Shown here: positions 1 to 64,000 of the stretch, in pieces
Position numbering within the stretch: position 1 is the first letter of the stretch
Layout of the letters: each line of letters starts with the position of its first letter
Origin: Defluviicoccus sp.
Lineage (GTDB): Bacteria > Pseudomonadota > Alphaproteobacteria > MPNO01
Reading direction: 5' to 3'
Length of the DNA stretch: 64,000 nucleotides
Assembly: GCA_028820505.1 (NCBI GenBank)
Contig: JAPPIT010000225.1
Span: forward strand, 356 to 64,355
Translations under genes and position numbers: made by a program
Notes under the pieces: model-generated
The model's database searches: none
Told to the model about the DNA's origin: nothing
Seen by the model: the letters and a program-made list of their open reading frames with translations, nothing else

Positions 1-217
1 CAACTTCGTCCTGCCGCAGGCGATATCGAAGGGGTAGGGGCGGAGCAGCCGCGTCCCTCGATACGGCGCTGACGCGCCTACTCGGGATGAGGATGAAAAA
101 AGAATTCCCTCACCCTGAGTAGCGGCGAAGCCGCGTATCGAAGGGCGCCCCCGCTCTTTCTGCCTGTTGCGCCAAAAGCTAGGGTCCGGCGAACCGGAGG
201 CCATCTGACGCCCGCCC

Positions 218-1228
218 ATGTCCTGGACCTTCCTGCTCCGCCGGCTGCTTCTGGCGATACCGACGCTTTTCGGCGTCGCCGTGATCGTGTTCGTGCTGCT
301 GCGCGTGGTGCCGGGCGATCCGATCGCCATGCTGATCGGGCCGGGGGCGACGGAAGCCGACATCGCGGAGCTGCGCCGGCTCTACGGGCTGGACGAGAGC
401 ATCGCGCTCCAGTTCGTCTACTACCTCCGGGACCTCGCCGGCGGCGATTTCGGCACGTCGATCTCGATGCGCCAGGACGTGATGGAGCTGGTGCTCGGGC
501 GCCTGCCGGTGACCATCGAACTGTGCCTCGTCGCCATGCTCGTCGCGGTCGGTCTGGGGGGCGCGATGGCGCTCGCCGGCGCCTACTGGCGGGGCCGGTC
601 CGGCGAGGCGGCGGTCGACGGCGCCGCGGGCTTCATCCTCGCGATCCCGGATTTCCTGTGGGCGCTCCTGTTCATCCTGTTCGTCGTCGTCTTCGCGCTC
701 GACGGGCTGCCGATCTCGGGCCGGATCGGCCATGACGTCGCGTTCCGGGGCGCAACCGGATTTCTGCTGGTCGAGAGCCTGCTGCGCCTGCGCCTCGACG
801 CCTTCGGCTCGGTGCTGCTGCACACGATATTGCCGGCTCTCGCCCTCGCCCTGCCGCTCGCGGCGATCGTCGCGCGGGTGCTCAAGACCTCGATCAACGA
901 GGCGATGACCCAGGACTACATCCTGATGGCGCGGGTCAAGGGCTTCTCCCGGGCGCGCATCGTCGGGCGCGAGGCGCTCCGCAACGCGCTGGTGCCGACG
1001 GTGACGCTGACCGGCGTCCAGTTCACCTTCCTGGTCGGCGGGACGGTGCTGGTCGAGAAGATCTTCTCCTATCCGGGCATCGGCAACATGGCGATCGACG
1101 CGGTGATCAATCGCGACCTGCCGCTGATCCAGGGGCTGGTGCTGACCTTCGCGGTGCTGTTCATCGCGGTCAACCTGCTGGTCGACGTGAGCTACGCGCT
1201 GCTCAACCCGCGCATGCGCCATGGCTGA
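218..1228 (+). CDS. ABC transporter permease, DppB/OppB-like (peptide/nickel family)
   Basis: 336 aa; N-terminal LRRLLLAIPTLFGV...VVPGDP motif typical of DppB/OppB; followed by overlapping DppC-like gene. Confidence 0.85.
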   Translation: MSWTFLLRRLLLAIPTLFGVAVIVFVLLRVVPGDPIAMLIGPGATEADIAELRRLYGLDESIALQFVYYLRDLAGGDFGTSISMRQDVMELVLGRLPVTIELCLVAMLVAVGLGGAMALAGAYWRGRSGEAAVDGAAGFILAIPDFLWALLFILFVVVFALDGLPISGRIGHDVAFRGATGFLLVESLLRLRLDAFGSVLLHTILPALALALPLAAIVARVLKTSINEAMTQDYILMARVKGFSRARIVGREALRNALVPTVTLTGVQFTFLVGGTVLVEKIFSYPGIGNMAIDAVINRDLPLIQGLVLTFAVLFIAVNLLVDVSYALLNPRMRHG

Positions 1229-2108
1229 GGCGGCGGCGGTCACCGGCGCGGCATCGCCCACGGGCGGAACGGCCCGCCGGCTGCTGGCGAACCCGCGGGT
1301 CGTGCTCGGCGGCGCGGTGTTGGTTTTCTTCGCCCTCGCCGCCCTCTTCGCGCCGCTCATTGCGCCGCACGATCCGGTCGAGCAGGACCTGCTGCTGCAA
1401 TACGTTCCGCCCGCCTGGTCGGACAAGGCGGAAGCCGGCTATCTCTTCGGCACCGACAATCTCGGACGGGACATCCTGTCGCGGCTGATCTACGGCGCGC
1501 GGGTCGCGCTCTTCGTCGCCGTCGCGGCGGCCGCGGCGGCAGGGTTGCTCGGCACCGCGCTCGGCCTGCTCGCCGGCTATCTCGGCGGCTGGGTCGATAC
1601 CGTCATCTCCCGTCTGGTCGAGATCTGGATGGCCTTTCCGGCGGTCCTGCTCTCCATCGTCCTCGTCGCCGTGATGGGGACCGGCCTCCATTCCGTCATC
1701 ATCGCGATCGCGGTGATCGACTGGACGCGCTTCTGCCGGGTGGTGCGCGCCGAGACCATGGCGCAGAAGCAGCAGGACTATGTCGCCTCGGCGGTCACCG
1801 TCGGGCTCGGCCGGATGCGCATCCTGTGGCGGGAGATCCTGCCCAACGTGCTGCCGCTGCTGATCGTCCTGTTCACGCTCGAAATGGGCATCGCGGTGAT
1901 CGTCGAGGCGATCCTGAGCTACGTGAACCTGTCGCTGGCGTCCGATTTCCCGACCTGGGGCGGCATGATCTCGGACGGGCGGAAATACGTGAACCAGGCG
2001 CCGTGGCTGATGATCCTGCCCATTCTGTGCGTCATCGCGCTGGTGCTGGCGCTGAACGCGCTCGGCGACGGGCTGAAGGACGCGCTCGACCCGGTGATGC
2101 GCAGATGA
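1221..2108 (+). CDS. ABC transporter permease, DppC/OppC-like
   Basis: 295 aa; GTDNLGRDILSRLIYGARV motif; overlaps upstream permease by 8 nt and downstream ATPase (ATGA). Confidence 0.85.
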   Translation: MAEAAAVTGAASPTGGTARRLLANPRVVLGGAVLVFFALAALFAPLIAPHDPVEQDLLLQYVPPAWSDKAEAGYLFGTDNLGRDILSRLIYGARVALFVAVAAAAAAGLLGTALGLLAGYLGGWVDTVISRLVEIWMAFPAVLLSIVLVAVMGTGLHSVIIAIAVIDWTRFCRVVRAETMAQKQQDYVASAVTVGLGRMRILWREILPNVLPLLIVLFTLEMGIAVIVEAILSYVNLSLASDFPTWGGMISDGRKYVNQAPWLMILPILCVIALVLALNALGDGLKDALDPVMRR

Positions 2109-3010
2109 CCGCCACGCCACCCGCCGTCGGGCCGACCCTCTCGGTCCGCGACCTCCATCTGGCGATCGCGGGACGGCGCCGGGATACGCCGATCCTGCGC
2201 GGCGTATCGCTCGATATCGCGCCGGGCGAGGTGCACGGGCTGGTCGGCGAGTCGGGCGCCGGCAAGACCATGATCGGGAAGGCCGTCCTGGGCATTCAGC
2301 CGTCGCGCGCGCGGATCGCCGCCGGCTCGGTGCTGTTCGACGGCCGGGATATTACCCACCTGCCGGAACGCGAGCGCCGCCGGCTGATGGGCCGGGGCAT
2401 GGGGCTGATCCCGCAGGACCCGATGACCTCGCTGAACCCGGCCCACCGGATCGGCGCGCAGATCGCCGACGTGCTGCGCCTGCATCTCGGGCTGGACCGC
2501 GCCGCCGCCGGGGCCCGGACGCTGGAACTGCTGAACGAGGTCCATATCCGCGCGCCGGAACGGGTGGTCCGCCAGTATCCGCACGAGCTCAGCGGCGGCA
2601 TGCGCCAGCGCGTGTCGATCGCCATCGCCTTCGCCTGCCGGCCAAAGCTGATCGTCGCCGACGAGCCGACGACTGCGCTCGACGTGACGGTCCAGCGCCA
2701 GGTGCTCGCGCTGATCAAGCGGATGCAGGCGCAGGAAGACGCCTCGATCCTCTTCGTTACCCACGATCTCGGCGTGGTCGCCAAGATCTGCGACCGGGTG
2801 ACGGTGCTGCATGGCGGGCGGGTGCTGGAGACCGGCGCCACGCGCCGCATCGTCGAAGCGCCGGGCCACGACTACACCCGCGCGCTGATCGCCGCGACGC
2901 CGCGCCACGATCGGCCGGGCGGCCTGCTGCGGCCGGTGCCCGAGGCGCTGACCGCGCGGCTGGATGCGGAGGCGCTGGCCTACGACGCGGCGCGGGGAAG
3001 CCATGGCTGA
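2105..3010 (+). CDS. ABC transporter ATP-binding protein, DppD/OppD-like
   Basis: Internal ATG of ORF 1826..3010; Walker A GESGAGKT, signature LSGGMRQR; the N-terminal extension in the track is spurious. Confidence 0.85.
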   Translation: MTATPPAVGPTLSVRDLHLAIAGRRRDTPILRGVSLDIAPGEVHGLVGESGAGKTMIGKAVLGIQPSRARIAAGSVLFDGRDITHLPERERRRLMGRGMGLIPQDPMTSLNPAHRIGAQIADVLRLHLGLDRAAAGARTLELLNEVHIRAPERVVRQYPHELSGGMRQRVSIAIAFACRPKLIVADEPTTALDVTVQRQVLALIKRMQAQEDASILFVTHDLGVVAKICDRVTVLHGGRVLETGATRRIVEAPGHDYTRALIAATPRHDRPGGLLRPVPEALTARLDAEALAYDAARGSHG

Positions 3011-4583
3011 GCCCGCTCTCCTGGAAGCGGCCGGGCTGCGTCTCTCCCTGCCGGATTACAGCCGCAAGCCGCCCTTCGGCCCGGCCCCGCCGGTCGACAT
3101 CCTGCACGGCATCGACCTCGCTCTGGCGCCGGGCGATACGCTCGGCGTCGTCGGCGAGAGCGGCTCGGGCAAGACCAGCCTGGGGCGCACCCTGGTCCGG
3201 CTCTACAAGCCGACCGCGGGACGCCTGACGTTCGACGGGCGCGACATCGCGGACCTGCCGGAAAACCGGCTGCGCCCGCTGCGCCCGCAGTTCCAGATGA
3301 TCTTCCAGGACCCGCAATCCTCGCTCAACCCGCGCCGGAGGGTGGCCGACATCGTCGCCCAGCCGCTGCGCCTCTACGGCCGGGCCGCGACCGGGAGCGA
3401 GGCGCGGCGCCAGGTCGACGCGCTGCTCGAACGCGTCGCGCTGCGCCCGGCGCACGGCGATCGCTACCCCCACGAGCTGTCGGGCGGCGAGCGCCAGCGC
3501 GTCGGCATCGCGCGGGCCATCGCGCTGCAGCCCCGGCTGGTCGTCGCCGACGAGATCGTCTCCGGCCTCGACATGTCGAGCCAGGCCCAGATCCTGGCGC
3601 TGCTGCACGAATTGCGCCGAGACCTCGGCCTCGCCCTCGTGTTCATAAGCCACGACCTGTCGGTCGTCCGTACCGTGTGCGACCGGGTCGTGGTGATGCT
3701 GAACGGCCGGGCGGTGGAGCAGGGCGATTGCGCGGCGATCTTCGCATCGCCCCGCCACCCCTATACCCGCCGGCTCTTGAACGCGATTCCGCTGCCCGAC
3801 GTCGACCCCGGCTGGGTCGCCCGGACGGCGGAGAACGAACTGGGAGAGAAGTTGACCATGAACGTGAGGGACAGCGTGGCGCTGGTCACCGGCGCCAACC
3901 GCGGGGTCGGCGCCGCCTTCGTGCGCGCCCTGCTCGAGCGCGGCGCGACCAAGGTCTATGCCGGGATGAGGAGCACCGACGGCTACGAGACGCCGGACGG
4001 CCGGGTCAGGCCCCTCGCGCTCGACGTGACCGACCACGGCCGGATCGCGGAGGCGGCGGCCGAATGCGGCGACGTTACCCTGCTGGTCAACAATGCCGGG
4101 GCGAACCGCAACCGGCCGATCTCCGACGACGACGCCCAGCGGAACGCGCGCGACGAGATGGATGTGAACTATTTCGGCACGATGGAGATGTGCCGGCGCT
4201 TCGGCCCGGTGCTGGACGCGAACGGCGGCGGCGCCATCGTCAACATGCTGTCGATCCTGAGCCGGGTGAACCTGCCCATGATCGGCACCTACTGCGCCTC
4301 CAAGGCTGCGTCCCTGTCCCTCACGCAGGGAGTGCGCGCCCAGCTGGCGGCCCAGGGCACGCTGGTGGTCGCGGTCATGCCGGGCGCGATCAACACCCGC
4401 ATGGGCGACATGAACCCGCCGCCGCTCGAAGAGCCCGCCGACGTCGCCAGCGCCGCGCTGGACGCCGTCGAGGCCGGCGAGGAGGACATCTACCCCGGAA
4501 CCGTCGCCGCCGGCGTCAGCCAGGGCCTCGCCGCCGATGCGAAGGCGGTGGAGAAGCAGTTCGCGGCGTATCTGCCGGGGTAG
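3003..4583 (+). CDS. ABC ATP-binding protein (DppF/OppF-like) fused in frame to a short-chain dehydrogenase/reductase (SDR) domain
   Basis: Walker A GESGSGKT, signature LSGGERQR, C-terminal HPYTRRLL tail, no stop, then MNVRDSVALVTGANRGVGAAF (SDR TGxxxGxG) to 4583; SD-like GGGAGAG 7 nt before internal ATG 3858, so the SDR may also initiate independently. Confidence 0.6.
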   Translation: MAEPALLEAAGLRLSLPDYSRKPPFGPAPPVDILHGIDLALAPGDTLGVVGESGSGKTSLGRTLVRLYKPTAGRLTFDGRDIADLPENRLRPLRPQFQMIFQDPQSSLNPRRRVADIVAQPLRLYGRAATGSEARRQVDALLERVALRPAHGDRYPHELSGGERQRVGIARAIALQPRLVVADEIVSGLDMSSQAQILALLHELRRDLGLALVFISHDLSVVRTVCDRVVVMLNGRAVEQGDCAAIFASPRHPYTRRLLNAIPLPDVDPGWVARTAENELGEKLTMNVRDSVALVTGANRGVGAAFVRALLERGATKVYAGMRSTDGYETPDGRVRPLALDVTDHGRIAEAAAECGDVTLLVNNAGANRNRPISDDDAQRNARDEMDVNYFGTMEMCRRFGPVLDANGGGAIVNMLSILSRVNLPMIGTYCASKAASLSLTQGVRAQLAAQGTLVVAVMPGAINTRMGDMNPPPLEEPADVASAALDAVEAGEEDIYPGTVAAGVSQGLAADAKAVEKQFAAYLPG

Positions 4584-4749
4584 GGGGGTGACCCGGTCAG
4601 ACCGGAAAATGCCGTAGTGGCGCCAACTCCGGTCTATTCGCGGCGAGATAGCCGGTTGCGCCGCGAGCCCTCTCATCGGTTTCCGGTGGGGGCCCGACCT
4701 GTCCCGAGCTTCCTGTCGAGCGCACTCCCGCCGGCGCGACGGACGCGCC

Positions 4750-6156
4750 TCACGGCCAATCCGGACGCCGCGCCGACCAGGGACGGGCCGTCTCGAACGC
4801 GCGAGCTGCCCGCAGGACGAGCGCGTCCCCATGCTGTGGCCCGACGATCTGGAGCCCGACCGGCCGCCCGTCGGCGGTAAATCCGCAGGGTACCGAGGCG
4901 GCCGGCTGGCGGGTCAGGTTGAAGGGCAGGCTGAACGGCCATTCGGTCGCGTCCGCATCGGGGCCGCGGTCCGGCGTCGCTCGACCCGCTGGGAACGCGG
5001 CGACTGCCGTCGCCGGGCTGACCAGGAGGTCGTAGCGCCGGTGGAAAGCCTTCATGTGGGCGCCGAGCTCGGCGCGTCTGCGTTCCGCCTGCAGATAGGT
5101 CTCAAGGTCGACACCCGGTGCCGCGCGGATTTTTTCCGCGATGAGCGGATCCATGACGGCGAGCCGGTCCTCGGTCAGGTCCTTGAAGGCGAAGCGCGTC
5201 AGGCCGCGGAACAGGACGTGCCAGAACGGTGCCGGATCGGCGAACCCGGGGTCCTCCCGTTCGACGCGGGCGCCGCGCTCGGCCAGGGCCTCGACTGCCG
5301 CGTCGACGATCGTCGCCACCTCCCCATCGACCCGGGCGTAGCCGAGTGTCTGGCTGTACGCGATACGTACGCCGTCGATCCCTTCGTCGAGACCCTCCCG
5401 ATAATCGGTCCCGTCATAGGGCAGGGCATTCCAGTCCCTTGCGTCCGGCTCCGCGATCGCGTTCAGCATCGTCGCTGCATCGGCCACGCTGCGGGTCATC
5501 GGTCCGGTGCTGGCAAAGGTACCGAAGGGCGTCGGGGGCCAGACCGGCACGCGTCCGTAGCTGGGCTTGAGGCCGAAGACGCCGCAGAAGCTCGCCGGGA
5601 TGCGGATCGAGCCGCCCGCATCCGTGCCGAGCGCCAGGGTGCACATCCCGGCGGCCACCGCCGCGCCCGCGCCGCCGCTGGACCCGCCCGGGGTAAGATC
5701 CGGGTTCCATGGATTTCGGGTGATCCCGGTCAAGGGGCTGTCGGTAACGCCCTTCATGGCGAATTCGGGCGTCGTGGTCTTGCCCAGAAGCACCGCGCCG
5801 TGCTCGCGCAGACGCGCCACGGGCGGCGCGTCGTCCGCCCAGTCCCGGTCCCGCTCAATGGTCTTCGACCCGCGCAATGTCGGCCAGCCGCGGGTGAGCA
5901 CGATGTCCTTGATCGATGTCGGCACCCCGTCGAGCGGACCGGCCGCCGCGCCGCGCCGCCAGCGCGCTTCGGACTCGCGCGCGGCCGCCATCGCGGCGTC
6001 TCCGTCGACCAGGCAGTAGGCGTTGATCGTGGTGTCGAGCGCCGCGATCCGCTCCAGGGTCGCCCGCGTCGCCTCGACGGGCGAAAGCGAGCCGTCCCGG
6101 TAGCGAGCGACCAGCTCGCGCGCGGAGAGGAAGGCGAGCTCTTCGTCGAGGCTCAT
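4750..6156 (-). CDS. amidase (amidase-signature family)
   Basis: 469 aa from MSLDEELAFL; GGSSGG and KDI/GKT motifs of AS family; start overlaps the permease stop (ATGA); the 869-aa ORF 4750..7359 is an artefactual read-through. Confidence 0.85.
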   Translation of the reverse strand: MSLDEELAFLSARELVARYRDGSLSPVEATRATLERIAALDTTINAYCLVDGDAAMAAARESEARWRRGAAAGPLDGVPTSIKDIVLTRGWPTLRGSKTIERDRDWADDAPPVARLREHGAVLLGKTTTPEFAMKGVTDSPLTGITRNPWNPDLTPGGSSGGAGAAVAAGMCTLALGTDAGGSIRIPASFCGVFGLKPSYGRVPVWPPTPFGTFASTGPMTRSVADAATMLNAIAEPDARDWNALPYDGTDYREGLDEGIDGVRIAYSQTLGYARVDGEVATIVDAAVEALAERGARVEREDPGFADPAPFWHVLFRGLTRFAFKDLTEDRLAVMDPLIAEKIRAAPGVDLETYLQAERRRAELGAHMKAFHRRYDLLVSPATAVAAFPAGRATPDRGPDADATEWPFSLPFNLTRQPAASVPCGFTADGRPVGLQIVGPQHGDALVLRAARAFETARPWSARRPDWP

Positions 6157-6920
6157 TCGACCCGCGCGTCGCGGACCACCACGATGCGCTCGAGGATCAG
6201 AACCAGGCCGTAGAGCACAACGCCGACCACGCTGATCAGGATCACCGCCATGAACATGCCCGCGGTGTCGAGCGTGCTCTGGACCTGGATCATCAGGTTG
6301 CCGAGGCCGCGCTGGGAGGCGACGAACTCGCCCACGATGGCGCCCGCCACCGCGAGGATCGCGCCCACCTTCATGCCCGAGAAGATGTAGGGGAGCGAGC
6401 CCGGCAGCTGGATCTTGACGAAGATCTGCCAGCGCGAGGCCTTGAGCGCGCGCACCAGATCGATCAGGTCGGGCTCGACCTCGCGCAGGCCGCGCGCGGT
6501 CGTAAGCAGTATGGGAAAGAAGCAGATCGAGAAGGCGATGATGATGTTCGAGCCGATGCCGTATGAGAACCAGACGATGAACAGCGGCGCCAGCGCGACC
6601 TTGGGAATCATGTTGAGGCTGACGATCAGCGGCATGAAGGTGGCGTTCAGCACCCGGAACCAGAAGAACATCAGGGCCATGGCGACCCCGGTCGCGACCC
6701 CGAGGATGTAGCCGCCGAAGATCTCGCTCGCGGTGACCAGGGTATTGCTCACCCAGTGATAGTCGGGCGCGAACAGCGTGTGGAAGGTCGCTACCGGCGT
6801 CGGCATGATGAACTCGCCGATATCGCCGAGGACCACCACGGCATGCCACAACGCGATCACCGCGGCATGGACGGCGACGATCAGGAACCAGCCCCGAACG
6901 CTCGTCCACCCGCCGGTCAT
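6153..6920 (-). CDS. ABC transporter permease, NitT/TauT (SsuC-like) family
   Basis: Polytopic membrane protein with binding-protein-dependent permease signature (ALKASRWQIFVKIQLP); start at MTGGW chosen because upstream residues lack membrane character. Confidence 0.8.
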   Translation of the reverse strand: MTGGWTSVRGWFLIVAVHAAVIALWHAVVVLGDIGEFIMPTPVATFHTLFAPDYHWVSNTLVTASEIFGGYILGVATGVAMALMFFWFRVLNATFMPLIVSLNMIPKVALAPLFIVWFSYGIGSNIIIAFSICFFPILLTTARGLREVEPDLIDLVRALKASRWQIFVKIQLPGSLPYIFSGMKVGAILAVAGAIVGEFVASQRGLGNLMIQVQSTLDTAGMFMAVILISVVGVVLYGLVLILERIVVVRDARVE

Positions 6921-7048
6921 CCACGGCCCTCCGCGCCATGCCCCGCGTTGACGCCGCGCGCGGGGCGATCCTATGCTTTTCGCGCAAACCGATGATCGCA
7001 CGACCGCGGTCGGCCGGGAAGGCCGCCGCGGACGGCCGGGAGGACACG

Positions 7049-8041
7049 ATGCACAAGCCGAAGCACCTGGTGGCGGCCCTTGCCTGCGCGCTCGCGCTCG
7101 TTGCGCCGGCGCAAGCCGCGGAAAAGATCAACTTCATCCTCAACTGGGTCCCCGGTGCCGACCATGCGCCCTTCTTCCACGCCCGGGCCAAGGGCTGGTA
7201 CGCCGATGCCGGGCTGGAGGTCGACATCCTGTCGGGCAAGGGATCCGGGTTGTCGAGCCAACGGGTCGGGGCCGGCACCAGCCATCTCGGCATTTCCGAT
7301 CTCGCCACCGCGCTGGTCGCCAGGAGCAAGGGCGCCGATCTCGCCGCGGTGATGAACATCTATGCCAACTCGCCCTACGGCATGTACTGGCTCAAGAAGT
7401 CCGGCATCGCGGGGCCCAAGGATTTCGCGGGCAAGAAGATCGGCAACCCGCCCTGGGATGCGGCCCGTGTGATGTGGCCGGCATTCGCCAAGGCCGTGGG
7501 CCTGCCGGCGGATGCGGTCGAGTTCGTGAACATATCGCCGCAGGCCAAGGCGCCGTCGCTGCTCGCCGGTCAGATCGACATCACGACCAACTTCTACAAC
7601 GGCCACGACACGATGAAACGGCTGCTGGGCGACGACATGGGGTTCCTCGCCTGGTCCGAGGCGGGGCTCAACCATTACGGCAACTCGGTGATCGTCAACG
7701 GCGCCTTTCTCAAGGCCAAGCGGGACGCCGTGGCGGGCTTCGTGCGCGTGACCCAGAAGGCGTTTGCCGCCTGCGTTGCCGAGTCGAAGCCCTGCATCGA
7801 CTCGCTGATGGCGGCGAGTTCCGGCCTCAAGCGGACCGACCAGGAGCACCAGTGGGCGAGGGTCAAGGAGTTGATGACCGACAAGTTCACGCAGACCGTC
7901 GCCCTCGGCTACATGGACCCCGGCCGCATGCAGGCGGATTACGAGCTCGTCGCCAGGTACTTCAAGATGAAGGCGCCGTTCGACGTGAAGACCGCCTACA
8001 GCAACGAGTTCCTCGACCGGTCGATCAAGATGGCCGAATAG
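7049..8041 (+). CDS. ABC transporter substrate-binding protein, NMT1/THI5 (SsuA/TauA-like) family
   Basis: Signal peptide MHKPKHLVAALACALALVAPAQA; NMT1-like fold; divergent from the permease-amidase pair. Confidence 0.8.
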   Translation: MHKPKHLVAALACALALVAPAQAAEKINFILNWVPGADHAPFFHARAKGWYADAGLEVDILSGKGSGLSSQRVGAGTSHLGISDLATALVARSKGADLAAVMNIYANSPYGMYWLKKSGIAGPKDFAGKKIGNPPWDAARVMWPAFAKAVGLPADAVEFVNISPQAKAPSLLAGQIDITTNFYNGHDTMKRLLGDDMGFLAWSEAGLNHYGNSVIVNGAFLKAKRDAVAGFVRVTQKAFAACVAESKPCIDSLMAASSGLKRTDQEHQWARVKELMTDKFTQTVALGYMDPGRMQADYELVARYFKMKAPFDVKTAYSNEFLDRSIKMAE

Positions 8042-8063
8042 CCCGCCGCCCGACCGGACCGGC

Positions 8064-8828
8064 ATGGGCGAGCCGTTCATCCGCCTGGACAGCGTCCGCA
8101 AGGTCTACCGCACGCGGGGCGAGGAGTTTCTTGCGGTCTCGGACGTGAGCCTCGACATCGAGGCGGGCGAGCTGGTCTCGCTGGTCGGGCCGTCGGGCTG
8201 CGGCAAGACCACCGTGCTCAAGCTGCTCGCCGGGCTGCACGGCCACGACGGCGGCGAGGTGCGGATCGGCGGCGGGGAGCACGCCTTCGATGCCGGGCGC
8301 GATGTCGGCATGGTGTTCCAGCAGTCGTTGCTGCTGAAGTGGCGGCGCATCCTCGAGAACGTGCTGCTGCCGGCCGAAATCCTGGGCCTGCCGCCGAAGG
8401 CGAGCCGCGAGCGCGGACTGGAACTGCTGCACATGGTCGGGCTCGAAGGCTCGGAGCACAAATACCCTTACGAGCTGTCCGGCGGCATGCAGCAACGCGC
8501 GGCGATCGCCCGCGCCCTGATCCACGACCCCAAGCTGGTCCTGATGGACGAGCCGTTCGGCGCGCTCGACGCGCTGACCCGCGAGAAGATGAACCTGGAA
8601 CTGCTGCGGATATGGGCGGAGCACCGCAAGACCATCGTCTTCGTCACTCACAGCATTCAGGAGGCCGTGTTCCTGGGCTCCAAATGCGCGGTAATGACCG
8701 CGGGCCCGGCCCGCATGGCCGAAGTTTTTCCCATCGATCTCGCCCACCCCCGCGCGCTCGCCGTCAAGACCGGGGAGGCTTTCGGCGAATACACGCGGCG
8801 CATATACCGATTGCTCGACATGGAGTGA
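8064..8828 (+). CDS. ABC transporter ATP-binding protein, NitT/TauT family
   Basis: Walker A GPSGCGKTT, signature LSGGMQQRAAIARAL, Walker B LVLMDEPF. Confidence 0.85.
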   Translation: MGEPFIRLDSVRKVYRTRGEEFLAVSDVSLDIEAGELVSLVGPSGCGKTTVLKLLAGLHGHDGGEVRIGGGEHAFDAGRDVGMVFQQSLLLKWRRILENVLLPAEILGLPPKASRERGLELLHMVGLEGSEHKYPYELSGGMQQRAAIARALIHDPKLVLMDEPFGALDALTREKMNLELLRIWAEHRKTIVFVTHSIQEAVFLGSKCAVMTAGPARMAEVFPIDLAHPRALAVKTGEAFGEYTRRIYRLLDME

Positions 8829-8988
8829 CCCGCGTTGTGCGTGATTTCGTTGGAACGAACCGGGGTCCGGTCATCGGTATCTTCCCGGTGCGCCGGCGGT
8901 ATCGTGTATCGGACGACCGTACTATCCTTATTGCCGCCGAAGGCGGTATTCGGGGTTCCGCCGCCGATCGGAAACGGGAGGCAACGAG

Positions 8989-9987
8989 ATGACGAGAATT
9001 CGCAACATCGGACTGGCCGCCGCCATTCTGGCGCTCTCGGCGGGCGGCGCGTCGGCCGCCGACTTCACGATGAAGATCGGGCTTGGCACCTTCAAGGACG
9101 TCCAGCACGAATGGGCGAACTGGATGGAGAAAAAAATCGAGGCGGACTCCAAGGGCCGCATCGACGTCCAGGTGTTTCCGCGTAGCCAGCTCGGCAACAT
9201 TTTCCGCATGGTCGAAGGGGTGCAGATCGGCACCATCGAATGCCTGGTCGCGCCGATGGATTTCTATGCCGGCATCGACCCGCGCTTCGGCGTCTTCTCG
9301 ATTCCGGTGCTGTTCAAGAACAAGGCCAACGCCGCCAAGGCGCTGCTCGACCCCGAGCTTAACAAGGAGATCCGCACCGTCGGGACCGAGCGCGGCAACA
9401 TCCTCCCGGTGTCCGTCTTCACCCATTCGACGGCGCATTACTTCGGCAAGAAGCCGATCCGCCGGCTCGCCGACTTCAACGGGCTGAAACTGCGCGTCAA
9501 CGCGACCGACGCGGAGCGCGAGAAGATGAAACGCTTCGGCGCGACCGCGGTGCCGATGCCGCTCTCGGAAGTCGTGCCCTCGCTGCAACGCGGCGTGATC
9601 GACGGCACGATGAGCGGCATGGTCGTCTACGTGGTCTTCAAGTTCGATCAGATCGGCAAGGTGCTGACGCAGACCGACGACACGCTGATCCTGTCGGCCG
9701 GCATCGTCAGCAAGGCGTGGCTCGGCAAGCTCCCGGCAGATCTTCAGAAGGTGGTGATCGACGCCGGCGTTTCCCTGCAGCAGCGGGCCAATGAATATTC
9801 GGACACCAACGAGCAGGCCATGCTCGCCAGGTGGAAGCAGGGTGGCGGCTCGCTGGTGAAGCTGCCGGATGAGGATCTCGCCAAGGTGCGCACGCTGCTG
9901 GCCAGCGTCGGCGAGGACACGACCAAGGGAAAACCGGCGCTCAACGCATTCTACAAGCGGGTCAGGTCGGTCGCCGCCAAGTATTGA
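8989..9987 (+). CDS. dctP: TRAP transporter substrate-binding protein DctP family
   Basis: Signal peptide then DctP-family sequence; followed by DctQ and DctM genes. Confidence 0.85.
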   Translation: MTRIRNIGLAAAILALSAGGASAADFTMKIGLGTFKDVQHEWANWMEKKIEADSKGRIDVQVFPRSQLGNIFRMVEGVQIGTIECLVAPMDFYAGIDPRFGVFSIPVLFKNKANAAKALLDPELNKEIRTVGTERGNILPVSVFTHSTAHYFGKKPIRRLADFNGLKLRVNATDAEREKMKRFGATAVPMPLSEVVPSLQRGVIDGTMSGMVVYVVFKFDQIGKVLTQTDDTLILSAGIVSKAWLGKLPADLQKVVIDAGVSLQQRANEYSDTNEQAMLARWKQGGGSLVKLPDEDLAKVRTLLASVGEDTTKGKPALNAFYKRVRSVAAKY

Positions 9988-10041
9988 GGGCGGCCAGGCG
10001 CGCCCGGCGCCGCTGGGCGCCCGGCGCGTAGCGTAGCGGCG

Positions 10042-10578
10042 ATGTCGGACGACCGTCCCGGCGGGAAAGGCTGGCGCCGCGCCCTCGGCATCGCCTTCGA
10101 TTCGGTGCCCAGCGCGATCGCCGGCGCGCTGATCCTGGCCGGGGTCGCGATCATCTTCGCCAACGTCGTCAGCCGCTACCTGTTCTCGGCGGCGATCTTC
10201 TGGGCCGAGGAGATCCTCGTCTTCATGGTGGTCGGGCTGGTCGCGGTATCGGCCATCGCGGTCAGCTTCAACCGCGCCCATCTCAGCATGGACCTCCTGC
10301 TGGCCCGCGCCCGCGGCCGCCTCAAGCGCCTGATCGACGGCGCCATCGTGCTGGTTTTCGTCGCCTGCTGCGGCTTCGTGGTCGTGCAGTCGGTGGAGAT
10401 GGTCGCCGCATTCCACCGGACCGGCACGGTCAGCATCGCCGCGGGCGTACCGCTGGTGGTGCCGCACACCGTCCTGCTGATCGGTTTCGCGTTGATGATC
10501 GTTGCCGTGCTGGCCCGCATCCTTGCGGGGTTCCGCGCTCCGCCCGAGGACGAGGAGGACGAGACGTGGCGTGGGTAA
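10042..10578 (+). CDS. dctQ: TRAP transporter small permease DctQ
   Basis: 178 aa, four-TM small permease immediately upstream of and overlapping DctM. Confidence 0.8.
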   Translation: MSDDRPGGKGWRRALGIAFDSVPSAIAGALILAGVAIIFANVVSRYLFSAAIFWAEEILVFMVVGLVAVSAIAVSFNRAHLSMDLLLARARGRLKRLIDGAIVLVFVACCGFVVVQSVEMVAAFHRTGTVSIAAGVPLVVPHTVLLIGFALMIVAVLARILAGFRAPPEDEEDETWRG

Positions 10579-11837
10579 TGGTCGGATTGCCGGTGGCGCT
10601 GCTGCTGCTCGGCTTTCCGATATTCCTGATCCTCCTGACCACGTCCGCGATCGTGCTGATCTTCTTCGTCGACGTGCCGACGACGCTGATCCATCAGCAA
10701 ATGTTCGCTTCGATCGACAAGTTCGCGCTGCTCGCCGTGCCGTTCTTCATCTTCGCCGGCGACCTGATGACCCGCGGCGGCGTATCGGCCCGGCTGATCG
10801 ACTGGGTGAACTCGATCATCGGCGGCGTACGCGGCAGCCTGCCGCTGACCGCGCTCGGGACGGCGACGATCTTCGGCGCGATCTCCGGTTCGACCGGCGC
10901 TACGGTGGCCGCCGTCGGCACGCTCACCTACAAGCCGCTCCGCGACGCGGGCTACGACGCGCGGTTCGCCTCCGGCATGCTGACCTCGGCGGGGGCTATC
11001 GCCAACATCATCCCGCCCTCGATCGCCATGATCCTCTACGGCTTCGCGACCGAGACCTCGGTGGTCCAGCTGTTCGCCGCCGGGATCGTCCCGGGGCTCG
11101 TGCTTGCCGCCGCTTTCGGGATCTACATCTACTTTTACGTCGGGCGGACCGGCATCCCGGTCGCGGGCGCCGTCACCTGGCGCGGCTTCACCCGCGCCAC
11201 CGCCCGGTCGGGCTGGGCGCTCGGGGCACCGGTCATCATCCTGGGCGGCATCTATGCCGGGGTGTTCTCGCCCACCGAGGCCGCGGGCGTCGCCTGCGTC
11301 TACGCGATATTCGTGACCATGGCGGTCTACCGCGAGATCGCGCCGCGCGAACTGTTCCGGACCGCGGCCAATTCGGCGTTCCTCACCGGGCAGGTCTTCA
11401 TCATCGTCGCCGCCGCCGGCGTCTATTCATGGCTCTTGACGGTGACCGGAGTCGCCACCGTCGCGACCGACTACATCGCCGGGCTCGGCATGCCGCAATG
11501 GATGCTGCTGCTGGTGCTGAACCTGTTCATGCTGTTCGTGGGCACGGTGCTCGACACCGCCTCGGCGATCCTCGTTCTGACGCCGCTGCTCGCCGACATC
11601 GCGCTCGCCGTCGGGGTGCACCCGGTCCATTTCGGCATCGTCGCCGTCGTGAACCTCACCATCGGTACCTTCACGCCCCCCTTCGGCCTCAACATCTTCG
11701 TCGGCCAGGCGGTTTTCCGGGTTCCGCTCGCCACGCTTTATCCGGGTCTGCTCCCGTTCATCGCGCTCGCCATCGCGGCGCTCATGCTGATCACCTACGT
11801 GCCCGACCTCTCGCTCTGGATACTGGAATTCATCTGA
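10566..11837 (+). CDS. dctM: TRAP transporter large permease DctM
   Basis: 423 aa polytopic membrane protein with DctM hallmarks (FFIFAGDLM, GSTGATVAAVG). Confidence 0.85.
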   Translation: MAWVMVGLPVALLLLGFPIFLILLTTSAIVLIFFVDVPTTLIHQQMFASIDKFALLAVPFFIFAGDLMTRGGVSARLIDWVNSIIGGVRGSLPLTALGTATIFGAISGSTGATVAAVGTLTYKPLRDAGYDARFASGMLTSAGAIANIIPPSIAMILYGFATETSVVQLFAAGIVPGLVLAAAFGIYIYFYVGRTGIPVAGAVTWRGFTRATARSGWALGAPVIILGGIYAGVFSPTEAAGVACVYAIFVTMAVYREIAPRELFRTAANSAFLTGQVFIIVAAAGVYSWLLTVTGVATVATDYIAGLGMPQWMLLLVLNLFMLFVGTVLDTASAILVLTPLLADIALAVGVHPVHFGIVAVVNLTIGTFTPPFGLNIFVGQAVFRVPLATLYPGLLPFIALAIAALMLITYVPDLSLWILEFI

Positions 11838-11874
11838 GCGACTTCGCGACCGTACCGGACGACCGCCCGGCCCC

Positions 11875-12336
11875 CTACAACGGCAGCGCCGTCGAGTACT
11901 TCACCTGGTTCAACGCGAAGCTCGACTTGATGCTGGCGACGCCGGGGACGCGGGTCAGATGCTCCTTGAGGAAGCGCTCGTAGGCGGTGAGGTCGGAGAC
12001 CACGACGCGCAGCAGGTAGTCGGCATCGCCGGTCATCAGGTAGCACTCCATCACCTCGGGCCGGCCCTGGATCGCGGTCTCGAAAGTCTCCAGCGCCTGC
12101 TCGATCTGGCGCTCCAGCGTCACCTGCACGAAGACCGAGATCGGCAGCCCCACCGCGGCGGCTTCGAGCAGCGCGGCATAGCCCTTGACGACGCCCTCGC
12201 GTTCCAGCGCGCGCACCCGGCGCAGGCAGGGGGAGGGGGAGAGCCCCACCGCGTCGGCCAGCGCGGCGTTGGAGATCCGCGCGTCGGCCTGGAGCTCGGT
12301 CAGGATTCGGCGGTCGATCGCATCGAGATCTGTCAT
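11875..12336 (-). CDS. Lrp/AsnC family transcriptional regulator
   Basis: 153 aa; HTH (ISNAALADAVGLSPSPCLRRVRALE) plus RAM domain; divergent from the E1 gene with AT-rich intergenic region. Confidence 0.85.
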   Translation of the reverse strand: MTDLDAIDRRILTELQADARISNAALADAVGLSPSPCLRRVRALEREGVVKGYAALLEAAAVGLPISVFVQVTLERQIEQALETFETAIQGRPEVMECYLMTGDADYLLRVVVSDLTAYERFLKEHLTRVPGVASIKSSFALNQVKYSTALPL

Positions 12337-12472
12337 TGGCAGAACCTGCCTCCGTTACCGCAATAAATTTTCATTCATTGCGCGATTACCGCATTTCACG
12401 GCTGTCTTCGCAACATAATTCGGACGAGGCCGGCCTATACTGGCCCCGTTCCGCCGCTTCCGGGAGCGAGCG

Positions 12473-14899
12473 ATGTCCAGCCTGCCCGCCAAGATCGCGT
12501 CGGAGCCGGAGAGCCCGCCGGCCGACCGCCGCACGATCCTCGCCGCGCTCGAACGCAAGGTGCTGTGGCTCGCGTCCTGGACGATCCACAACGCCAACCA
12601 CCTCAGGCCCTCGCGCGACGGGCTCAAGGTAGGCGGGCACCAGGCGTCCTGCTCGTCGCTGACGGCGATCATGACGGCGCTCTATTTCGACGTGCTGCGG
12701 CCCGAGGACCGGGTGGCGGTGAAGCCCCACGCGGCGCCCGTCTTCCATGCCATCCAGTATCTGTTCGGGCGCGAGAGCCGCGAGCGGCTGGAACGCTTCC
12801 GCAGCCTCGGCGGCGCGCAGTCCTACCCGTCGCGCACCAAGGACGACGACGACGTCGATTTCTCGACCGGCTCGGTCGGGCTGGGCGCGGCGCAGACCGT
12901 GTTCGCGGCGCTGGTCCAGGACTATCTCGCCTGCAAGGGAAAGATCGACGCGGGCGACGCCGGGCGGATGATCGCGCTGGTGGGCGACGCCGAGCTCGAC
13001 GAGGGCAACGTCTTCGAAGCCCTGCTGGAGAGCTGGAAGCACGACGTGCGGAACCTCTGGTGGGTGGTCGACTACAACCGCCAGAGCCTCGATTCGGTGG
13101 TCTCCGACCGGTTGTTCGGGCGCATCGACGAGCTGTTCCGCTCGGTCGGCTGGCGGGTGCTCACGCTCAAATACGGCCGCCTGCAGGAGGCCGCCTTCGC
13201 CGAGCCGGGCGGCGAGGCGCTGCGGACCTGGATCGACGACTGCCCGAACTCGCTCTACTCGGCGCTGACCTACAAGGGCGGCGCGGGCTGGCGCGAGCGG
13301 CTGGCGCACGACATCGGCGGCGACAGGGACGTGCGCGCGCTGCTGGAGCGGCGCGACGACGACGCGCTGCACGCGCTGATGACCAACCTCGCCGGCAACG
13401 ACATCGACTCTCTGCTCGACGCCTTCCACGACATCGGCGACGACCGGCCGACCTGCCTGATCTGCTACACCACCAAGGGTTACGGCCTGCCCTTCGCCGG
13501 GCACAAGGACAACCATGCCGGGCTGATGACGCCCGAACAGATGGAGATTTTCCGCGCGGAGATGGGGGTCGCGCCGGGCGCGGAGTGGGACCGCTTCGCC
13601 GGGCTCGACATTCCGCGCGAGGAGATGGAGGCGTTCCTCGCCGCGGCGCCCTTCGCGTCGGCCTATCCGAGGCGGCACGCGGCGGCGCGGATCACGGTGC
13701 CGGAGCGGATCGACCCGCCCGACCGGGCGACGATCTCCACCCAGGACGGGTTCGGGCGCATCCTGAACGACATCGCGCGGGGAGGGGGAGAGCTCGCGGA
13801 CCGGATCGTCACCACCTCGCCCGACGTGGCGGTCTCCACCAATCTCGGGCCGTGGGTCAACCGGCGCGGCATCTTCAGCCGAGACGAGGCCGCCGACACC
13901 TATGCCGAGGAGGACGTGCTGTCGCCGCAGCGCTGGGCGATGTCGCCCGCCGGTCAGCATGTCGAGCTCGGCATCGCGGAGAACAACCTGTTCCTGACGC
14001 TTTCGGCCTTCGGGCTCGCCGGGCCGGTGTTCGGCGAGCGGCTGCTGCCCGTCGGCACGCTCTACGACCCGTTCATCCGGCGCGGGCTCGATGCGCTCCA
14101 CTATGCCTGCTACCAGGACGCGCGGTTCATGCTGGTGGCGACGCCGTCCGGCATCACGCTGGCGCCCGAGGGCGGCGCGCACCAGTCGCAGGAGACCCCG
14201 CTGATCACGCTGGGCCAGGCCGGGCTCGCCGCCTTCGAGCCCGCCTTCGCCGACGAGCTCGCCGAGATCATGGCCTGGGGATTCCGGCACATGCAGGCGG
14301 ACGGCGGCGGCTCGGTCGCGCTCCGCCTGTCGACCCGCGCGATCGCCCAGCCCCGGCGTCGCGACGACGAGGATTGGCGGGAAGGCGCGATCCGGGGCGC
14401 CTACTGGCGGGCCGGGCCGTGCTGCGACGGCGCCCCGCTCGCGGTCGCCTATATGGGGGCGATGGCGCCGGAGGCCGAGGCGGCGGTCGATGCGCTGCGC
14501 GAGGACATTCCCGACGTGGGGCTCCTCGCCATCGTCTCGCCCGACCGCTTGCACGAGGACTGGATCCGCGCCCGCCAGGCCCGCGTCGCCGGCGATTCCG
14601 GGCGCACCGCCCCGATCGAGCGGCTGCTCGCTCGGCTCGCGCCCGACGCCGCGATCGTCACCGTGCTCGACGGCCACCCGGCAGCGCTCTCCTGGCTCGG
14701 CTCGGTCGCCGGGCACCGCATCTACCCGCTCGGCGTCGATTCGTTCGGCCAGTCGGGCGACATCCCCGACCTCCACGCCGCCTACCGCATCGACGTCGAC
14801 GCAATCCTCGACGCCACCGCCCGCGCCGCAATCCGCCGCTACCGCCCGCCCACCGCCGACCTATCGGCCGGCACGCTCATTATTGAAAACGATTCTTAA
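12473..14899 (+). CDS. pyruvate/2-oxoacid dehydrogenase E1 component, homodimeric (AceE-like) TPP enzyme
   Basis: 808 aa; colinear with E. coli AceE (LGGHQASCSS vs LGGHMASFQSS; GDAELDEG; WVVDYNRQSLD); no E2/E3 genes adjacent. Confidence 0.8.
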   Translation: MSSLPAKIASEPESPPADRRTILAALERKVLWLASWTIHNANHLRPSRDGLKVGGHQASCSSLTAIMTALYFDVLRPEDRVAVKPHAAPVFHAIQYLFGRESRERLERFRSLGGAQSYPSRTKDDDDVDFSTGSVGLGAAQTVFAALVQDYLACKGKIDAGDAGRMIALVGDAELDEGNVFEALLESWKHDVRNLWWVVDYNRQSLDSVVSDRLFGRIDELFRSVGWRVLTLKYGRLQEAAFAEPGGEALRTWIDDCPNSLYSALTYKGGAGWRERLAHDIGGDRDVRALLERRDDDALHALMTNLAGNDIDSLLDAFHDIGDDRPTCLICYTTKGYGLPFAGHKDNHAGLMTPEQMEIFRAEMGVAPGAEWDRFAGLDIPREEMEAFLAAAPFASAYPRRHAAARITVPERIDPPDRATISTQDGFGRILNDIARGGGELADRIVTTSPDVAVSTNLGPWVNRRGIFSRDEAADTYAEEDVLSPQRWAMSPAGQHVELGIAENNLFLTLSAFGLAGPVFGERLLPVGTLYDPFIRRGLDALHYACYQDARFMLVATPSGITLAPEGGAHQSQETPLITLGQAGLAAFEPAFADELAEIMAWGFRHMQADGGGSVALRLSTRAIAQPRRRDDEDWREGAIRGAYWRAGPCCDGAPLAVAYMGAMAPEAEAAVDALREDIPDVGLLAIVSPDRLHEDWIRARQARVAGDSGRTAPIERLLARLAPDAAIVTVLDGHPAALSWLGSVAGHRIYPLGVDSFGQSGDIPDLHAAYRIDVDAILDATARAAIRRYRPPTADLSAGTLIIENDS

Positions 14900-14966
14900 C
14901 CGCATTGACAACGATTCTCAATTGGCTCAAAATGAGTTCGATTATGGCGAGACGGCGTTCGATACC

Positions 14967-15149
14967 ATGTATGTCTGCATTTGCAACCGCTACAGGGAGT
15001 GCGAGATCAGGGATCTCGCGGCAGAGGGTGCGCGCTCGCCGGAGGAGGCCTATTCGGTGCTCGGCAACGGACCGCGATGCGGGCGCTGCCTGCCGTTTGC
15101 CCGGCAGGTGATGGATGAGGTCTCGGCGGCGGAGGCCGTTTCGCGCTGA
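14967..15149 (+). CDS. bfd: bacterioferritin-associated ferredoxin (Bfd, [2Fe-2S])
   Basis: 60 aa MYVCICNRYRECEIRD...CGRC; only the C-terminal part of the 219-aa ORF is protein-like; convergent with bfr 4 nt away. Confidence 0.7.
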   Translation: MYVCICNRYRECEIRDLAAEGARSPEEAYSVLGNGPRCGRCLPFARQVMDEVSAAEAVSR

Positions 15150-15153
15150 CTCC

Positions 15154-15621
15154 TCACTCGCTGTGCATCTGAATGAAGTTCTCGAGTCCCATCCGCTCGA
15201 TCAGGCCGAGCTGGGTCTCCAGCCAGTCGACATGCTCCTCCTCGCCCTCGAGGATATCCTCCAGCAGCTCGCGGGAGATGTAGTCCGCATCCTCCTCGCA
15301 GGCGGCGATCGCGTCGCGGACCAGCGGGATCGCCAGCCGCTCCAGCCGGAGGTCGCATTCGAGGATTTCCTGCGTCGACTCGCCGATCATCAGCCTGCCG
15401 ATATCCTGCAGATTGGGCAGCCCTTCGAGGAACAGGATGCGCTCGACGAGCGAGTCCGCGTGGCGCATCTCGTCGAGCGATTCGTCGTATTCGTGCTTGG
15501 CGAGCCCCGAGATCCCCCAGTTCTTCAGCATCCGCGAATGCAGGAAATACTGGTTGATCGCGGTGAGCTCGTTCAGAAGCACCCGGTTCAGACAGTCGAT
15601 GACCCGCTCGCTTCCCTGCAT
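15154..15621 (-). CDS. bfr: bacterioferritin
   Basis: 155 aa from MQGSERVIDCLNRVLLNELTAINQYFLHSRM; ferroxidase-centre residues conserved. Confidence 0.9.
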   Translation of the reverse strand: MQGSERVIDCLNRVLLNELTAINQYFLHSRMLKNWGISGLAKHEYDESLDEMRHADSLVERILFLEGLPNLQDIGRLMIGESTQEILECDLRLERLAIPLVRDAIAACEEDADYISRELLEDILEGEEEHVDWLETQLGLIERMGLENFIQMHSE

Positions 15622-15701
15622 GCCCTCGTCCTTCGCTTGCCCTCTCCGGACGCGCCGATTATACCATGGCGCCGCCCGCACGAGAACGCTCCGCCCCGGG
15701 C

Positions 15702-15786
15702 GCGGGCGTGGTGGAACTGGTAGACACGCCGGATTTAGGATCCGGTGGCGCAAGCCTTGGGGGTTCGAGTCCCTCCGCCCGCACCA
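15702..15786 (+). tRNA. tRNA-Leu (anticodon TAG)
   Basis: 85-nt class II tRNA: acceptor GCGGGCG/CGCCCGC, anticodon loop TTTAGGA, long variable arm, GGTTCGAGTCC T-arm, CCA encoded. Confidence 0.8.
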
Positions 15787-15824
15787 TGGCCGCCCGCGCC
15801 GCGGCCCCCAACGACGAGACACGC

Positions 15825-17165
15825 ATGCAGGTTACCGAGATCAGCGCCGAAGGGCTCAAGCGCGAGTACAGGATCAGCGTCCCCGCCGCCGACATCGAGG
15901 GCAAGCTGGTCGCGCGGCTCAACGAGGTCGGCCGCGAGGTGCGGGTGCCCGGCTTCCGCGCCGGCAAGGTGCCGCTCGCCGTGCTGCGCACGCGCTTCGG
16001 CGACGCGGTCAAGGGCGAGGTCCTCCAGGCGACGATCGAGGACGCGACCTCCAGCGCGATCGAGGACGAGGGCGTCCGGCCCGCGATGCAGCCCGAGATC
16101 GGCGACCTCAAGTTCGAGGACGGCGCGGATCTCGAATACACGCTCAACCTCGAGCTCATGCCCGAGATCGAGCCGGTCGACTTCGCCGCGCTCGAGCTCG
16201 AACGCATGGTCGTCCGGGCGGAGGACGACAAGGTCGACGAGGCGCTCGGCCGCATCGCCGAGCAGCACCGGCATTTCAGCCCGGCGGAGGAGGGGGCCGA
16301 GGCGAAGGACGGCGACGAGGTCGCGATCGACTTCGTCGGCAGCATCGGCGGCGAGCCCTTCGAGGGCGGCGCCGCCGAGGGCTTCGTGCTGCGGCTGGGC
16401 TCGGGCCAGTTCGTCCCGGGCTTCGAGGAACAGCTCCTCGGCGTGAAAGAAGGCGAGGAAAAGACCGTCGAGATCGATTTTCCGGAGGACTATCCGAACG
16501 ACGCGCTGAAGGGCAATAAGGCGAGCTTCGCGGTTACCGTCAAGGAACTCCGGAGCCCGGACGACACGCTCGTCGACGACGAGCTCGCCAAGCATGTCGG
16601 GTTCGACGACCTCGAATCCCTCAAGGCGACCGTCAGGGGCGAGATCGAGGGCCAGTACGAGCGCATCGCGCGCGACCGGCTCAAGCGCTCGCTGCTCGAC
16701 AAGCTCGCCGATTCGTACAGCTTCGAGCTGCCGCCCGGCATGGTCGAACGGGAGTTCGAGACGATCTGGAGCCAGGTCGAGCAGGCCCGGGAGAAGGACG
16801 AGCTCGACGACGAGGACAAGGCGCTGTCCGACGACGATCTGCGCGCGCGCTACCGCGGCATCGCCGAGCGCCGGGTGCGGCTCGCGCTGCTCCTCTCCGA
16901 GGTCGGCCGGGAGAACAACATCCGCGTGACCGAGGACGAGATGACCCGCGCGGTGGCCGAACAGGCGCGCATGTTCCAGGGGCGCGAGCCCGAGATCTAC
17001 GAGTTCTACCAGAACAACCCGGAAGCCATGCAGTCCCTGCAGGCGCCGATCTTCGAGGACAAGGTGGTAGACTTCATCGTGGAGATGGCGCAGGTGACCG
17101 ACCGGACGGTCGGCATCGATGAGCTCGCGGCGGAGCCGGAAGACGGCGCGGACGCGGCGGAATAG
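15825..17165 (+). CDS. tig: trigger factor
   Basis: 446 aa from [15 protein letters not shown]; directly upstream of clpP. Confidence 0.9.
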
Positions 17166-17191
17166 ACCGATCGAGGGAGGGTCCGGCCGGC

Positions 17192-17842
17192 ATGAGGGAC
17201 CGCAACGACGTTACCATGAACGCGCTGATCCCGATGGTGGTCGAGCAGACCAACCGGGGCGAGCGGGCCTACGACATCTTCTCGCGGTTGCTCAAGGAGC
17301 GGATCATCTTCCTGATCGGCGGGGTCGACGATGCCGTCGCGTCGCTGATCTGCGCCCAGATGCTCTATCTCGAATCCGAGAACCCGACCAAGGACATCGC
17401 GTTCTACATCAACTCGCCGGGCGGGCTGGTGACCTCGGGGCTCGCGGTCTACGACACCATGCAGTACATCCGCCCGGAGATCTCGACGGTCTGCATCGGC
17501 CAGGCGGCGTCGATGGGCTCGCTGCTGCTGTCGGCCGGCGCCAAGGGCAAGCGCTATTCGCTGCCGCATGCGCGGATCATGGTGCATCAGCCCTCGGGCG
17601 GGTTCCAGGGTCAGGCGACCGACATCGAGATCCACGCCCGCGAGATCCTCACGCTCAGGGGCCGCCTCAACCAGATCTATGTCGAGCACACCGGCCAGGA
17701 CATCGGCACCATCGAGGAGGCGATGGAGCGCGACAAGTTCCTCTCGCCGGAGGACGCGAAGGAATTCGGCCTGATCGACGAGGTGGTCACCAGCCGCCCG
17801 GTCCCCGACGCCGCGGCGGAGGCCGCGGGCGGAGGGAGTTAG
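17192..17842 (+). CDS. clpP: ATP-dependent Clp protease proteolytic subunit
   Basis: Catalytic motifs GQAASMGS and MVHQPSGG; canonical tig-clpP linkage. Confidence 0.9.
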
Positions 17843-17874
17843 AGGCGGGGCGGCAGCCGCTCGCCGCCCTCTCA

Positions 17875-17938
17875 CCCGTCATGGTCGAGAGAGGCCGGCC
17901 GTCCACGGGATTTTCCTTGTGGAGGACGACCATGACGA
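17875..17938. repeat. REP/MITE-like element, family 2 (arms CGTCATGGTCG / CGACCATGACG around a 40-nt spacer)
   Basis: Inverted 11-bp arms identical to the arms of palindromes at 51673 and 56677; lies after a GC hairpin downstream of clpP. Confidence 0.4.
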
Positions 17939-18063
17939 GACCGCGCAAGGGCTCCGCCCGGCTGCCGTCGAGCCCTGCGATCGAAAACGACAACTCCCAG
18001 ACCATCCGGTCCCGAAGACGGGGTAAGGTCACGTAGCGAACGCGACGGCCAGGGGAGAATCGA

Positions 18064-19590
18064 ATGCGGACACTGATTCGCGGCGGTTGGGTGGTCGGGC
18101 ATTCCGGCACCACACATACGCTGATCCGTGACGGGGTGGTGGTTTACGAGGACGATACGATCGTCCATGTCGGCGCGGACTTCGACGGCCACGTCGACCG
18201 CGAGATCGATGCGGCTTCCAGGCTGGTCTCGCCCGGCTTTATCGACACGCACATCCATTCCGGTCACCGCGCCGCGCATCGGCTGATCACCGATGCGGGG
18301 CGGCCCGAGTATTTCGGCCAGCCCTTCTTCGAGACCCTGCCGGCCCGCCGCGGCCGCCCCCACGGCGGCGACGCCGGCGACTGGGTCAAGCGGGCGGGCG
18401 AGGACGAGGCGGCTGCCCAGCGCCGTATCGACGCGGCGACGTATACGGTCGCCGAGCTGCTGCGCAACGGCACGACGACCTTCATGGATTTCGGCGCGCA
18501 GCTGCCGATGCAGCAAGCGCTGCTCGCCGAATCGGAGCGACTCGGCATCCGCGCCTATCTGGCGCCATCCTACGCCTCCGCCGACTGGGTGGGCGGGGAA
18601 GACGGCCGTCTCGTGCGCGACTGGGACGAGGAGAAGGGGCGACGCGGATTGCATGCGGCGATCGAGTTCATCGACGAGCACGCCGGCGCGGCCAACGGGC
18701 GCATCCGCGGGATCCTGATCCCGTTCACCACCGAATTGATGTCGCTCGAGCTGCTGCGCGAGACCCGCAAGGCGGCGGACTCCCTCGGCGTGCCGGTTTC
18801 GATCCACGCGGCCTACAACGTGGTCGAGTTCTTCCAGATCGTGACCGAGCACGGCATGACCCCGATCGAGCTGCTGGACTCGGTCGGGCTCTGCGCATCC
18901 GACGTGCTGATCGGGCACGGTAATTTCGTCGCCGAGAATCCGCGGATGAACTACCCGGCCGGGCGCGACCTCGAGCTGATGGCCGAAGGCGGCGCGACGG
19001 TGTCGCATTGCCCGATCAACCTCGCCCGACGGGGCCGCTATCTCGACAGCTGGGCAACCTACAGGAAGGCGGGCGTCAACGTCGCGCTGGGCAGCGACAC
19101 CTTTCCGCGCGACATGATCATGAACATGCGGTGCGCTTCGCTGGTCGGCAAGATCATGAGCGGAAGCTTCCTGGAGGCGACGGCGGCGGAAGTGTTCGAG
19201 GCCGCCACCGTCAACGCCACCCGCGTCCTCCGCCGCGACGATCTCGGCCGACTCGCGCCTGGCGCCAAGGCCGATATCGCCATCATCGACATCTCCGGCC
19301 GCGGCACGTTGCGTTACGGCCCGGTGCGCGACCCGATCAAGAGCCTGGTCGACGTCGGCGTTGGCGACGACGTCGATACCGTGATCGTCGACGGGATCGT
19401 GCGTGTCGAGGGTGGCCGGGTCGACGGTGTCGACATGGCGGAAGTCCACCGGTTCGGCCAGGAGGATGCCGAGCGGCTGTGGGGCGGATGGCGCAACTGG
19501 GACGTTGCCGAACGGACCGCCGAGGAGGCGAGCCCATGGTCGTTCCCGCTCTCCGGCCGATCGCGGCGGGCACCGTCGGACTGCGCCTGA
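18064..19590 (+). CDS. amidohydrolase family protein (chlorohydrolase/deaminase-like metallo-hydrolase)
   Basis: 508 aa; N-terminal metal-binding HIH motif (GFIDTHIHSGH), amidohydrolase_1 fold; stop codon lies inside the direct repeat at 19578. Confidence 0.75.
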   Translation: MRTLIRGGWVVGHSGTTHTLIRDGVVVYEDDTIVHVGADFDGHVDREIDAASRLVSPGFIDTHIHSGHRAAHRLITDAGRPEYFGQPFFETLPARRGRPHGGDAGDWVKRAGEDEAAAQRRIDAATYTVAELLRNGTTTFMDFGAQLPMQQALLAESERLGIRAYLAPSYASADWVGGEDGRLVRDWDEEKGRRGLHAAIEFIDEHAGAANGRIRGILIPFTTELMSLELLRETRKAADSLGVPVSIHAAYNVVEFFQIVTEHGMTPIELLDSVGLCASDVLIGHGNFVAENPRMNYPAGRDLELMAEGGATVSHCPINLARRGRYLDSWATYRKAGVNVALGSDTFPRDMIMNMRCASLVGKIMSGSFLEATAAEVFEAATVNATRVLRRDDLGRLAPGAKADIAIIDISGRGTLRYGPVRDPIKSLVDVGVGDDVDTVIVDGIVRVEGGRVDGVDMAEVHRFGQEDAERLWGGWRNWDVAERTAEEASPWSFPLSGRSRRAPSDCA

Positions 19591-19616
19591 CGGCAACGAC
19601 GGCAACCTGACCGGCA
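19551..19616. repeat. imperfect direct repeat, copy 1 (core 19578..19616), homologous to the 3' end of the SMR gene
   Basis: GGACTGCGCCTGACGGCAACGACGGCAACCTGACCG vs 20240..20278 GGACTGCGCCTGACGACAACGACTGCGACCTGACCG (about 34/38 identical); similarity extends ~27 bp upstream. Confidence 0.6.
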
Positions 19617-19942
19617 GACCCCGCCTTACCCTGACCCGCTCCCGGCGAGGAGAGGATGGGCCGGGCCGCCGCGGTCAGACAGGCCCTAACAGGCCGCTGA
19701 AAAACTCGCCACGCGCGGCCGGTTTGATGGGCTTGGCGGGTTTTCTCGGGTTATTGGTGGAGCGGTTTGGGGTTGGCGCCTCGGCGATGAGCAAAGAAGG
19801 TGGCTCCGCAGAGTTGATCGTTCACTCCCCGGTCGAAGGCGAAACGCGCGCCGCGGTCCCCTGTACAATGAGCCGTTCCGGCCGGCGGAAACGCATTCGA
19901 GCGCCGACGTCGATTCCAGCAACGGGGCGGAGGCCAGAAGCG

Positions 19943-20272
19943 ATGAGTGCCTGGATGTTCCTGACGGTCGCCATTGCGCTGGAGGTGGTCGGCACGGTCT
20001 TCCTCAAACTGTCGAACGGCTTCGAGAAGTGGCACTGGGGGGCGCTCTCCATCCTCTGCTACGTTTGCTGCTTCTGGGCATTCGCGCCGGCGCTCAAGAC
20101 GATCCCGGTCGGCGTCGCGTACGCCCTGTGGGCGGGCATCGGCATCCTGGCGGTGACGTTGATCGGGTTCGCGGTGTTTCGTGAACAGCTCGGGGCGGTT
20201 CAGCTCGTCTTCATCGCGCTGATCGCCGTCGGCGCCATCGGACTGCGCCTGACGACAACGACTGCGACCTGA
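19943..20272 (+). CDS. SMR family multidrug efflux transporter (EmrE/Qac-like)
   Basis: 109 aa, 4 TM; conserved membrane Glu (IALEVVG), CY..CFW motif as in EmrE; preceded by an unexplained ~330-nt leader. Confidence 0.85.
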   Translation: MSAWMFLTVAIALEVVGTVFLKLSNGFEKWHWGALSILCYVCCFWAFAPALKTIPVGVAYALWAGIGILAVTLIGFAVFREQLGAVQLVFIALIAVGAIGLRLTTTTAT

Positions 20273-20278
20273 CCGCCC
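20213..20278. repeat. imperfect direct repeat, copy 2 (3' end of the SMR gene and its stop)
   Basis: See copy 1; the two copies bracket a 0.66-kb segment. Confidence 0.6.
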
Positions 20279-20436
20279 GAGCAATCGGATAGGAGAGTGA
20301 ACGGTTATGGATTCGGCCGGGAGGTGACCGGGGCCGACGTTCATGCGAGGGCGTCGACCATGTCGCGGGATGCCCCGCCCGGGACTCTTGGGAATTCGCC
20401 GCCTCGACGCCAATGGTGCAACGATCGGGAAAACGC

Positions 20437-20805
20437 TCAGGGTTGCTCTGCCGCGGGTTCGGCGCCGAAACGGCCGTGGAATTCGCCGCGCAGTTCCGAG
20501 ACCTCGCGGGACAGGCCGGACAGATCGCTGCGCAGATCGGCGACTTCGCCGCCCAGTTTCGAGACCTCACGGGACAACCCAGAGAGTTCGCCGCGCAGTT
20601 CCGACACCTCGCCGCGCAGTTCCGACACCTCGCCACGCAACCCCGACATCTCGCCGCGCAAACCGGTGAAATCGAGCGCCAGAGCGTCTATTCGACGGTC
20701 GAGCCGATCCGTCGATCTCCAGATGAACAGGCCCAGCGCGATCCCCACGCTAAGGACGGCGCCGATCTGGGCGCTCATTCCGATGATAGCAATCTCGGCG
20801 CTCAT
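20437..20805 (-). CDS. small membrane-anchored coiled-coil protein with nine tandem heptad repeats (uncharacterised family)
   Basis: 122 aa; N-terminal TM helix then GLRGEMS/GLRGEVS/ELRGEVS/ELRGELS... heptads; high GC3 in this frame; paralog at 60233 with the same MSAEI N-terminus. Confidence 0.55.
   Translation of the reverse strand: MSAEIAIIGMSAQIGAVLSVGIALGLFIWRSTDRLDRRIDALALDFTGLRGEMSGLRGEVSELRGEVSELRGELSGLSREVSKLGGEVADLRSDLSGLSREVSELRGEFHGRFGAEPAAEQP
20476..20664. repeat. 9 x 21-bp tandem repeat array (coding, heptad units)
   Basis: Units like GAACTGCGCGGCGAGGTGTCG repeated head-to-tail; all six frames open across the array. Confidence 0.7.
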
Positions 20806-20897
20806 CGATCCATTGTAATACTATTTAACGTAGAAAACCAGTCCGGATCGACCGTGATGAGGGGGGCCGGACCAAGGATCGAGGCCTGAAATGCGGG
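20806..20897 (-). promoter_or_regulatory. AT-rich intergenic region, candidate promoter for the repeat-protein gene
   Basis: TTGTAATACTATTTAACGTAGAAAACC stands out in a ~67% GC background. Confidence 0.3.
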
Positions 20898-22091
20898 CTA
20901 ATGTCCGCCGCGAATCAGCGCGCCCGTGGCGTAGCTGGTCGCCAGCGCCTCGTTGCCGCGCGGGCTGCGTACGAACCGGCGGGGCATGAGGGCGTTGAAA
21001 TCCTCGTAGCGCCCCGGGTCCAGGTCGGCCCCCGCGATGCCCGGGTGGCTCGCGTCGTAGCGGAAGCAGCGGAAGATCATGTTGTTGGTCCCGAAGACGG
21101 GGTGCTCGTAGTAGAACGGGCTCGCGAACTCCCACACGATATCGCCCTCGCGCGTCACCTCGAAGAGCCGCCCCCTGGTGGATTCGCAGATCAGCGTGTT
21201 GCCGTTGTCGAGCCGCTCGGCGCCCGAGCAGATGAAGCTGTTGAAGTCGTGCACCGGGTTTTCCTTGTATTCCCAGGCGATCTCGCCGGTGCGCGGATCG
21301 ACCTCCAGCACGCGGGAGAAGTCGATCGTCGTGTAGCGCCGGTGCGCCCCGTTGTCGAACACCAGCACGTTGCCGTTCGCGAGCCATGTCGGGTGGTGCT
21401 GGCCGGCGATGACACCCGGCCCCCAGCGCCAGTCGATGTTGCCCGTCTCCCGGTCGACGATGGCGATGGTGTCGATCACGCGGAAGCTCACGAGGATGCG
21501 GCCGTCCGGCAACTCCTCCAGCGAGTTGAGGTTGGTCCAGCGGTCGCGGGGGTGGAAGGGGCCGATGACGTCGCGCTCGGGGTCGAGATGCTCGAAGGTG
21601 AGCCACTCCCAGACGACGCGGCCGTCGCGGTCGATCTCCTGGACCGCCTCGCCGTACATTTCGCCGCGAAGCTCGGTGCCGGGCTGGCCGCCCCGGACGC
21701 GTGCGGCGGTCTCCCCCGGCACCTTCCGCCATTTGTTCACCAGCAGGTTGCCGTTGCGGAGCGGCGCGAAACAGTGGCTGAGATGCGGGTCGCGGTACTC
21801 CCAGACCGCGTTGCCGTCCCAATCCAGCTCGACGATCTGGCCGCCGTTGCCGGCGAACTCCGGGATCGCTGCCGGCAGGGTGCGCCCGGCGAACAGCAGG
21901 TTTCCGTTGGGCAGGAGCTCGCCGTAGTTCCCGGGCAGGTTTTCCGTTTGCCAGCGCTGGACGATGGCGCCCCACATGTCGATGAGCCACACGTTGCGGC
22001 CGTACATGGGCGCGAACAGGGTATAGCCCGGCCGTGCGCGCGCCGGTTCATGGTGCGTCACGCCGTGGACCATCCGAAGAGCGGCACTCAT
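20898..22091 (-). CDS. arylsulfotransferase (ASST)-family beta-propeller protein
   Basis: Repeated WEY/NGN blades, HHPTW motif typical of ASST family; no signal peptide; start uncertain (ATG at 22091 with GGGG SD, or TTG at 22157 13 nt after the upstream stop). Confidence 0.6.
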   Translation of the reverse strand: MSAALRMVHGVTHHEPARARPGYTLFAPMYGRNVWLIDMWGAIVQRWQTENLPGNYGELLPNGNLLFAGRTLPAAIPEFAGNGGQIVELDWDGNAVWEYRDPHLSHCFAPLRNGNLLVNKWRKVPGETAARVRGGQPGTELRGEMYGEAVQEIDRDGRVVWEWLTFEHLDPERDVIGPFHPRDRWTNLNSLEELPDGRILVSFRVIDTIAIVDRETGNIDWRWGPGVIAGQHHPTWLANGNVLVFDNGAHRRYTTIDFSRVLEVDPRTGEIAWEYKENPVHDFNSFICSGAERLDNGNTLICESTRGRLFEVTREGDIVWEFASPFYYEHPVFGTNNMIFRCFRYDASHPGIAGADLDPGRYEDFNALMPRRFVRSPRGNEALATSYATGALIRGGH

Positions 22092-22170
22092 GGCCCCGAT
22101 CCCGTTGCAGGTCAAAGGGTTAGAGGCGATTGAACGGTCCCGCGGACGCGGTGTCAACGCCCGGGCGGGC

Positions 22171-22734
22171 TCACCGGGCGCGGGCCGCGCGGCCCGGCGG
22201 CGCGAGGGGTACGCGGACCTGCGCCGGACGCCAGGCCGCCGCCGGACTGGCGGGGGCGGGCGAGTCGCCGGGCCGGGCGACGACGTCGAAGCGGGGCGCC
22301 GGCAGAGAATCGTCGACCGCCCACATCTCCAGTGCCACCCCGTAATAGCGGACGCCCCCGCCGCTATGGAGGTTCAGCCTGTCAATAGCCTCCCGGTGGA
22401 CGTCGCGGAACTCCCGCGCAAGCCAGACCGCGGCGGCGGCGTCGAATGCCGTCGCATACGCCATGAGCTGGCCGAGATGGGCGTGGTCGGACGGGCCGAG
22501 CTGGGCTTCGATCACCACGGGGAGCCCGGAGGCAACGTCGCGGCAGACGATGTCCGCCTGGCAGCCCGCGGCGCGCCGTTCCGGCACCGGGGCCACGAGA
22601 CGCAACCCTACCGCCTCGCCGAGTGCCTCCAGGTTGTCGGGCGAGGCGAGCCACGGCGCGAATTCCGGGCACTCGCGCGCCCAGACGTCCCGGAGCGCGA
22701 CGCGCGCGAGTCGTCCGGTGCGGCGTTCGGTCAT
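22171..22734 (-). CDS. hypothetical protein with NucS C-terminal-like PD-(D/E)xK nuclease fold (E-A-Q variant)
   Basis: W..E...F..WL.....L.E.LGL.L....E......G..DIVCRD...G.PVVIEAQLG..D..HLGQLMAY matches the NucS/DUF91 nuclease-domain pattern; GGAGAG SD; Ala/Pro-rich tail. Confidence 0.4.
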   Translation of the reverse strand: MTERRTGRLARVALRDVWARECPEFAPWLASPDNLEALGEAVGLRLVAPVPERRAAGCQADIVCRDVASGLPVVIEAQLGPSDHAHLGQLMAYATAFDAAAAVWLAREFRDVHREAIDRLNLHSGGGVRYYGVALEMWAVDDSLPAPRFDVVARPGDSPAPASPAAAWRPAQVRVPLAPPGRAARAR

Positions 22735-22770
22735 GCGCCGGGCTCTCCAGGTCGGTCATGCGATGGGTAT

Positions 22771-22807
22771 CGGAAAAGAAAAGGGGCGCCGGAAGGCCCG
22801 ACGCCCC
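22771..22807 (-). terminator. rho-independent terminator (minus strand)
   Basis: On minus strand GGGGCGUCGGGCCUUCCGGCGCCCC followed by UUUUCUUUU. Confidence 0.4.
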
Positions 22808-22906
22808 ATCTTTCGCCAGATTGCCAAATATTCCCCGATTCGTGTCCCCGGTCAAGATTTATTTTCACCGAAGAACATATTTGAGCGCCGAACACCCCCT
22901 TTTGTC

Positions 22907-23017
22907 GTCATGCCCGGACTTGTTCCGGGCATCCACGTCTTGCGGCATAGCGGTGCGAGTGGGGCGAGGGCGAGGCGGCGGACCCACGTGGATGCCCGGA
23001 ACAAGTCCGGGCATGAC
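22907..23017. repeat. MITE-like palindromic element, family 1, copy A (two inverted 32-nt arms, each itself a hairpin)
   Basis: GTCATGCCCGGACTTGTTCCGGGCATCCACGTC ... GACCCACGTGGATGCCCGGAACAAGTCCGGGCATGAC; same unit at 60595, 60927 and 61182; translates to spurious MPGLVPGIHV / VDARNKSGHD ORFs. Confidence 0.7.
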
Positions 23018-23131
23018 GGGGAGGGGTCAGGTGCCGGAGAATGCCCGCCCCACCCGACATTGTCCCCGCTCATCGGCGCACTGCCCGCTCCGAAAATCCA
23101 GACCGGACAGCAATGGGTTTGTTAATGACGG

Positions 23132-23701
23132 CTACTCGTCGGCCGGGCGGACGCGGTCGAGCTTTTCCAGCCAGCGGTCCGGCAGGCCGTGCGCGCGGGC
23201 GCCCTCGCGCAAGAGAAGGATATAGCGCAGCGACGGGTTGCCGTCGGTTTCCCCGCCGCGAGCCGCATACGCGATCGCCGGGAGGGGTCGATCGTCGGCG
23301 TCTTCCGCGGCAACCCGGATCGGGCGGTAGTATCCGCCGGGAATGCCCTCGGTGCTATTCAGCCTGAGGAGATCGCGCCTGACGATCCGGTACGCGACGC
23401 CCCACACCTCCTCGCCGGGACAGGGTTCGATGTTCGCCGGTGCGGCCCTGCCCCTCGGCCGGCCTTCCAGGTTGAAGCGCAACCGGTAGCCCGCGACCCG
23501 GGCGACCCGCCATTCGCGGGGATTCATGCGGCGGCGGCCGCGGAACACGTCGTCGTGCATGTTGGACCCGAACGCGAAATACCAGACCTCGTCGTCCGGC
23601 GCGCCGTCGAGCGGCAACCCGTGAAAGCGGTACCAGAGCTTCGACAGGAGCCACGACCTGGCGATGGCGCGGCGTGCGGCGCGTCTCAACGTCCAGAACA
23701 T
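23132..23701 (-). CDS. gamma-glutamylcyclotransferase (GGCT/AIG2-like) family protein
   Basis: YFAFGSNM motif. Confidence 0.7.
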   Translation of the reverse strand: MFWTLRRAARRAIARSWLLSKLWYRFHGLPLDGAPDDEVWYFAFGSNMHDDVFRGRRRMNPREWRVARVAGYRLRFNLEGRPRGRAAPANIEPCPGEEVWGVAYRIVRRDLLRLNSTEGIPGGYYRPIRVAAEDADDRPLPAIAYAARGGETDGNPSLRYILLLREGARAHGLPDRWLEKLDRVRPADE

Positions 23702-23723
23702 CGCTCGCCCGCTTTCCCTTCGT

Positions 23724-24020
23724 TCAGGGCGCGTCCGGCGGCTCGTTGAAGGTCCATTTCCACGGGCGGATCAGGGTGGTGTCGAACAGCCCGGCCCGGT
23801 AATAGGGATCGTCCCGCGTGAAGGCGAGCACCTCGTCGTACGACTCCGCCTCGAAGACGAACATGTTGCCCGTCGACATCGACCCGTCCTCGGTGACCGT
23901 CGGGCCGGCGAACACGATGCGGTCGCGGAAGCCCTCGATATAGTCGTGCTGCGCCGGGCGGTTGGCGAGGCGCACGGCGTTGCGGCCGGGCTTGTCGATG
24001 TTGACGATCAGAAACAGCAT
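23724..24020 (-). CDS. YciI-like family protein
   Basis: 98 aa from MLFLIVNIDKPG; internal start chosen because the upstream 17 codons lack an RBS. Confidence 0.6.
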   Translation of the reverse strand: MLFLIVNIDKPGRNAVRLANRPAQHDYIEGFRDRIVFAGPTVTEDGSMSTGNMFVFEAESYDEVLAFTRDDPYYRAGLFDTTLIRPWKWTFNEPPDAP

Positions 24021-24117
24021 TTTCCCGGTTTCCCTTTCCACGTTCGGCCCGGACGGCGCCGTGCCCACCATGACGGAAGGGTTCGGATATAGCGCTTCCG
24101 ACGAAAACAGACCCGCC

Positions 24118-25281
24118 CTAGCGTTCGGCGCCCCAGACCATGTAGGAAATCGCCGCGCCCAACCGGCCGAACACGCCTGTCCGGTCGACGTCGGCGCCGG
24201 CGACGAGCGGAACTTCGAGGGTTTTGAAATCGGGGGCGGTAACCACCAGGCTCGCGATTTTCGTTCCCTTGGCGATCGGCGCCGGAACCGGACCCTCGTA
24301 GACCACTTTCGCCTTGAGCCCGCGGCGCGAGGCGCGCGGCAGGGAAATCCTGACGTCGCGTTCCGTCACCAGCGGCACCGTCTCCTCCTCGCCGAGCCAG
24401 ACATCCGCGTTCTCGACGACGGCGCCGCTCTCGAAGAGGTCGTAGTTCCTGAAGGACTGATAGGCCCAGTCGAGCAGGCGGCGCGCCTCGAACGACCGGG
24501 TCCTGGCGCTCCGGAGCCCGGTGAGCACCAGCACCACGCGCCGCCCGTCGCGCACGGCCGATGCCACCAGCCCGTAGCCGGACGCCCGGGTGTGACCGGT
24601 CTTCAGGCCGTCCGCTCCCGTGTCGCGGTAGAGCAGCGGGTTTCGGTTTCCCTGCTTGATCTTGTTGTAGCGGAAGGACTTCTCGGCGAAATAGGGGTAG
24701 TACTCCGGGAATTCCTCGATGATGCGCTTCGTAAGCGCGGCGAGGTCGCGCGGGCTCATGACATGGTTGTCGGCCGGCCAACCGGTGGAATTGACGAAGT
24801 TGGAGTCGGTAAGGCCCAATTCCCTGGCCCTGCGGTTCATCGCGTCGGCGAACGCGCTTTCCGAGCCGGACAGCGCCTCGGCGACCACGATGCAGGCGTC
24901 GTTGCCCGACTGGACGACGATCCCCCGGACCAGGTCCTCCACACGCACCCGCTTGTCGACCTCGACGAACATCTTCGAGCCGCCCATCCGCCAGGCCTTG
25001 CGGCTGACGACGAACTTGTCGTCGAGAGAGAGCTTTCCCTGCTTGAGCTGCTCGAAAACCATGTAAAGCGTCATCAGCTTGCTCAACGACGCGGGCGGGG
25101 TGGGGGTGGCGATGTCTTTCTCCAGCAGCACGGTCCCGGTCTGCAGGTCGACGATGTAGGCCTGTTTCGCCGTCGTCTCCATCCCGGGGGAAGCCGTCGC
25201 GGCGAGGCACGTTGCCGCGGCCACTGTGGCCACTACGGCGCCGCGCGCGATCGACCGGATCGACGGTGGGTTCGAGCTCAT
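24118..25281 (-). CDS. D-alanyl-D-alanine carboxypeptidase (PBP5/DacA-like)
   Basis: Signal peptide, SLSK (SxxK), SGN and KTG motifs, PBP5 C-terminal domain. Confidence 0.85.
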   Translation of the reverse strand: MSSNPPSIRSIARGAVVATVAAATCLAATASPGMETTAKQAYIVDLQTGTVLLEKDIATPTPPASLSKLMTLYMVFEQLKQGKLSLDDKFVVSRKAWRMGGSKMFVEVDKRVRVEDLVRGIVVQSGNDACIVVAEALSGSESAFADAMNRRARELGLTDSNFVNSTGWPADNHVMSPRDLAALTKRIIEEFPEYYPYFAEKSFRYNKIKQGNRNPLLYRDTGADGLKTGHTRASGYGLVASAVRDGRRVVLVLTGLRSARTRSFEARRLLDWAYQSFRNYDLFESGAVVENADVWLGEEETVPLVTERDVRISLPRASRRGLKAKVVYEGPVPAPIAKGTKIASLVVTAPDFKTLEVPLVAGADVDRTGVFGRLGAAISYMVWGAER

Positions 25282-25468
25282 TTCCGGCCCTCTGAAATGC
25301 CGCGGGAGCGGCCGAATCGGCCGCTTAACAGATAGGGCATGGCGGATCGGCCGTCCAGCCCCGGCGGCGCCGCGTCCGGGGCGCCCCCTGCCGGTCCGAT
25401 CGGGACTTGAGCCGCCGGCCAAACGGCTTCACTCTTGGCGCGCACGAAACCGAACGGAGCGCCAGGCG

Positions 25469-26533
25469 ATGAAACACGACATCCCCGTCTTCGACGGCGA
25501 CGGCCATGTCCTCGAGCCCGACCGCGAACTCGCGGAGCACTACGAGGGCAGGTGGACCGGCAACCGCCGTCTCGAAGGCATGACCATCTTCCCGAGCCTC
25601 GACGGCTGGTCGCGCAGCTCGATCGTGGGGGAAGGCGACGAAGGCCGCAGATACTGGTCGACCGATTCCGACATCTGGGCCGAGATCCTCGACAAGATCG
25701 GACTCGAAGGCAGCGTTCTCTACCCCACCTCCGGGCTCGCCTACGGGCTGATGCAGAGCGAGGAGTTCCAGACCGCAACCTGCATCGCCTACAACAACTG
25801 GCTGGAAGAGCAGTACACCAGGAAGGACAGCCGGCTCTGGGGCGTCGGGCTGATCCCCTACAACGACGTCGAGGCGGCGAAGAAGGAAGTCGCCCGCTGC
25901 GCCACCCAGCGAACCAATTTCGGCGCGATGCTGCTGCCGACGGTCACCGTCAACGGCAAGTATTTCGGCGACGAGTGCTACTGGCCGATCTACGAGGAGG
26001 CCGAGCGCCAGGGGATGACCATCGCGTTCCACGGCGCGGTGAGCCGGGGCTTCGGGCTCGACAACCTGAAGCCCTTCCTCAAGGTCCACACGCTCGAGCA
26101 TCCGGTCCCGCTGATGATCCAGATGACCGACATGATGTTCAACGGCGTCTTCGAGACTTTCCCGAACCTCAAGTTCGCGTTTCTCGAAGGCGGCTGCGCC
26201 TGGATCACCTTCATGATGGACCGGCTCGACTACGAGCTCGATTCGGTTTTCGGCGTGCCGGTCCGGTCCAAGCTGTCCAAGAAGCCGTCGGAGATCATCC
26301 GCGACACCGAGAGCATCTGGCTGTCCTGCGAGATGGGCGAAAAGAGCCTCAAATACGTCATCGACGCGATGGGATCGGACCGGATCATCTACGCGTCCGA
26401 TTTCCCGCACGAGCCGACGGAAGACGATCTGACGGCCGACGTGCCGGACTTCCTCGCCGACAACGAGTACTCGATGGAGGTCAAGGAAAAGATCCTCTAT
26501 CACAACACCAAGGCGCTCTACGGCATCCAGTAG
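25469..26533 (+). CDS. amidohydrolase_2 family protein (ACMSD/LigW/LigJ-like metal-dependent decarboxylase or hydratase)
   Basis: 354 aa from MKHDIPVFDGDGHV (DxHxH-like N-terminal metal site), TIM-barrel amidohydrolase_2 pattern. Confidence 0.75.
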   Translation: MKHDIPVFDGDGHVLEPDRELAEHYEGRWTGNRRLEGMTIFPSLDGWSRSSIVGEGDEGRRYWSTDSDIWAEILDKIGLEGSVLYPTSGLAYGLMQSEEFQTATCIAYNNWLEEQYTRKDSRLWGVGLIPYNDVEAAKKEVARCATQRTNFGAMLLPTVTVNGKYFGDECYWPIYEEAERQGMTIAFHGAVSRGFGLDNLKPFLKVHTLEHPVPLMIQMTDMMFNGVFETFPNLKFAFLEGGCAWITFMMDRLDYELDSVFGVPVRSKLSKKPSEIIRDTESIWLSCEMGEKSLKYVIDAMGSDRIIYASDFPHEPTEDDLTADVPDFLADNEYSMEVKEKILYHNTKALYGIQ

Positions 26534-26615
26534 CCGCGGCCGCTCCGTTCGCGCCCGGCCGGCCGGCCTGCGCCGGCGGGGCGTCGGCGGAATCGTCCAG
26601 CGCGGGAATACGGGC

Positions 26616-27953
26616 GTGCGGATATTTTCACGCAAGAAGCGGCCGATGCATCTCGGCCCCTATCCGATGGAGAAGCTGCGGCGCGTCGACCGTCCGACGA
26701 CGCTGATCACGGAAAACGTGAAGCAGGTGCCCAAGCGCGCCGGCTTCTTCGTCCGCGCCTTCTACGGCGACCTCGGCCCCAAGCCGGCAAGGGAAATCCG
26801 CCGCTTCATCACCAAGAACCCGCTGAACGCGGCGATCGGCCACCTGCACTGGAAGCACGTGCCCGCCCACAAGGGCGATCCGGCGGACGAGAAGGCGCCG
26901 CTCCCGAACGATGCGGAAGAGCTTACGAAACACATCAAGTCGCTCTGCTACTTCCTCGATGCGGACATGGTCGGGGTCTGCGAGGTTCCCGAATACGCCT
27001 GGTTCTCGCACGAGAGCGACGGCACGCCGATCGAGACCCGGCACAAATACGCCGTCGTCATCGTGATCGACCAGGGCTGGGACACGTTCGAAGCGTCGTC
27101 CGGCGACGACTGGGTCTCGGGCGCGCAGAGCTATCGCGCCTATCTGAACGGCTCTACCACCGCCACCATCGTCGCCGACTATATCCGCCGCCTCGGATAT
27201 CCCGCCCAGGCGCACTCCAACGCCCACGGCGACGTGATGCAGATCCCGCTGATGCTCCTTGCCGGGCTCGGCGAGATGAGCCGTATCGGGGAGCTCGTCC
27301 TCAACCCCTTCATCGGGCCGCGCCACAAGACCGCGATCGTCACCACCGACCTGCCGCTGGTTCCCGACAAGCCGATCGATTTCGGGCTCCAGGATTTCTG
27401 CGACAAGTGCCGAAAATGCGCCCGCGAGTGCCCGGCCCAGGCCATCCCGTTCGGCGACAAGGTGCTCTACAACGGCTACGAGATCTGGAAGCCCGACGTC
27501 GAGAAATGCACAAAGTACCGGGTGACCAACCTGAAGGGCTCGGCCTGCGGGCGCTGCATGAAGATGTGCCCGTGGAACAAGGAGGGGCTGCTCGCCCACC
27601 GGCTCGCGATGTGGGCGGCGATCAGGCTGCCGCTCTCGCGCCGCTTCCTGATCTGGCTCGACGACGCGCTCGGCTACGGCAAGCGGAACCCGGTCAAGCG
27701 CTGGTGGCTCGACCTGGTGAAGGAGGACGGCCGGATCGTCGCGGCGTCCGGCACCAACGAGCGCGACCTGTCGCTCGAACGCGATGTCTCGGGCGGCAAC
27801 GAACGGGTCGCGACCTACCCGGTGGACAAGCTGCCGACCGCCGGGGACAAGGAGACCGTGCCGCTGGACCGCAAGGCGGGGCTCGACGATACGAGGCGAG
27901 CGGAAGAAGAGCTGGCCGCGCTCAAGGAAGAGGTGGCGGGGCCGGCGCGCTGA
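26616..27953 (+). CDS. reductive dehalogenase (RdhA)-homologous, cobalamin/[4Fe-4S] protein, cytoplasmic type
   Basis: AGLGEMSRIGELVLNPFIGPRHKTAIVTTDLPLVPDKPIDFGLQDFCDKCRKCARECP plus second CGRCMKMCPW motif; closely resembles the RdhA/QueG corrinoid-Fe-S core; no Tat signal and no RdhB-like anchor gene. Confidence 0.65.
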   Translation: MRIFSRKKRPMHLGPYPMEKLRRVDRPTTLITENVKQVPKRAGFFVRAFYGDLGPKPAREIRRFITKNPLNAAIGHLHWKHVPAHKGDPADEKAPLPNDAEELTKHIKSLCYFLDADMVGVCEVPEYAWFSHESDGTPIETRHKYAVVIVIDQGWDTFEASSGDDWVSGAQSYRAYLNGSTTATIVADYIRRLGYPAQAHSNAHGDVMQIPLMLLAGLGEMSRIGELVLNPFIGPRHKTAIVTTDLPLVPDKPIDFGLQDFCDKCRKCARECPAQAIPFGDKVLYNGYEIWKPDVEKCTKYRVTNLKGSACGRCMKMCPWNKEGLLAHRLAMWAAIRLPLSRRFLIWLDDALGYGKRNPVKRWWLDLVKEDGRIVAASGTNERDLSLERDVSGGNERVATYPVDKLPTAGDKETVPLDRKAGLDDTRRAEEELAALKEEVAGPAR

Positions 27954-27959
27954 GTCCGC

Positions 27960-28364
27960 TCAGCCCTTCGCCGACGCTCCGAGAACGCCCTCCGCCTCGA
28001 TCTCGACATTCATCTCCGGCGCCGCGAGCGCGCTCACCTCGACCAGCGTCGACACCGGAAAATCGCCCGTAAAGAACTCGCGCCGCGCGCGCCACACCTC
28101 TTCGCGGTTGCGGATGTCGGTGACGAAGATGTTGACCCTGACGATATCCGCCATCGATCCGCCGGCGGCCTCGATCAGATGCTTTATCTTGGTCAGGCAG
28201 ACCCTGGCCTGCTCGTACTCGTCCATGTCCGCGAGCGGCTTGAAATCGGCGCCGCGCGCCGTCATGCCGGCGATGTAGACGCGATCGTCCGCGACGAGAC
28301 AGTTGGACCATGTCTCCGGCGGGGGCTCCGACACCTTTTCCGACTGAACGCGTTCGATCGCCAT
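27960..28364 (-). CDS. RidA/YjgF family protein
   Basis: 134 aa from MAIERVQSE with GGAGG SD; YjgF fold signature near the C-terminus. Confidence 0.8.
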   Translation of the reverse strand: MAIERVQSEKVSEPPPETWSNCLVADDRVYIAGMTARGADFKPLADMDEYEQARVCLTKIKHLIEAAGGSMADIVRVNIFVTDIRNREEVWRARREFFTGDFPVSTLVEVSALAAPEMNVEIEAEGVLGASAKG

Positions 28365-28477
28365 CTCGTACCTCCCTGCCGGCCGATGCCGGGTCAGTTT
28401 CCGCGCCGCGGCGGGTCGGGGCAAGCCCGGCATACGCTTGTCGCCGGTGAGCCCGCCACCTAGGTTGCTCCGTCGGC

Positions 28478-29455
28478 ATGCGCCGAATCCCGACACAAGG
28501 TATTTCGATGGCAGGGAATCCGCTTCGAGGCAGTTCCGACGCGCGCGGCCTTGCCATGCGCGTCCTGACCTCGCCCTATCTCGCGGTCACCGTCGCGATG
28601 CTGTGCTGGGCCGGCAGCACCGTCGTCGTGCGCGGATTGCGCGACGAAGCCCCGCCGCTCGGGCTTTCGTTCTGGCGCACCCTGCTCGGCGCCATGATCG
28701 TCCTGCCCTTCGCCTGGCGTCCGATGATGCAGCAGATCCACCTCATTCGGCGGCATTTCTGGATCATGCTGCTGCTGGCCTTCCTGCTGTTCGTCGGCGG
28801 CAACGCCGTCCTGTTCCTGTCGCTGCAATACACCATCGCCATCAATGTCGGGGTTCTGAACTCCTTCGAGCCGCTGATCATCATCATTGCCGCCTGGGCG
28901 ATCTTCCGCGACCGCGTGACCTTCAACCAAGTCGCCGGGGTGCTGGTCTCCCTGCTCGGCGTCTTCGCGTTGATCGGGCGGGGCGATCCCCGGGCGATCC
29001 TCGCGCTCGACTTCAATCTCGGCGATATCCTGGTGCTCGGCGCCTATATCAGCTGGGCGCTGTACGCGGTCTATCTCAGACTCGCTCCGCGCGCGCTGGA
29101 CCAGCGCGTGATGCTCTTCCTGCTCCTGTTCCTGGGCGCGCTGCTGCTGATCCCGTTCTACCTGATCGAATGGGCGGTCGACCGGCCGATGACCTTCGGC
29201 CTGCCCTCGATCGCCGCCATCGTGGGGCTCGCGCTGTTCTCCTCGGTCATCGCCGTCTTCCTGTGGAACTACTCGATCCAGCATCTCGGCCCCTCGCTCG
29301 CGGGAATCTTCATCCACATGATCGTGGCCTTCACGGTGGTCATGGCGATCGCGTTCCTGGGCGAGGTCTTCGCCTGGTTCCACGGCGTGGGCGTGGCGCT
29401 GATCGGAGCCGGGATCTACCTGTCGATCTATCGCGGCCGGGCGGATGGCGGCTGA
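28478..29455 (+). CDS. DMT superfamily (EamA-like) transporter
   Basis: 10 predicted TM helices, duplicated EamA domains; alternative start at 28508. Confidence 0.75.
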   Translation: MRRIPTQGISMAGNPLRGSSDARGLAMRVLTSPYLAVTVAMLCWAGSTVVVRGLRDEAPPLGLSFWRTLLGAMIVLPFAWRPMMQQIHLIRRHFWIMLLLAFLLFVGGNAVLFLSLQYTIAINVGVLNSFEPLIIIIAAWAIFRDRVTFNQVAGVLVSLLGVFALIGRGDPRAILALDFNLGDILVLGAYISWALYAVYLRLAPRALDQRVMLFLLLFLGALLLIPFYLIEWAVDRPMTFGLPSIAAIVGLALFSSVIAVFLWNYSIQHLGPSLAGIFIHMIVAFTVVMAIAFLGEVFAWFHGVGVALIGAGIYLSIYRGRADGG

Positions 29456-29558
29456 CGCGCCCGCGCCATAGACTGTTCCAGGGATATTCGCGGGACCGCC
29501 GGCCTCCGCGCGCGCGGCGCGATCCGAACGAACGTTTTCGAGGCGAGGGACGACACGC

Positions 29559-30347
29559 ATGGCCACCGACAAGATGCTGTCCGCGGTCGACGACGGGATC
29601 GGCCGGATGATCTTCAACAATCCGGAGCGCCGGAACGCGGTCTCGCTCGAAATGTGGGAAGCCGCGGAGGAGATCCTGCGCGGGTTCGCCGAGAATCCCG
29701 ACGTGCGCGCGGTGGTGCTGAGCGGCGCCGGCGGAAGGGCGTTCGTATCCGGCGCCGACATCTCGAAATTCGAGTCCGAACGCTCGTCGGAAGAGGGCAT
29801 CCGGAACTACAACGCCAAGGTCGCCTCGGCCAACGCGATGGTGGCGACGCTCCCGAAGCCCACCATCGCCGAGATCGACGGCTACTGCGTCGGCGGCGGG
29901 CTCGGCCTCGCGCTCTGCTGCGATCTCCGCTTCTGTTCGGAGAAGTCCCGCTTCGCGCTGCCGGCGGCGAAGCTCGGCCTCGGCTACGGGTTCGGCGGGC
30001 TCAAGCGCCTGGTCGATGCCGTCGGTCCCGGGGCGGCGCGCGACATCGTCTTTTCCGCCCGCATGATCCCCGCCGGCGAGGCCTACGCGATCGGTCTCGT
30101 CCAGCGCGTCGTGCCTGACGGCGCGCTCGCCGAGACCGTCACCGAATACGCACGGACCGTCGCCGCCAACGCACCGCTCACCGTGAAGGGCATGAAGCTG
30201 ATCGTGAACGAGGTGCTGAAGCCCGAAGCCGAGCGCGACCTCGCGCTGTGTCAGGAGCTCGTCGACGCCTGCTTCGCCAGCGAGGACTATGTCGAGGGGC
30301 GCACCGCCTTCATGGAAAAGCGCCCGCCCGCGTTCAAGGGACGCTAA
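29559..30347 (+). CDS. enoyl-CoA hydratase/isomerase (crotonase) family protein
   Basis: MIFNNPERRNAVS...VLSGAGGRAFVSGADI oxyanion-hole motifs. Confidence 0.85.
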   Translation: MATDKMLSAVDDGIGRMIFNNPERRNAVSLEMWEAAEEILRGFAENPDVRAVVLSGAGGRAFVSGADISKFESERSSEEGIRNYNAKVASANAMVATLPKPTIAEIDGYCVGGGLGLALCCDLRFCSEKSRFALPAAKLGLGYGFGGLKRLVDAVGPGAARDIVFSARMIPAGEAYAIGLVQRVVPDGALAETVTEYARTVAANAPLTVKGMKLIVNEVLKPEAERDLALCQELVDACFASEDYVEGRTAFMEKRPPAFKGR

Positions 30348-30361
30348 GGCGCGGCGCCTTT

Positions 30362-31513
30362 CTACAGCAAATGCCCGCTCTTCTCCGCCTTGGTCGACAG
30401 GTAGAAGGCGTTGTGGTCGTTCGAGGGGAAGCTGTGCGGGACGCGTTCGGCGACCTCGATGCCGAAGCGGGCGAGCGCCTCGACCTTGTCGGGGTTGTTG
30501 GTCATCAGCCGGACCGACGAATAGCCGAGCCTGCGCAGCATCTCCGCGGCGGGGAGGAACACGCGCTCGTCGGCGTCGAACCCGAGCCTCTCGTTGGCCT
30601 CCACGGTATCGAAGCCGAGATCCTGCAGGGCGTACGCGCGGAGCTTGTTGATGAGCCCGATGCCGCGCCCTTCCTGGGCGAGGTAGAGGAGAATGCCGGC
30701 CCCGTCGGCGGATATCTGTTCGATGGCGCCGCGCAGCTGCTGCCCGCAATCGCATTTGAGCGAGCCCAGCAGATCGCCGGTGAAGCACTCCGAATGGAGC
30801 CTCGCCAGCACCGGGCCGGGCGGGGGAGGGTCGTTTATCGCGATCGCGAAATGCTCGGTCCCCCCGTCCCGCGGGCGAAAGGCGTGGATCCGCGCCCCCT
30901 CGGCCCCTTCGAGCGGCACCCTCGCCGCCGTGACCCGCTCGAGCCGGTGCGAGGCGGCGACGTCGTAGGACATGATCCCGGACGGTCCCACCCGCAGCAG
31001 ATCCGCCTTTTCGGTCCCCAGCGCGGCGGCGATGTCGTCGACCTCGACGGCGACCGTCGCCGGCAGGAGACGCGCGATCTTGGCAAGCCGAACCGACGCC
31101 AGCACGCCGGCCGGCACCGGCTCGCGCCGCGCCTCGAAGGGGCCGCGCAGCGGCTGGGCGAGGTCGGCCGCCGGGTCGGCGAGGCTTGCCAGCGCCTCGA
31201 TCGACAGCCACCCGGGGACGGGAATCCGGATCACGTCCGGCGTATAGAGGCGGATTTTCAGGGTGGCGGCCCGGTTATGGGTGATCGCGAGGTCCGGTTC
31301 CCGACCGGCCAGACGGCGCAACGCGTCGAGCCGGGACGCGGAGACGAGCTCGGCCGCGAAGGCCACGACGCCGCCGGCGTCCCCGGGTTCGGCGAGAATC
31401 ACGGGCAAGCCGCGGCGCAGATCGCCGGCTGCACGGTCGACCGCGGCGGTCCCGCCGGTCTCGAATCCCGGCATGGCCCCGGGCGGCGCCCGTTCGGAGG
31501 ACTTCGAACCCAT
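30362..31513 (-). CDS. ribA: GTP cyclohydrolase II (RibA) with N-terminal degenerate DHBP-synthase-like domain
   Basis: C-terminal half has zinc motif CFTGDLLGSLKCDCG and RGIGLINKLRAY; alternative starts at 31534 and 31474. Confidence 0.8.
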   Translation of the reverse strand: MGSKSSERAPPGAMPGFETGGTAAVDRAAGDLRRGLPVILAEPGDAGGVVAFAAELVSASRLDALRRLAGREPDLAITHNRAATLKIRLYTPDVIRIPVPGWLSIEALASLADPAADLAQPLRGPFEARREPVPAGVLASVRLAKIARLLPATVAVEVDDIAAALGTEKADLLRVGPSGIMSYDVAASHRLERVTAARVPLEGAEGARIHAFRPRDGGTEHFAIAINDPPPPGPVLARLHSECFTGDLLGSLKCDCGQQLRGAIEQISADGAGILLYLAQEGRGIGLINKLRAYALQDLGFDTVEANERLGFDADERVFLPAAEMLRRLGYSSVRLMTNNPDKVEALARFGIEVAERVPHSFPSNDHNAFYLSTKAEKSGHLL

Positions 31514-31620
31514 GCCCCTAAATACGCCCCGCATGGCGTCCGGGCAACGCGCCGCCCTGCCTTGCCCGCGACTGTCCCCTATGCCAGTTTGGCGCCCGTT
31601 CGCCTGCCGGCGGGGAGCCG

Positions 31621-32637
31621 ATGGACGCAACCGAAGTCAAGGCCCTGGCGAAGGATCTGGGCGCGGACCTGGTCGGGATCGCGGACGCCTCCGTCCTGAA
31701 CGCGTTTCCGCCCGACCCGCTCTTCCCGCAGACGCCGGAGCGGATCTCGCCGCACGTCAAGAGCGTCGTCGCTATCGCGCAGCGCATTCCGGTCGGCGCG
31801 TTCCGCTGCAAGACCAACGTACCGGTCCAGTATATCGACATGCTCGTGCTGAGGCGGATGGACAGGATCGCCTACCGCCTCGTCGACGCGCTCGAACGGG
31901 CCGGCCATCCGAGCTTCGTGACCGCCGCGCAGGAGACCGACTGGAGCTACAAGCGCGCGAGCTACGGGCGGCTCTCGACGCGCCATCTCGGCATCGAGGC
32001 AGGGCTCGGCACGTTCGGGCTCGAGGTCAACATCCTGACGCCCGAGTTCGGGCCGAGAATCTACCTGACGGGCGTGCTGACGGAGTGCGAGCTCGAGGCC
32101 GACAGGCCGATGACCGAGCAGGTCTGCATCGGCGAGAGCTGCAGCCGCTGCCTCTATTCCTGCCCGTCCGACGCGGTCCGTCATTTCGGCATCGACAAGC
32201 GCGCCTGCGCGACCGAGGCGCAGGAGTTCGGGTTCACGACGATCCTCAAGTTCTGGGAGCATTTCCTGGTCTCCGACGGGGAAACCAGGCGGCGCCTGAT
32301 CGCGGACCGGGAAATCTACGGCTTCTGGCAGGGATTGCTCAGGGTGGTCGGCTCGTTCGGCGACTGCCCGCGCTGCCTCGCGGTCTGCCCCGTCGGCAAC
32401 GACTACCATGCCTTTCTCGCCCCGCTTCAGAAGGTCATCCCGGAGAAGACGCCGGAGAAGGTCGAGAAGGCCTCCGCGTTCAAGGAGGCCCGCAAGTCGG
32501 GCGCCGAGGTCGACGGGCTGAACGACTGGAACGTGCGCTGGGTGGGGCCCGAAGGCTACAAGGGCATCGTCGCGCGCCAGCTCCAGGCGTTCAGGGCGTT
32601 GCAGCGCGAGCGCGAGACGACCGCCTCGGAGCGATAG
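31621..32637 (+). CDS. QueG/RdhA-superfamily Fe-S protein (epoxyqueuosine-reductase-like), paralog 1
   Basis: AGLGTFGLEVNILTPEFGPRIYLTGVLTECELEADRP then CIGESCSRCLYSCP and CPRCLAVCP; lacks the QueG C-terminal HEAT domain. Confidence 0.65.
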   Translation: MDATEVKALAKDLGADLVGIADASVLNAFPPDPLFPQTPERISPHVKSVVAIAQRIPVGAFRCKTNVPVQYIDMLVLRRMDRIAYRLVDALERAGHPSFVTAAQETDWSYKRASYGRLSTRHLGIEAGLGTFGLEVNILTPEFGPRIYLTGVLTECELEADRPMTEQVCIGESCSRCLYSCPSDAVRHFGIDKRACATEAQEFGFTTILKFWEHFLVSDGETRRRLIADREIYGFWQGLLRVVGSFGDCPRCLAVCPVGNDYHAFLAPLQKVIPEKTPEKVEKASAFKEARKSGAEVDGLNDWNVRWVGPEGYKGIVARQLQAFRALQRERETTASER

Positions 32638-33648
32638 ATGGTCGGCGTATTCCAGACCCCGCTCGACGCGGAGACCATCAAGGCGAAGGCGAGGGCGCTC
32701 GGCGCCGATCTCGTCGGCATCGCCGACGGCGCGGTGATGGACGCGCACCCGCCGGACCCGCGCGACCCGCGCCGCCCGAGCGACATCACCGAGCATGACG
32801 GCGGACGGGCGATCGTGCTCGCCAAGCGCTATTCCGCCGGCACCACCCGGATCGCGCGCTGGGACGAACGGCACAAATACTACAACGACGAGCTCGTCCT
32901 CACGATGCTGGAAGAGACCTCGCTCGAGCTGGTCTTCTGGCTGGAGGACAACGGCTATCCGGCGATCATCATCCCGCCGACCCACGCCGATCCGTGGCTC
33001 TATCGCGGCGACCGCAACCAGCACATGACCACGGTGCTGTCGCTGACCCATGCCGCGGTCGAGGCCGGGCTCGGTACGCTGGGCCTCAATTTGCAGCTCA
33101 TCACCCCGGAGTTCGGCCCGCGGGTCCTGGTCACCGCGGTGCTTTGCTCGGTCGATTGCGATACTGACGGACGGCGGGAGGAGGCGCTCTGCCTCGGCCC
33201 GGAATGCGGCCGCTGCCTGACCGCCTGTCCGGGCGACGTGGTGGGGCACTGGGACCGCGACTGGCCCGCCTGCGACAGCTACCGGTCGCCGCACGGGTTC
33301 TCGCAGCTCGCGAGCCATCTCGGCGATATCCTGGAGGCGCCGGACGACGCGGCCCGGCTCGACATGATCCGCTCGGAGACCAGCTTCAACCTGTGGCAGA
33401 GCATCTTGCGCGGCGCCGGCGTCATCAGCGGGTGCCGGCGCTGTCAGGACGTGTGTCCGGTAGGCGAGGACTACGCCCGGATGATCGGCGACAGCCTTGA
33501 CGAGATGCCCGAGGCGACCCCGGAAAAGGCCCGGCGACTCGCCGCCATGGCGGAGGCCGAGGCGTCGGGAAATCTGCCCGCCTCCTATGCCGACCAGGAG
33601 CGCTGGATCGGCGCGCTCGGCTATCTCGGGAGCGACGCCGCGGAATGA
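32638..33648 (+). CDS. QueG/RdhA-superfamily Fe-S protein, paralog 2 (tandem)
   Basis: AGLGTLGLNLQLITPEFGPRVLVTAVLCSVDCD then CLGPECGRCLTACP and CRRCQDVCPVG; starts one codon after paralog 1 stops. Confidence 0.65.
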   Translation: MVGVFQTPLDAETIKAKARALGADLVGIADGAVMDAHPPDPRDPRRPSDITEHDGGRAIVLAKRYSAGTTRIARWDERHKYYNDELVLTMLEETSLELVFWLEDNGYPAIIIPPTHADPWLYRGDRNQHMTTVLSLTHAAVEAGLGTLGLNLQLITPEFGPRVLVTAVLCSVDCDTDGRREEALCLGPECGRCLTACPGDVVGHWDRDWPACDSYRSPHGFSQLASHLGDILEAPDDAARLDMIRSETSFNLWQSILRGAGVISGCRRCQDVCPVGEDYARMIGDSLDEMPEATPEKARRLAAMAEAEASGNLPASYADQERWIGALGYLGSDAAE

Positions 33649-34991
33649 GCGCGCTGGAGAGCCTGGCCCGGGGGCGCCCGGACATCTACGCCGGCCTGCC
33701 GCTCTGCATCCCGGAGAGCCCGGAAGAAATCTCGGAAATCCAGAGCAGGCGGAAGCGCATCGCCGTGGAGCGCGCCCGGCGGTCGTCCTTCTGGCGCCCG
33801 CGCCTCGAAGGGATCGCCATCGACAGGCTCGACGATCCGGAGGAATGGTCGAAGATCCCGGTCCTGACCAAGGACCGGCTCCGCGCGATGTCGGACGAGG
33901 CGTTCTACCGGGAGTTCTGCACGCTCGACGGTCAGCGGATCTGCGAATACTGGCGCTCGGGCGGGAGCACCGGAAAGCCGCTGTTCTACCCGAAGACGTT
34001 CGAGGACATCCTGTTCAACATGGTCGGCTTCATCCGCACCTTCGCGTCCGCCGGCATCGAGGACGGGGAGAACCACAGGGCGCACATCTCGACCCCGCTC
34101 GGAGTCCACCCCGTGGGCCACATGTGGGCGCGCGCGGCGCAGATCGTGGGGATGGGCGCGGTGTGGGCGGGCTCCGGCGCGTCGCTGCCGTCGGTTCAGC
34201 AGCTCGCCCTGATTTCCTCGCTGAAGCCCACCGTCTGGATGGGCATGTCGAGCTACGGCCTGCACCTGGCCAACCTCGCCAATTCGAACGGTATCGATCT
34301 GGGCGAGAGTTCGGTTTCCACCATGCTGTGCTCCGCCGAGGCGCTTTCGGCGGCCAAGCGGGAAAAGCTCGAGCGCGACTGGGGCGCCCGGGTCTTCGAC
34401 TGTTTCGGGATGACCGAGATCAGCATGCTGGCCGCCGAGGGGCCGTCCCGCGAGGGGTTCAGGATCTGGACCGATCTCGCGATTTTCGAGGTGCTCGACC
34501 CCGACACCGGCAAGCCGGTTCCGGACGGCGAGCCCGGCCACCTGGTCTGCACGTCGCTGTTCGGCAACAACGGGGCGCCGTTCCTGCGCTGGGATTCGGG
34601 CGATATCGTGGTCATGAAGCCCGCCGCGGGCGACGACGGCGCGTTCTCGGTCTTTCCGACGATGCGCCACGCCCACCGCACGGCGGGTTTCTTCAAGCTG
34701 CGCGGGGTCAACGTCAACCACCAGGAGTTCGAGGACATGATGTTCGAGCACCGCTCGGTGAACGACTTCAAGCTCGAACTGATCGGCGACGCCGCCGGGC
34801 TCGAAAGCCTGCGGGTCTCCGTCGAGCCGCGGCGCGGCGCCGATACCGACGCGCTGCGCGAAGACCTGGAGAGGCGCACCAAGGCGACGTTCGAGCTTTC
34901 GCCCGACATCGTGATCCTGGAACCCGGCGTGCTGGCCCGCGAATTCGAGGCCAGCGTGAAAGCGCCGCGCTTCATCGACCGGCGCCGGTAA
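33645..34991 (+). CDS. phenylacetate-CoA ligase / coenzyme F390 synthetase family adenylate-forming enzyme
   Basis: P-loop SGGSTGKP, PaaK-like N-terminal domain; ATGA overlap with the upstream gene. Confidence 0.75.
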   Translation: MSALESLARGRPDIYAGLPLCIPESPEEISEIQSRRKRIAVERARRSSFWRPRLEGIAIDRLDDPEEWSKIPVLTKDRLRAMSDEAFYREFCTLDGQRICEYWRSGGSTGKPLFYPKTFEDILFNMVGFIRTFASAGIEDGENHRAHISTPLGVHPVGHMWARAAQIVGMGAVWAGSGASLPSVQQLALISSLKPTVWMGMSSYGLHLANLANSNGIDLGESSVSTMLCSAEALSAAKREKLERDWGARVFDCFGMTEISMLAAEGPSREGFRIWTDLAIFEVLDPDTGKPVPDGEPGHLVCTSLFGNNGAPFLRWDSGDIVVMKPAAGDDGAFSVFPTMRHAHRTAGFFKLRGVNVNHQEFEDMMFEHRSVNDFKLELIGDAAGLESLRVSVEPRRGADTDALREDLERRTKATFELSPDIVILEPGVLAREFEASVKAPRFIDRRR

Positions 34992-34995
34992 CGCT

Positions 34996-35047
34996 GTCGC
35001 GGGCGCACCGGCCGGCCGGCGATTCGCTCGGGTGATTCGCTTTTTTT
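34996..35047 (+). terminator. possible terminator after the ligase operon (GC-rich segment plus T7 run)
   Basis: CGGGCGCACCGGCCGGCCGGCG...GATTCGCTTTTTTT immediately after the stop; stem not clean. Confidence 0.3.
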
Positions 35048-35356
35048 GCCGGTCCCTTACTGTTTTATTTTCTTAAAATCGATCATCAACTTAATGAAAT
35101 AGAAAGTTTTTCCGGTTTTCCGTTATATTGAATCTCCGTGTTCCCGACAGTGCCGAGCGGCTTCATATTCCGGTAACAATCGCCAATCGCATGTGAAATA
35201 TTTTCCTTGGATTTGCGGTTTCTCCCTTCCGCAGGTCCCTTGAGGGGGGATCGGGTTGTCCTGCCAGATACCTCCCTGTGTTTCCCCCCTGCGACTTGCG
35301 GAGCTGAAGTCGCTGGCTCGACCTAGGCTCCGCACTTTTTTGCGCAGTCCGGATTC

Positions 35357-35448
35357 TGGCGGATGGGGTGGGATTCGAACCCACGAGACGCTTGCGCGCC
35401 TGCCGGTTTTCAAGACCGGTGCCTTCGACCGCTCGGCCACCCATCCGC
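35357..35448 (-). tRNA. tRNA-Ser (anticodon TGA)
   Basis: Class II tRNA on minus strand: GCGGATG acceptor, GGCCGAGCGGTCGAAGGC D-arm, loop CTTGAAA, long variable arm, GGTTCGAATCC T-arm; CCA not fully encoded. Confidence 0.8.
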
Positions 35449-35573
35449 ACCGCAAGACCGCCGCCGGTCGTCGCACCGGGAAACTGAACCGTCATGGAAC
35501 CGATTGCAACCCGCCCGGGCTGTCGCCCGCGCGGGCCGATTGGTCTAGGATGGGGCGCTTGGGAGAGATGCCG

Positions 35574-36506
35574 ATGAAGACGCTGGTGCTCGAGAATACG
35601 GCCCCGTTCCAGGGGTTGTGCGAACTGGTCGCCGACGACGAGAGGCTGTTCGCGAACGAAGGTCTCGAAATCGAATGGGTCGACCGCGAGGCCGGAGTCG
35701 ACAGGCGGACCCGCGTCGACATTCTCGGTCCCGAAGGGCTCGATCCCCACTCGAGCCACGGCAAGCTCTTCGAAGAGGGCCGGGCGGACATGTACAACGC
35801 CTGCGAGTGGGGGAATTACTGCAGGGTGCAGGACTCCGGCATCGAGGGCGGACGCCAGATCGGCCGTCGTTCGATCATCACCTACGCGGCGATCGCGGTG
35901 CGCCCCGACTCCGACGTGTTCACCGTGCAACAGCTCGCCGACCGGCTGGTGGGCGTCCCGTTCTATTTCGGCACCCATTATCTCGCCCTTCACATGCTGG
36001 AGGGTTTCCTGCCGCGCGACCGAATCCGGGTGTGCAGCGCCCCGATGGGCTCCCGCTTCCGTCTCGATTCGATGATGTCGGGCGAGATCGAGGCGACCAC
36101 GCTGACCGAGCCCTACATCACGCTCGCGGAGAAAAAGGGCTGCCGTATCCTGACGGCCGCGTTCTATCACGGCACCGAGGTCGCGTCCGACAAGGTCGAC
36201 GCCGATACCTATGCGCGGTTCAACCGCGCCGTCCGGGAGGCCGTGCGCCTGATCCAAGGCGACAAGACGAAATACCTGCGCCATTTCATCGACTACCATG
36301 CCGGCGACCCGGAAATCGCGGCGTTGAGCGTCGGCGATCTCCGCCCGAGCCGGATCGTCGTCGTCGAGCCCGCGCCCATCCCGGACCGCGAGCTCGAACG
36401 CACCGCGGCGTGGATCCGGAGCTGGGGCATGCTGCGCGAGACCGAAGACGCGGCTTCGCTGGTCGACCTCGAAATACAGTCGGCGGCCCACCGGGCCGCG
36501 GAATAG
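35574..36506 (+). CDS. NMT1/THI5-like domain protein (SsuA/ThiY-like fold, no signal peptide)
   Basis: 310 aa from MKTLVLENTAPFQ; periplasmic-binding-protein-like II family pattern but apparently cytoplasmic. Confidence 0.5.
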   Translation: MKTLVLENTAPFQGLCELVADDERLFANEGLEIEWVDREAGVDRRTRVDILGPEGLDPHSSHGKLFEEGRADMYNACEWGNYCRVQDSGIEGGRQIGRRSIITYAAIAVRPDSDVFTVQQLADRLVGVPFYFGTHYLALHMLEGFLPRDRIRVCSAPMGSRFRLDSMMSGEIEATTLTEPYITLAEKKGCRILTAAFYHGTEVASDKVDADTYARFNRAVREAVRLIQGDKTKYLRHFIDYHAGDPEIAALSVGDLRPSRIVVVEPAPIPDRELERTAAWIRSWGMLRETEDAASLVDLEIQSAAHRAAE

Positions 36507-36578
36507 GGCCCGCCGGCCCCATCCATGCGCGGCTTCCGCCGGGTCTGACCGGGGAACCGGACCACCGGGGAGGAGAAC

Positions 36579-38210
36579 TTGGTCCAGAGAACGACTTACG
36601 ACTACGTGATCGTCGGCGCCGGGTCGGCCGGCTGCGTGCTCGCAAACCGGCTGAGCGAAGACCCCGAGGTCAGGGTGCTCGTCGTCGAGGCCGGCGGCCG
36701 GGACCGGGATCCGATGATCCACATCCCGCTCGGCTGGGGGAAGATCCTCGAGGAACGGCGCCACGACTGGATGTACTTCACCGAGCCGGAGCCCAACCTG
36801 GACAACCGGTCGATCGAGTGCGCGCGCGGACGGGTGGTCGGCGGCTCGTCGTCGATCAACGCGATGGCCTATGTCCGCGGTCACCGGGGCGATTACGACC
36901 GCTGGCGCCAGAAGGGCTGTCCGGGATGGTCGTATGCCGACGTGCTGCCCTATTTCAAACGCTCCGAGGCCTGGGAAAAGGGGGGCGACGATTACCGCGG
37001 GGACGGCGGCCCGCTGACCGTGCGGGCGGGAATCTTCGACGACCCAGTGCTGCACGCGTTTATCGAGGCCGGGCGCGCGGTCGGCCACGATTTCACCGAG
37101 GATTACAACGGGGCCCGACAGGAGGGCTTCACCTGGCTCCAGCAGACGATCCGGAACGGGCGCCGCTGTAGCGCCGCCGTCGCCTATCTCAAGCCCGCCC
37201 TGAACCGTCCCAACGTGACGCTCGAGACCGGCGCGCTCGCGACCCGCCTCCTGATCGAGAACGGGCGGGCCGCCGGGCTCGAATTCTCCCGGAACGGGCA
37301 GCTGACGGAAATCGGCGCCGAACGCGAGGTGCTGCTCGCCGGGGGCGTGATCAACTCGCCGCAAGTGCTGATGCTGTCGGGAATAGGCCCCGCCGACGAG
37401 CTCGCCGAGCACGGGATCGACGCCGTGCTCGACCTGAAGGGCGTCGGCAAGAACCTGCAGGATCACCTGTCGGCGACGGTCTCCTTCAGCCGCGAGGACC
37501 GCGGCACCTTCCACGGGCAGATGCGGATGGACCGGCTCGCCGTGGACGTGCCCCGGGCCTATGTCGCCGGCTCCGGGCCGGCGACCGATCTTCCCGGCGG
37601 CATCATGGCCTTCCTGAAATCCCGGCCGGAGGTCGAGCTGCCCGACATTCAATTCCTGTTTCGTTCGCTCCCCAACGATACCTGGCCGTGGTTTCCCGTG
37701 GTGAAACCCGGCTGGGCGGACGGCTTCGGCTGCCGGCCGGTGCTGCTCCGCCCGCAGAGCCGGGGCGAGCTCAAGCTCGCCTCCGCCGATCCGCGGGACA
37801 AGATCCGCATCCACCAGAACTTCCTTTCCGAGGAGGCGGACGTCCGGACGATTCGGGACGGGGTGAAACTGGTCCGGGAGGTGGGCCGCCAGGAACCGCT
37901 GAAGAAGTTCGGCACGATCGAGGTCGATCCCGGTCCGGACGTGACCGGCGACGACGAGATCGACGCCTTCGTGCGGCGGAACGCGGCGACCGCGCATCAT
38001 CCCGCCGGCACCTGCCGCATGGGGAGCGACGACATGGCGGTGGTCGATCCGGAATTGCGCCTCAGGGGTATCGACGGGGTTCGCGTGGTCGACGCATCGG
38101 TGATGCCGGATCTCGTCGGCGGCAACATCAACGCGCCGGTGATCATGATCGCCGAACGCGCGTCCGACCTGATCCGCGGCCGCGAGCCGCTGGCCCCCGC
38201 CGAGGTGTGA
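36579..38210 (+). CDS. GMC family oxidoreductase (choline dehydrogenase-like flavoprotein)
   Basis: TTG start with GGAGGAG SD; YDYVIVGAGSAGCVLANRLSED FAD motif, GMC signatures. Confidence 0.85.
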   Translation: MVQRTTYDYVIVGAGSAGCVLANRLSEDPEVRVLVVEAGGRDRDPMIHIPLGWGKILEERRHDWMYFTEPEPNLDNRSIECARGRVVGGSSSINAMAYVRGHRGDYDRWRQKGCPGWSYADVLPYFKRSEAWEKGGDDYRGDGGPLTVRAGIFDDPVLHAFIEAGRAVGHDFTEDYNGARQEGFTWLQQTIRNGRRCSAAVAYLKPALNRPNVTLETGALATRLLIENGRAAGLEFSRNGQLTEIGAEREVLLAGGVINSPQVLMLSGIGPADELAEHGIDAVLDLKGVGKNLQDHLSATVSFSREDRGTFHGQMRMDRLAVDVPRAYVAGSGPATDLPGGIMAFLKSRPEVELPDIQFLFRSLPNDTWPWFPVVKPGWADGFGCRPVLLRPQSRGELKLASADPRDKIRIHQNFLSEEADVRTIRDGVKLVREVGRQEPLKKFGTIEVDPGPDVTGDDEIDAFVRRNAATAHHPAGTCRMGSDDMAVVDPELRLRGIDGVRVVDASVMPDLVGGNINAPVIMIAERASDLIRGREPLAPAEV

Positions 38211-38275
38211 GCGAAATCCGCATCCGGGCAAGACGGGTTCCCGGACCGCCTTGCGTAACGTGAAGAGACGCCCGC

Positions 38276-38881
38276 GTGCGGATTTTCTGTCTCGATCTCG
38301 AAGGCGTGCTGATCCCCGAAATCTGGATCGGGCTCGCCGAACGCACGGGTATCGACGCGCTCAGGGCGACCACGCGCGACGTGCCCGACTACAACGCGCT
38401 GATGCGTCAGCGCCTGGGGCTGCTCGAAGACCACCGCCTGGGGATGCGGGACGTCGAGGCGGTGGTCGCGACGATGGCGCCGCTTCCCGGCGCGAGGGAA
38501 TTCCTCCGCTGGCTGCGCGGGCAGGGGCCGGTGATCATCCTGTCGGACACCTATCGCGAGTTTGCCGGCCCGCTGATGGCGCAGCTGGACCTGCCGACCT
38601 TGCTTTGTCATTCCCTCGTCGTGGACGAAGACGGGCGCATCAGCGACTACCGCCTGCGGCATCCCGACCACAAGCGCGCGAGCGTCGAGGCCTTCAGAAC
38701 GCTCAATTTCCACGTCACCGCCGTCGGCGATTCATATAACGACATCGCCATGCTGCAGGCGGCCGACGCCGGAATTCTCTTTCGGGCTCCGGCCGCGGTT
38801 CGCGAGGAATATCCGGAGTTCGCCGCGGTCGAGGATTACGACGCGCTCAGGGACCTGGTCCGGAACTGCGGCGAAACCTGA
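38276..38881 (+). CDS. thrH: bifunctional phosphoserine phosphatase/homoserine phosphotransferase ThrH (HAD family)
   Basis: GTG start; near-colinear with Pseudomonas ThrH (CLDLEGVL.PEIWI..AE.TGIDAL.ATTRD.PDY). Confidence 0.8.
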   Translation: MRIFCLDLEGVLIPEIWIGLAERTGIDALRATTRDVPDYNALMRQRLGLLEDHRLGMRDVEAVVATMAPLPGAREFLRWLRGQGPVIILSDTYREFAGPLMAQLDLPTLLCHSLVVDEDGRISDYRLRHPDHKRASVEAFRTLNFHVTAVGDSYNDIAMLQAADAGILFRAPAAVREEYPEFAAVEDYDALRDLVRNCGET

Positions 38882-38952
38882 ACATTCGCGCTCTATTCTT
38901 TTTTCGGTAAGCCGATAGGATGAGTGTGGTATTGCCAACCGGAGAAATCGAG

Positions 38953-40056
38953 ATGAAACGCTTCAAGGGACTCTGCCTCGCTTTCGCGGGCACCTTTCTG
39001 ATCGGCGCCGGTTCGGCGCTTGCGGATATCACCATCGCGACCGTGGGACCGATAACGGGGCAATACGCTTCGTTCGGCGAACAGATGAAGCGCGGGGCGG
39101 AAGCGGCCGTCCGCGACATCAACGCCAAAGGCGGCGTGCTGGGTCAGAAGCTGAAGCTGGAAGTCGGCGACGACGCCTGCGATCCGAAGCAGGCTGTCGC
39201 GGTCGCCAACGACATGGCTTCGAAAGGCGTGCGCTTCGTCGCCGGGCATTTCTGCTCGGGTTCGTCGATCCCGGCATCGAACGTCTATGCCGACGAAGGA
39301 ATGATCCAGATTTCCCCGGCCTCGACCAATCCGAAGCTCACCGAACGCGGTCTGGCGACGACGTTCCGGACCTGCGGCCGCGACGACCAGCAGGGCATCG
39401 TCGCCGGCAAGTTCCTCGCCGAGATGTTCGGATCGAGCAAGATCGCCATCCTTCACGACAAGACGGCCTACGGCAAAGGTCTTGCCGACGAGACCCGCAA
39501 GGCGCTCAAGGCCAATGGCAAGAAGGAGGCGCTTTACGAAGCCTACACCGCGGGCGAGAAGGACTACACGGCGCTCGTTTCCAAGCTGAAACAGAACGGT
39601 ATCGACGTGGTCTATCTCGGGGGTTACCACACCGAGGCCGGGCTCATCGTCCGCCAGATGCGCGCCCAGGGCATGAAGACCCGGATGGTGTCCGGCGATG
39701 CCCTGGTCACCCAGGAATACTGGGCGATCACCGGCGACGCGGGCGAGGGGACGCTGATGACGTTCAGCCCGGATCCGCGCAAGAACCCCGACGCGAAGCC
39801 CCTGGTCGAACGGTTCCGCAAGGACGGGTACGAGCCCGAGGGCTACACGCTCTACACCTACGGAGCGATCCAGGCCTGGGCGCAGGCGGTCGGACGCGCG
39901 AAGTCGATGGATGCCGATCCCGTGATCGAGCAGCTCCGGGCGGGCAATTTCGATACCGTCCTCGGGAATATCGGATTCGACGCCAAGGGCGACGTCACGG
40001 CGCCCGGCTACGTTTTCTACGAGTGGAAAGCCGGGGAGTACGACTACCTGAAATAG
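38953..40056 (+). CDS. branched-chain amino acid ABC transporter substrate-binding protein (LivJ/LivK family), orphan
   Basis: Signal peptide MKRFKGLCLAFAGTFLIGAGSALA; Leu/Ile/Val-binding-protein family; no partner permease or ATPase genes nearby. Confidence 0.8.
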   Translation: MKRFKGLCLAFAGTFLIGAGSALADITIATVGPITGQYASFGEQMKRGAEAAVRDINAKGGVLGQKLKLEVGDDACDPKQAVAVANDMASKGVRFVAGHFCSGSSIPASNVYADEGMIQISPASTNPKLTERGLATTFRTCGRDDQQGIVAGKFLAEMFGSSKIAILHDKTAYGKGLADETRKALKANGKKEALYEAYTAGEKDYTALVSKLKQNGIDVVYLGGYHTEAGLIVRQMRAQGMKTRMVSGDALVTQEYWAITGDAGEGTLMTFSPDPRKNPDAKPLVERFRKDGYEPEGYTLYTYGAIQAWAQAVGRAKSMDADPVIEQLRAGNFDTVLGNIGFDAKGDVTAPGYVFYEWKAGEYDYLK

Positions 40057-40126
40057 GCCGGGGGACCGGCGGCGCCGGCAACCGCTGGCGCCGCTCTCCC
40101 CTTGGAGCACGCACGGGACACGACCG

Positions 40127-40579
40127 TCAGGCGGCTCCGCGCTGAGCCTGCTGAGGCCCTTGGCCCTTCTTTCGTCCCAGCCCGATTCTCTTTGCGAACT
40201 CGGACCGCTTGGCCGCGTAGTTGGGGGCGACCATCGGGTAGTCGGCCGGGAGCCCCCATTTCACGCGGTACTCATCCGGCGTCATGTCGTACACCGCGCG
40301 GAGATGCCGCTTGAGCATCTTGAGCTTCTTGCCGTCCTCGAGACAAACGATGTAGTCCGGCGTGACCGAATGACGGACGTTGATCGCCGGTTTCGGCGGC
40401 TCCGTGCCGACCTGCGGCCCGTCGCGGTCGAGGACGCTGAGCGACCTGTAAACCGTGTTGATTACGTCCGGTATGTCGTTGGCGGCAACGGCGTTCTTGC
40501 CGACATAGGCGGCAACGATCTGGACCGACATGCGGAGGATTTCCGAACGGTCCGCGGGGTCCTTTGAATTGTCCACCAT
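40127..40579 (-). CDS. MucR/Ros family transcriptional regulator with non-canonical zinc-ligand positions
   Basis: N-terminal SEILRMSVQIVAAYV and C-terminal VCLEDGKKLKMLKRHLRAVYDMTPDEYRVKWGLPADYPMVAPNYA align to Ros87; ligand positions read C, D, H, Y instead of C, C, H, H. Confidence 0.85.
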   Translation of the reverse strand: MVDNSKDPADRSEILRMSVQIVAAYVGKNAVAANDIPDVINTVYRSLSVLDRDGPQVGTEPPKPAINVRHSVTPDYIVCLEDGKKLKMLKRHLRAVYDMTPDEYRVKWGLPADYPMVAPNYAAKRSEFAKRIGLGRKKGQGPQQAQRGAA

Positions 40580-40926
40580 TTGGCTTGGCTGCCCTCAATT
40601 GTAAGTTGAACAAATTGCAGATGGCACAAACAATACCAATTGTCAAATGAAATTGTAACAGATCGATACAGAAAATAATCTTATAAAAAGCCGCCTAAAC
40701 CCGGAATACCATGTATTTCTTTCCAAGTTCTTCAAGTCAACCAAAGAATTCCGGAACCGATATGCATGTCTTGGCTTCCGATAAAGTGTAAACGAAATGC
40801 CAGATTTATTCTACTGCAAATGAGGCGGCGTGTCGCGTCTTTGACCGCACCGGCCGGACCTCGGGCCGATTCCGCGATTCTTGGCAACCTCCCCGGCGGT
40901 ATGGTATCAGGCGCGGACCCGAGCCC
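40580..40926. promoter_or_regulatory. AT-rich divergent control region (mucR-like / rpiB) with repeated AATTGTAA-type motifs
   Basis: ~300 nt at much lower GC; CAATTGTAAGTTGAACAAATTG ... CAATTGTCAAATGAAATTGTAAC. Confidence 0.4.
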
Positions 40927-40941
40927 TTGAGTCCCACCGCG

Positions 40942-41388
40942 ATGCCCGAAAAGACGGTTGCCCTGGCTGCGGACCATGCCGGCTTCGCGTTAAAGTCGCA
41001 CCTCCTCGACTGGCTCTCCGGCAGGGGTATCGTCACCAGGGATCTCGGCACCGACAGCGAGGACGCGGTGGACTACCCCGACTTCGCCGGAGCCCTTGTC
41101 GACATCCTGCAGGCCGGCGCGGCGGAGTGCGGGGTGTTGATTTGCGGCAGCGGCATCGGCATGTCGATTGCCGCCAACCGGCATCGCGGCATCCGTGCCG
41201 CCCTGGCGAGCGATGCCGAAACGGCGCGGCTTGCGCGTCAGCATAACGACGCGAACGTTCTGGTTCTTCCGGGGCGTCACATTTCGACCGTCGAGGCAGA
41301 GTGCTGCATGGAAGCGTTCCTTACGGCGACCTTCGAGGGAGGGCGGCACCGGCGCCGCCTGGACAAGATCGCTCAAGGAGTATCATAA
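40942..41388 (+). CDS. rpiB: ribose-5-phosphate isomerase B
   Basis: [15 protein letters not shown]...[14 protein letters not shown] (RpiB/LacAB family). Confidence 0.8.
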
Positions 41389-41398
41389 CGGGGATGAC

Positions 41399-42709
41399 AT
41401 GTCAGTAAAACAACTTGAAGGCGATGCGGAGATCCACGAAGGCTTCTTCGAACACCCGATTTGCGATTCCGATCCCGCGGTGGACGCCGCGCTGCGCTCG
41501 GAACTGGCTCGCCAGCAGGACCAGATCGAACTCATCGCCTCCGAGAACATCGTTTCGCGCGCCGTGCTGGAGGCGGCGGGCTCCGTGCTGACCAACAAAT
41601 ATGCCGAGGGCTATCCCGGCCGGCGCTATTACGGCGGATGCGAATTCGTCGACGTCGCCGAAAACCTCGCCATCGAGCGGGCCAAGACGCTGTTCGGCTG
41701 CGCCTTCGCCAACGTGCAGCCGCATTCGGGCGCTCAGGCCAACGCCGCGGTCTATTTCGCGCTCTGCAAGCCCGGGGACACGATCCTCGGGCTGTCGCTC
41801 GCCGCCGGCGGACATCTGACCCATGGCGCGGCGCCCAACCTGTCGGGCAAGTGGTTCGACGCGGTGCAGTACGGCGTGCGCGAGGACGACGGCCGGATCG
41901 ACATGGACGAGGTGGCCCGACTCGCCCGCGAGCATCGTCCGAGGGTCATCGTCGCCGGCGGGTCCGCCTATCCGAGAATCATCGATTTCGCCGCATTCCG
42001 CGAGATAGCCGACGAGGTCGACGCCTGCCTGTTCGTCGACATGGCCCACTTCGCGGGACTCGTCGCGGGCGGCGTTCATCCCAGCCCCTTGCCCCATGCC
42101 CATGTCGTCGCGACGACGACCCACAAGACCCTGCGCGGCCCCCGCGGGGGCATGGTGCTGACCGATGACGAGGCGATCGCGCGAAAGATCAACTCTGCGA
42201 TTTTCCCGGGAACCCAGGGCGGGCCGCTCATGCATATCGTTGCCGCGAAGGCGGTAGCGCTGGGCGAGGCGCTGCGGCCCTCCTTCCCGCGCTACGCCGC
42301 CGCCGTGGTGGAGAACGCCAGGACCCTCGCGCAGACCCTGCTCGACGGCGGCCTGAACATCGTGTCCGGCGGTACCGACACGCATCTGATGCTGGTCGAC
42401 CTCAGGCCGAAGGGGCTGACCGGCAAGACCGCCGAGCAAAGCCTCGAACGGGCCGGCATCACCTGCAACAAGAACGCGGTTCCGTTCGATCCGGAGAAGC
42501 CGACCGTAGCGTCGGGAGTCAGGCTGGGATCGCCCGCGGCGACCACCCGCGGATTCGGTCCGGCGGAGTTTGCGCGGGTCGGCGCGCTGATCCTCGAAGT
42601 GCTCGACGGGCTCGCCTCGGGAAGCAACGACAACGGCCCCGTCGAGACCTCGGTACGCCAGCGCGTGCGTGCCCTGTGCGACCGATTTCCGATATACCCC
42701 CACCAGTGA
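41399..42709 (+). CDS. glyA: serine hydroxymethyltransferase
   Basis: 436 aa; [20 protein letters not shown]-Lys region [13 protein letters not shown]. Confidence 0.9.
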
Positions 42710-42728
42710 CCGGGGTTAGGATGCGCTG

Positions 42729-43193
42729 ATGCGTTGCCCCTTTTGCGGTCACGGCGACACCCAGGTGCGGGACTCGCGCCCGACGGAAGACAATTCCGCG
42801 ATCCGCCGGCGCCGATCCTGCCAGTCCTGCGGGCAACGGTTCACCACTTTCGAAAGGGTGCAGCTCCGCGAACTGACGGTGGTCAAGAAGGACGGCGCGC
42901 GCGAGCCGCTCGACCGCGAGAAGCTGGAGCGCTCGATGCGGATCGCCCTGCGCAAGCGGCCCGTCGAGGCCGAGCGCGTCGAGCTGGTCATCAACAGCAT
43001 CATCCGCCGGCTGGAGAGTTCGGGCGAGACGGAAGTGAACTCCGACACGATCGGGGAAATGGTGATGGACGCGCTCTCCACCCTGGACCAGGTCGCCTAT
43101 GTCCGTTTCGCATCGGTCTATCGCAACTTCCGCGAGGCGCGCGACTTCGGAGACTTCATCGGCAATCTCGGTGTCGTCGAAGGCGGAGAGTGA
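42729..43193 (+). CDS. nrdR: transcriptional repressor NrdR
   Basis: [17 protein letters not shown] zinc ribbon plus ATP-cone. Confidence 0.9.
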
Positions 43194-43203
43194 CCGGCGC
43201 TTC

Positions 43204-44295
43204 ATGCGCGGCGCGATTTCGATCGCGCGCCGCGCGCTCGGCAATGCCTGGCCGAATCCTGCCGTGGGCTGCGTTATCGTCCGCGACGGCGTCGCGGTCG
43301 GACGCGGATGGACGGCGCCCGGGGGCCGCCCCCACGCGGAAACCGAGGCGCTCGCCCGCGCCGGCGCCGGGGCCCGGGGAGCCACGGCCTATGTCACCCT
43401 GGAACCGTGCGCCCATGTCGGCCGGACCCCGCCCTGCGCGGACGCGTTGATCGAGGCCGGAATCTCCCGCGTCGTCGTCGCCTGCCGGGATCCCGACCCG
43501 CGCGTGGACGGCCGAGGCATGGGGACGCTGGCCGCGGCGGGCGTCGCGGTCGAAACGGGTCTGTGCGCCGACGAGGCCGAGGAGGGGCTGAGCGGCTTTC
43601 TGACCCGGGTCCGCCACGGCCGCCCCGCAATCACGCTCAAGCTCGCCACCACGCTCGACGGCCGGATCGCGACGCGGTCCGGCGAAAGCCGCTGGATAAC
43701 GGGCGAGGCGGCGCGCCGGGCCGCTCACATGCTGCGCGCCCGGCACGACGCGATCCTGGTCGGGGCGGGTACCGCGCGACAGGACGATCCGCGCCTGACA
43801 TGCCGGCTTCCCGGGCTGGAGGAGCGGAGTCCCGTCCGCATCGTCGTCGAGGGGCGCGAGCCCGTTCCGGCGGCCCATTCGCTGATCGCCGACGCGGCCC
43901 GCATCCCGACCTGGGCGATGGTGGCGGAACCGCTCGCAGCCGAGCGCGGGGAGACATATCGGGACACCGGCGTCGAGCTCGAGGCGGTCGCGGCCGACCG
44001 TGCGGGCGACGTCGATCTCGCCGCGGCGCTCGGAATCGTCGCCCGAAGGGGAATCACGTCGGTGCTGGTCGAAGGCGGAGGGCGCATCGCGGCGGCGCTC
44101 CTCCGCGCCGGCCTCGTCGACCGTCTGGTGTGGTACCGGTCCGGGTTGGCCATCGGCGCCGACGGCGCCCCGGCACTCGGAGCGCTGGAGGTCGACGCGC
44201 TTGACGCCGCGCCGCGCTTCGGGAAGATAGCGAGCCGGCCGGTCGGCGAGGACGTCGAGGAAGTTTACCGGCCGGCGTCGAAGCCGGACGGTTGA
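43204..44295 (+). CDS. ribD: bifunctional diaminohydroxyphosphoribosylaminopyrimidine deaminase / 5-amino-6-(5-phosphoribosylamino)uracil reductase
   Basis: Deaminase zinc motif HAETEAL...TLEPCAH..TPPC and reductase domain. Confidence 0.85.
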
Positions 44296-44307
44296 GCGGA
44301 CAGGCCG

Positions 44308-44895
44308 ATGTTTACCGGAATCGTGACCGATCTGGGGCGCGTGCGCGCGATCGCGAAGGACGGCGACACGCGGTTCGACTTCGAGACCGGCTACGACACG
44401 GCGGAGATCGCGATCGGCGCGTCCATCGCGTGTTCCGGCCCGTGCCTCACGGTTGTCGACAAGGCGCCCGGCCGGTTCGCCGTCCAGGCCTCCGCCGAGA
44501 CCCTGGCGCGCACCACGCTGGGAAGCTGGACGGTCGGCACACCGGTCAATTTCGAGCGCGCGCTCAGGATCGGCGACGAGCTCGGCGGGCATATCGTGTC
44601 GGGTCATGTCGACGGCGTCGCCACCGTCCTGGAAACGCGCGCCGAGGGCGACAGCACGCGCTTCGTGTTCGCGGCTCCCGAGGGTTTGGCGCACTATGTC
44701 GCGCCGAAGGGGTCGATCGCGCTCGACGGCGTGTCGCTCACCGTCAACGAGGTTGACGAAAGAGGTTTCGGGGTCAACATCATCCCGCATACGCGCCGAC
44801 ACACGACGTTCGGCCATCTGGCGGAGGGCGACCGGGTGAATTTCGAGGTCGACACCATCGCCCGATATGTCGACCGGCTGACGGCGCGGAACTGA
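44308..44895 (+). CDS. ribE: riboflavin synthase (alpha subunit; ribE in B. subtilis nomenclature)
   Basis: MFTGIV..G two-lumazine-binding repeats. Confidence 0.85.
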
Positions 44896-44908
44896 AGAGA
44901 GGGTTTCC

Positions 44909-46129
44909 TTGAGCGACAGCCTCAAACGCGTGGCCCCGTCGAAGGTTGCCGAAGCGCTCGACGACACGACCGGATTCCTCTCCTCCATCGAGGACGTGAT
45001 CGAGGACATCCGGAACGGGCGGGTGGTGATCCTGGTCGACGACGAGGACCGCGAGAACGAGGGCGACCTCGTCGTCGCCGCCCAGATGGCGACGCCGGAG
45101 GTGGTCAACTTCATGGCGACCCACGGGCGCGGGCTGGTCTGCCTCGCGATGACGCGCGAACGGGTCGACAATCTGGGCCTGCCGCTGATGTCGCGGAATA
45201 ACCGGACGCGGCACCAGACCGCCTTCACGGTTTCCATCGAGGCGCGGGAAGGCGTCACCACGGGCATCTCGGCGCCCGACCGGGCGCGGACGATCGCAGT
45301 CGCGATCGACCCCACGTCCGGCGAGGAAGACATCGTCACCCCCGGCCATATCTTCCCGCTGGTCGCATGCGACGGCGGGGTGCTGGAACGCGCCGGCCAT
45401 ACCGAAGCCTCGGTCGATATCGCGCGCCTGGCGGGACTCAACCCGTCGGGCGTGATCTGCGAGATCATGAAGGACGACGGCACCATGGCCCGTCTTCCCG
45501 ATCTCATCCCGTTCGCGCAGTTCCACGGGCTCAAGGTCGCGACCATCGCCGACCTGATCGCGTACCGGTTGCGCAACGACAGCCTCGTCGAGCGCGTGCT
45601 CGCCACCCGGCTCACACGCAAGCACGGCGGCGATTTCCGGCTGATCGTCTACGTCAACAAGATCACCGGCGCCGAGCACCTGGCGCTGATCAAGGGCGAC
45701 ATTTCCGGGCCGGAGCCGGTGCCGGTCCGAATGCACGCCATCAACGTGCTCGACGACGTCATCCAGGACGAGACCGCGGGGCGCGCCGGCGTCATCGAAT
45801 CCTGCATACGGACCATCGGCGAGGCGGGGAGGGGCGTCGTGGTGCTGATCCGCGACTCCTTCGCCCAGAGTTTCGTCAACCAGGTGCGCCAGCGCCACGA
45901 GATCCCGGGCGATCCCGGCGCCGCCTCGATGGAGGTGAGCGTCACCACGGGCGCCGAGACGGCGTTCGCGCCGCCCGCGCTCCGCGATTACGGGGTGGGC
46001 GCGCAGATCCTGCGCGACCTGGGCGTGACCGAGATGATCCTGCTGACCAACCACAACCGGACCGTCGTCGGGCTCGAAGGTTACGGGATCAAGATCGTCG
46101 GGCACCGCCCGATCGAACCGGTGGTCTAG
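44909..46129 (+). CDS. ribB: 3,4-dihydroxy-2-butanone-4-phosphate synthase with C-terminal GTP-cyclohydrolase-II-like domain lacking the zinc Cys triad (RibBA-type)
   Basis: N-terminal RibB motifs [17 protein letters not shown]; C-terminal half lacks the C-x10-CxC zinc site. Confidence 0.85.
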
Positions 46130-46140
46130 CGGGGGCGGGC

Positions 46141-46596
46141 ATGGCGGCGCATGTGATGATCGTCGAGGCGCGGTTCTACGACGAGATCGCCGACGCGCTC
46201 TTCGACGGCGCGACCGCGGCGCTCGACGCGGCGGGCGCGACCTACGAGCGGTTTTCGGTCCCCGGGGCGTTCGAGATCCCCGCCTCGATCGGCTTCGCTG
46301 CGCGCGCGATGGAGGGGCCGGACCCGGCCGGCCGGTTCGACGGGTTCGTCGCGCTGGGCTGCGTCATTCGCGGGCAGACGACGCATTACGACTATGTCTG
46401 CACCGAGAGCGCGCGCGGGCTCCAGGACCTCGCCCTGCACCGCGGGCTCGCCATCGGCTACGGCATCCTCACCTGCGAGAACGGCGAGCAGGCGATGCAC
46501 CGCGCGAGACGCGACGAGGCCGATCGCGGCGGCGCCGCGGCGCGGGCCTGCCTCGCCATGATCGAGCTCAAGGCGCGTCTCGGGCTGGCAGGCTGA
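46141..46596 (+). CDS. ribH: 6,7-dimethyl-8-ribityllumazine synthase
   Basis: 151 aa lumazine-synthase fold; position between ribBA and nusB. Confidence 0.85.
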   Translation: MAAHVMIVEARFYDEIADALFDGATAALDAAGATYERFSVPGAFEIPASIGFAARAMEGPDPAGRFDGFVALGCVIRGQTTHYDYVCTESARGLQDLALHRGLAIGYGILTCENGEQAMHRARRDEADRGGAAARACLAMIELKARLGLAG

Positions 46597-47132
46597 TGCC
46601 CGCCCCCCGCGCCGGCTCCGACAGGCCGCGGCAGGCCGACGCGGCGCGGTTGAGCGCGGCGCGCCTCGCCGCCGTCCAGGCGCTTTACCAGATGGAGCTG
46701 ACCGGCGCCGCCGTCGAGGACGTGCTGGCGCAGTTCCTTCGCTACCACCGGGACGGCGTTCTCGACCGGGACGAGACCCCGGTCCGGCCCAAGAGCGCGC
46801 TGTTCGCCGAAATCCTTCGCGGAACCACCGTCAGGCGGCGGGAAATCGAGGACATCCTGCGCGCCGCCCTCAACCCGTCATGGCCGCTCGAGCGGATCGA
46901 GGTCCTGCTCGCCTGCATCCTGCGCGCCGGCGTGTTCGAGCTGCTCGGCCGCCCGGCGACGCCCGCCCGCGTGGCGGTCTCCGAATATGTCGACCTCGCC
47001 GACGCGTTCTTCGCCGCCGCCGAGAAGGGAATGACCAACGCCGTGCTCGACAGGGTCGCGCGGCGGCTGCGAAGCGGCGAGTTCGCGGAGTCCGGAGGTC
47101 CCGCCGATGCCCGGGCGGCCACGGCCGGGTGA
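46596..47132 (+). CDS. nusB: transcription antitermination factor NusB
   Basis: ARLAAVQALYQMEL...; ATGA overlap with ribH. Confidence 0.85.
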   Translation: MPAPRAGSDRPRQADAARLSAARLAAVQALYQMELTGAAVEDVLAQFLRYHRDGVLDRDETPVRPKSALFAEILRGTTVRRREIEDILRAALNPSWPLERIEVLLACILRAGVFELLGRPATPARVAVSEYVDLADAFFAAAEKGMTNAVLDRVARRLRSGEFAESGGPADARAATAG

Positions 47133-48090
47133 GTTCGAGCTCATCCGGGAGCTCTTCGCGCCGCTCGCGGCGGACGAGCCCGGAGCGCTCGGCCTTCTCG
47201 ACGACGCGGCGCTGATCGCGCCCCGGCCGGGCTTCGAACTCGTCACCGCCATCGACACGATCGTCGAGGGGGTCCATTTCCTGCCCGCGGATCCGCCTTT
47301 CGACGTCGCGCGCAAGCTCATGCGCGTGAACCTGTCCGATCTCGCCGCGATGGGAGCGAGGCCGCGCGCCTACCTGCTCGGCCTCGTCGTGCCCGACGCG
47401 CTGGATTTCGACTGGCTGCGGGATTTCGCGCGCGGGCTTGCGTCCGATCAGGTCCGGTTCGGCATGACCCTGGCGGGAGGCGATACCACCGCGACGACCG
47501 GTCCTCCCTGTCTCTCTCTCACAGCGATCGGCGAGGTCGAACCCGGCCGGGCGCTCCTGCGGTCGAACGCGGCGCCGGGTGAGCACATCTACGTATCAGG
47601 CGCCATCGGCGACGCCGCGCTCGGCCTGCGCGTGCTGCGGGGCGAGGATACCGGGCTTCCGGAAGACGCATGTGAGGCTGCTGCCGTCCGTTACCGTTTG
47701 CCGGAGCCGCGCCTGTCCCTCGGCATGGCGGTCCCCGCCTCGGCGGCGGTGGACGTGTCCGACGGGCTGGTCGCCGATCTCGGCCATATCTGCGTGGCTT
47801 CGGGCCTGGGCGCCCGGATCGAAGCGGCGCGGGTTCCCCTGTCCGGCCCCGCCCGGGCGGCGCTCGAGCTGGGCACGGTCGGTATCGCCGATGTGCTGAC
47901 GGGCGGCGACGATTACGAGCTGGTCTTCACCGCGCCGGCGGATCGCGGCAACGCCGTCCGCGAAGCCGCGGCGCGGGTCCGCGTACCCGTCACCCGAATC
48001 GGCGCCATGACCGAAGGGGAGGGGGTGTCGGTGGTCGACGAAGCGGGCGCGGCGATGGAGATCGGCAGAGCGGGCTACGCGCATTTCTAG
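47107..48090 (+). CDS. thiL: thiamine-monophosphate kinase
   Basis: GEFELIRELF, AIRS-like fold, GDDAALI motif. Confidence 0.8.
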   Translation: MPGRPRPGEFELIRELFAPLAADEPGALGLLDDAALIAPRPGFELVTAIDTIVEGVHFLPADPPFDVARKLMRVNLSDLAAMGARPRAYLLGLVVPDALDFDWLRDFARGLASDQVRFGMTLAGGDTTATTGPPCLSLTAIGEVEPGRALLRSNAAPGEHIYVSGAIGDAALGLRVLRGEDTGLPEDACEAAAVRYRLPEPRLSLGMAVPASAAVDVSDGLVADLGHICVASGLGARIEAARVPLSGPARAALELGTVGIADVLTGGDDYELVFTAPADRGNAVREAAARVRVPVTRIGAMTEGEGVSVVDEAGAAMEIGRAGYAHF

Positions 48091-48141
48091 CCCGCCGCCG
48101 CGCCGTTTCGCCGTGCCGCCCTCATGGTTTAGTTTGCCGCC

Positions 48142-49335
48142 GTGCAGTTCTTCTCGGGCATAAACCGCAACGTCGCGCTGCTGGCGGTCTGCCAGGCGCT
48201 GATGATGACCACCACCTCGGCGATCATCGTTTCGGCGGCGTTGATCGGTCATGCGCTCGCCGAGGACAAGGCGCTCGCCACCGTTCCGGTCGCCTTCCAG
48301 TTCATCGCGACCATGCTGACCGCGATCCCGGCGTCGCTATACATGCGCCGGGTGGGACGGCGCATCGGCTTCGTCACCGGCGCGCTGATCGGCGTCGCCG
48401 GCGCGGCGATCGCGACGGCGGCGATCGTCATCGCGTCGTTCTGGCTGTTCGCCCTCGGCATCGCGCTGATCGGTTCGCTGCACGCATTCGGCCAGTTCTT
48501 CCGCTTCGCCGCCGCCGACACCGCCGGCCCGGACATGCGGAGCCGCGCGATCTCGCTGGTCCTGGCGGGCGGCGTGGTGGCGGCTTTCGCGGGCCCCAAC
48601 CTGGCCCGTTTCACCAAGGACTTTTTCGACCCCGTGGCGTTCGCCGGCACATTCGCCGCGATCGTGCTGATCTACCTGGCGATGGGTCTCGTGGCCTCGT
48701 TACTGACCATCCCGCCGATGAGCGCGGCGGACAAGAGCGGGCCGCAGCGCCCTCTGACGCAGATCCTCGGCCAGGGCAAGTGCTTCGTCGCCATCCTCGG
48801 CGCGGTGACCGGGTATACGGTCATGACCTTCCTGATGACGGTGACGCCGCTCGCGATGGAGGATTGCGGTTTCGCGTTCGGCGACTCGGCATCGGTGATC
48901 CAGTGGCACATCGTCGGCATGTTCCTGCCGTCGTTCTTCACCGGCCACCTGGTCGCCCGCTTCGGCGCGACCAACATCATGATCGCCGGCGGGTTGCTCC
49001 AGACGCTGTGCCTGGCGATCAATCTGGCCGGGATCGAGTACCTCAATTTCGTCAGCGCGCTGGTCCTGCTGGGCGTCGGGTGGAACTTCCTGTTCATCGG
49101 CAGCACCACTCTGCTCACCGAATGTTACCGCCCCTCCGAGATGGCGAAGACCCAGGGGTTCAACGACTTCTGTATCTGGGGCTGCGTCGGCGCGGGCGCG
49201 CTTCTGTCCGGCGCGTCGATCCATCACTTCGGCTGGGCGATGGTGAACACCGTGGCGATCCCGGCGATCGTCGTGGTCCTGATCGCCGTGGTCTGGCTGA
49301 AATTCGATCTCGCACGGCACCGGGCGGCGGCCTGA
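48142..49335 (+). CDS. MFS transporter
   Basis: 397 aa, 12 TM, MFS signature region. Confidence 0.75.
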   Translation: MQFFSGINRNVALLAVCQALMMTTTSAIIVSAALIGHALAEDKALATVPVAFQFIATMLTAIPASLYMRRVGRRIGFVTGALIGVAGAAIATAAIVIASFWLFALGIALIGSLHAFGQFFRFAAADTAGPDMRSRAISLVLAGGVVAAFAGPNLARFTKDFFDPVAFAGTFAAIVLIYLAMGLVASLLTIPPMSAADKSGPQRPLTQILGQGKCFVAILGAVTGYTVMTFLMTVTPLAMEDCGFAFGDSASVIQWHIVGMFLPSFFTGHLVARFGATNIMIAGGLLQTLCLAINLAGIEYLNFVSALVLLGVGWNFLFIGSTTLLTECYRPSEMAKTQGFNDFCIWGCVGAGALLSGASIHHFGWAMVNTVAIPAIVVVLIAVVWLKFDLARHRAAA

Positions 49336-49497
49336 AAGCGGCGTCGCGGGCGTGCAATGTTGCCTTGTCGGGTGAGTTCTGGCATGTTCCGCGCGCTCGT
49401 CTGAGCCTCATCACCCACAGAGCGGTCGGTTCGGCGCTCACGGTCGCGCGGACGCCGCCGCGCCGCCTTTCTCGACAAGATAAGGGATCCTGGAAGC

Positions 49498-51603
49498 ATG
49501 ACGGCAACCTATTGGATCGTCATCGCCTGCGGCGTGCTGGCGATCCTTTACGGACTCTATGCGGTTCGATCCATCCTCGCCGCGAGTCCCGGCACGGAAC
49601 GCATGGTGGAGATCGCCGAGGCGATCCAGGAGGGCGCGCGCGCCTATCTCAACCGCCAGTATCTGACCATCGGCATCGTCGGCATCGTGGTGGGCGTGAT
49701 TCTCGGCCTTCTTCTCGACGTCTATGTCGGTCTCGGTTTCTTCGTCGGCGCGATCCTCTCCGGGGTCGCCGGCTATATCGGCATGAACGTTTCGGTGCGC
49801 GCCAACGTCAGGACCGCCAACGCGGCGAGGGAGGGCGGCATCAAGCCGGCCCTCGACGTCGCCTTCAAGTCGGGCGCGGTGACCGGGATGCTGGTCGTCG
49901 GGCTCGGCCTGCTCGGCGTCGTCGTCTACTACATGATCCTGCGCGGCGTCCACGACCCGTCCGACCCGGCGGGGCTCCGCCACATTCTGGAGGCCCTGGT
50001 GGCGCTCGGTTTCGGCGCTTCCCTGATCTCGATCTTCGCCCGCCTCGGCGGCGGCATCTTCACCAAGGGCGCCGATGTCGGCGCCGACCTCGTCGGCAAG
50101 ATCGAGGCCGGAATCCCGGAGGACGATCCCCGCAACGCGGGCGTCATCGCCGACAATGTGGGCGACAATGTCGGCGACTGCGCCGGCATGGCGGCCGACC
50201 TGTTCGAGACCTACGCCGTGACCGTGGTGGCGACGATGCTGCTCGGCGCGATCTTCTTCACCGGCGCGATGCAGGAAACGATGATGGCCCTGCCGCTGGT
50301 GATCGGCGCGGTCTGCATCATCGGTTCCGTCGTCGGCACGTTCTTCGTCCGGCTCGGCGCCAGCAACAACGTGATGGCGGCGCTCTACAAGGGGTTCGTG
50401 GCCGCGGCGCTGATCTCCGCCGTCCTGATCGCGCTCGCGATCTACCTCATCTTCGGGAGCTTCACCGCCGAGATCGCGCTCGCCGGCGACACGATCCAGT
50501 CGCGGCACCTGCTCTATTGCGGTCTCGTGGGGCTGGCGGTCACGGGGCTCCTGGTGTGGATCACCGAGTACTACACCTCGACGGCCTACCGCCCCGTCCG
50601 CAGCGTCGCCAAATCGTCCGAGACCGGGCACGCGACCAACGTGATCCAGGGCCTCGCGGTCTCGCTCGAAGCGACCGCGCTGCCGGTGCTGGTGATCTGC
50701 GCCGGCATCATCCTCTCCTACTTCGCGGCCGGGCTCTACGGCATCGCGATCGCCGCCACGACCATGCTTGCGCTCGCCGGCATGGTGGTCGCGCTCGACG
50801 CCTACGGGCCGGTGACCGACAACGCCGGCGGCATCGCCGAGATGGCGGAACTGCCCGAAGACGTTCGCAGGCACACCGATCTGCTGGACGCGGTCGGCAA
50901 CACCACCAAGGCGGTCACCAAGGGCTACGCCATCGGCTCCGCCGGCCTCGCGGCGCTGGTCCTGTTCGCGGCCTACACCCAGGACCTCCAGTACTACTTC
51001 CCGGAACTCGCCAAAAGCATCTCCTTCCAGCTCGCCGATCCCTACGTGGTGATCGGCCTGTTCATCGGCGGGCTGCTGCCCTATCTGTTCGGCGCGCTGG
51101 GCATGATGGCGGTCGGGCGCGCCGGCGCGGCGGTGGTGGTCGAGGTCAGGCGGCAGTTCCGCGAGATCCCGGGAATCATGGAAGGCACGAGCCGGCCCGA
51201 GTACGGCCGCGCGGTCGACCTTCTCACCCGCGCCGCGATCCGCGAGATGATCGTGCCCTCGATGCTGCCGGTCCTCGCGCCGATCGTGACCTATTTCGTG
51301 ATGACGTGGATCGGCGGCCCCGCCGCCGGGTTCACGACGCTGGGCGCGATGCTGCTCGGCACCATCGTCACCGGCATCTTCGTCGCGATCTCGATGACCT
51401 CGGGCGGCGGCGCCTGGGACAACGCCAAGAAATACATCGAGGACGGCAATCACGGCGGCAAGGGATCGGATGCCCACATGGCCGCGGTCACCGGCGACAC
51501 GGTGGGCGATCCGTACAAGGACACCGCCGGGCCGGCCGTCAACCCGATGATCAAGATCATCAATATCGTGGCGCTGCTGCTGCTCGCGGTGCTCGCCGCC
51601 TGA
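49498..51603 (+). CDS. hppA: membrane-bound proton-translocating pyrophosphatase (H+-PPase)
   Basis: 701 aa; [31 protein letters not shown] motifs. Confidence 0.9.
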
Positions 51604-51672
51604 CCCGGCGGCGGGTCGGGGCTTCTAGAGCCTGTCCGTTTCAGATAGAAGCGCCTTTACCCCGGCTCCTCA

Positions 51673-51704
51673 CCGTCATGGTCGGCCTTCGCCGACCATG
51701 ACGG
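51673..51704. repeat. REP-like perfect palindrome, family 2 (CCGTCATGGTCGGCCTTCGCCGACCATGACGG)
   Basis: 32-nt palindrome between the hppA end and bamE; arms shared with 17875 and 56677. Confidence 0.5.
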
Positions 51705-51745
51705 AAGAGAACGGAAGAAGCGGTTCCAACCAGAACGGATCCGCC

Positions 51746-52207
51746 CTACCGGTCCGTAGTGGGCGTGAACCGGCCGATATTGCCGATCAGCTGTTCGAGA
51801 ATCGTGAACTCGTTGCCCTCGGTCGGCGTCACGCGGTCCACGGGGTCCGGTTTGGCGAACCCGGTGGCGTCGATCGTGTTGACCTCGCTGACCCGGCCGT
51901 CGGCGCCGAACCGGATTTCGACGACCTGATGCTCGAGCACTTCCGGTTTGAGGAAGGCGACGGTCCTGGTGCGCTTCCCGATATAGTACCAGACGGGGTT
52001 CGCCTCGAACGCGCTCACCGCCGACGGGCTGCCGAGGGTTTCCTTCACCTGCTCACGGGTCTGCTTTCCGGGCGCGATCTGCTCCATCGACTCGGCGATC
52101 GGGATATTGCCGTTATTGTCCTGGATCGGCGAGCAGGCGAGAAGGAGCGCCGCGGCGGCGGCCACGACCCCGGGGACCGGGCAACGAATTGGAAGTCGAG
52201 CGTGCAT
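51746..52207 (-). CDS. bamE: outer membrane protein assembly factor BamE (SmpA/OmlA lipoprotein)
   Basis: Lipobox LLLACS, BamE core (TREQVKETLGSPS...WYY). Confidence 0.7.
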   Translation of the reverse strand: MHARLPIRCPVPGVVAAAAALLLACSPIQDNNGNIPIAESMEQIAPGKQTREQVKETLGSPSAVSAFEANPVWYYIGKRTRTVAFLKPEVLEHQVVEIRFGADGRVSEVNTIDATGFAKPDPVDRVTPTEGNEFTILEQLIGNIGRFTPTTDR

Positions 52208-52311
52208 CGGTATCCGCCGTTCGCCGGCCCGCCGGGACTCTCCGCTGGACCTCCGCCAGAGATTGCATCAAGTTCCCGACCTGTCAATGCGAAGTCCGGA
52301 GCCGCCGCGAC

Positions 52312-52860
52312 ATGCTGAAGCGTCTGCGGGACAGGAGGACGGCCCGCGAGTCCGCCGGGATGCTCTACCGCGCCCTGGTGGCGCAGGCGCGCTCGTCGGC
52401 GTTCTACCGGGACGCGGGCGTTCCGGACACGCTGGACGGAAGGTTCGAGCTCGTCGCGCTGCACGCCTTCATGGTGCTGCGCCGGCTCCAGGCGGACCCC
52501 GGCCGGACCGGCGTCCTGGCACAGGCCCTGTTCGATGCGATGTTCGACGACATGGACCGGAGCCTCCGGGAGATGGGGGCGGGCGATCTCGGCGTGGGAC
52601 GCCGGGTCAAGTTCATGGCCAGCTCCTTCCTCGGGCGGGTAAAGGCCTATGAAGGCGGTCTCGACGGCGGGGACGAGGCGCTCCGGTCCGCGCTGGTCCG
52701 CAATCTCTACGGCACGGTTCCGGCGCCCGCCGACGGCGCGGTGGCGATGGCGCGCTACATGCGGGATCAGCTCGCCGCGCTGGAGGCCCAGCCGCTCGAC
52801 GATCTCGTCGCGGGCCGCGTCCGCTTCGATGCGGCCCTGGCTGAGTGCGCCCCCGGATGA
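52312..52860 (+). CDS. ubiquinol-cytochrome c chaperone family protein
   Basis: Conserved alphaproteobacterial position between bamE and yceD; start at MLKRLRDRR within the longer ORF. Confidence 0.55.
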   Translation: MLKRLRDRRTARESAGMLYRALVAQARSSAFYRDAGVPDTLDGRFELVALHAFMVLRRLQADPGRTGVLAQALFDAMFDDMDRSLREMGAGDLGVGRRVKFMASSFLGRVKAYEGGLDGGDEALRSALVRNLYGTVPAPADGAVAMARYMRDQLAALEAQPLDDLVAGRVRFDAALAECAPG

Positions 52861-53378
52861 CGCCCGAGTTCTCGCGCCCGGTCCGCGTCGACGGGATTCC
52901 CGCATCGGGGACCGTCCGCGAAATCGCGGCCCGCGAAGCGGAACGCCGCGCCCTTGCCGGGCGTTTCGGCATCGTTGCGATCGAGTCGCTTTCCGCCAGG
53001 GTGGCGCTCAGGCGCACCGGGGAGGACGACATCGCCGTTACCGCGCGTTTCGCCGCCCGCGTCGTGCAGGAATGCGTGGTGACGCTCGATCCCGTCGCCG
53101 GCGATATCGACGAGGAGGTCGCGCTTCTCTTCCGGCCGGTCGGGCCGGAGGCGCTCGACCGGAAGACGGTCGTCATTCCCGCCGACGAGGACTTCGAGCC
53201 GTTCGCCGGGGAGTCGCTGGACATCGGGGAGGCCGTCGCCGTCGAGCTCGCGCTTTGCCTCGATCCCTTCCCCCGGTCGCCGGACGCGGACGCGGCGGCC
53301 GGGCACGGCGACGAAGCCTTGCCCGAACGCGGCGATTCGCCGTTTCGCGTGCTGGCAGGACGAACCGAAAACCGCTAG
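52857..53378 (+). CDS. yceD: YceD family (DUF177) protein
   Basis: Upstream of rpmF; acidic C-terminus; ATGA overlap with the previous gene. Confidence 0.7.
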
Positions 53379-53463
53379 ACTCCGCTTTCGCTTGCCGGCC
53401 GCCCGGCAGTCGGCTAGGTATCCGCGCAATTCCATTCGACAATCTCAACCAGAGACGCTGGCG

Positions 53464-53646
53464 ATGGCCGTACCGAAGAAGAAAGTATCCAAGTCCCGCC
53501 GCAACAAGCGGCGTTCGCATCATGCGCTGAGCGTTGCGGCCTATGTCGAATGCCCGAACTGCGGCGAATACAAGCGTCCGCACCATGTCTGCCCGTCATG
53601 CGGATATTACGACGGGCGGGAAGTGACCGAGGCGAGCACGGCATAG
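53464..53646 (+). CDS. rpmF: 50S ribosomal protein L32
   Basis: [20 protein letters not shown]. Confidence 0.9.
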
Positions 53647-53677
53647 CCCGCCGCACTCCACCGGAGGCCGGTTCCGC

Positions 53678-54727
53678 TTGAAGGCGCTGCTCACAATTGC
53701 ACTCGACGCGATGGGAGGCGATAGCGCGCCGCGTATCGTGGTCCGGGGCGCCAACATCGCACGGCGACGTTATCCCGACGTCCGCTTCCGGCTGTTCGGG
53801 GACGAGCGCAGGATCGCACCGCTCCTGAAGCGCATGCCCAAGCTGCGCAGGGCGATCGCCATCGATCACACCGAGGAAGTGGTCACCGACGACGACAAGC
53901 CGTCCCACGCGCTGCGCCAGGGAAAGCGGTCGAGCATGCGGCTCGCCATCAACGCGGTACGCGACGGCGAGGCGGAAGGCGTGGTCTCGGCGGGCAATAC
54001 CGGGGCGCTGATGGCGATGGCGAAGTTCACGCTGAAGACCCTGCCCGGTATCGACCGTCCCGCGATCGCGGCGGTCTTTCCCAACTACCGCAGCGAGAGC
54101 GTGATGCTCGACCTCGGGGCCAATGTCGAGTGCAATGCCGACAACCTGATCCAGTTCGCGGTCATGGGATCCGAATTCGGGCGCTCCGTTCTGGGGCTCG
54201 AGAACCCTTCGGTGGGCCTCCTCAATGTCGGAACCGAAGAGGTCAAGGGGCATGAGTCCGTCCGCCAGGCGGCGGCCATATTGCGCGAGGACGGCGCCGG
54301 CATCCGCTACCACGGTTTCGTCGAAGGCGACGATATCGCCATGGGGACGGTCGACGTCATCGTCTCCGACGGGTTTTCCGGCAACATCGCGCTCAAGACG
54401 ATCGAGGGTTCGGTCAAGCTCTATTCGGAGTTCATGCGCAAGGCGTTCAAGAGTTCCGTGAGCTCGCGGCTCGGCTACCTGCTCGCCAGGCGCAGCCTCA
54501 ACAAGATGCGCGCCCGGGTCGATCCGAGGCGCTACAACGGCGCGATGTTCCTCGGGCTCAACGGCAACGTGGTCAAGAGCCACGGCTCCACCGACGCCTT
54601 CGGCTTCGCCAACGCGATCGGCGTGGCGGTGGACATGGCCGCCCACCGCTTCAACGAGAAGATCACCGCGCAGCTCGACCGGGGCTCGCTGTCGATGCCC
54701 GTCCGGACGCGCGCGGCCGCATCCTGA
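53678..54727 (+). CDS. plsX: phosphate acyltransferase PlsX
   Basis: TTG start; [17 protein letters not shown] motifs. Confidence 0.9.
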
Positions 54728-55701
54728 TGGTGAAGCGGGCCGTCGTCGCCGGCTGCGGCGGATATCTGCCCGAAAAGGTGCTGACCAACCAGGATCTCGC
54801 GCGGATGGTCGACACCTCCGACGAATGGATCGTCCAGCGCACCGGCATCCTCGAACGCCGCATCGCGGCCGAAGGGGAGTTCACCTCCCACCTGGCGGCC
54901 GCAGCCTCCCGCGCCGCGCTCGGCCGGGCGGGGATGGAACCGTCGGATCTGGACCTGATCGTGCTGGCGACCGCGACCCCGGACGAGACTTTCCCCGCGA
55001 CCGCGACCCGGGTCCAGAACGAGCTCGGCATGACCCGGGGCGCCGCCTTCGACGTGCAGGCGGTCTGCTCGGGCTTCATCTACGCGCTCAACGTGGCGGA
55101 CAATTTCATCCGTCTCGGCCAGGCCGAGAGCGCGCTCGTCATCGGCGCCGAGACCTTCTCCCGCATCCTCGACTGGACCGACCGGGCGACCTGCGTCCTG
55201 TTCGGCGACGGGGCGGGGGCGGTGGTGCTGCGCGCGGAGGAAGGGACGGGGACCGCCGAAGATCGCGGGGTGCTGTCGAACCATCTCCATTCGGACGGGC
55301 GCCACCACGACCTCCTCTTCGTCGACGGCGGGCCGTCGAGCACCCGCACCGTCGGGCATCTCCGGATGGCCGGCCGCGACGTGTTCCGCCACGCGGTGGT
55401 CAATCTCGCTTCGGTGATGCGGGAGGCGCTGGCCACCGCCGGCGTCGACCCCGAAGACGTCGACTGGGTGGTGCCGCACCAGGCCAATCTGCGGATCATC
55501 AACAGCACGTCCGGCAAGCTCGGCATGCCGGCGGAAAAGGTGATCGTGACCGTCGACCGGCATGCCAACACGTCCGCGGCGTCGATTCCGCTGGCGCTCG
55601 CCGACGCGGCGGGGGACGGCCGGATCAAGCCCGGCGACCTTTGCCTTCTCGAGGCGATGGGCGGCGGTTTCGCGTGGGGCGCCAGCCTAGTCCGCTGGTA
55701 G
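54727..55701 (+). CDS. fabH: beta-ketoacyl-ACP synthase III
   Basis: Catalytic Cys in [11 protein letters not shown], His/Asn in VPHQANLRI; overlaps the plsX stop. Confidence 0.9.
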
Positions 55702-55837
55702 GCAAGCCCGGCCGCGCCCGGTTGCGCGGCCCTGCGGGACGCGGAATTACATTAGGCACTCCGTCTATCCTATTGATAATTGACTGGATTCCTCGTTCGG
55801 CTTACCCTGAGCGAAGAACAGGCGGAGGCTTGGAGAA

Positions 55838-56173
55838 ATGGCGTCAGCGACGGTGACGCGTGCGCATCTGGCCGAGGCGGTGTACCGGGAAATCGGGCTG
55901 TCGCGCAACGAATCGGCCGATCTGGTGGAAACCGTGCTCCGCGAAGTGTCGATGTCGCTGGCCCGCGGCGAGTCGGTCAAGATTTCCTCCTTCGGCAGCT
56001 TCTCGGTCCGTCAGAAGGGCGCTAGGGTCGGACGCAACCCGAAGACCGGCGAAGAGGTGCCGATCCTTCCGCGCAGGGTGCTGGTGTTCCGCGCTTCCAA
56101 CGTGCTCAAGTCGAAAATCAACGAATCGATGGCGGCCGCGCGGCCGGGCGACCCGGACGCATCCGGCGGCTGA
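55838..56173 (+). CDS. ihfA: integration host factor subunit alpha
   Basis: HU/IHF fold [24 protein letters not shown]. Confidence 0.85.
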
Positions 56174-56176
56174 GCC

Positions 56177-56635
56177 ATGGCGGAAGCGGCACAGCCCGTA
56201 GAAGCGAGACGCCGGGGCGCGGCGAAATCGGCCTCGGCGTTCCGCACCATCAGCGAGGTGGCGGGCGAGCTCGACGTGCCGCAGCACGTGCTGCGCTTCT
56301 GGGAGAGCAAGTTCATCCAGGTAAAGCCGATGAAGCGCGGCGGCGGGCGGCGCTACTACCGCCCGGAGGATATCGAGCTCCTGAGATCCATCCGCGAGCT
56401 GCTCTATACCGACGGCTATACCATCAAGGGCGTTCAGAAGCTGCTGCGCGAGGGCGGCGTGAAGGCGCTCGCCGAGCGTCGGCACGTCCCGGACCCGGAG
56501 CCGGAGGTCGGGCCCGATTCGGTCTCCGGAGCGCAAGCCGATGCGTCGGACGTCGAGGCGCTGAGAGCCGCGCTCGCCGACCTCGTGGAAGAGCTCGAAC
56601 GGATCGCGACCCGCCTCCGCAAAGCGCTCGAATAG
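56177..56635 (+). CDS. MerR family transcriptional regulator
   Basis: HTH in [20 protein letters not shown]; conserved partner downstream of ihfA. Confidence 0.8.
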
Positions 56636-56676
56636 ACCGGGTCCGTTTCAATTGGAACCGCTTCGTCCGTTTCCCT

Positions 56677-56772
56677 CCGTCATGGTCGGCGAAGGCCGAC
56701 CATCCATGTTTTGTTTTTGTTTCCAGCGCCTTAAAAACTCGTGGGTGGTCGGCCTTCGCCGCCCATGACGGT
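56677..56772. repeat. REP/MITE-like element, family 2, composite (two palindromic arms around an AT-rich 40-nt spacer)
   Basis: CCGTCATGGTCGGCGAAGGCCGACCAT ... GGTCGGCCTTCGCCGCCCATGACGG flanking ATGTTTTGTTTTTGTTTCCAGCGCCTTAAAAAC. Confidence 0.5.
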
Positions 56773-56915
56773 GAGGAAGCAAGGGTAAGGGCGCTTCCAT
56801 CTTAAACGGACGGACTCCAGGCCGGCGCACGTCCTCCGCCGCCGTTGTCATCCACGCCGAAGGTGCGATATGGTCGGCTGCGTAATCGGCCGGCCCGAAC
56901 CGGCGCCGACCTCGA

Positions 56916-56992
<77 letters not shown>

Positions 56993-57114
56993 AATGTGTC
57001 AGGGGTTCGGCGCGGATCGCCGGACCCCTGATGCGTATAGGGCGGCAACGCGTATCGTGGAGAGTAGTTCGGTACGTCGAATCAATCGATTGTTTCGATA
57101 TTCGAAGGAATGAG

Positions 57115-58530
57115 ATGAATTCCGGCGGCCGATCCGTCTCTACCGTTTCGCTCCGGCCGCGACGCCGGACGGTGCGCGCGGCGGTGCTGTCGGCGGCCGT
57201 CCTCGCGTTCGGCGCGTGCGTGCCCGAGACCGGAACGCCGCCGCCGAGGGTGGAGGCCTCCCCGCCGCCGCCCGCCCCGAAGGCCGACCGCGCGCCGGAG
57301 AGGCCGGCGCCGGCGCCCGCGCCCGCGGCCGGCGAAACCCCGGATCCCGCGAAGAAGGACGCGGCGCCGGTCGTCGTCGGACTCCTGCTGCCGCTTTCGG
57401 GGGACGAGCGGGAGCTGGGCCGGGCGATGCTGAACGGCGCCATGATGGCGGTGTTCGACCACGCCGCCCCCGGGCTCGCGCTCAGGCCCTACGACACCGC
57501 GGGAACGCCGGCGGGCGCGGCGGAAGCGGCGGAGGCGGCGCTGAAGGACGGCGCGAGGCTGCTGCTCGGCCCGCTGTTCTCGGACTCCGTGGCGGCGGTC
57601 GCGCCCGTCGCCGCGCGCGTCGGCGTCAACGTGCTCGCGTTCACCAACGACCGGGCCGCGGCGGGACGGGGGGTCTTCATCCTCGGCCATCATCTGGAAC
57701 CGCAGATCCGGGCGGTCATCGCCTATGCCGGAAGGCGCGGGATCCGCAGCCTGGCGGTCCTGATCCCGACCGGCAGGTTCGGCGCCCAGGCCGCCGTCGC
57801 CGCCGACGCCGCGGCGCGCGAGGCCGGCATCGGCGTGCACGAGATCGCGGTCTACACCGACGACGTGCCGTCGATCGACCGCGCGATTCGCCGGCTCGCC
57901 CGCTACGACGGACGCAAGGCCGCGCTGCGCGAGCACCGCGCCGCCCTGAAACGGCGCGGGGATGCCGAGTCGATCGCCATTCTGGAGCGGCTGAAGAATC
58001 GCGACACACTGGGAAATGTCGACTTCGACGCGATTCTCGTGCCGTCCGGCAGCGGCACTGTCTACGCCATCGCGGCGCGTTTGCCGTATTACGACATTCC
58101 GAGCGACCGGGTGCGCGTACTCGGCATTTCGACCTGGGACCGGCTCGAGCTGAGATACGAGCCGGCGCTCAGGGGCGCATGGTACGCGAGCCCCGCGACC
58201 GAGCCCGGGAGCGTGTTCAAGCGGCGCTTCGCCGAATCCTTCGGCAAGCCGCCCGGCCCGCTGGCAGCGCTGGCGTACGACGCGGCGGCCGTCGCGGCGC
58301 TCCTCGGACGGCGCCCCGGCGCGGATTTCGGCGCCCGGGCGCTGCGCGACGCGCGCGGCTTCGAGGGCGCCTCCGGGCTGTTTCGCTTCGGCGAGGACGG
58401 GCTGTCGGAGCGCAGCTACGCCATCGTCGAGGTGGGAGAGGACGGGGCGAAGCCGGTGAGCCCGGCGCGCCGGAGCTTCGATGCGCCGCGCGCCGAGGCG
58501 CGCCTCGGGACGCCCACGCGCACGAACTGA
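57115..58530 (+). CDS. LppC/LpoA-like lipoprotein with periplasmic ligand-binding (Leu/Ile/Val-binding-protein-like) domain
   Basis: Signal peptide ending in a lipobox-like AFGAC, Pro/Ala-rich linker, type-I periplasmic-binding fold; ORF-track N-terminus overlaps the tRNA-Pro and is spurious. Confidence 0.65.
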   Translation: MNSGGRSVSTVSLRPRRRTVRAAVLSAAVLAFGACVPETGTPPPRVEASPPPPAPKADRAPERPAPAPAPAAGETPDPAKKDAAPVVVGLLLPLSGDERELGRAMLNGAMMAVFDHAAPGLALRPYDTAGTPAGAAEAAEAALKDGARLLLGPLFSDSVAAVAPVAARVGVNVLAFTNDRAAAGRGVFILGHHLEPQIRAVIAYAGRRGIRSLAVLIPTGRFGAQAAVAADAAAREAGIGVHEIAVYTDDVPSIDRAIRRLARYDGRKAALREHRAALKRRGDAESIAILERLKNRDTLGNVDFDAILVPSGSGTVYAIAARLPYYDIPSDRVRVLGISTWDRLELRYEPALRGAWYASPATEPGSVFKRRFAESFGKPPGPLAALAYDAAAVAALLGRRPGADFGARALRDARGFEGASGLFRFGEDGLSERSYAIVEVGEDGAKPVSPARRSFDAPRAEARLGTPTRTN

Positions 58531-58545
58531 AACGCTTCCCGTCGG

Positions 58546-58761
58546 TCAGCCGAGCAGCGCGTCGACCTCCTCGTCGGTCGGGAAACGCCCGGTCCCGAGC
58601 TTCGAATAGACGATGCGCCCGTCGATGATTATCTCGAAGGCGCCGGTCGCGCCGGGCGCGATCTCGACATCCTGGGCGCCGAGCGCCGTGAGCCTGTCCC
58701 TCGCACGGAGGGCGCGCGGCTCGTAGTTTCATCTCACGCAGTATTCGATCCGTATCGCCAT
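58546..58761 (-). CDS. SelW/Rdx-family selenoprotein with in-frame UGA selenocysteine (CxxU); absent from the ORF track
   Basis: Minus strand: MAIRIEYCVR-U(TGA, plus 58729..58731)-NYEPRALRARDRLTALGAQDVEIAPGATGAFEIIIDGRIVYSKLGTGRFPTDEEVDALLG*; IEYC..U and FEI.IDG.IVYSK...G.FP match SelW (human VVYCGAUGY...FEVMVAGKLIHSKK); hairpin GAGCC GCGCG CCCUC CGUGC GAGGG ACA GGCUC starts 6 nt after the UGA. Confidence 0.6.
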
Positions 58762-58934
58762 GCTCGCCCCTCCGGCCCTCGCGCGGCCGGACAACCCTGT
58801 CTATAGTCCGCCGCTCGTCGGATCATAGGCATTCAGGGCCGCCCCGCAACGCGGCGGCGGCTGCCTTGTGTATGATCCGGACTATCGAAAGCGTTTCGTC
58901 GGAACGGCGCGATGGCTGAGCGCGCGATGCGCGG

Positions 58935-60134
58935 ATGAGGGGCAGGTTTCGCCGCGGGGGCGCGCTGACGGCGCTCCTGATCACCGTCTTCATGGACATG
59001 GTGGGGTTCGGGATCATCATCCCGCTCACCCCGTTCTGGGCCGAGCGGTTCGGCGCCGGGCCGGCCACGGTGACGCTGCTGTTCGCGACCTATTCGGCGT
59101 TCGGCTTCGTGTTCTCCTTCCTCTGGGGCTGGGCGAGCGACAGGTGGGGGCGGAAGCCCGTCCTGCTCCTCAGCCTGATGGGCTCGGTGCTCTCCTTCCT
59201 CTGGCTCGGGTTCGCCGAGGCGCTCTGGATGCTGTTCGCCGCGCGCGCGATGGGCGGCATCTTCGGCGCCAACATCGCGGTCGGCCAGGCCTATATCGCC
59301 GACGTGACGCCGGAGGAGGACCGGGCGAAGGGGCTCGGCCTGTTCGGCGCCGCCTTCGGGCTCGGCTTCGTGCTGGGACCCGCGATCGGCGGCATCCTCG
59401 CCGGGCCGGACCCGGCGAATCCGGACTTCCGCACGCCCTTCCTCGCCGCCGCCGCGATGTCGTTCGTCGGCGTCCTCTTCGGGCTCCTGTTCCTGCGGGA
59501 GCCGGAACGGCGGGAAAAGACCGGGCCGCGCTACAGCATCCCGGCCCAGCTCGCAGGATTCGCCAGGGTTCTCGTCATGCCGGCGGTCGGCATCCCCGTC
59601 CTCTGCTTCGCCATGATGGGGTTCGCCATGGGCGGGCTCGAATCGACATTCGCCATATGGGCGGAGCGCGCGGTGGGCTGGGGGCCGCGCGAGACCGGCT
59701 TCTTCTTCGCCTATATCGGCGTGCTGCTCGTAATCGTCCAGGGCGGGCTGGTCGGGGTCGTGGTCAGGCTGCGCGGCGAGGCGCGGACGGCGGCCTACGC
59801 GCTCCTCGCGATGGCGGTCGGCATCGGCACGCTGCCCCTGTCCGACACGGTGACCGGGATCGCGCTGTCGGGCGCGGCGATAACGCTCGGCTACGGCCTC
59901 GGACAGCCCGCCTTCAACGCGCTGATCTCGCGCGCCTCGCCGGAAGATACCCAGGGCGCGATCCTCGGCGTGACCCAGTCGGTCCAGAGCCTGATGCGCA
60001 TCCTGGGCCCGATCACCGCCGGCGCGCTGTTCGCCGCCTGGGGGCGGGACATGCCCTATATCGCCGGCGCCGCCATCCTCGCCGCCGCCTTCGCCGTGTC
60101 GCTCACGATGCTGCGCGGCCGGCGGGTCGCGTGA
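58935..60134 (+). CDS. MFS transporter (DHA1/TetA-like)
   Basis: 12 TM; motif A-like GWASDRWGRKPVLL. Confidence 0.8.
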   Translation: MRGRFRRGGALTALLITVFMDMVGFGIIIPLTPFWAERFGAGPATVTLLFATYSAFGFVFSFLWGWASDRWGRKPVLLLSLMGSVLSFLWLGFAEALWMLFAARAMGGIFGANIAVGQAYIADVTPEEDRAKGLGLFGAAFGLGFVLGPAIGGILAGPDPANPDFRTPFLAAAAMSFVGVLFGLLFLREPERREKTGPRYSIPAQLAGFARVLVMPAVGIPVLCFAMMGFAMGGLESTFAIWAERAVGWGPRETGFFFAYIGVLLVIVQGGLVGVVVRLRGEARTAAYALLAMAVGIGTLPLSDTVTGIALSGAAITLGYGLGQPAFNALISRASPEDTQGAILGVTQSVQSLMRILGPITAGALFAAWGRDMPYIAGAAILAAAFAVSLTMLRGRRVA

Positions 60135-60232
60135 AAGGGCGATGCCCCCTTTCGATTGAATCTCCGTTCATGGTATTCACGCCAGACGGGTTGAAGCATC
60201 CGGGTGCGGAAAGCAGACGGGGTTCCGACCGA

Positions 60233-60451
60233 ATGAGCGCCGAAATTCTGCAATACGCCAACCTGGCCGGCGTTGTCGCTGTCCTGGCTTTTCTCTGGAA
60301 CCTGCACCGCGATATCGTGGGCCTGCGGGATCGCATGTCCGGGCTGGAAGGCGATCTGCGGGAGCGCCTCGCACGACTGGAGGGCGCGGTCGACCTCCTC
60401 ACCAAGTTTCTGATCGACAGAGAGCGCCGCCCGGCGGAGGCGGCGGAGTAA
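60233..60451 (+). CDS. small membrane-anchored coiled-coil protein, paralog of 20437..20805
   Basis: 72 aa MSAEILQYANLAGVVAVLAFLW (TM) then GLRDRMS GLEGDLR ERLARLE heptads; shares MSAEI start and heptad type with the 122-aa protein; weak RBS. Confidence 0.4.
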   Translation: MSAEILQYANLAGVVAVLAFLWNLHRDIVGLRDRMSGLEGDLRERLARLEGAVDLLTKFLIDRERRPAEAAE

Positions 60452-60594
60452 GAAATAGGGATCATATCGATCACTTGACGAGCGGGAGGCAGACCGGCGT
60501 TCCGGTTCGAACGAAACCCGTTCCTCCCTCCGCCACGGCCGGTGTACGTCTTCGGTCGTCCCTCGTGGTCGGTGCCCCGCCCGCCCTCCATACC

Positions 60595-60623
60595 GTCATG
60601 CCCGGAACAAGTCCGGGCATGAC
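60595..60623. repeat. family-1 palindromic unit, copy B (GTCATGCCCGGAACAAGTCCGGGCATGAC)
   Basis: Perfect 12-bp stem / 5-nt loop hairpin identical to the arm units of copies A and C. Confidence 0.7.
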
Positions 60624-60716
60624 GACTGGGAGGGCGACGCGTACGGTCGGGCCGCGATCCGTGTCCCGATCCGGGGCCTGCCGTCGACATAGGCATCGGG
60701 TAGACAAATCGCTACC

Positions 60717-60860
60717 GGGTCGACATTCGCGTTCCGCAAATGCCGAGCGGGAATGTCGACATTTGCCGACTCGACCGGCCGGTCGACATTTCCGTCGGCA
60801 ACCACCCCTTCGGAAATGCCGAACGCGCGAGCGCGACACCGGCGGGGGGGCGCGCGATCC
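60717..60860. repeat. cluster of short degenerate repeats with GTCGACATT / AATGTCGAC termini
   Basis: GTCGACATT-CGCGTTCCGCAAATGCCGAGCGGG-AATGTCGAC, then GTCGACATTTCCGTCGGCAAC... and CGGAAATGCCGAACGCG. Confidence 0.45.
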
Positions 60861-60926
60861 CGCTTTATCGGTCCCGGCAATGGAAAGGGGCGCCGGCATT
60901 CTCCGGCACTCCTTTCCCTCCCGGTC

Positions 60927-61037
60927 GTCATGCCCGGACTTGTTCCGGGCATCCACGTCCCTCCGCCGCCTCGCCCGCACCCGGCCCGCACCGCGATGCC
61001 GCAAGACGTGGATGTCCGGAACAAGTCCGGGCATGAC
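60927..61037. repeat. MITE-like palindromic element, family 1, copy C
   Basis: GTCATGCCCGGACTTGTTCCGGGCATCCACGTC ... GACGTGGATGTCCGGAACAAGTCCGGGCATGAC; same architecture and length as copy A with a different spacer. Confidence 0.7.
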
Positions 61038-61181
61038 GGCGGAGGAAACCAGGGCGAGACCGGGGACGGCGACGGGAGATGCCGGCGTGCCGAAATCCGA
61101 GCCTCGACCCGCGCAATCCGCAGGAAACCCGCTTGTGCCCAAGCCTTACGCCTCGCTGGCAAAATTAAACCGGACAGCAGT

Positions 61182-61201
61182 GGAACAAGTCCGGGCATGA
61201 C
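61182..61201. repeat. family-1 half unit, copy D (GGAACAAGTCCGGGCATGAC), truncated
   Basis: Right half of the unit, preceded by a CCGGAC...GTCCGG variant hairpin. Confidence 0.5.
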
Positions 61202-61504
61202 GGTGGAGGTGTCGCGTCGCGGACCTCCCGTCCCGTCAGGTAGTCTATATAAACCTAAAAAATATCCTGAACAGACATTTTTTTTCGAATCTGCCCTTGA
61301 CCGGGACCATTTTCAACCCATATTTCTCATATGCGGGAAGTAGGGGCGCCAGAGAGACCGGCGCCCTTTCCCGTCGCCGAGCGCGATGCCATCCCGGGCA
61401 ACGCGTATCGCCCCGGACGGCTTGCCGAAGCGGGGCTGAATGGGCACCATCGGGAATATCCCGCCAAGCGATCGGCGGGGGAGTTTGCGCCTGGGAGGCA
61501 TTGC

Positions 61505-62374
61505 ATGACGGAGTTGAACTACGCCGCGCCGGACAGTCTCGACGCGGCGGTCGGGATGCTGGCCGACGCCGGCGCCGGGGCGAGGATCCTCGCCGGCGGC
61601 ACCGACGTTCTGGTCCTGCTGCACGGGGACCTGATCGAACCTGAACTGATAGTCGACATCAAGAACATACCCGAACTGACTGAAATTTCGGTCGAGGACG
61701 GCGCCTGGCGAATCGGCGCGGCCGCCTCGGGCATGAAGCTGATGGACCATGAGGACTTCGCCGCCGCGTGGCCCGGGGTGATCGAGGGCGTGGCCCTGAT
61801 CGGCTCGGTCCAGGTCAAGGGCAGGGCGAGCGTCGGCGGCAATTTGTGCAACGCCTCGCCCGCCGCCGACAGCGTCCCGCCGCTGATCGCGGCCGGCGCA
61901 ATGGCCAACATCGCCGGCCCCGGCGGCAAGCGCGACCTCCCGGTCGAGGACGTCATCACCGGCCCCGGCCAGACCGCGCTGGAGGCGGGCGAGATGGTGG
62001 TCTCGTTCACCTTCCCGAAGCGCCCGCCGCATTCGGGGGATTGCTATCTCAGGCTGACGCCGAGGACGGAGATGGACATCGCCGTGGTCGGCGCGGCGGT
62101 CAATCTGACGCTCGACGACGGCGGCACCTGCACCGCTGCCCGGGTTTCGCTCGGCGCGGTGGCGCCGACGCCGCTGCTGGTCGAGGACGCCGCGGCGGCG
62201 CTGATCGGGACTTCGGTCGACGACGCGGCGCTGGATGCCCTGGCCGCCGCTGCGAGCGCGGCCTGCGATCCGATCGACGACAAGCGCGGGACGATCGCGT
62301 ACCGGATCAAGACCGCCGGCGTGATGACGCGGCGCGCGGCGGAAACCGCGCTCGACCGGGCGAGGAGGAACTGA
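61505..62374 (+). CDS. molybdopterin dehydrogenase FAD-binding subunit (CoxM/XdhB-like)
   Basis: ILAGGTDVLV FAD motif, CO dehydrogenase flavoprotein C-terminal domain; start at MTELNYA within the longer ORF. Confidence 0.8.
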   Translation: MTELNYAAPDSLDAAVGMLADAGAGARILAGGTDVLVLLHGDLIEPELIVDIKNIPELTEISVEDGAWRIGAAASGMKLMDHEDFAAAWPGVIEGVALIGSVQVKGRASVGGNLCNASPAADSVPPLIAAGAMANIAGPGGKRDLPVEDVITGPGQTALEAGEMVVSFTFPKRPPHSGDCYLRLTPRTEMDIAVVGAAVNLTLDDGGTCTAARVSLGAVAPTPLLVEDAAAALIGTSVDDAALDALAAAASAACDPIDDKRGTIAYRIKTAGVMTRRAAETALDRARRN

Positions 62375-62853
62375 TGCCCAAGGCTCATGTAACGACCACC
62401 ATCAACGGCGACGCGTACGAGGTCCTGTGCGAGCCGGGTCAGACCCTGGTCGACGTTATCCGCAACGGGCTCGGGCTCACCGGGACCAAGGAGGGGTGCT
62501 CCACCGGCGACTGCGGCGCCTGCTCCGTCATGCTCGACGGCGAACTGGTCTGCTCCTGCCTGGTGCTCGCGGTCGAGGCCGACGGCAAGTCGATCGACAC
62601 CATCGAGGGGATGGCCGAGGGCGAGGACGAGCTGCACCCGCTGCAGCGCAATTTCCTCGAGCTCAACGGGCTGCAATGCGGCATCTGCACGCCCGGAATC
62701 CTGATCGCGGCGCGGGCGCTGCTGGAGCGCAACCCCGATCCCACCGAAACCGAGATCCGTTTCTGGCTGGCCGGCAATCTCTGCCGGTGCACCGGCTACG
62801 ACAAGGTCATCCGCTCCGTCCAGGCGGCGGCGGAAGAGATGAGGGAGGCCTGA
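62374..62853 (+). CDS. (2Fe-2S)-binding small subunit (CoxS/XdhC-like)
   Basis: CSTGDCGACSV and CGICTPG cluster motifs; GAGGAGG SD; ATGA overlap. Confidence 0.85.
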   Translation: MPKAHVTTTINGDAYEVLCEPGQTLVDVIRNGLGLTGTKEGCSTGDCGACSVMLDGELVCSCLVLAVEADGKSIDTIEGMAEGEDELHPLQRNFLELNGLQCGICTPGILIAARALLERNPDPTETEIRFWLAGNLCRCTGYDKVIRSVQAAAEEMREA

Positions 62854-62855
62854 AA

Positions 62856-64000
62856 ATGGCGAGCATTCTGGAAAACAGCGGCTTCAACCCGGACAAGGAA
62901 CTCAAGATCGTCGGGACCAACCCGGTCAAGCAGGACGGGCCCGACAAGGTGACCGGGCGCGCCAAGTTCGGCGCCGACCTGATTCTGCCCGGCATGCTGT
63001 TCGGCAAGATCCTCAGGAGCCCGCACCCGCACGCGGTCCTGAAGTCGATCGACACGTCGAAGGCGGAGGCCCTGCCGGGCGTGAAGGCGGTGGTCACGCG
63101 GGACGATTTCCCGGAACTGCCGCCCGGCACGCCGGGAGGCGACCTGTCGCGCAACGTCATGGCGCGCGAAAAGGTGTTCTATGACGGCCATCCGGTGGCC
63201 GCGGTCGCCGCGACCAGCGAGCCCGTCGCCAAGCGCGCGCTCAAGCTGATCGAGGTCGAACACGAGGTGCTGCCTCATGTCATCGACCCGGTCGAGGCGA
63301 TGCAGCCGGGCGCGCCGATCCTGCACGACCATCTCAGGACCAAGGGCGTCGAGGGGGCCGAGGACACGCCCACCAACATCGTCGAGCGGCTCGACCTCGC
63401 CATGGGCGACACCGACGCCGGCTTCGCCGAGGCCGACGTGATCGTCGAGCGCGAGTACGATTCCAAGCCCATGCACCAAGGCTATATCGAGCCCCAGGGC
63501 TGCGTCGCCGACTGCAACGAGGACGACCAGATCGAGGTCTGGTGCTGCACCCAGGGCACGCACGTCTTCCGCGACCGGCTGGCCGACATCCTCCGGCTCG
63601 ATTCCTCGCGCATCAAGGTGATGCAGTCGGAGATGGGCGGCGGCTTCGGCGGCAAGACCGGTTTCTACGGCGAGCCCCTCGCGATCGTGCTGTCCAAGAA
63701 GGCGCGCCGGCCGGTCAAGATCGTGCTGACCCGGAACGAGGTCTTCCGCTGCACCGGCCCGGTGTCGGGCACCCGCTCGCGGATCAAGATGGGCTGCACG
63801 AAGGACGGCAAGATCGTCGCGGCCGAGGCCGAGCTGATCTTCCAGACCGGCGCCTTCACCGGCTCGATGTTCTTCAACGCGCCGCACGCGATGTTCACCC
63901 GTTACGCGCTGGAGAACATCAAGACGACGGCCTGGGAGGTGGTCTCCAACCGGCCCAAGGTGAACGCGTTCCGCGCGCCCTGCGTGCCGCAGATCGTGTT
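62856..64000 (+). CDS. molybdopterin-binding large subunit of xanthine dehydrogenase/aerobic CO dehydrogenase family (5' partial, runs off the window)
   Basis: MASILENSGFNPDKELKIVGTNPVKQDGPDKVTGRAKFGADL...; open through the window end; GAGGGAGG SD. Confidence 0.8.
   Translation, partial: MASILENSGFNPDKELKIVGTNPVKQDGPDKVTGRAKFGADLILPGMLFGKILRSPHPHAVLKSIDTSKAEALPGVKAVVTRDDFPELPPGTPGGDLSRNVMAREKVFYDGHPVAAVAATSEPVAKRALKLIEVEHEVLPHVIDPVEAMQPGAPILHDHLRTKGVEGAEDTPTNIVERLDLAMGDTDAGFAEADVIVEREYDSKPMHQGYIEPQGCVADCNEDDQIEVWCCTQGTHVFRDRLADILRLDSSRIKVMQSEMGGGFGGKTGFYGEPLAIVLSKKARRPVKIVLTRNEVFRCTGPVSGTRSRIKMGCTKDGKIVAAEAELIFQTGAFTGSMFFNAPHAMFTRYALENIKTTAWEVVSNRPKVNAFRAPCVPQIV

Follow-up and report, generated by a model that had tools for sequence, protein, structure and literature searches.

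Within a 64-kb stretch of DNA from Defluviicoccus sp. (the window), genes for three proteins with reductive dehalogenase (RdhA)-like or QueG-like cores lie close to those for a PaaK-type ligase, a crotonase, an amidohydrolase, RidA, an EamA exporter and a GTP cyclohydrolase II. This arrangement raises the question of whether the 9.5 kb from 25469 to 34991 encode one pathway or several unrelated functions. In the reading judged to have a slightly better than even chance of being correct, the stretch is a lineage-specific juxtaposition of a stand-alone dehalogenase and a self-contained Q1–Q2–ligase corrinoid/Fe-S operon (the trio), and not one pathway.

Gene order and conservation of the neighbourhood

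The genes and motifs described in the sequence-only reading were all found where they had been placed (Table 1). Both strands were used across the stretch, which comprised at least four transcription units. The TAG of Q1 abutted the ATG of Q2 with no gap, and an ATGA overlap, read in the sequence, joined Q2 to the ligase in the manner of translational coupling. The sequence GGGGAG was located 6 nt 5' of the Q1 ATG, in the intergenic segment. Three tRNAs were the sole Rfam matches in the whole window, with no riboswitch; neither cobalamin synthesis or uptake genes nor paaABCDE genes were found in the window.

Table 1. Coordinates, strands and profile evidence of the features in the window.
Feature	Position	Strand	Evidence or remark
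Amidohydro_2 (354 aa)	25469-26533	+	PF04909, 97.6 bits
RdhA-like reductive dehalogenase (445 aa)	26616-27953	+	TIGR02486, 199.9 bits
RidA/YjgF family protein (128 aa)	27960-28346	-	PF01042, 77.3 bits
EamA/DMT transporter (325 aa)	28478-29455	+	PF00892, 146.8 bits
Crotonase/enoyl-CoA hydratase (ECH; 262 aa)	29559-30347	+	PF00378, 180.8 bits; NF004781, 377 bits
GTP cyclohydrolase II (ribA)	30362-31630 as called; 30362-31513 with probable start	-	PF00925, 195.5 bits
Intergenic ribA/Q1, divergent (107 bp)	31514-31620		Sequence read directly
Q1 (338 aa)	31621-32637	+	Subunit, class III cobalamin/2x[4Fe-4S] superfamily branch
Q2 (336 aa)	32638-33648	+	TIGR00276, 33.7 bits; paralog of Q1
PaaK-type ligase (448 aa)	33645-34991	+	PF00501 and PF14535
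Bifunctional RibBA	44882-46129		Same window

The sequence-only reading had joined these genes into one CoA-dependent pathway, in which the ligase thioesterifies an aryl acid, RdhA and both QueG-like proteins reduce it in turn, and processing and export of the products fall to the amidohydrolase, crotonase, RidA and EamA. All of the genes lie inside 9.5 kb, and their order was kept in 11 related genomes. RdhA, EamA, ribA, Q1 and Q2 also occurred together in locus L017 at 77-82% identity, and ECH-family and GMC genes flanked the short RdhAs of L083 and L084, where the GMC proteins were 54-60% identical to that of the window (36579-38210). However, the co-occurrence of RdhA, amidohydrolase, RidA, EamA and crotonase with the trio was confined to the Defluviicoccus clade (Q1 identity of at least 88%) and, in part, to L016 and L017. 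In about 65 loci outside this clade the trio was present without RdhA, the amidohydrolase, RidA or an orthologous ECH, whereas six short-RdhA loci of other lineages had neither the trio nor a conserved amidohydrolase. The use of both strands and the number of transcription units also argue against a single pathway, as does the substrate preference of characterised dehalogenases discussed below, and we regard this explanation as decidedly improbable.

The other neighbours followed the same distribution. Copies of the amidohydrolase with 91-97% identity occurred in Defluviicoccus-clade loci only; the protein passed the PF04909 check, and its best solved relatives were uncharacterised Amidohydrolase 2 entries, PtmU3 and LigW. 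RidA was kept with the region only among close relatives and in L016, and the EamA copies were 52% identical in L017, where the gene followed RdhA, and 51% identical in L016. The ECH proteins near the trio or RdhA of other genomes were only 28-35% identical to the window crotonase and are therefore not its orthologues; the crotonase has no orthologous partnership with either unit. All four genes are regarded as local neighbours of the two units.

The 445-residue reductive dehalogenase

The reductive dehalogenase core reported for the 445-residue protein was borne out, with a TIGR02486 score above the cut-off of 160.35 bits. In a phmmer comparison, residues 6-435 aligned with residues 251-689 of the catabolic NpRdhA of Nitratireductor pacificus (PDB 4RAS, 6ZXU) at an E-value of 1.7e-165, which covered essentially the full length of the window protein. 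Its Y176, K238 and R302 correspond to Y426, K488 and R552 of NpRdhA, which are named as catalytic residues (PMC10463259), and were invariant among 15 short-clade RdhA sequences. Equivalents of F291 and S422 and both Fe-S motifs were also kept (AGLGEMSRIGELVLNPFIGPR...CDKCRKCARECP and CGRCMKMCP), whereas M423 of NpRdhA was replaced by Tyr.

The absence of a Tat signal and of an RdhB anchor, noted earlier, was likewise upheld. The twin-arginine motif RRxFxK was not present in the N-terminus (MRIFSRKKRPMHLGPYPMEKLRRVDRPTT), as is also the case for NpRdhA, and there is no space for rdhB because the stops of RdhA and RidA are only 6 bp apart. The protein had no reductase domain. Moreover, it did not contain the vestigial duplicated domain of about 250 residues found in NpRdhA, a defining trait of catabolic RdhAs (PMC10463259); it is therefore probably a homodimer, as PceA is. 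The protein was assigned to the NpRdhA lineage as a cytoplasmic reductive dehalogenase with a single core. Tat-less single-domain marine enzymes (Ros_A3X954 and the Pararhodobacter enzyme) are similarly cytoplasmic and catabolic, and they demonstrate that debromination or deiodination is within the reach of stand-alone enzymes of this kind (PMC13101508). Compared by motif and domain match, they carry the Fe-S motif CDICTKCADACP in place of CDKCRKCARECP and match PF13486, whereas the window protein had no match to this profile.

The short clade of about 445 residues had many members, with identities of 65-96% inside the clade, whereas long-form relatives were only 52-61% identical; its neighbourhoods were its own and heterogeneous. 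Characterised NpRdhA-type enzymes act on free halophenols (PMC10463259). By homology, the substrate of the window RdhA would be free ortho-halophenols rather than CoA esters; the enzyme would most likely remove halogen from ortho-halogenated phenolic compounds, with electrons drawn from soluble partners.

Family membership of Q1 and Q2

Q1 and Q2 were 37% identical and shared the Cys ligands and the AGLG..GPR loop. The motifs were AGLGTFGLEVNILTPEFGPR and CIGESCSRCLYSCP in Q1 and AGLGTLGLNLQLITPEFGPR and CLGPECGRCLTACP in Q2; the QueG-like core, the Cx4Cx2Cx3CP motif and the tight tandem arrangement were as the sequence-only reading had given them. The eight Cys, sufficient for two [4Fe-4S] clusters per subunit, and the core loop were conserved throughout the family and in both orthologue sets. 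The matches to QueG and PceA were weak, local and confined to the AGLG..GPR..Fe-S core of about 80 residues. Comparison of the Q family with the short RdhAs by hhalign gave a probability of 99.3% over 174 columns, and a Foldseek search with a confident Q1 model returned QueG, PceA and NpRdhA only, the Q1 fold being as close to the RdhAs as to QueG. Membership of the RdhA/QueG (class III cobalamin/[4Fe-4S]) superfamily, as claimed earlier, thus holds for RdhA, Q1 and Q2 alike.

The possibility that Q1 or Q2, or both, are divergent tRNA epoxyqueuosine reductases in a coincidental housekeeping locus was evaluated with the profiles. TIGR00276 (QueG) was the best NCBIfam match of both proteins, and JGI pipelines name some family members "epoxyqueuosine reductase QueG". 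Nevertheless, Q1 and Q2 reached 47.8 and 33.7 bits where the cut-off is 200, and no match to PF08331 (DUF1730), a profile suggested earlier, was found on either protein. QueG (PDB 5D08, 5D6S) and Q1/Q2 are of similar size and have in common a ferredoxin module with two [4Fe-4S] clusters and a nitroreductase-like core with the AG(L/I)G..G loop, but the D-Y-H and catalytic Asp positions of QueG were not evidently retained, and the first cluster motif of Q1/Q2 is Cx4Cx2Cx3CP. Furthermore, Q1 and Q2 form an obligate paralogous pair, or a fusion, with a ligase partner that has no counterpart in QueG biology, and show no tRNA link. Together with the short match and the equal closeness to the RdhAs, these differences effectively refute the assignment. 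None of RdhA, Q1 and Q2 is a bona fide QueG, and the housekeeping case that the sequence-only reading had set against itself therefore does not apply.

Q1 and Q2 also differed from PceA and the other respiratory RdhAs (PDB 4UQU, 8Q4H), having no Tat signal, no RdhB and no evident Tyr/Arg dyad. TIGR02486 gave 29 bits for Q1 and no match for Q2, and PF13484, another suggested profile, fell slightly short of its cut-off of 30 on each of the three proteins (29.7, 21.1 and 29.0 bits). No residue of Q1 or Q2 could be matched to the active-site Tyr common to RdhA and QueG; hhalign set L77 opposite Y176 of RdhA. Two residues after GPR, RdhAs have Arg or Lys, whereas Q1 has Tyr and Q2 has Leu. A cobalamin motif diagnostic of class III enzymes does not exist, and possible further uncharacterised families have been predicted (PMC4646009). 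Within the class III cobalamin/[4Fe-4S] reductase superfamily, Q1 and Q2 form a branch of their own that has not been described before and lies outside the described enzyme families.

The ligase, its conserved coupling and the proposed reaction

The ligase scored 112.7 bits with TIGR02155, against a cut-off of 646.3. Its solved relatives were PaaK (4R1L, 2Y27) and relatives such as the 2-hydroxyisobutyryl-CoA synthetase 6HDW (E 1e-30 to 1e-19), the best being 4R1L (E 1.5e-30). The two-domain architecture (AMP-binding and AMP-binding_C_2), the GGSTGKP loop and the C-terminal K-A-x-R-x-x-D-x-R motif were common to all. Unlike PaaK, the ligase is always coupled to Q1Q2, and it is a PaaK-family adenylate-forming enzyme but no PaaK orthologue.

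The trio occurred in many uncultured bacteria and was surveyed in 80 species-level genomes, all of them MAGs. In 75 of the 80 loci Q2 came immediately after Q1, and natural Q1–Q2 fusions were found (P0121, 670 aa; P0122, 678 aa). Among the 68 loci in which the ligase position was testable, some ligase followed Q2 in 63, a PaaK-type ligase lay directly 3' of Q2 in 60, and a ligase beside Q2 was missing in five. The 63 include L066, with a PaaK-type ligase behind an inserted PaaA/C gene, and L079 and L080, in which the slot was taken by a non-orthologous FadD-type ligase; a FadD-type ligase lay directly upstream of the trio in 12/76 loci from several clades. Distant single-gene relatives of Q1/Q2 (30-35% identity) had no ligase nearby. 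Beyond the trio the neighbourhoods were heterogeneous, and genes of CoA chemistry recurred in them, among them ECH, thiolase, acyl-CoA dehydrogenase, thioesterase-like and PaaA/C-like genes. The frequency of a ligase after Q2 and its FadD-type replacement tie Q1/Q2 functionally to an adenylate-forming ligase; the sequence-only interpretation was thus supported in part, for the paralog pair and its ligase, and was not supported for the stretch as a whole.

The trio most likely encodes a heterodimeric corrinoid/Fe-S reductase for a CoA-activated acid. Its gene content, fold class and retained ligands, the conserved operon, the fusions and the displaced ligase are observed, whereas the corrinoid, the kind of chemistry and a CoA ester as substrate are inferred. 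The ligase would turn a carboxylic acid into an acyl-adenylate or CoA thioester; this acid is probably aromatic or alicyclic. Q1 and Q2 would be the paralogous subunits of the heterodimer, joined into one chain in some organisms, and their Fe-S chain would deliver low-potential electrons to a base-off corrinoid. The corrinoid could then perform a two-electron reductive elimination on the activated acid, namely dehalogenation, epoxide deoxygenation or dehydroxylation. Points against this reading are the unplaced active-site Tyr, the absence of cobalamin genes from the window, the heterogeneous neighbourhoods, the five loci with no ligase beside Q2 and the distant single-gene relatives that have none nearby.

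Alternatively, Q1Q2 may hold no corrinoid. With its 4x[4Fe-4S] clusters it would transfer electrons or serve as a reductase component, for example for a di-iron PaaA/C-type acyl-CoA oxygenase or another partner, and its RdhA/QueG-like core would be a remnant comparable to the vestigial domain of NpRdhA. NpRdhA is an example of the fold losing cobalamin binding (PMC10463259), and counterparts of the catalytic Tyr and Asp could not be located in Q1/Q2. PaaA/C-like genes lay within 4-10 kb in nine loci, and in L066, which also has a Rieske ferredoxin, one was inserted between Q2 and the PaaK-type ligase. However, most loci, this window included, had no PaaA/C gene. In both subunits, few parts were as invariant as the AGLG..GPR loop and the residues adjoining it, which is unexpected for a relic. 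In Q1, the most conserved gene of the trio, 151/338 residues were invariant, with extreme conservation also outside the Fe-S motifs; the value for Q2 was 113/336 (59 orthologues). The explanation without a corrinoid was hence considered unlikely.

The ribA gene beside Q1 is a second copy, as the sequence-only reading had noted, since RibBA is encoded elsewhere in the window. Its true start is probably at 31513, giving 383 residues, of which 190-383 matched E. coli RibA (2BZ0, E 1e-58) and the N-terminal 190 or so had no family match. That ribA has been kept next to the trio could indicate that the chemistry involves a flavin or a GTP derivative and not an acyl-CoA substrate. The ligase would then be a nucleotidyl transferase like its relative coenzyme F390 synthetase, and Q1Q2 would reduce a GTP-derived precursor made by GTP cyclohydrolase II, comparable to QueG on modified 7-deazaguanine. 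Of the known families, QueG is among the two closest, and in 30 of 67 loci, whose contexts otherwise differed, a long divergent ribA lay no more than 4 kb from Q1. The F390 synthetase model did match the ligase, but at 75 bits against a cut-off of 458.7. The replacement of the ligase by an acyl-CoA synthetase of the FadD type, or its company in the 12 further loci, the lack of a riboswitch and the restriction of the ribA link to one clade also speak against such a substrate, which we consider very improbable. Conservation of the neighbourhood held for Q1–Q2–ligase, whereas the ribA link was limited to one clade of the Q1 tree, wider than that of the other neighbours, and was missing in the other half of the tree, all Burkholderiales loci included. 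The long divergent ribA is a clade-specific companion of the Q1–Q2–ligase unit.

Gene order in the window

The gene order of the region was derived from the ORF listing and HMM scans, which bore out all the gene positions and quoted motifs of the sequence-only reading. Q1 and its paralogue Q2 formed a trio with the PaaK-type ligase. The TAG of Q1 abutted the ATG of Q2, and an ATGA overlap joined Q2 and the ligase gene. The ribA gene, which is divergent from Q1, probably starts at 31513, according to a 382-aa orthologue in the locus L002 and the sequence at that site. This ribA represented an extra copy, since a bifunctional RibBA was also encoded in the window. The ribBA gene was located in a housekeeping block together with glyA (SHMT) and nrdR. 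Cobalamin genes were absent from the 64-kb window, and no cobalamin or FMN riboswitch was detected anywhere in it with Rfam. The nearest genomes were those of Defluviicoccus MAGs, in which Q1 was 97–98% identical. Near the start of the window, a single stop-to-stop frame encoded an ABC ATPase with oligo_HPY and a short-chain dehydrogenase domain, which was either a fusion or two same-frame genes.

Features of the window, with positions in nucleotides
Feature	Position	Strand	Remark
ABC ATPase/short-chain dehydrogenase frame	2952-4583	+	single frame
amidohydrolase_2	25469-26533		
RdhA-like protein	26616-27953		445 aa
RidA	27960-28346	minus	
EamA transporter	28478-29455		
Crotonase	29559-30347		
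Long GTP cyclohydrolase II (ribA)	30362-31630	minus	
Q1	31621-32637		338 aa
Q2	32638-33648		336 aa
PaaK-type ligase	33645-34991		448 aa
tRNA-Ser(TGA)	35357-35446	minus	between ligase and next protein gene
Protein gene after tRNA-Ser	35574-36506		310 aa; no family match
Housekeeping block (glyA, nrdR, ribBA)	41141-46129		
Bifunctional RibBA	44882-46129		

The paired class III fold of Q1 and Q2

The sequence-only reading had itself stated that its proposal would fall if the three proteins were bona fide QueG orthologues and their neighbours were not conserved with them, and the QueG alternative was checked for Q1 and Q2. Neither protein was QueG: the TIGR00276 (QueG) scores were 47.8 bits for Q1 and 33.7 bits for Q2 against a cut-off of 200, and no match to DUF1730 (PF08331) was obtained at an E value of 0.01 or better. 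The likeness of both proteins to the solved QueG and PceA structures did not reach beyond the first of the Fe-S motifs and the AGLG..GPR loop, and the remainder was covered by no model in Pfam or NCBIfam. Both were labelled hypothetical proteins by NCBI and "ferredoxin" or "QueG" by JGI. The reference residues for QueG were D100-Y101-H102 (the D-Y-H motif) and the catalytic Asp D130 of the S. thermophilus enzyme. In the region of weak phmmer alignment, the Asp of the QueG VDTG was opposite the Ser/Tyr of Q1 (ASYG), and the DYH stretch was opposite RIAYR of Q1. No position for the catalytic Tyr common to RdhA and QueG was found in Q1 or Q2. Furthermore, RdhAs have Arg/Lys two residues past GPR, whereas Tyr and Leu occupied this position in Q1 and Q2, respectively.

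The AlphaFold model of Q1, built from 44 diverse sequences, was confident (pLDDT 92.6). A Foldseek search with this model returned only QueG, PceA, the RDH complex and NpRdhA at E values of 1e-7 to 1e-11, and MMACHC came next. The fold comparison gave scores of 17.5 for PceA, 17.4 for NpRdhA, 16.9 for the RDH complex and 16.3 for QueG, followed by about 10 for the B12 chaperones MMACHC/CblC and 7.6 or less for FMN nitroreductases and BluB; B12 binders hence ranked above FMN binders. In the profile comparison, the Q family matched the short RdhAs with a probability of 99.3% over 174 columns. Q1 and Q2 had the build of class III, the RdhA/QueG cobalamin/[4Fe-4S] superfamily, with a nitroreductase-like core of the cobalamin-binding type followed by a two-cluster ferredoxin module. 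Eight cysteines, arranged as Cx4Cx2Cx3CP, one lone Cys and CxxCxxxCP, were the putative ligands of two [4Fe-4S] clusters. These residues (C169, C174, C177, C181, C196, C249, C252 and C256 in Q1 numbering) were at least 90% conserved in the 44 diverse sequences and did not vary in either the Q1 or the Q2 orthologue set, and the core loop was kept family-wide and in both sets. Among 66 sequences from Alpha- and Betaproteobacteria, 151 of the 338 residues of Q1 were at least 98% invariant; Q2 had fewer invariant residues (113 of 336). On the grounds of the sub-cut-off QueG scores, the fold ranking of the model and the conserved cysteines and core loop, Q1 and Q2 are assigned to a branch of their own within the class III superfamily, from which RdhA and QueG are about equally distant.

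Clustering of the Q family at 50% yielded 85 representatives at E <1e-30 and 508 at E <1e-10, which included Q1–Q2 fusions (670–678 aa) and single-gene relatives (260–330 aa). A fusion model of Q1 and Q2, meant to reveal packing as in the dimer of PceA or the pseudo-dimer of NpRdhA, reached a pLDDT of only 45.8 from a shallow alignment and was unusable. Four proteins of 760–794 aa (P0224, P0238, P0255 and P0258) contained an N-terminal Q-like domain, a QueG_DUF1730 match and a second Fe-S block, and look like natural fusions of Q-like and QueG-like units. The plasmid collection contained no Q1 homologue.

Genetic coupling of Q1 and Q2 to adenylate-forming ligases

The neighbourhood survey of species-representative genomes yielded 80 loci with Q1 (L003–L082), all of which came from MAGs and none from a named isolate. 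Neighbours were counted from tblastn with defined queries and from called genes; GC-frame gene calling on 82 loci was discarded because antisense ORFs in the sequence of about 68% GC contaminated the clusters. Q2 lay directly behind Q1 in 75 of the 80 loci. Where at least 1.4 kb was available past Q2 (68 loci), the PaaK-type ligase followed Q2 directly in 60 loci and lay past an inserted PaaA/C-like gene in one (L066), and a FadD-type AMP-binding ligase occupied the same slot in two (L079 and L080). A FadD-type ligase was also found immediately upstream of Q1 in 12/76 loci from several clades. That Q1 and Q2 act jointly with an adenylate-forming enzyme is argued mainly from the replacement of the ligase by a non-orthologous one, from the Q1–Q2 fusions that occur in nature and from the translational coupling of the genes.

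The solved PaaKs matched the ligase at an E value of 1e-30, and PF00501 (AMP-binding) scored 58.5 bits. The score for PF14535 (AMP-binding_C_2) was 23.0 bits, just below the cut-off of 25. By these matches to both domains, the 448-aa protein is placed in the PaaK-like subfamily of adenylate-forming enzymes. It differed from the PaaK phenylacetate-CoA ligase in that the family cut-offs were not reached (112.7 bits against 646.3 for TIGR02155 and 148.5 bits against 700 for NF041878).

The other recurrent neighbours of the trio were LIV-type ABC transporters, an OYE-like reductase, a thioesterase-like gene, a Rieske oxygenase, an HbpS-like protein, ECHs, an acyl-CoA dehydrogenase and a thiolase, and PaaA/C-like di-iron oxygenase subunits were encoded nearby in nine loci. 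These neighbours point to CoA-dependent organic-acid catabolism. The long ribA was divergent and located within 4 kb in 30/67 loci, all of which belonged to one clade of the Q1 tree. Mere synteny with the rib operon was considered as the cause of this adjacency and rejected, given that ribA stood beside Q1 in about 19 loci beyond the Defluviicoccus clade. Since only the Defluviicoccus clade had the rib/nrdR/glyA block near the trio and ribA was limited to one Q1 clade, the link with ribA exceeds local synteny and falls short of being family-wide.

The richest context was found in a Betaproteobacteria MAG (L066:4387-15739), where the order was hydantoinase A, PaaA/C-like, ECH, ECH, Rieske ferredoxin, TetR, Q1, Q2, PaaA/C-like, PaaK-like ligase and LivK-type binding protein. 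An HbpS-like/DUF336 gene was located 3.5–10 kb downstream of the trio in 13 loci (e.g., L016:20455-20886, L034 and L030); haem binding, and cobalamin binding as well, has been reported for members of the family. Distant single-gene Q-like relatives were collected with the profile A3, and the three contexts inspected were heterogeneous, with no ligase, common pattern or functional clue. An archaeal contig with archaellin genes nearby (L091:1596-6006 and L092) carried four tandem Q-like paralogues, which included a 572-aa fusion, and no ligase was beside them.

For the function of the trio, each Q subunit would bind a base-off corrinoid, as suggested by the ranking of B12 binders above flavin binders and by the invariant loop common to RdhA and QueG. 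Class III has no diagnostic cobalamin sequence motif (PMC4646009). The ligase would provide an acyl-CoA or acyl-adenylate substrate, and the chemistry would be a Co(I)-type two-electron reductive elimination, with a halide, an epoxide oxygen or a hydroxyl as possible leaving group. Epoxide deoxygenation is an attractive option, weakly supported by the association with PaaA/C in nine loci. CoA-dependent reductive ortho-dehalogenation of 2,4-dichlorobenzoyl-CoA reportedly occurs in coryneform bacteria, which is no more than a lead. The genes of CoA-dependent reductive dehalogenations are not known to have been identified. If corrinoid-dependent, the trio might account for such reactions; it would then extend the range of B12-dependent reactions and give bacteria that abound in wastewater and soil, Defluviicoccus among them, a further need for B12. 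It is possible, though on balance somewhat doubtful, that Q1Q2 is a fourth functional class III family, a heterodimeric, cytoplasmic corrinoid/[4Fe-4S] reductase of CoA-activated (aryl)carboxylic acids with a wide distribution among uncultured Alphaproteobacteria and Burkholderiales of aerobic or facultative type in wastewater, soil, groundwater and sea water. Its candidate reactions would be reductive dehalogenation of the halobenzoyl-CoA type or deoxygenation of ring epoxides made by PaaA/C.

The reduction of organohalides by RdhA and of epoxyqueuosine by QueG are the only two activities known to be established for class III B12 enzymes. The Q1–Q2–ligase system stands out within the RdhA/QueG superfamily as an undescribed family whose quaternary and operon architecture is distinctive; literature searches on QueG-like or new class III families, on a CoA-ligase link and on halobenzoyl-CoA or Defluviicoccus dehalogenases yielded no description of it. 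The authors of the QueG structure suggested that more class III families probably exist and are unrecognisable by sequence motif (PMC4646009). With its distinct and highly conserved branch, full Fe-S and core-loop signature and set partner subunit, the trio is a concrete, testable candidate for such a family. The linked ligase makes carboxylic acids or CoA esters the substrates to look for. Moreover, the trio is common in environmental Proteobacteria, and the expression methods developed for catabolic RdhAs are applicable to it.

The short RdhA as a probably independent unit

The RdhA reached 199.9 bits with TIGR02486, above the curated cut-off of 160.35, and had no match to PF13486 in Pfam at an E value of 0.01 or better. 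In phmmer, residues 6-435 aligned with residues 251-689 of NpRdhA (PDB 4RAS) at an E value of 1.7e-165, and a second, weak match came from NpRdhA residues 1-222, which constitute a vestigial duplicated domain (PMC10463259). On this alignment, the protein corresponds to the NpRdhA core minus the vestigial duplicate. Two [4Fe-4S] motifs were located behind the core, CDKCRKCARECP (262-273) and CGRCMKMCP (311-319). Y176, K238 and R302 corresponded to Y426, K488 and R552 of NpRdhA (the catalytic Tyr-Lys/Arg dyad and the substrate Arg) in the phmmer alignment, and F45 and S172 corresponded to F291 and S422; all five NpRdhA residues are named as key residues in PMC10463259. These five positions and all the cysteines of the Fe-S motifs were invariant across 15 members of the short clade, whereas M423 of NpRdhA was replaced by Tyr in the window. 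The form of about 445 aa was a well-populated clade with identities of 65–96%, which NCBI labels "reductive dehalogenase", and the NpRdhA-type relatives of about 700 aa were 52–61% identical. By its profile score and alignment, the 445-aa protein is a genuine reductive dehalogenase homologue and a member of a recognised family. In the plasmid collection, relatives were found only at <60% identity, the BhbA plasmid of Comamonas 7D-2 included.

Unlike respiratory RdhAs, which have a Tat signal and an adjacent RdhB, the protein had no RRxFxK motif at its N-terminus, and no RdhB anchor gene adjoined it; the flanks were an unrelated amidohydrolase gene upstream and a convergent RidA gene 6 bp away, which left no space for rdhB. 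The C-terminal domain of the self-sufficient type resembling phthalate dioxygenase reductase (BhbA/JtRdhA) was not detected with Pfam or NCBIfam, and the chain ended at 445. Nor did the protein agree with the definition of catabolic RdhAs (NpRdhA/BhbA/JtRdhA) in PMC10463259, as it covered only NpRdhA 251-689, and it departed from the statement that these enzymes bear the vestigial domain. The short RdhA indicates that NpRdhA-type cores occur without the domain said to define catabolic RdhAs. Tat-less single-domain RDases were recently found to be active (PMC13101508).

The sequence-only reading had joined the region into a single CoA-dependent pathway. A ligase-coupled class III-type reductase was retained from it, whereas the locus was resolved into two independent units, the RdhA and the trio, together with local neighbours. 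This division is based on two observations. The RdhA, amidohydrolase, RidA, EamA and crotonase genes accompanied the trio only in 11 loci of the Defluviicoccus clade and partly in L016 and L017, and the six short-RdhA neighbourhoods from other lineages were heterogeneous, with neither the trio nor a conserved amidohydrolase in any of them. In L083 and L084, an unrelated ECH gene was upstream of the short RdhA and a GMC oxidoreductase gene was downstream. In L086 (7001-9276), a JGI metagenome contig, a short RdhA 79% identical to that of the window preceded a second RdhA-like paralogue of 317 aa, with a 4-bp overlap, and TauE, UbiD and glyoxalase genes adjoined the pair. The 317-aa protein was considered as a Q-family member or partner subunit and rejected, being 32% identical to RdhA against 23% to Q1; the tandem pair is analogous to Q1/Q2, yet within the RdhA family. 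In L087, another MAG, the short RdhA was amid housekeeping genes, with a transketolase-like E1 protein on one side and trigger factor/ClpP on the other (3952-10389), and those housekeeping genes were also present at 12419-17842 of the window, about 10 kb upstream of its RdhA.

Follow-up and report, generated by a model that had tools for sequence, protein, structure and literature searches.

A SelW-like gene with an in-frame TGA and a SECIS-type hairpin, predicted to encode a selenoprotein, in a sponge-associated Defluviicoccus-like lineage

Within the stretch of DNA analysed here (64,000 nucleotides from Defluviicoccus sp.; hereafter the window), the space between two plus-strand genes, an LppC-like gene (LppC/Peripla_BP_6) that ends at 58530 and an MFS gene at 58935-60134, holds a short coding sequence on the opposite strand. 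Both flanking genes are as claimed in an earlier note on this DNA, and the minus-strand reading that it proposed, a frame with one in-frame TGA, proved exact on translation: positions 58546-58761 read MAIRIEYCVR*NYEPRALRARDRLTALGAQDVEIAPGATGAFEIIIDGRIVYSKLGTGRFPTDEEVDALLG*, with the internal TGA at 58731-58729. The coding sequence, predicted to specify a SelW-like (Rdx family) selenoprotein, comprises 71 codons and a TGA stop, from the ATG at 58761-58759 to the terminal TGA at 58548-58546. After the internal TGA come 60 further codons, which begin NYEPRAL and end DALLG before the stop. Seven nucleotides 5' of the ATG, the Shine-Dalgarno sequence GGAGG (58769-58773, minus strand) can be read directly, and most orthologs have a GGAG-type motif 5' of the ATG. 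The gene is missed by the ORF track because of its in-frame TGA, as had also been said, with no entry for this frame in the mechanical ORF list, and it is indeed unannotated, the public annotation of these contigs being empty between the LppC-like and MFS genes.

Comparison of 15 upstream regions revealed a conserved block on the minus strand (58798-58850), which consists of TTGCGG (58849-58844), 16 nt, TATGAT (58827-58822) and then GGACTATAG (58809-58801). Both TATGATCCG and GGACT are invariant in 15 of 15 orthologous upstream regions, and the distance to the ATG varies. This block is likely to represent a promoter together with a second conserved element. A consensus promoter scan does not call it, the -35 hexamer matching at only three of six positions. 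The SelW-like and MFS genes diverge from either side of it.

Membership of the SelW/Rdx family, as proposed, was borne out by curated profiles. With the TGA replaced by Cys for the scans, the translation scored 61.9 bits on Pfam PF10262 (Rdx; cutoff 22.6), with residues 3-68 aligned to positions 2-70 of the 74-position profile, and 56.1 bits on NCBIfam TIGR02174 (SelT/SelW/SelH; cutoff 34.2), both above the curated cutoffs. On the Campylobacter-type equivalog NF041051 (SelTWH_Campy) it reached 77.2 bits, below the cutoff of 88, and it is thus related to that equivalog, not a member of it. The best sequence matches in the PDB were human MIEN1 (2ljk, E=2.5e-8), Agrobacterium Atu0228 (2fa8, E=2e-6) and mouse SelW (2npb, phmmer E=1.5e-5, residues 1-65), and several structural-genomics proteins described as SelW-related were matched as well.

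These alignments also place the TGA at the second residue of the CxxC/CxxU motif, where the earlier note had put it. The TGA column corresponds to the second Cys of CxxC in MIEN1 (CEPC) and Atu0228 (CTQC) and to the mutated Sec position in mouse SelW. Codon 11 (58729-58731, minus strand) is accordingly the predicted Sec codon, the second redox residue of C8-V-R-U11. The first is Cys8, encoded by TGC at 58738-58740 (minus strand); it is invariant in family alignments of 12 (A3) and 64 (A2) sequences, and Cys stands at this position in most of the approximately 150 representative matches tallied. Homology to solved members suggests a thioredoxin-like fold of the order beta1-alpha1-beta2-beta3-beta4-alpha2. 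A single-sequence AlphaFold2 model of the ortholog P0001 was poor (pLDDT 63, N-terminus unmodelled), with a secondary-structure order, H-E-E-E-H, that fits a thioredoxin-like fold. When this model was searched with Foldseek, SelW (2npb) and other Rdx structures led the matches at values short of significance (E>=0.18).

Orthologs were gathered as 15 distinct sequences, comprising the window, 3 further metagenome contigs and 11 species representatives. The last are GTDB species-representative genomes, sponge-associated MAGs that bear the name Alphaproteobacteria bacterium or Defluviicoccus sp. and of which several are at chromosome level. Synteny is kept, in the order tRNA-Pro(GGG), LppC-like gene, SelW-like gene, MFS gene. 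An identical MFS neighbour protein occurs on JAPPLA010000090.1 (GCA_028819635.1) and in the ENA and Logan assemblies of SAMN13943215. The tRNA-Pro(GGG), at 56916-56992 on the plus strand of the window, was found by ARAGORN between the MerR-family and LppC-like genes there and in all 13 related loci scanned.

The gene architecture is the same in all 15 coding sequences, with TGA at codon 11 in the window and in 14 of 14 other distinct orthologs, from independent assemblies and with intact coding sequence on both sides. A TGA unique to this strain, with a Cys codon in its relatives, had been named as one observation that would speak against the gene; TGA stands in every ortholog found. On the 5' side, the two residues between Cys and TGA differ among orthologs, being VR or RV with several codons each, and synonymous changes occur in codons 3-5. 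This variation indicates that coding selection acts on the first 10 codons and, in one and the same frame, on the 60 codons downstream of the TGA, where the protein is kept and third positions vary. No in-frame ATG, GTG or TTG follows the TGA in 7 of the 15 orthologs (the window and 6 others), and the remaining 8 share no conserved start of this kind, which means that the conserved domain can be made only by readthrough from the ATG at 58761.

Directly 3' of the TGA lies a hairpin inside the ORF (58690-58722, minus strand), which was considered a putative bacterial SECIS on the basis of its fold, frozen third positions and covariation across the family. The element described earlier, GAGCC-GCGCG-CCCUC-CGUGC-GAGGG-ACA-GGCUC beginning 6 nt after the TGA, is present and corresponds to the minimum-free-energy fold. 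Its lower stem pairs 58722-58718 with 58694-58690 and its upper stem pairs 58712-58708 with 58702-58698 (all minus strand), and the apical loop CGUGC (58707-58703) presents two conserved residues, G (58706) and U (58705). A 71-nt piece folded with a stability no greater than that of shuffled sequences (z +0.59). The 44-nt element alone reached -17.5 kcal/mol (z -2.38), a value equalled by 1 of 200 shuffles. With only the shorter element significant, stability by itself is weak evidence in DNA of 68% GC, and the case for the hairpin rests on conservation and covariation.

Conservation is concentrated in the element. The 42 nt from the TGA onward have a mean identity of 97% among the 15 orthologs, as against about 85% in the rest of the gene, and the few substitutions within the element fall in internal loops or at the outermost pair. 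None of 9 degenerate third positions in the stems and apical loop varies, compared with 34 of 47 in codons 25-71 (Fisher p=6.6e-5). The hairpin is otherwise invariant within the orthologous clade, and the covariation comes from more distant family members only. To gather these, metagenome contigs were scanned with the pattern ATH GAR TAY TGY NNN NNN TGA AAY TAY, which encodes I-E-Y-C-x-x-TGA-N-Y. At least 120 matches were obtained, and among those listed, 99 of 120 (95 distinct) run on as SelW-like ORFs.

An ungapped alignment of 109 SelW-like sequences, covering 48 nt from the TGA, was then examined for covariation. The upper stem (columns 20-24 with 30-34) is 94.9% paired across the 109 sequences, whereas slid controls reach 29-43%. 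Compensatory double changes are observed in all five upper-stem pairs, one of which is GC in 58 sequences, CG in 22, UA in 5 and AU in 4, and none of 500 shuffles attains the observed values. The lower stem is paired in 49% of cases family-wide; it is real in the window's clade, as a clade-specific extension. In the apical loop, columns 26 and 27 (counted from the U of UGA) are G and U, respectively, in at least 90% of the 109 sequences.

The loop begins 21 nt after the UGA in the window and 21-22 nt after it in 83 of 110 family folds, and the bSECIS model allows 16-37 nt from UGA to apical loop (PMC10778597). The hairpin therefore has the published hallmarks of a bSECIS, namely a stem-loop directly 3' of the UGA, 21 nt to the loop and a G in a 5-nt loop (PMC10778597, PMC1088965). 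With its frozen synonymous sites, its covarying upper stem and a G-U loop at bSECIS distance, the description of the hairpin as SECIS-like appears sound at the level of sequence. Rfam searches of the whole window at gathering thresholds and of 58500-58900 at E<=10 returned three tRNAs only and nothing at the locus. To our knowledge, Rfam has no family for the bacterial SECIS.

Positions 58546-58761 (minus strand) very probably constitute a real gene, absent from annotation, whose 71-residue product is a SelW-like (Rdx) protein with Sec as its second active-site residue. Translation would start at the ATG at 58761, behind the GGAGG motif. By analogy with the established bacterial pathway, a ribosome arriving at the UGA of codon 11 would meet the in-ORF hairpin, whose G-U loop would bind SelB-GTP-Sec-tRNA(Sec), and Sec would be inserted at the UGA instead of termination. 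The ordinary TGA at 58548-58546 would then end the protein. The product may act as a small thiol-dependent oxidoreductase, cycling between a selenolate/thiol form and a Cys8/Sec11 selenenylsulfide.

The gene thus predicts Sec decoding of UGA in a sponge-associated Defluviicoccus-like lineage, and the Sec machinery was sought in the window and in related loci. The 64-kb window and some 270 kb of those loci yielded no selA, selB, selD or tRNA-Sec, ARAGORN detecting no tRNA-Sec in the window or the 13 related loci. A tblastn search of the window with approximate E. coli SelA, SelB and SelD queries gave a sole match, to ThiL (47107-48090), and a search with authentic environmental SelD and SelA matched nothing in the window or in loci L001-L018. 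When an alphaproteobacterial SelD fragment was compared with 5.8 billion proteins, none of the best 120 of 7979 matches lay on the relatives' chromosomes. Pfam annotation of ten large window ORFs returned nothing selenium-related.

The ThiL match was weighed as a selenophosphate synthetase and rejected: it is 26% identical to SelD, belongs to the same PurM-like superfamily and lies next to nusB, the nusB-thiL pair occupying 46596-48090 on the plus strand. It is the only window ORF similar to SelD. A scan of the window for other genes with an in-frame TGA, which relied on GC3 on both sides of the TGA, returned only the junction of the IHF and MerR genes. That filter misses the SelW-like gene too, and is consequently blind to a Sec codon near the N-terminus.

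Among the alternatives to Sec insertion, the one that fares best is a selenium-free readthrough of the UGA, in which Cys or Trp would be supplied by a near-cognate or mischarged tRNA and the hairpin would serve as a readthrough or pausing element, for instance after loss of SelA or SelD. SelB/tRNA-Sec systems can deliver Cys under selenium limitation, and no Sec machinery was located in the window and related loci, both of which count in its favour. Against it, the hairpin keeps to the bSECIS register of the family and has the conserved G-U that SelB recognises in the loop (PMC10778597). Loss of the machinery with the UGA and SECIS strictly kept over 11 species would be unstable, conversion to TGC being the expected outcome. 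Published metagenomics also reports SelA and SelB for a sponge Defluviicoccus bin: bin129 has one SelA COG and one SelB COG (PMC5649159, Table S4), and the two proteins co-occur in most sponge-symbiont bins (Slaby et al. 2017, PMC5649159). Readthrough of this kind is therefore considered improbable, and Sec decoding in this lineage fits the published enrichment of SelA and SelB in sponge symbionts (PMC5649159).

One in-frame TGA on a contig of a MAG might also reflect a pseudogene or a sequencing error, with the Cys codon (TGC or TGT) of a CxxC Rdx gene turned into, or misread as, TGA. Cys-form homologs do exist, CxxC being present in 25 of about 140-150 representative matches. Such an origin is scarcely credible when independent assemblies and 11 species, 15 distinct sequences in all, share the TGA, with coding sequence conserved on both sides and an extra constraint on the downstream hairpin. 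The nearest Cys-form homologs are, moreover, only about 47-49% identical.

A genetic code that generally assigns TGA to Trp or Gly (table 4 or 25) is suggested by database translations of homologs, which show W (P0001 and 66 other representatives) or G (6) at the position in question. The W of P0001 is a TGA in the DNA, however, and its final W is the gene's terminal TGA, which identifies the translation as an artefact. TGA terminates 30 of the 56 gene-like ORFs in the window, the SelW-like gene included, and is the commonest stop there, which indicates that the organism does not generally read TGA as sense. True non-Sec homologs have Cys at this column, not Trp, as seen in P0007, P0008 and P0011, and the genome is of a free-living alphaproteobacterial type with 68% GC. 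Recoding on a genome-wide scale can accordingly be given hardly any weight.

The extreme nucleotide conservation of the hairpin region might be read as a sign that a 10-residue peptide or nothing at all is made and that the downstream sequence acts as non-coding RNA or as a structure that regulates the MFS or LppC-like genes. However, substitutions downstream of the hairpin are mostly at third positions (34 of 47 vary) with the amino acids kept, and residues 3-68 of the translation match Pfam Rdx. This is the signature of a coding sequence rather than of an RNA, and it makes this reading exceedingly remote.

The preferred reading, a Sec-containing SelW-like protein, makes the gene a further member of a long-known and abundant bacterial selenoprotein family, and the SelW-like kind itself is not new. 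Bacterial SelW-like selenoproteins (CxxU; PF10262, formerly PF05169; TIGR02174) have been known for two decades and are recorded from the Sargasso Sea, the GOS data and sequenced genomes (PMC1088965, PMC2398784, PMC1794560). In the two marine data sets no prokaryotic selenoprotein family was more abundant, with 48 Sec versus 7 Cys forms in the Sargasso Sea and 427 versus 56 in GOS (PMC1088965, PMC2398784). That annotation misses them is well documented and common (PMC1088965, PMC2398784, PMC4607533).

The window's protein shares with these proteins a length of about 70-80 aa, the motif I-E-Y-C-x-x-U-N-Y, the FE[IV]..DG....SK...GRFP block, an in-ORF SECIS with a G-containing apical loop and the tendency to be routinely missed by annotation (PMC4607533). 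The differences are of degree, nothing being categorical. Its sequence is clade-specific, with an identity of no more than about 50% to the other cluster representatives, its SECIS has an extra lower stem, and its gene is not beside selD or selA, unlike those of a subset of the family.

Mouse SelW (2npb) is a thioredoxin-like protein of the same Rdx family, with CxxU at the corresponding position. Its sequence is highly diverged, and the C-terminal GRFP motif of the window's protein is of bacterial type. The eukaryotic SECIS is a 3' UTR element recognised by SBP2/eEFSec, whereas the window's hairpin lies inside the ORF, with its loop 21 nt after the UGA. In the Cys-form Rdx proteins MIEN1/C17orf37 (2ljk), Atu0228 (2fa8) and SAV_2001 (3dex), CxxC aligns with C8 and U11; these proteins have Cys (TGY) in place of Sec and no need for a SECIS.

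For the hairpin, a comparison is provided by the SECIS of E. coli fdhF, the model for bacteria. Both are in-ORF stem-loops directly 3' of the UGA in which the upper stem is short and G-U is exposed in the loop, in fdhF for SelB. The fdhF loop G-U, which we take to be G23/U24, differs in register from that of the window, where G and U occupy positions 26-27 (numbering starts at the U of UGA), a shift of roughly one codon away from it, and no bulged U is evident.

Public databases reflect the difficulty of calling such genes. Among representative matches shorter than 200 aa (about 140-150; P0001 and P0005-P0153), 67 have W at the Sec column, 6 have G, 25 have C, and 35 lack the N-terminus. The W-bearing calls compared with DNA were P0001 and P0039 only, and the family pattern suggests that most of its members probably carry TGA at this column. 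Gene callers either drop SelW-like genes or render the TGA as Trp or Gly, which has polluted databases with W or G at the Sec position in 73 of the about 140-150 entries. The 35 truncated calls begin after the TGA. Overall, mistranslated selenoproteins contaminate public databases systematically. For the window's genome an annotation gap is corrected, while knowledge of selenoproteins is left unchanged.

Elsewhere in the family, the gene has selenium-related neighbours. Among the matches listed, selD adjoins the SelW-like gene in 15 of 95 distinct metagenomic loci, and selA follows in 7, in each of these on the same strand. In 14 of the loci (L022, L023, L025, L026, L028, L032, L042, L055, L091, L097, L098, L112, L116 and L130) selD is on the same strand, 0.5-1 kb downstream, and in L046 it is divergent from the SelW-like gene. 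In L130, for example, the SelW-like TGA is at 733 and selD spans 1736-2734, and in L032 selA spans 7941-9491. The neighbouring selD scores 344.9 bits on TIGR00476 and the neighbouring selA 477 bits on TIGR00474. The selD gene itself contains an in-frame TGA (SSCAG-U-ASK) in both loci checked, L130 and L032.

This adjacency suggests that certain soil lineages have a selW-selD-selA operon; selD and selA neighbours are absent from the loci of the window's lineage. Bacterial SelW-like proteins might conceivably be tied to selenium activation, with the CxxU protein reducing selenium or delivering it to selenophosphate synthetase instead of acting just as a general antioxidant, a proposal that we regard as speculative and rather unlikely. 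Were it true, the window's protein would represent such a redox partner for selenium handling, present as a stand-alone copy.

A variant of the motif was encountered in locus L139 (268-492, plus strand; also protein P0016), where a SelW-like ORF contains two TGA codons, MKIEIEY-TGA-G-M-TGA-NYQP, and would thus display UxxU in place of CxxU. A single hairpin with a GUU loop follows at the usual distance register. In the GOS study, UxxU is mentioned for a Prx-like family only (PMC2398784).

Further observations concern other parts of the window. Two ORFs of high GC3 that seemed to overlap at 9988-11837 proved to be ordinary dctQ/dctM genes of a TRAP transporter. One stop-free frame at 2952-4580 (plus strand) encodes two domains, an ABC-transporter ATPase that ends in an oligo_HPY tail (residues 51-287) and, after it, a short-chain dehydrogenase (residues 309-485), and represents either two adjacent genes in the same frame or a fusion. 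Finally, an ORF of the arylsulfotransferase (ASST) family is located at 20901-22373 on the minus strand, with TRAP (dctPQM, 8989-11837) and ABC transporter genes nearby.
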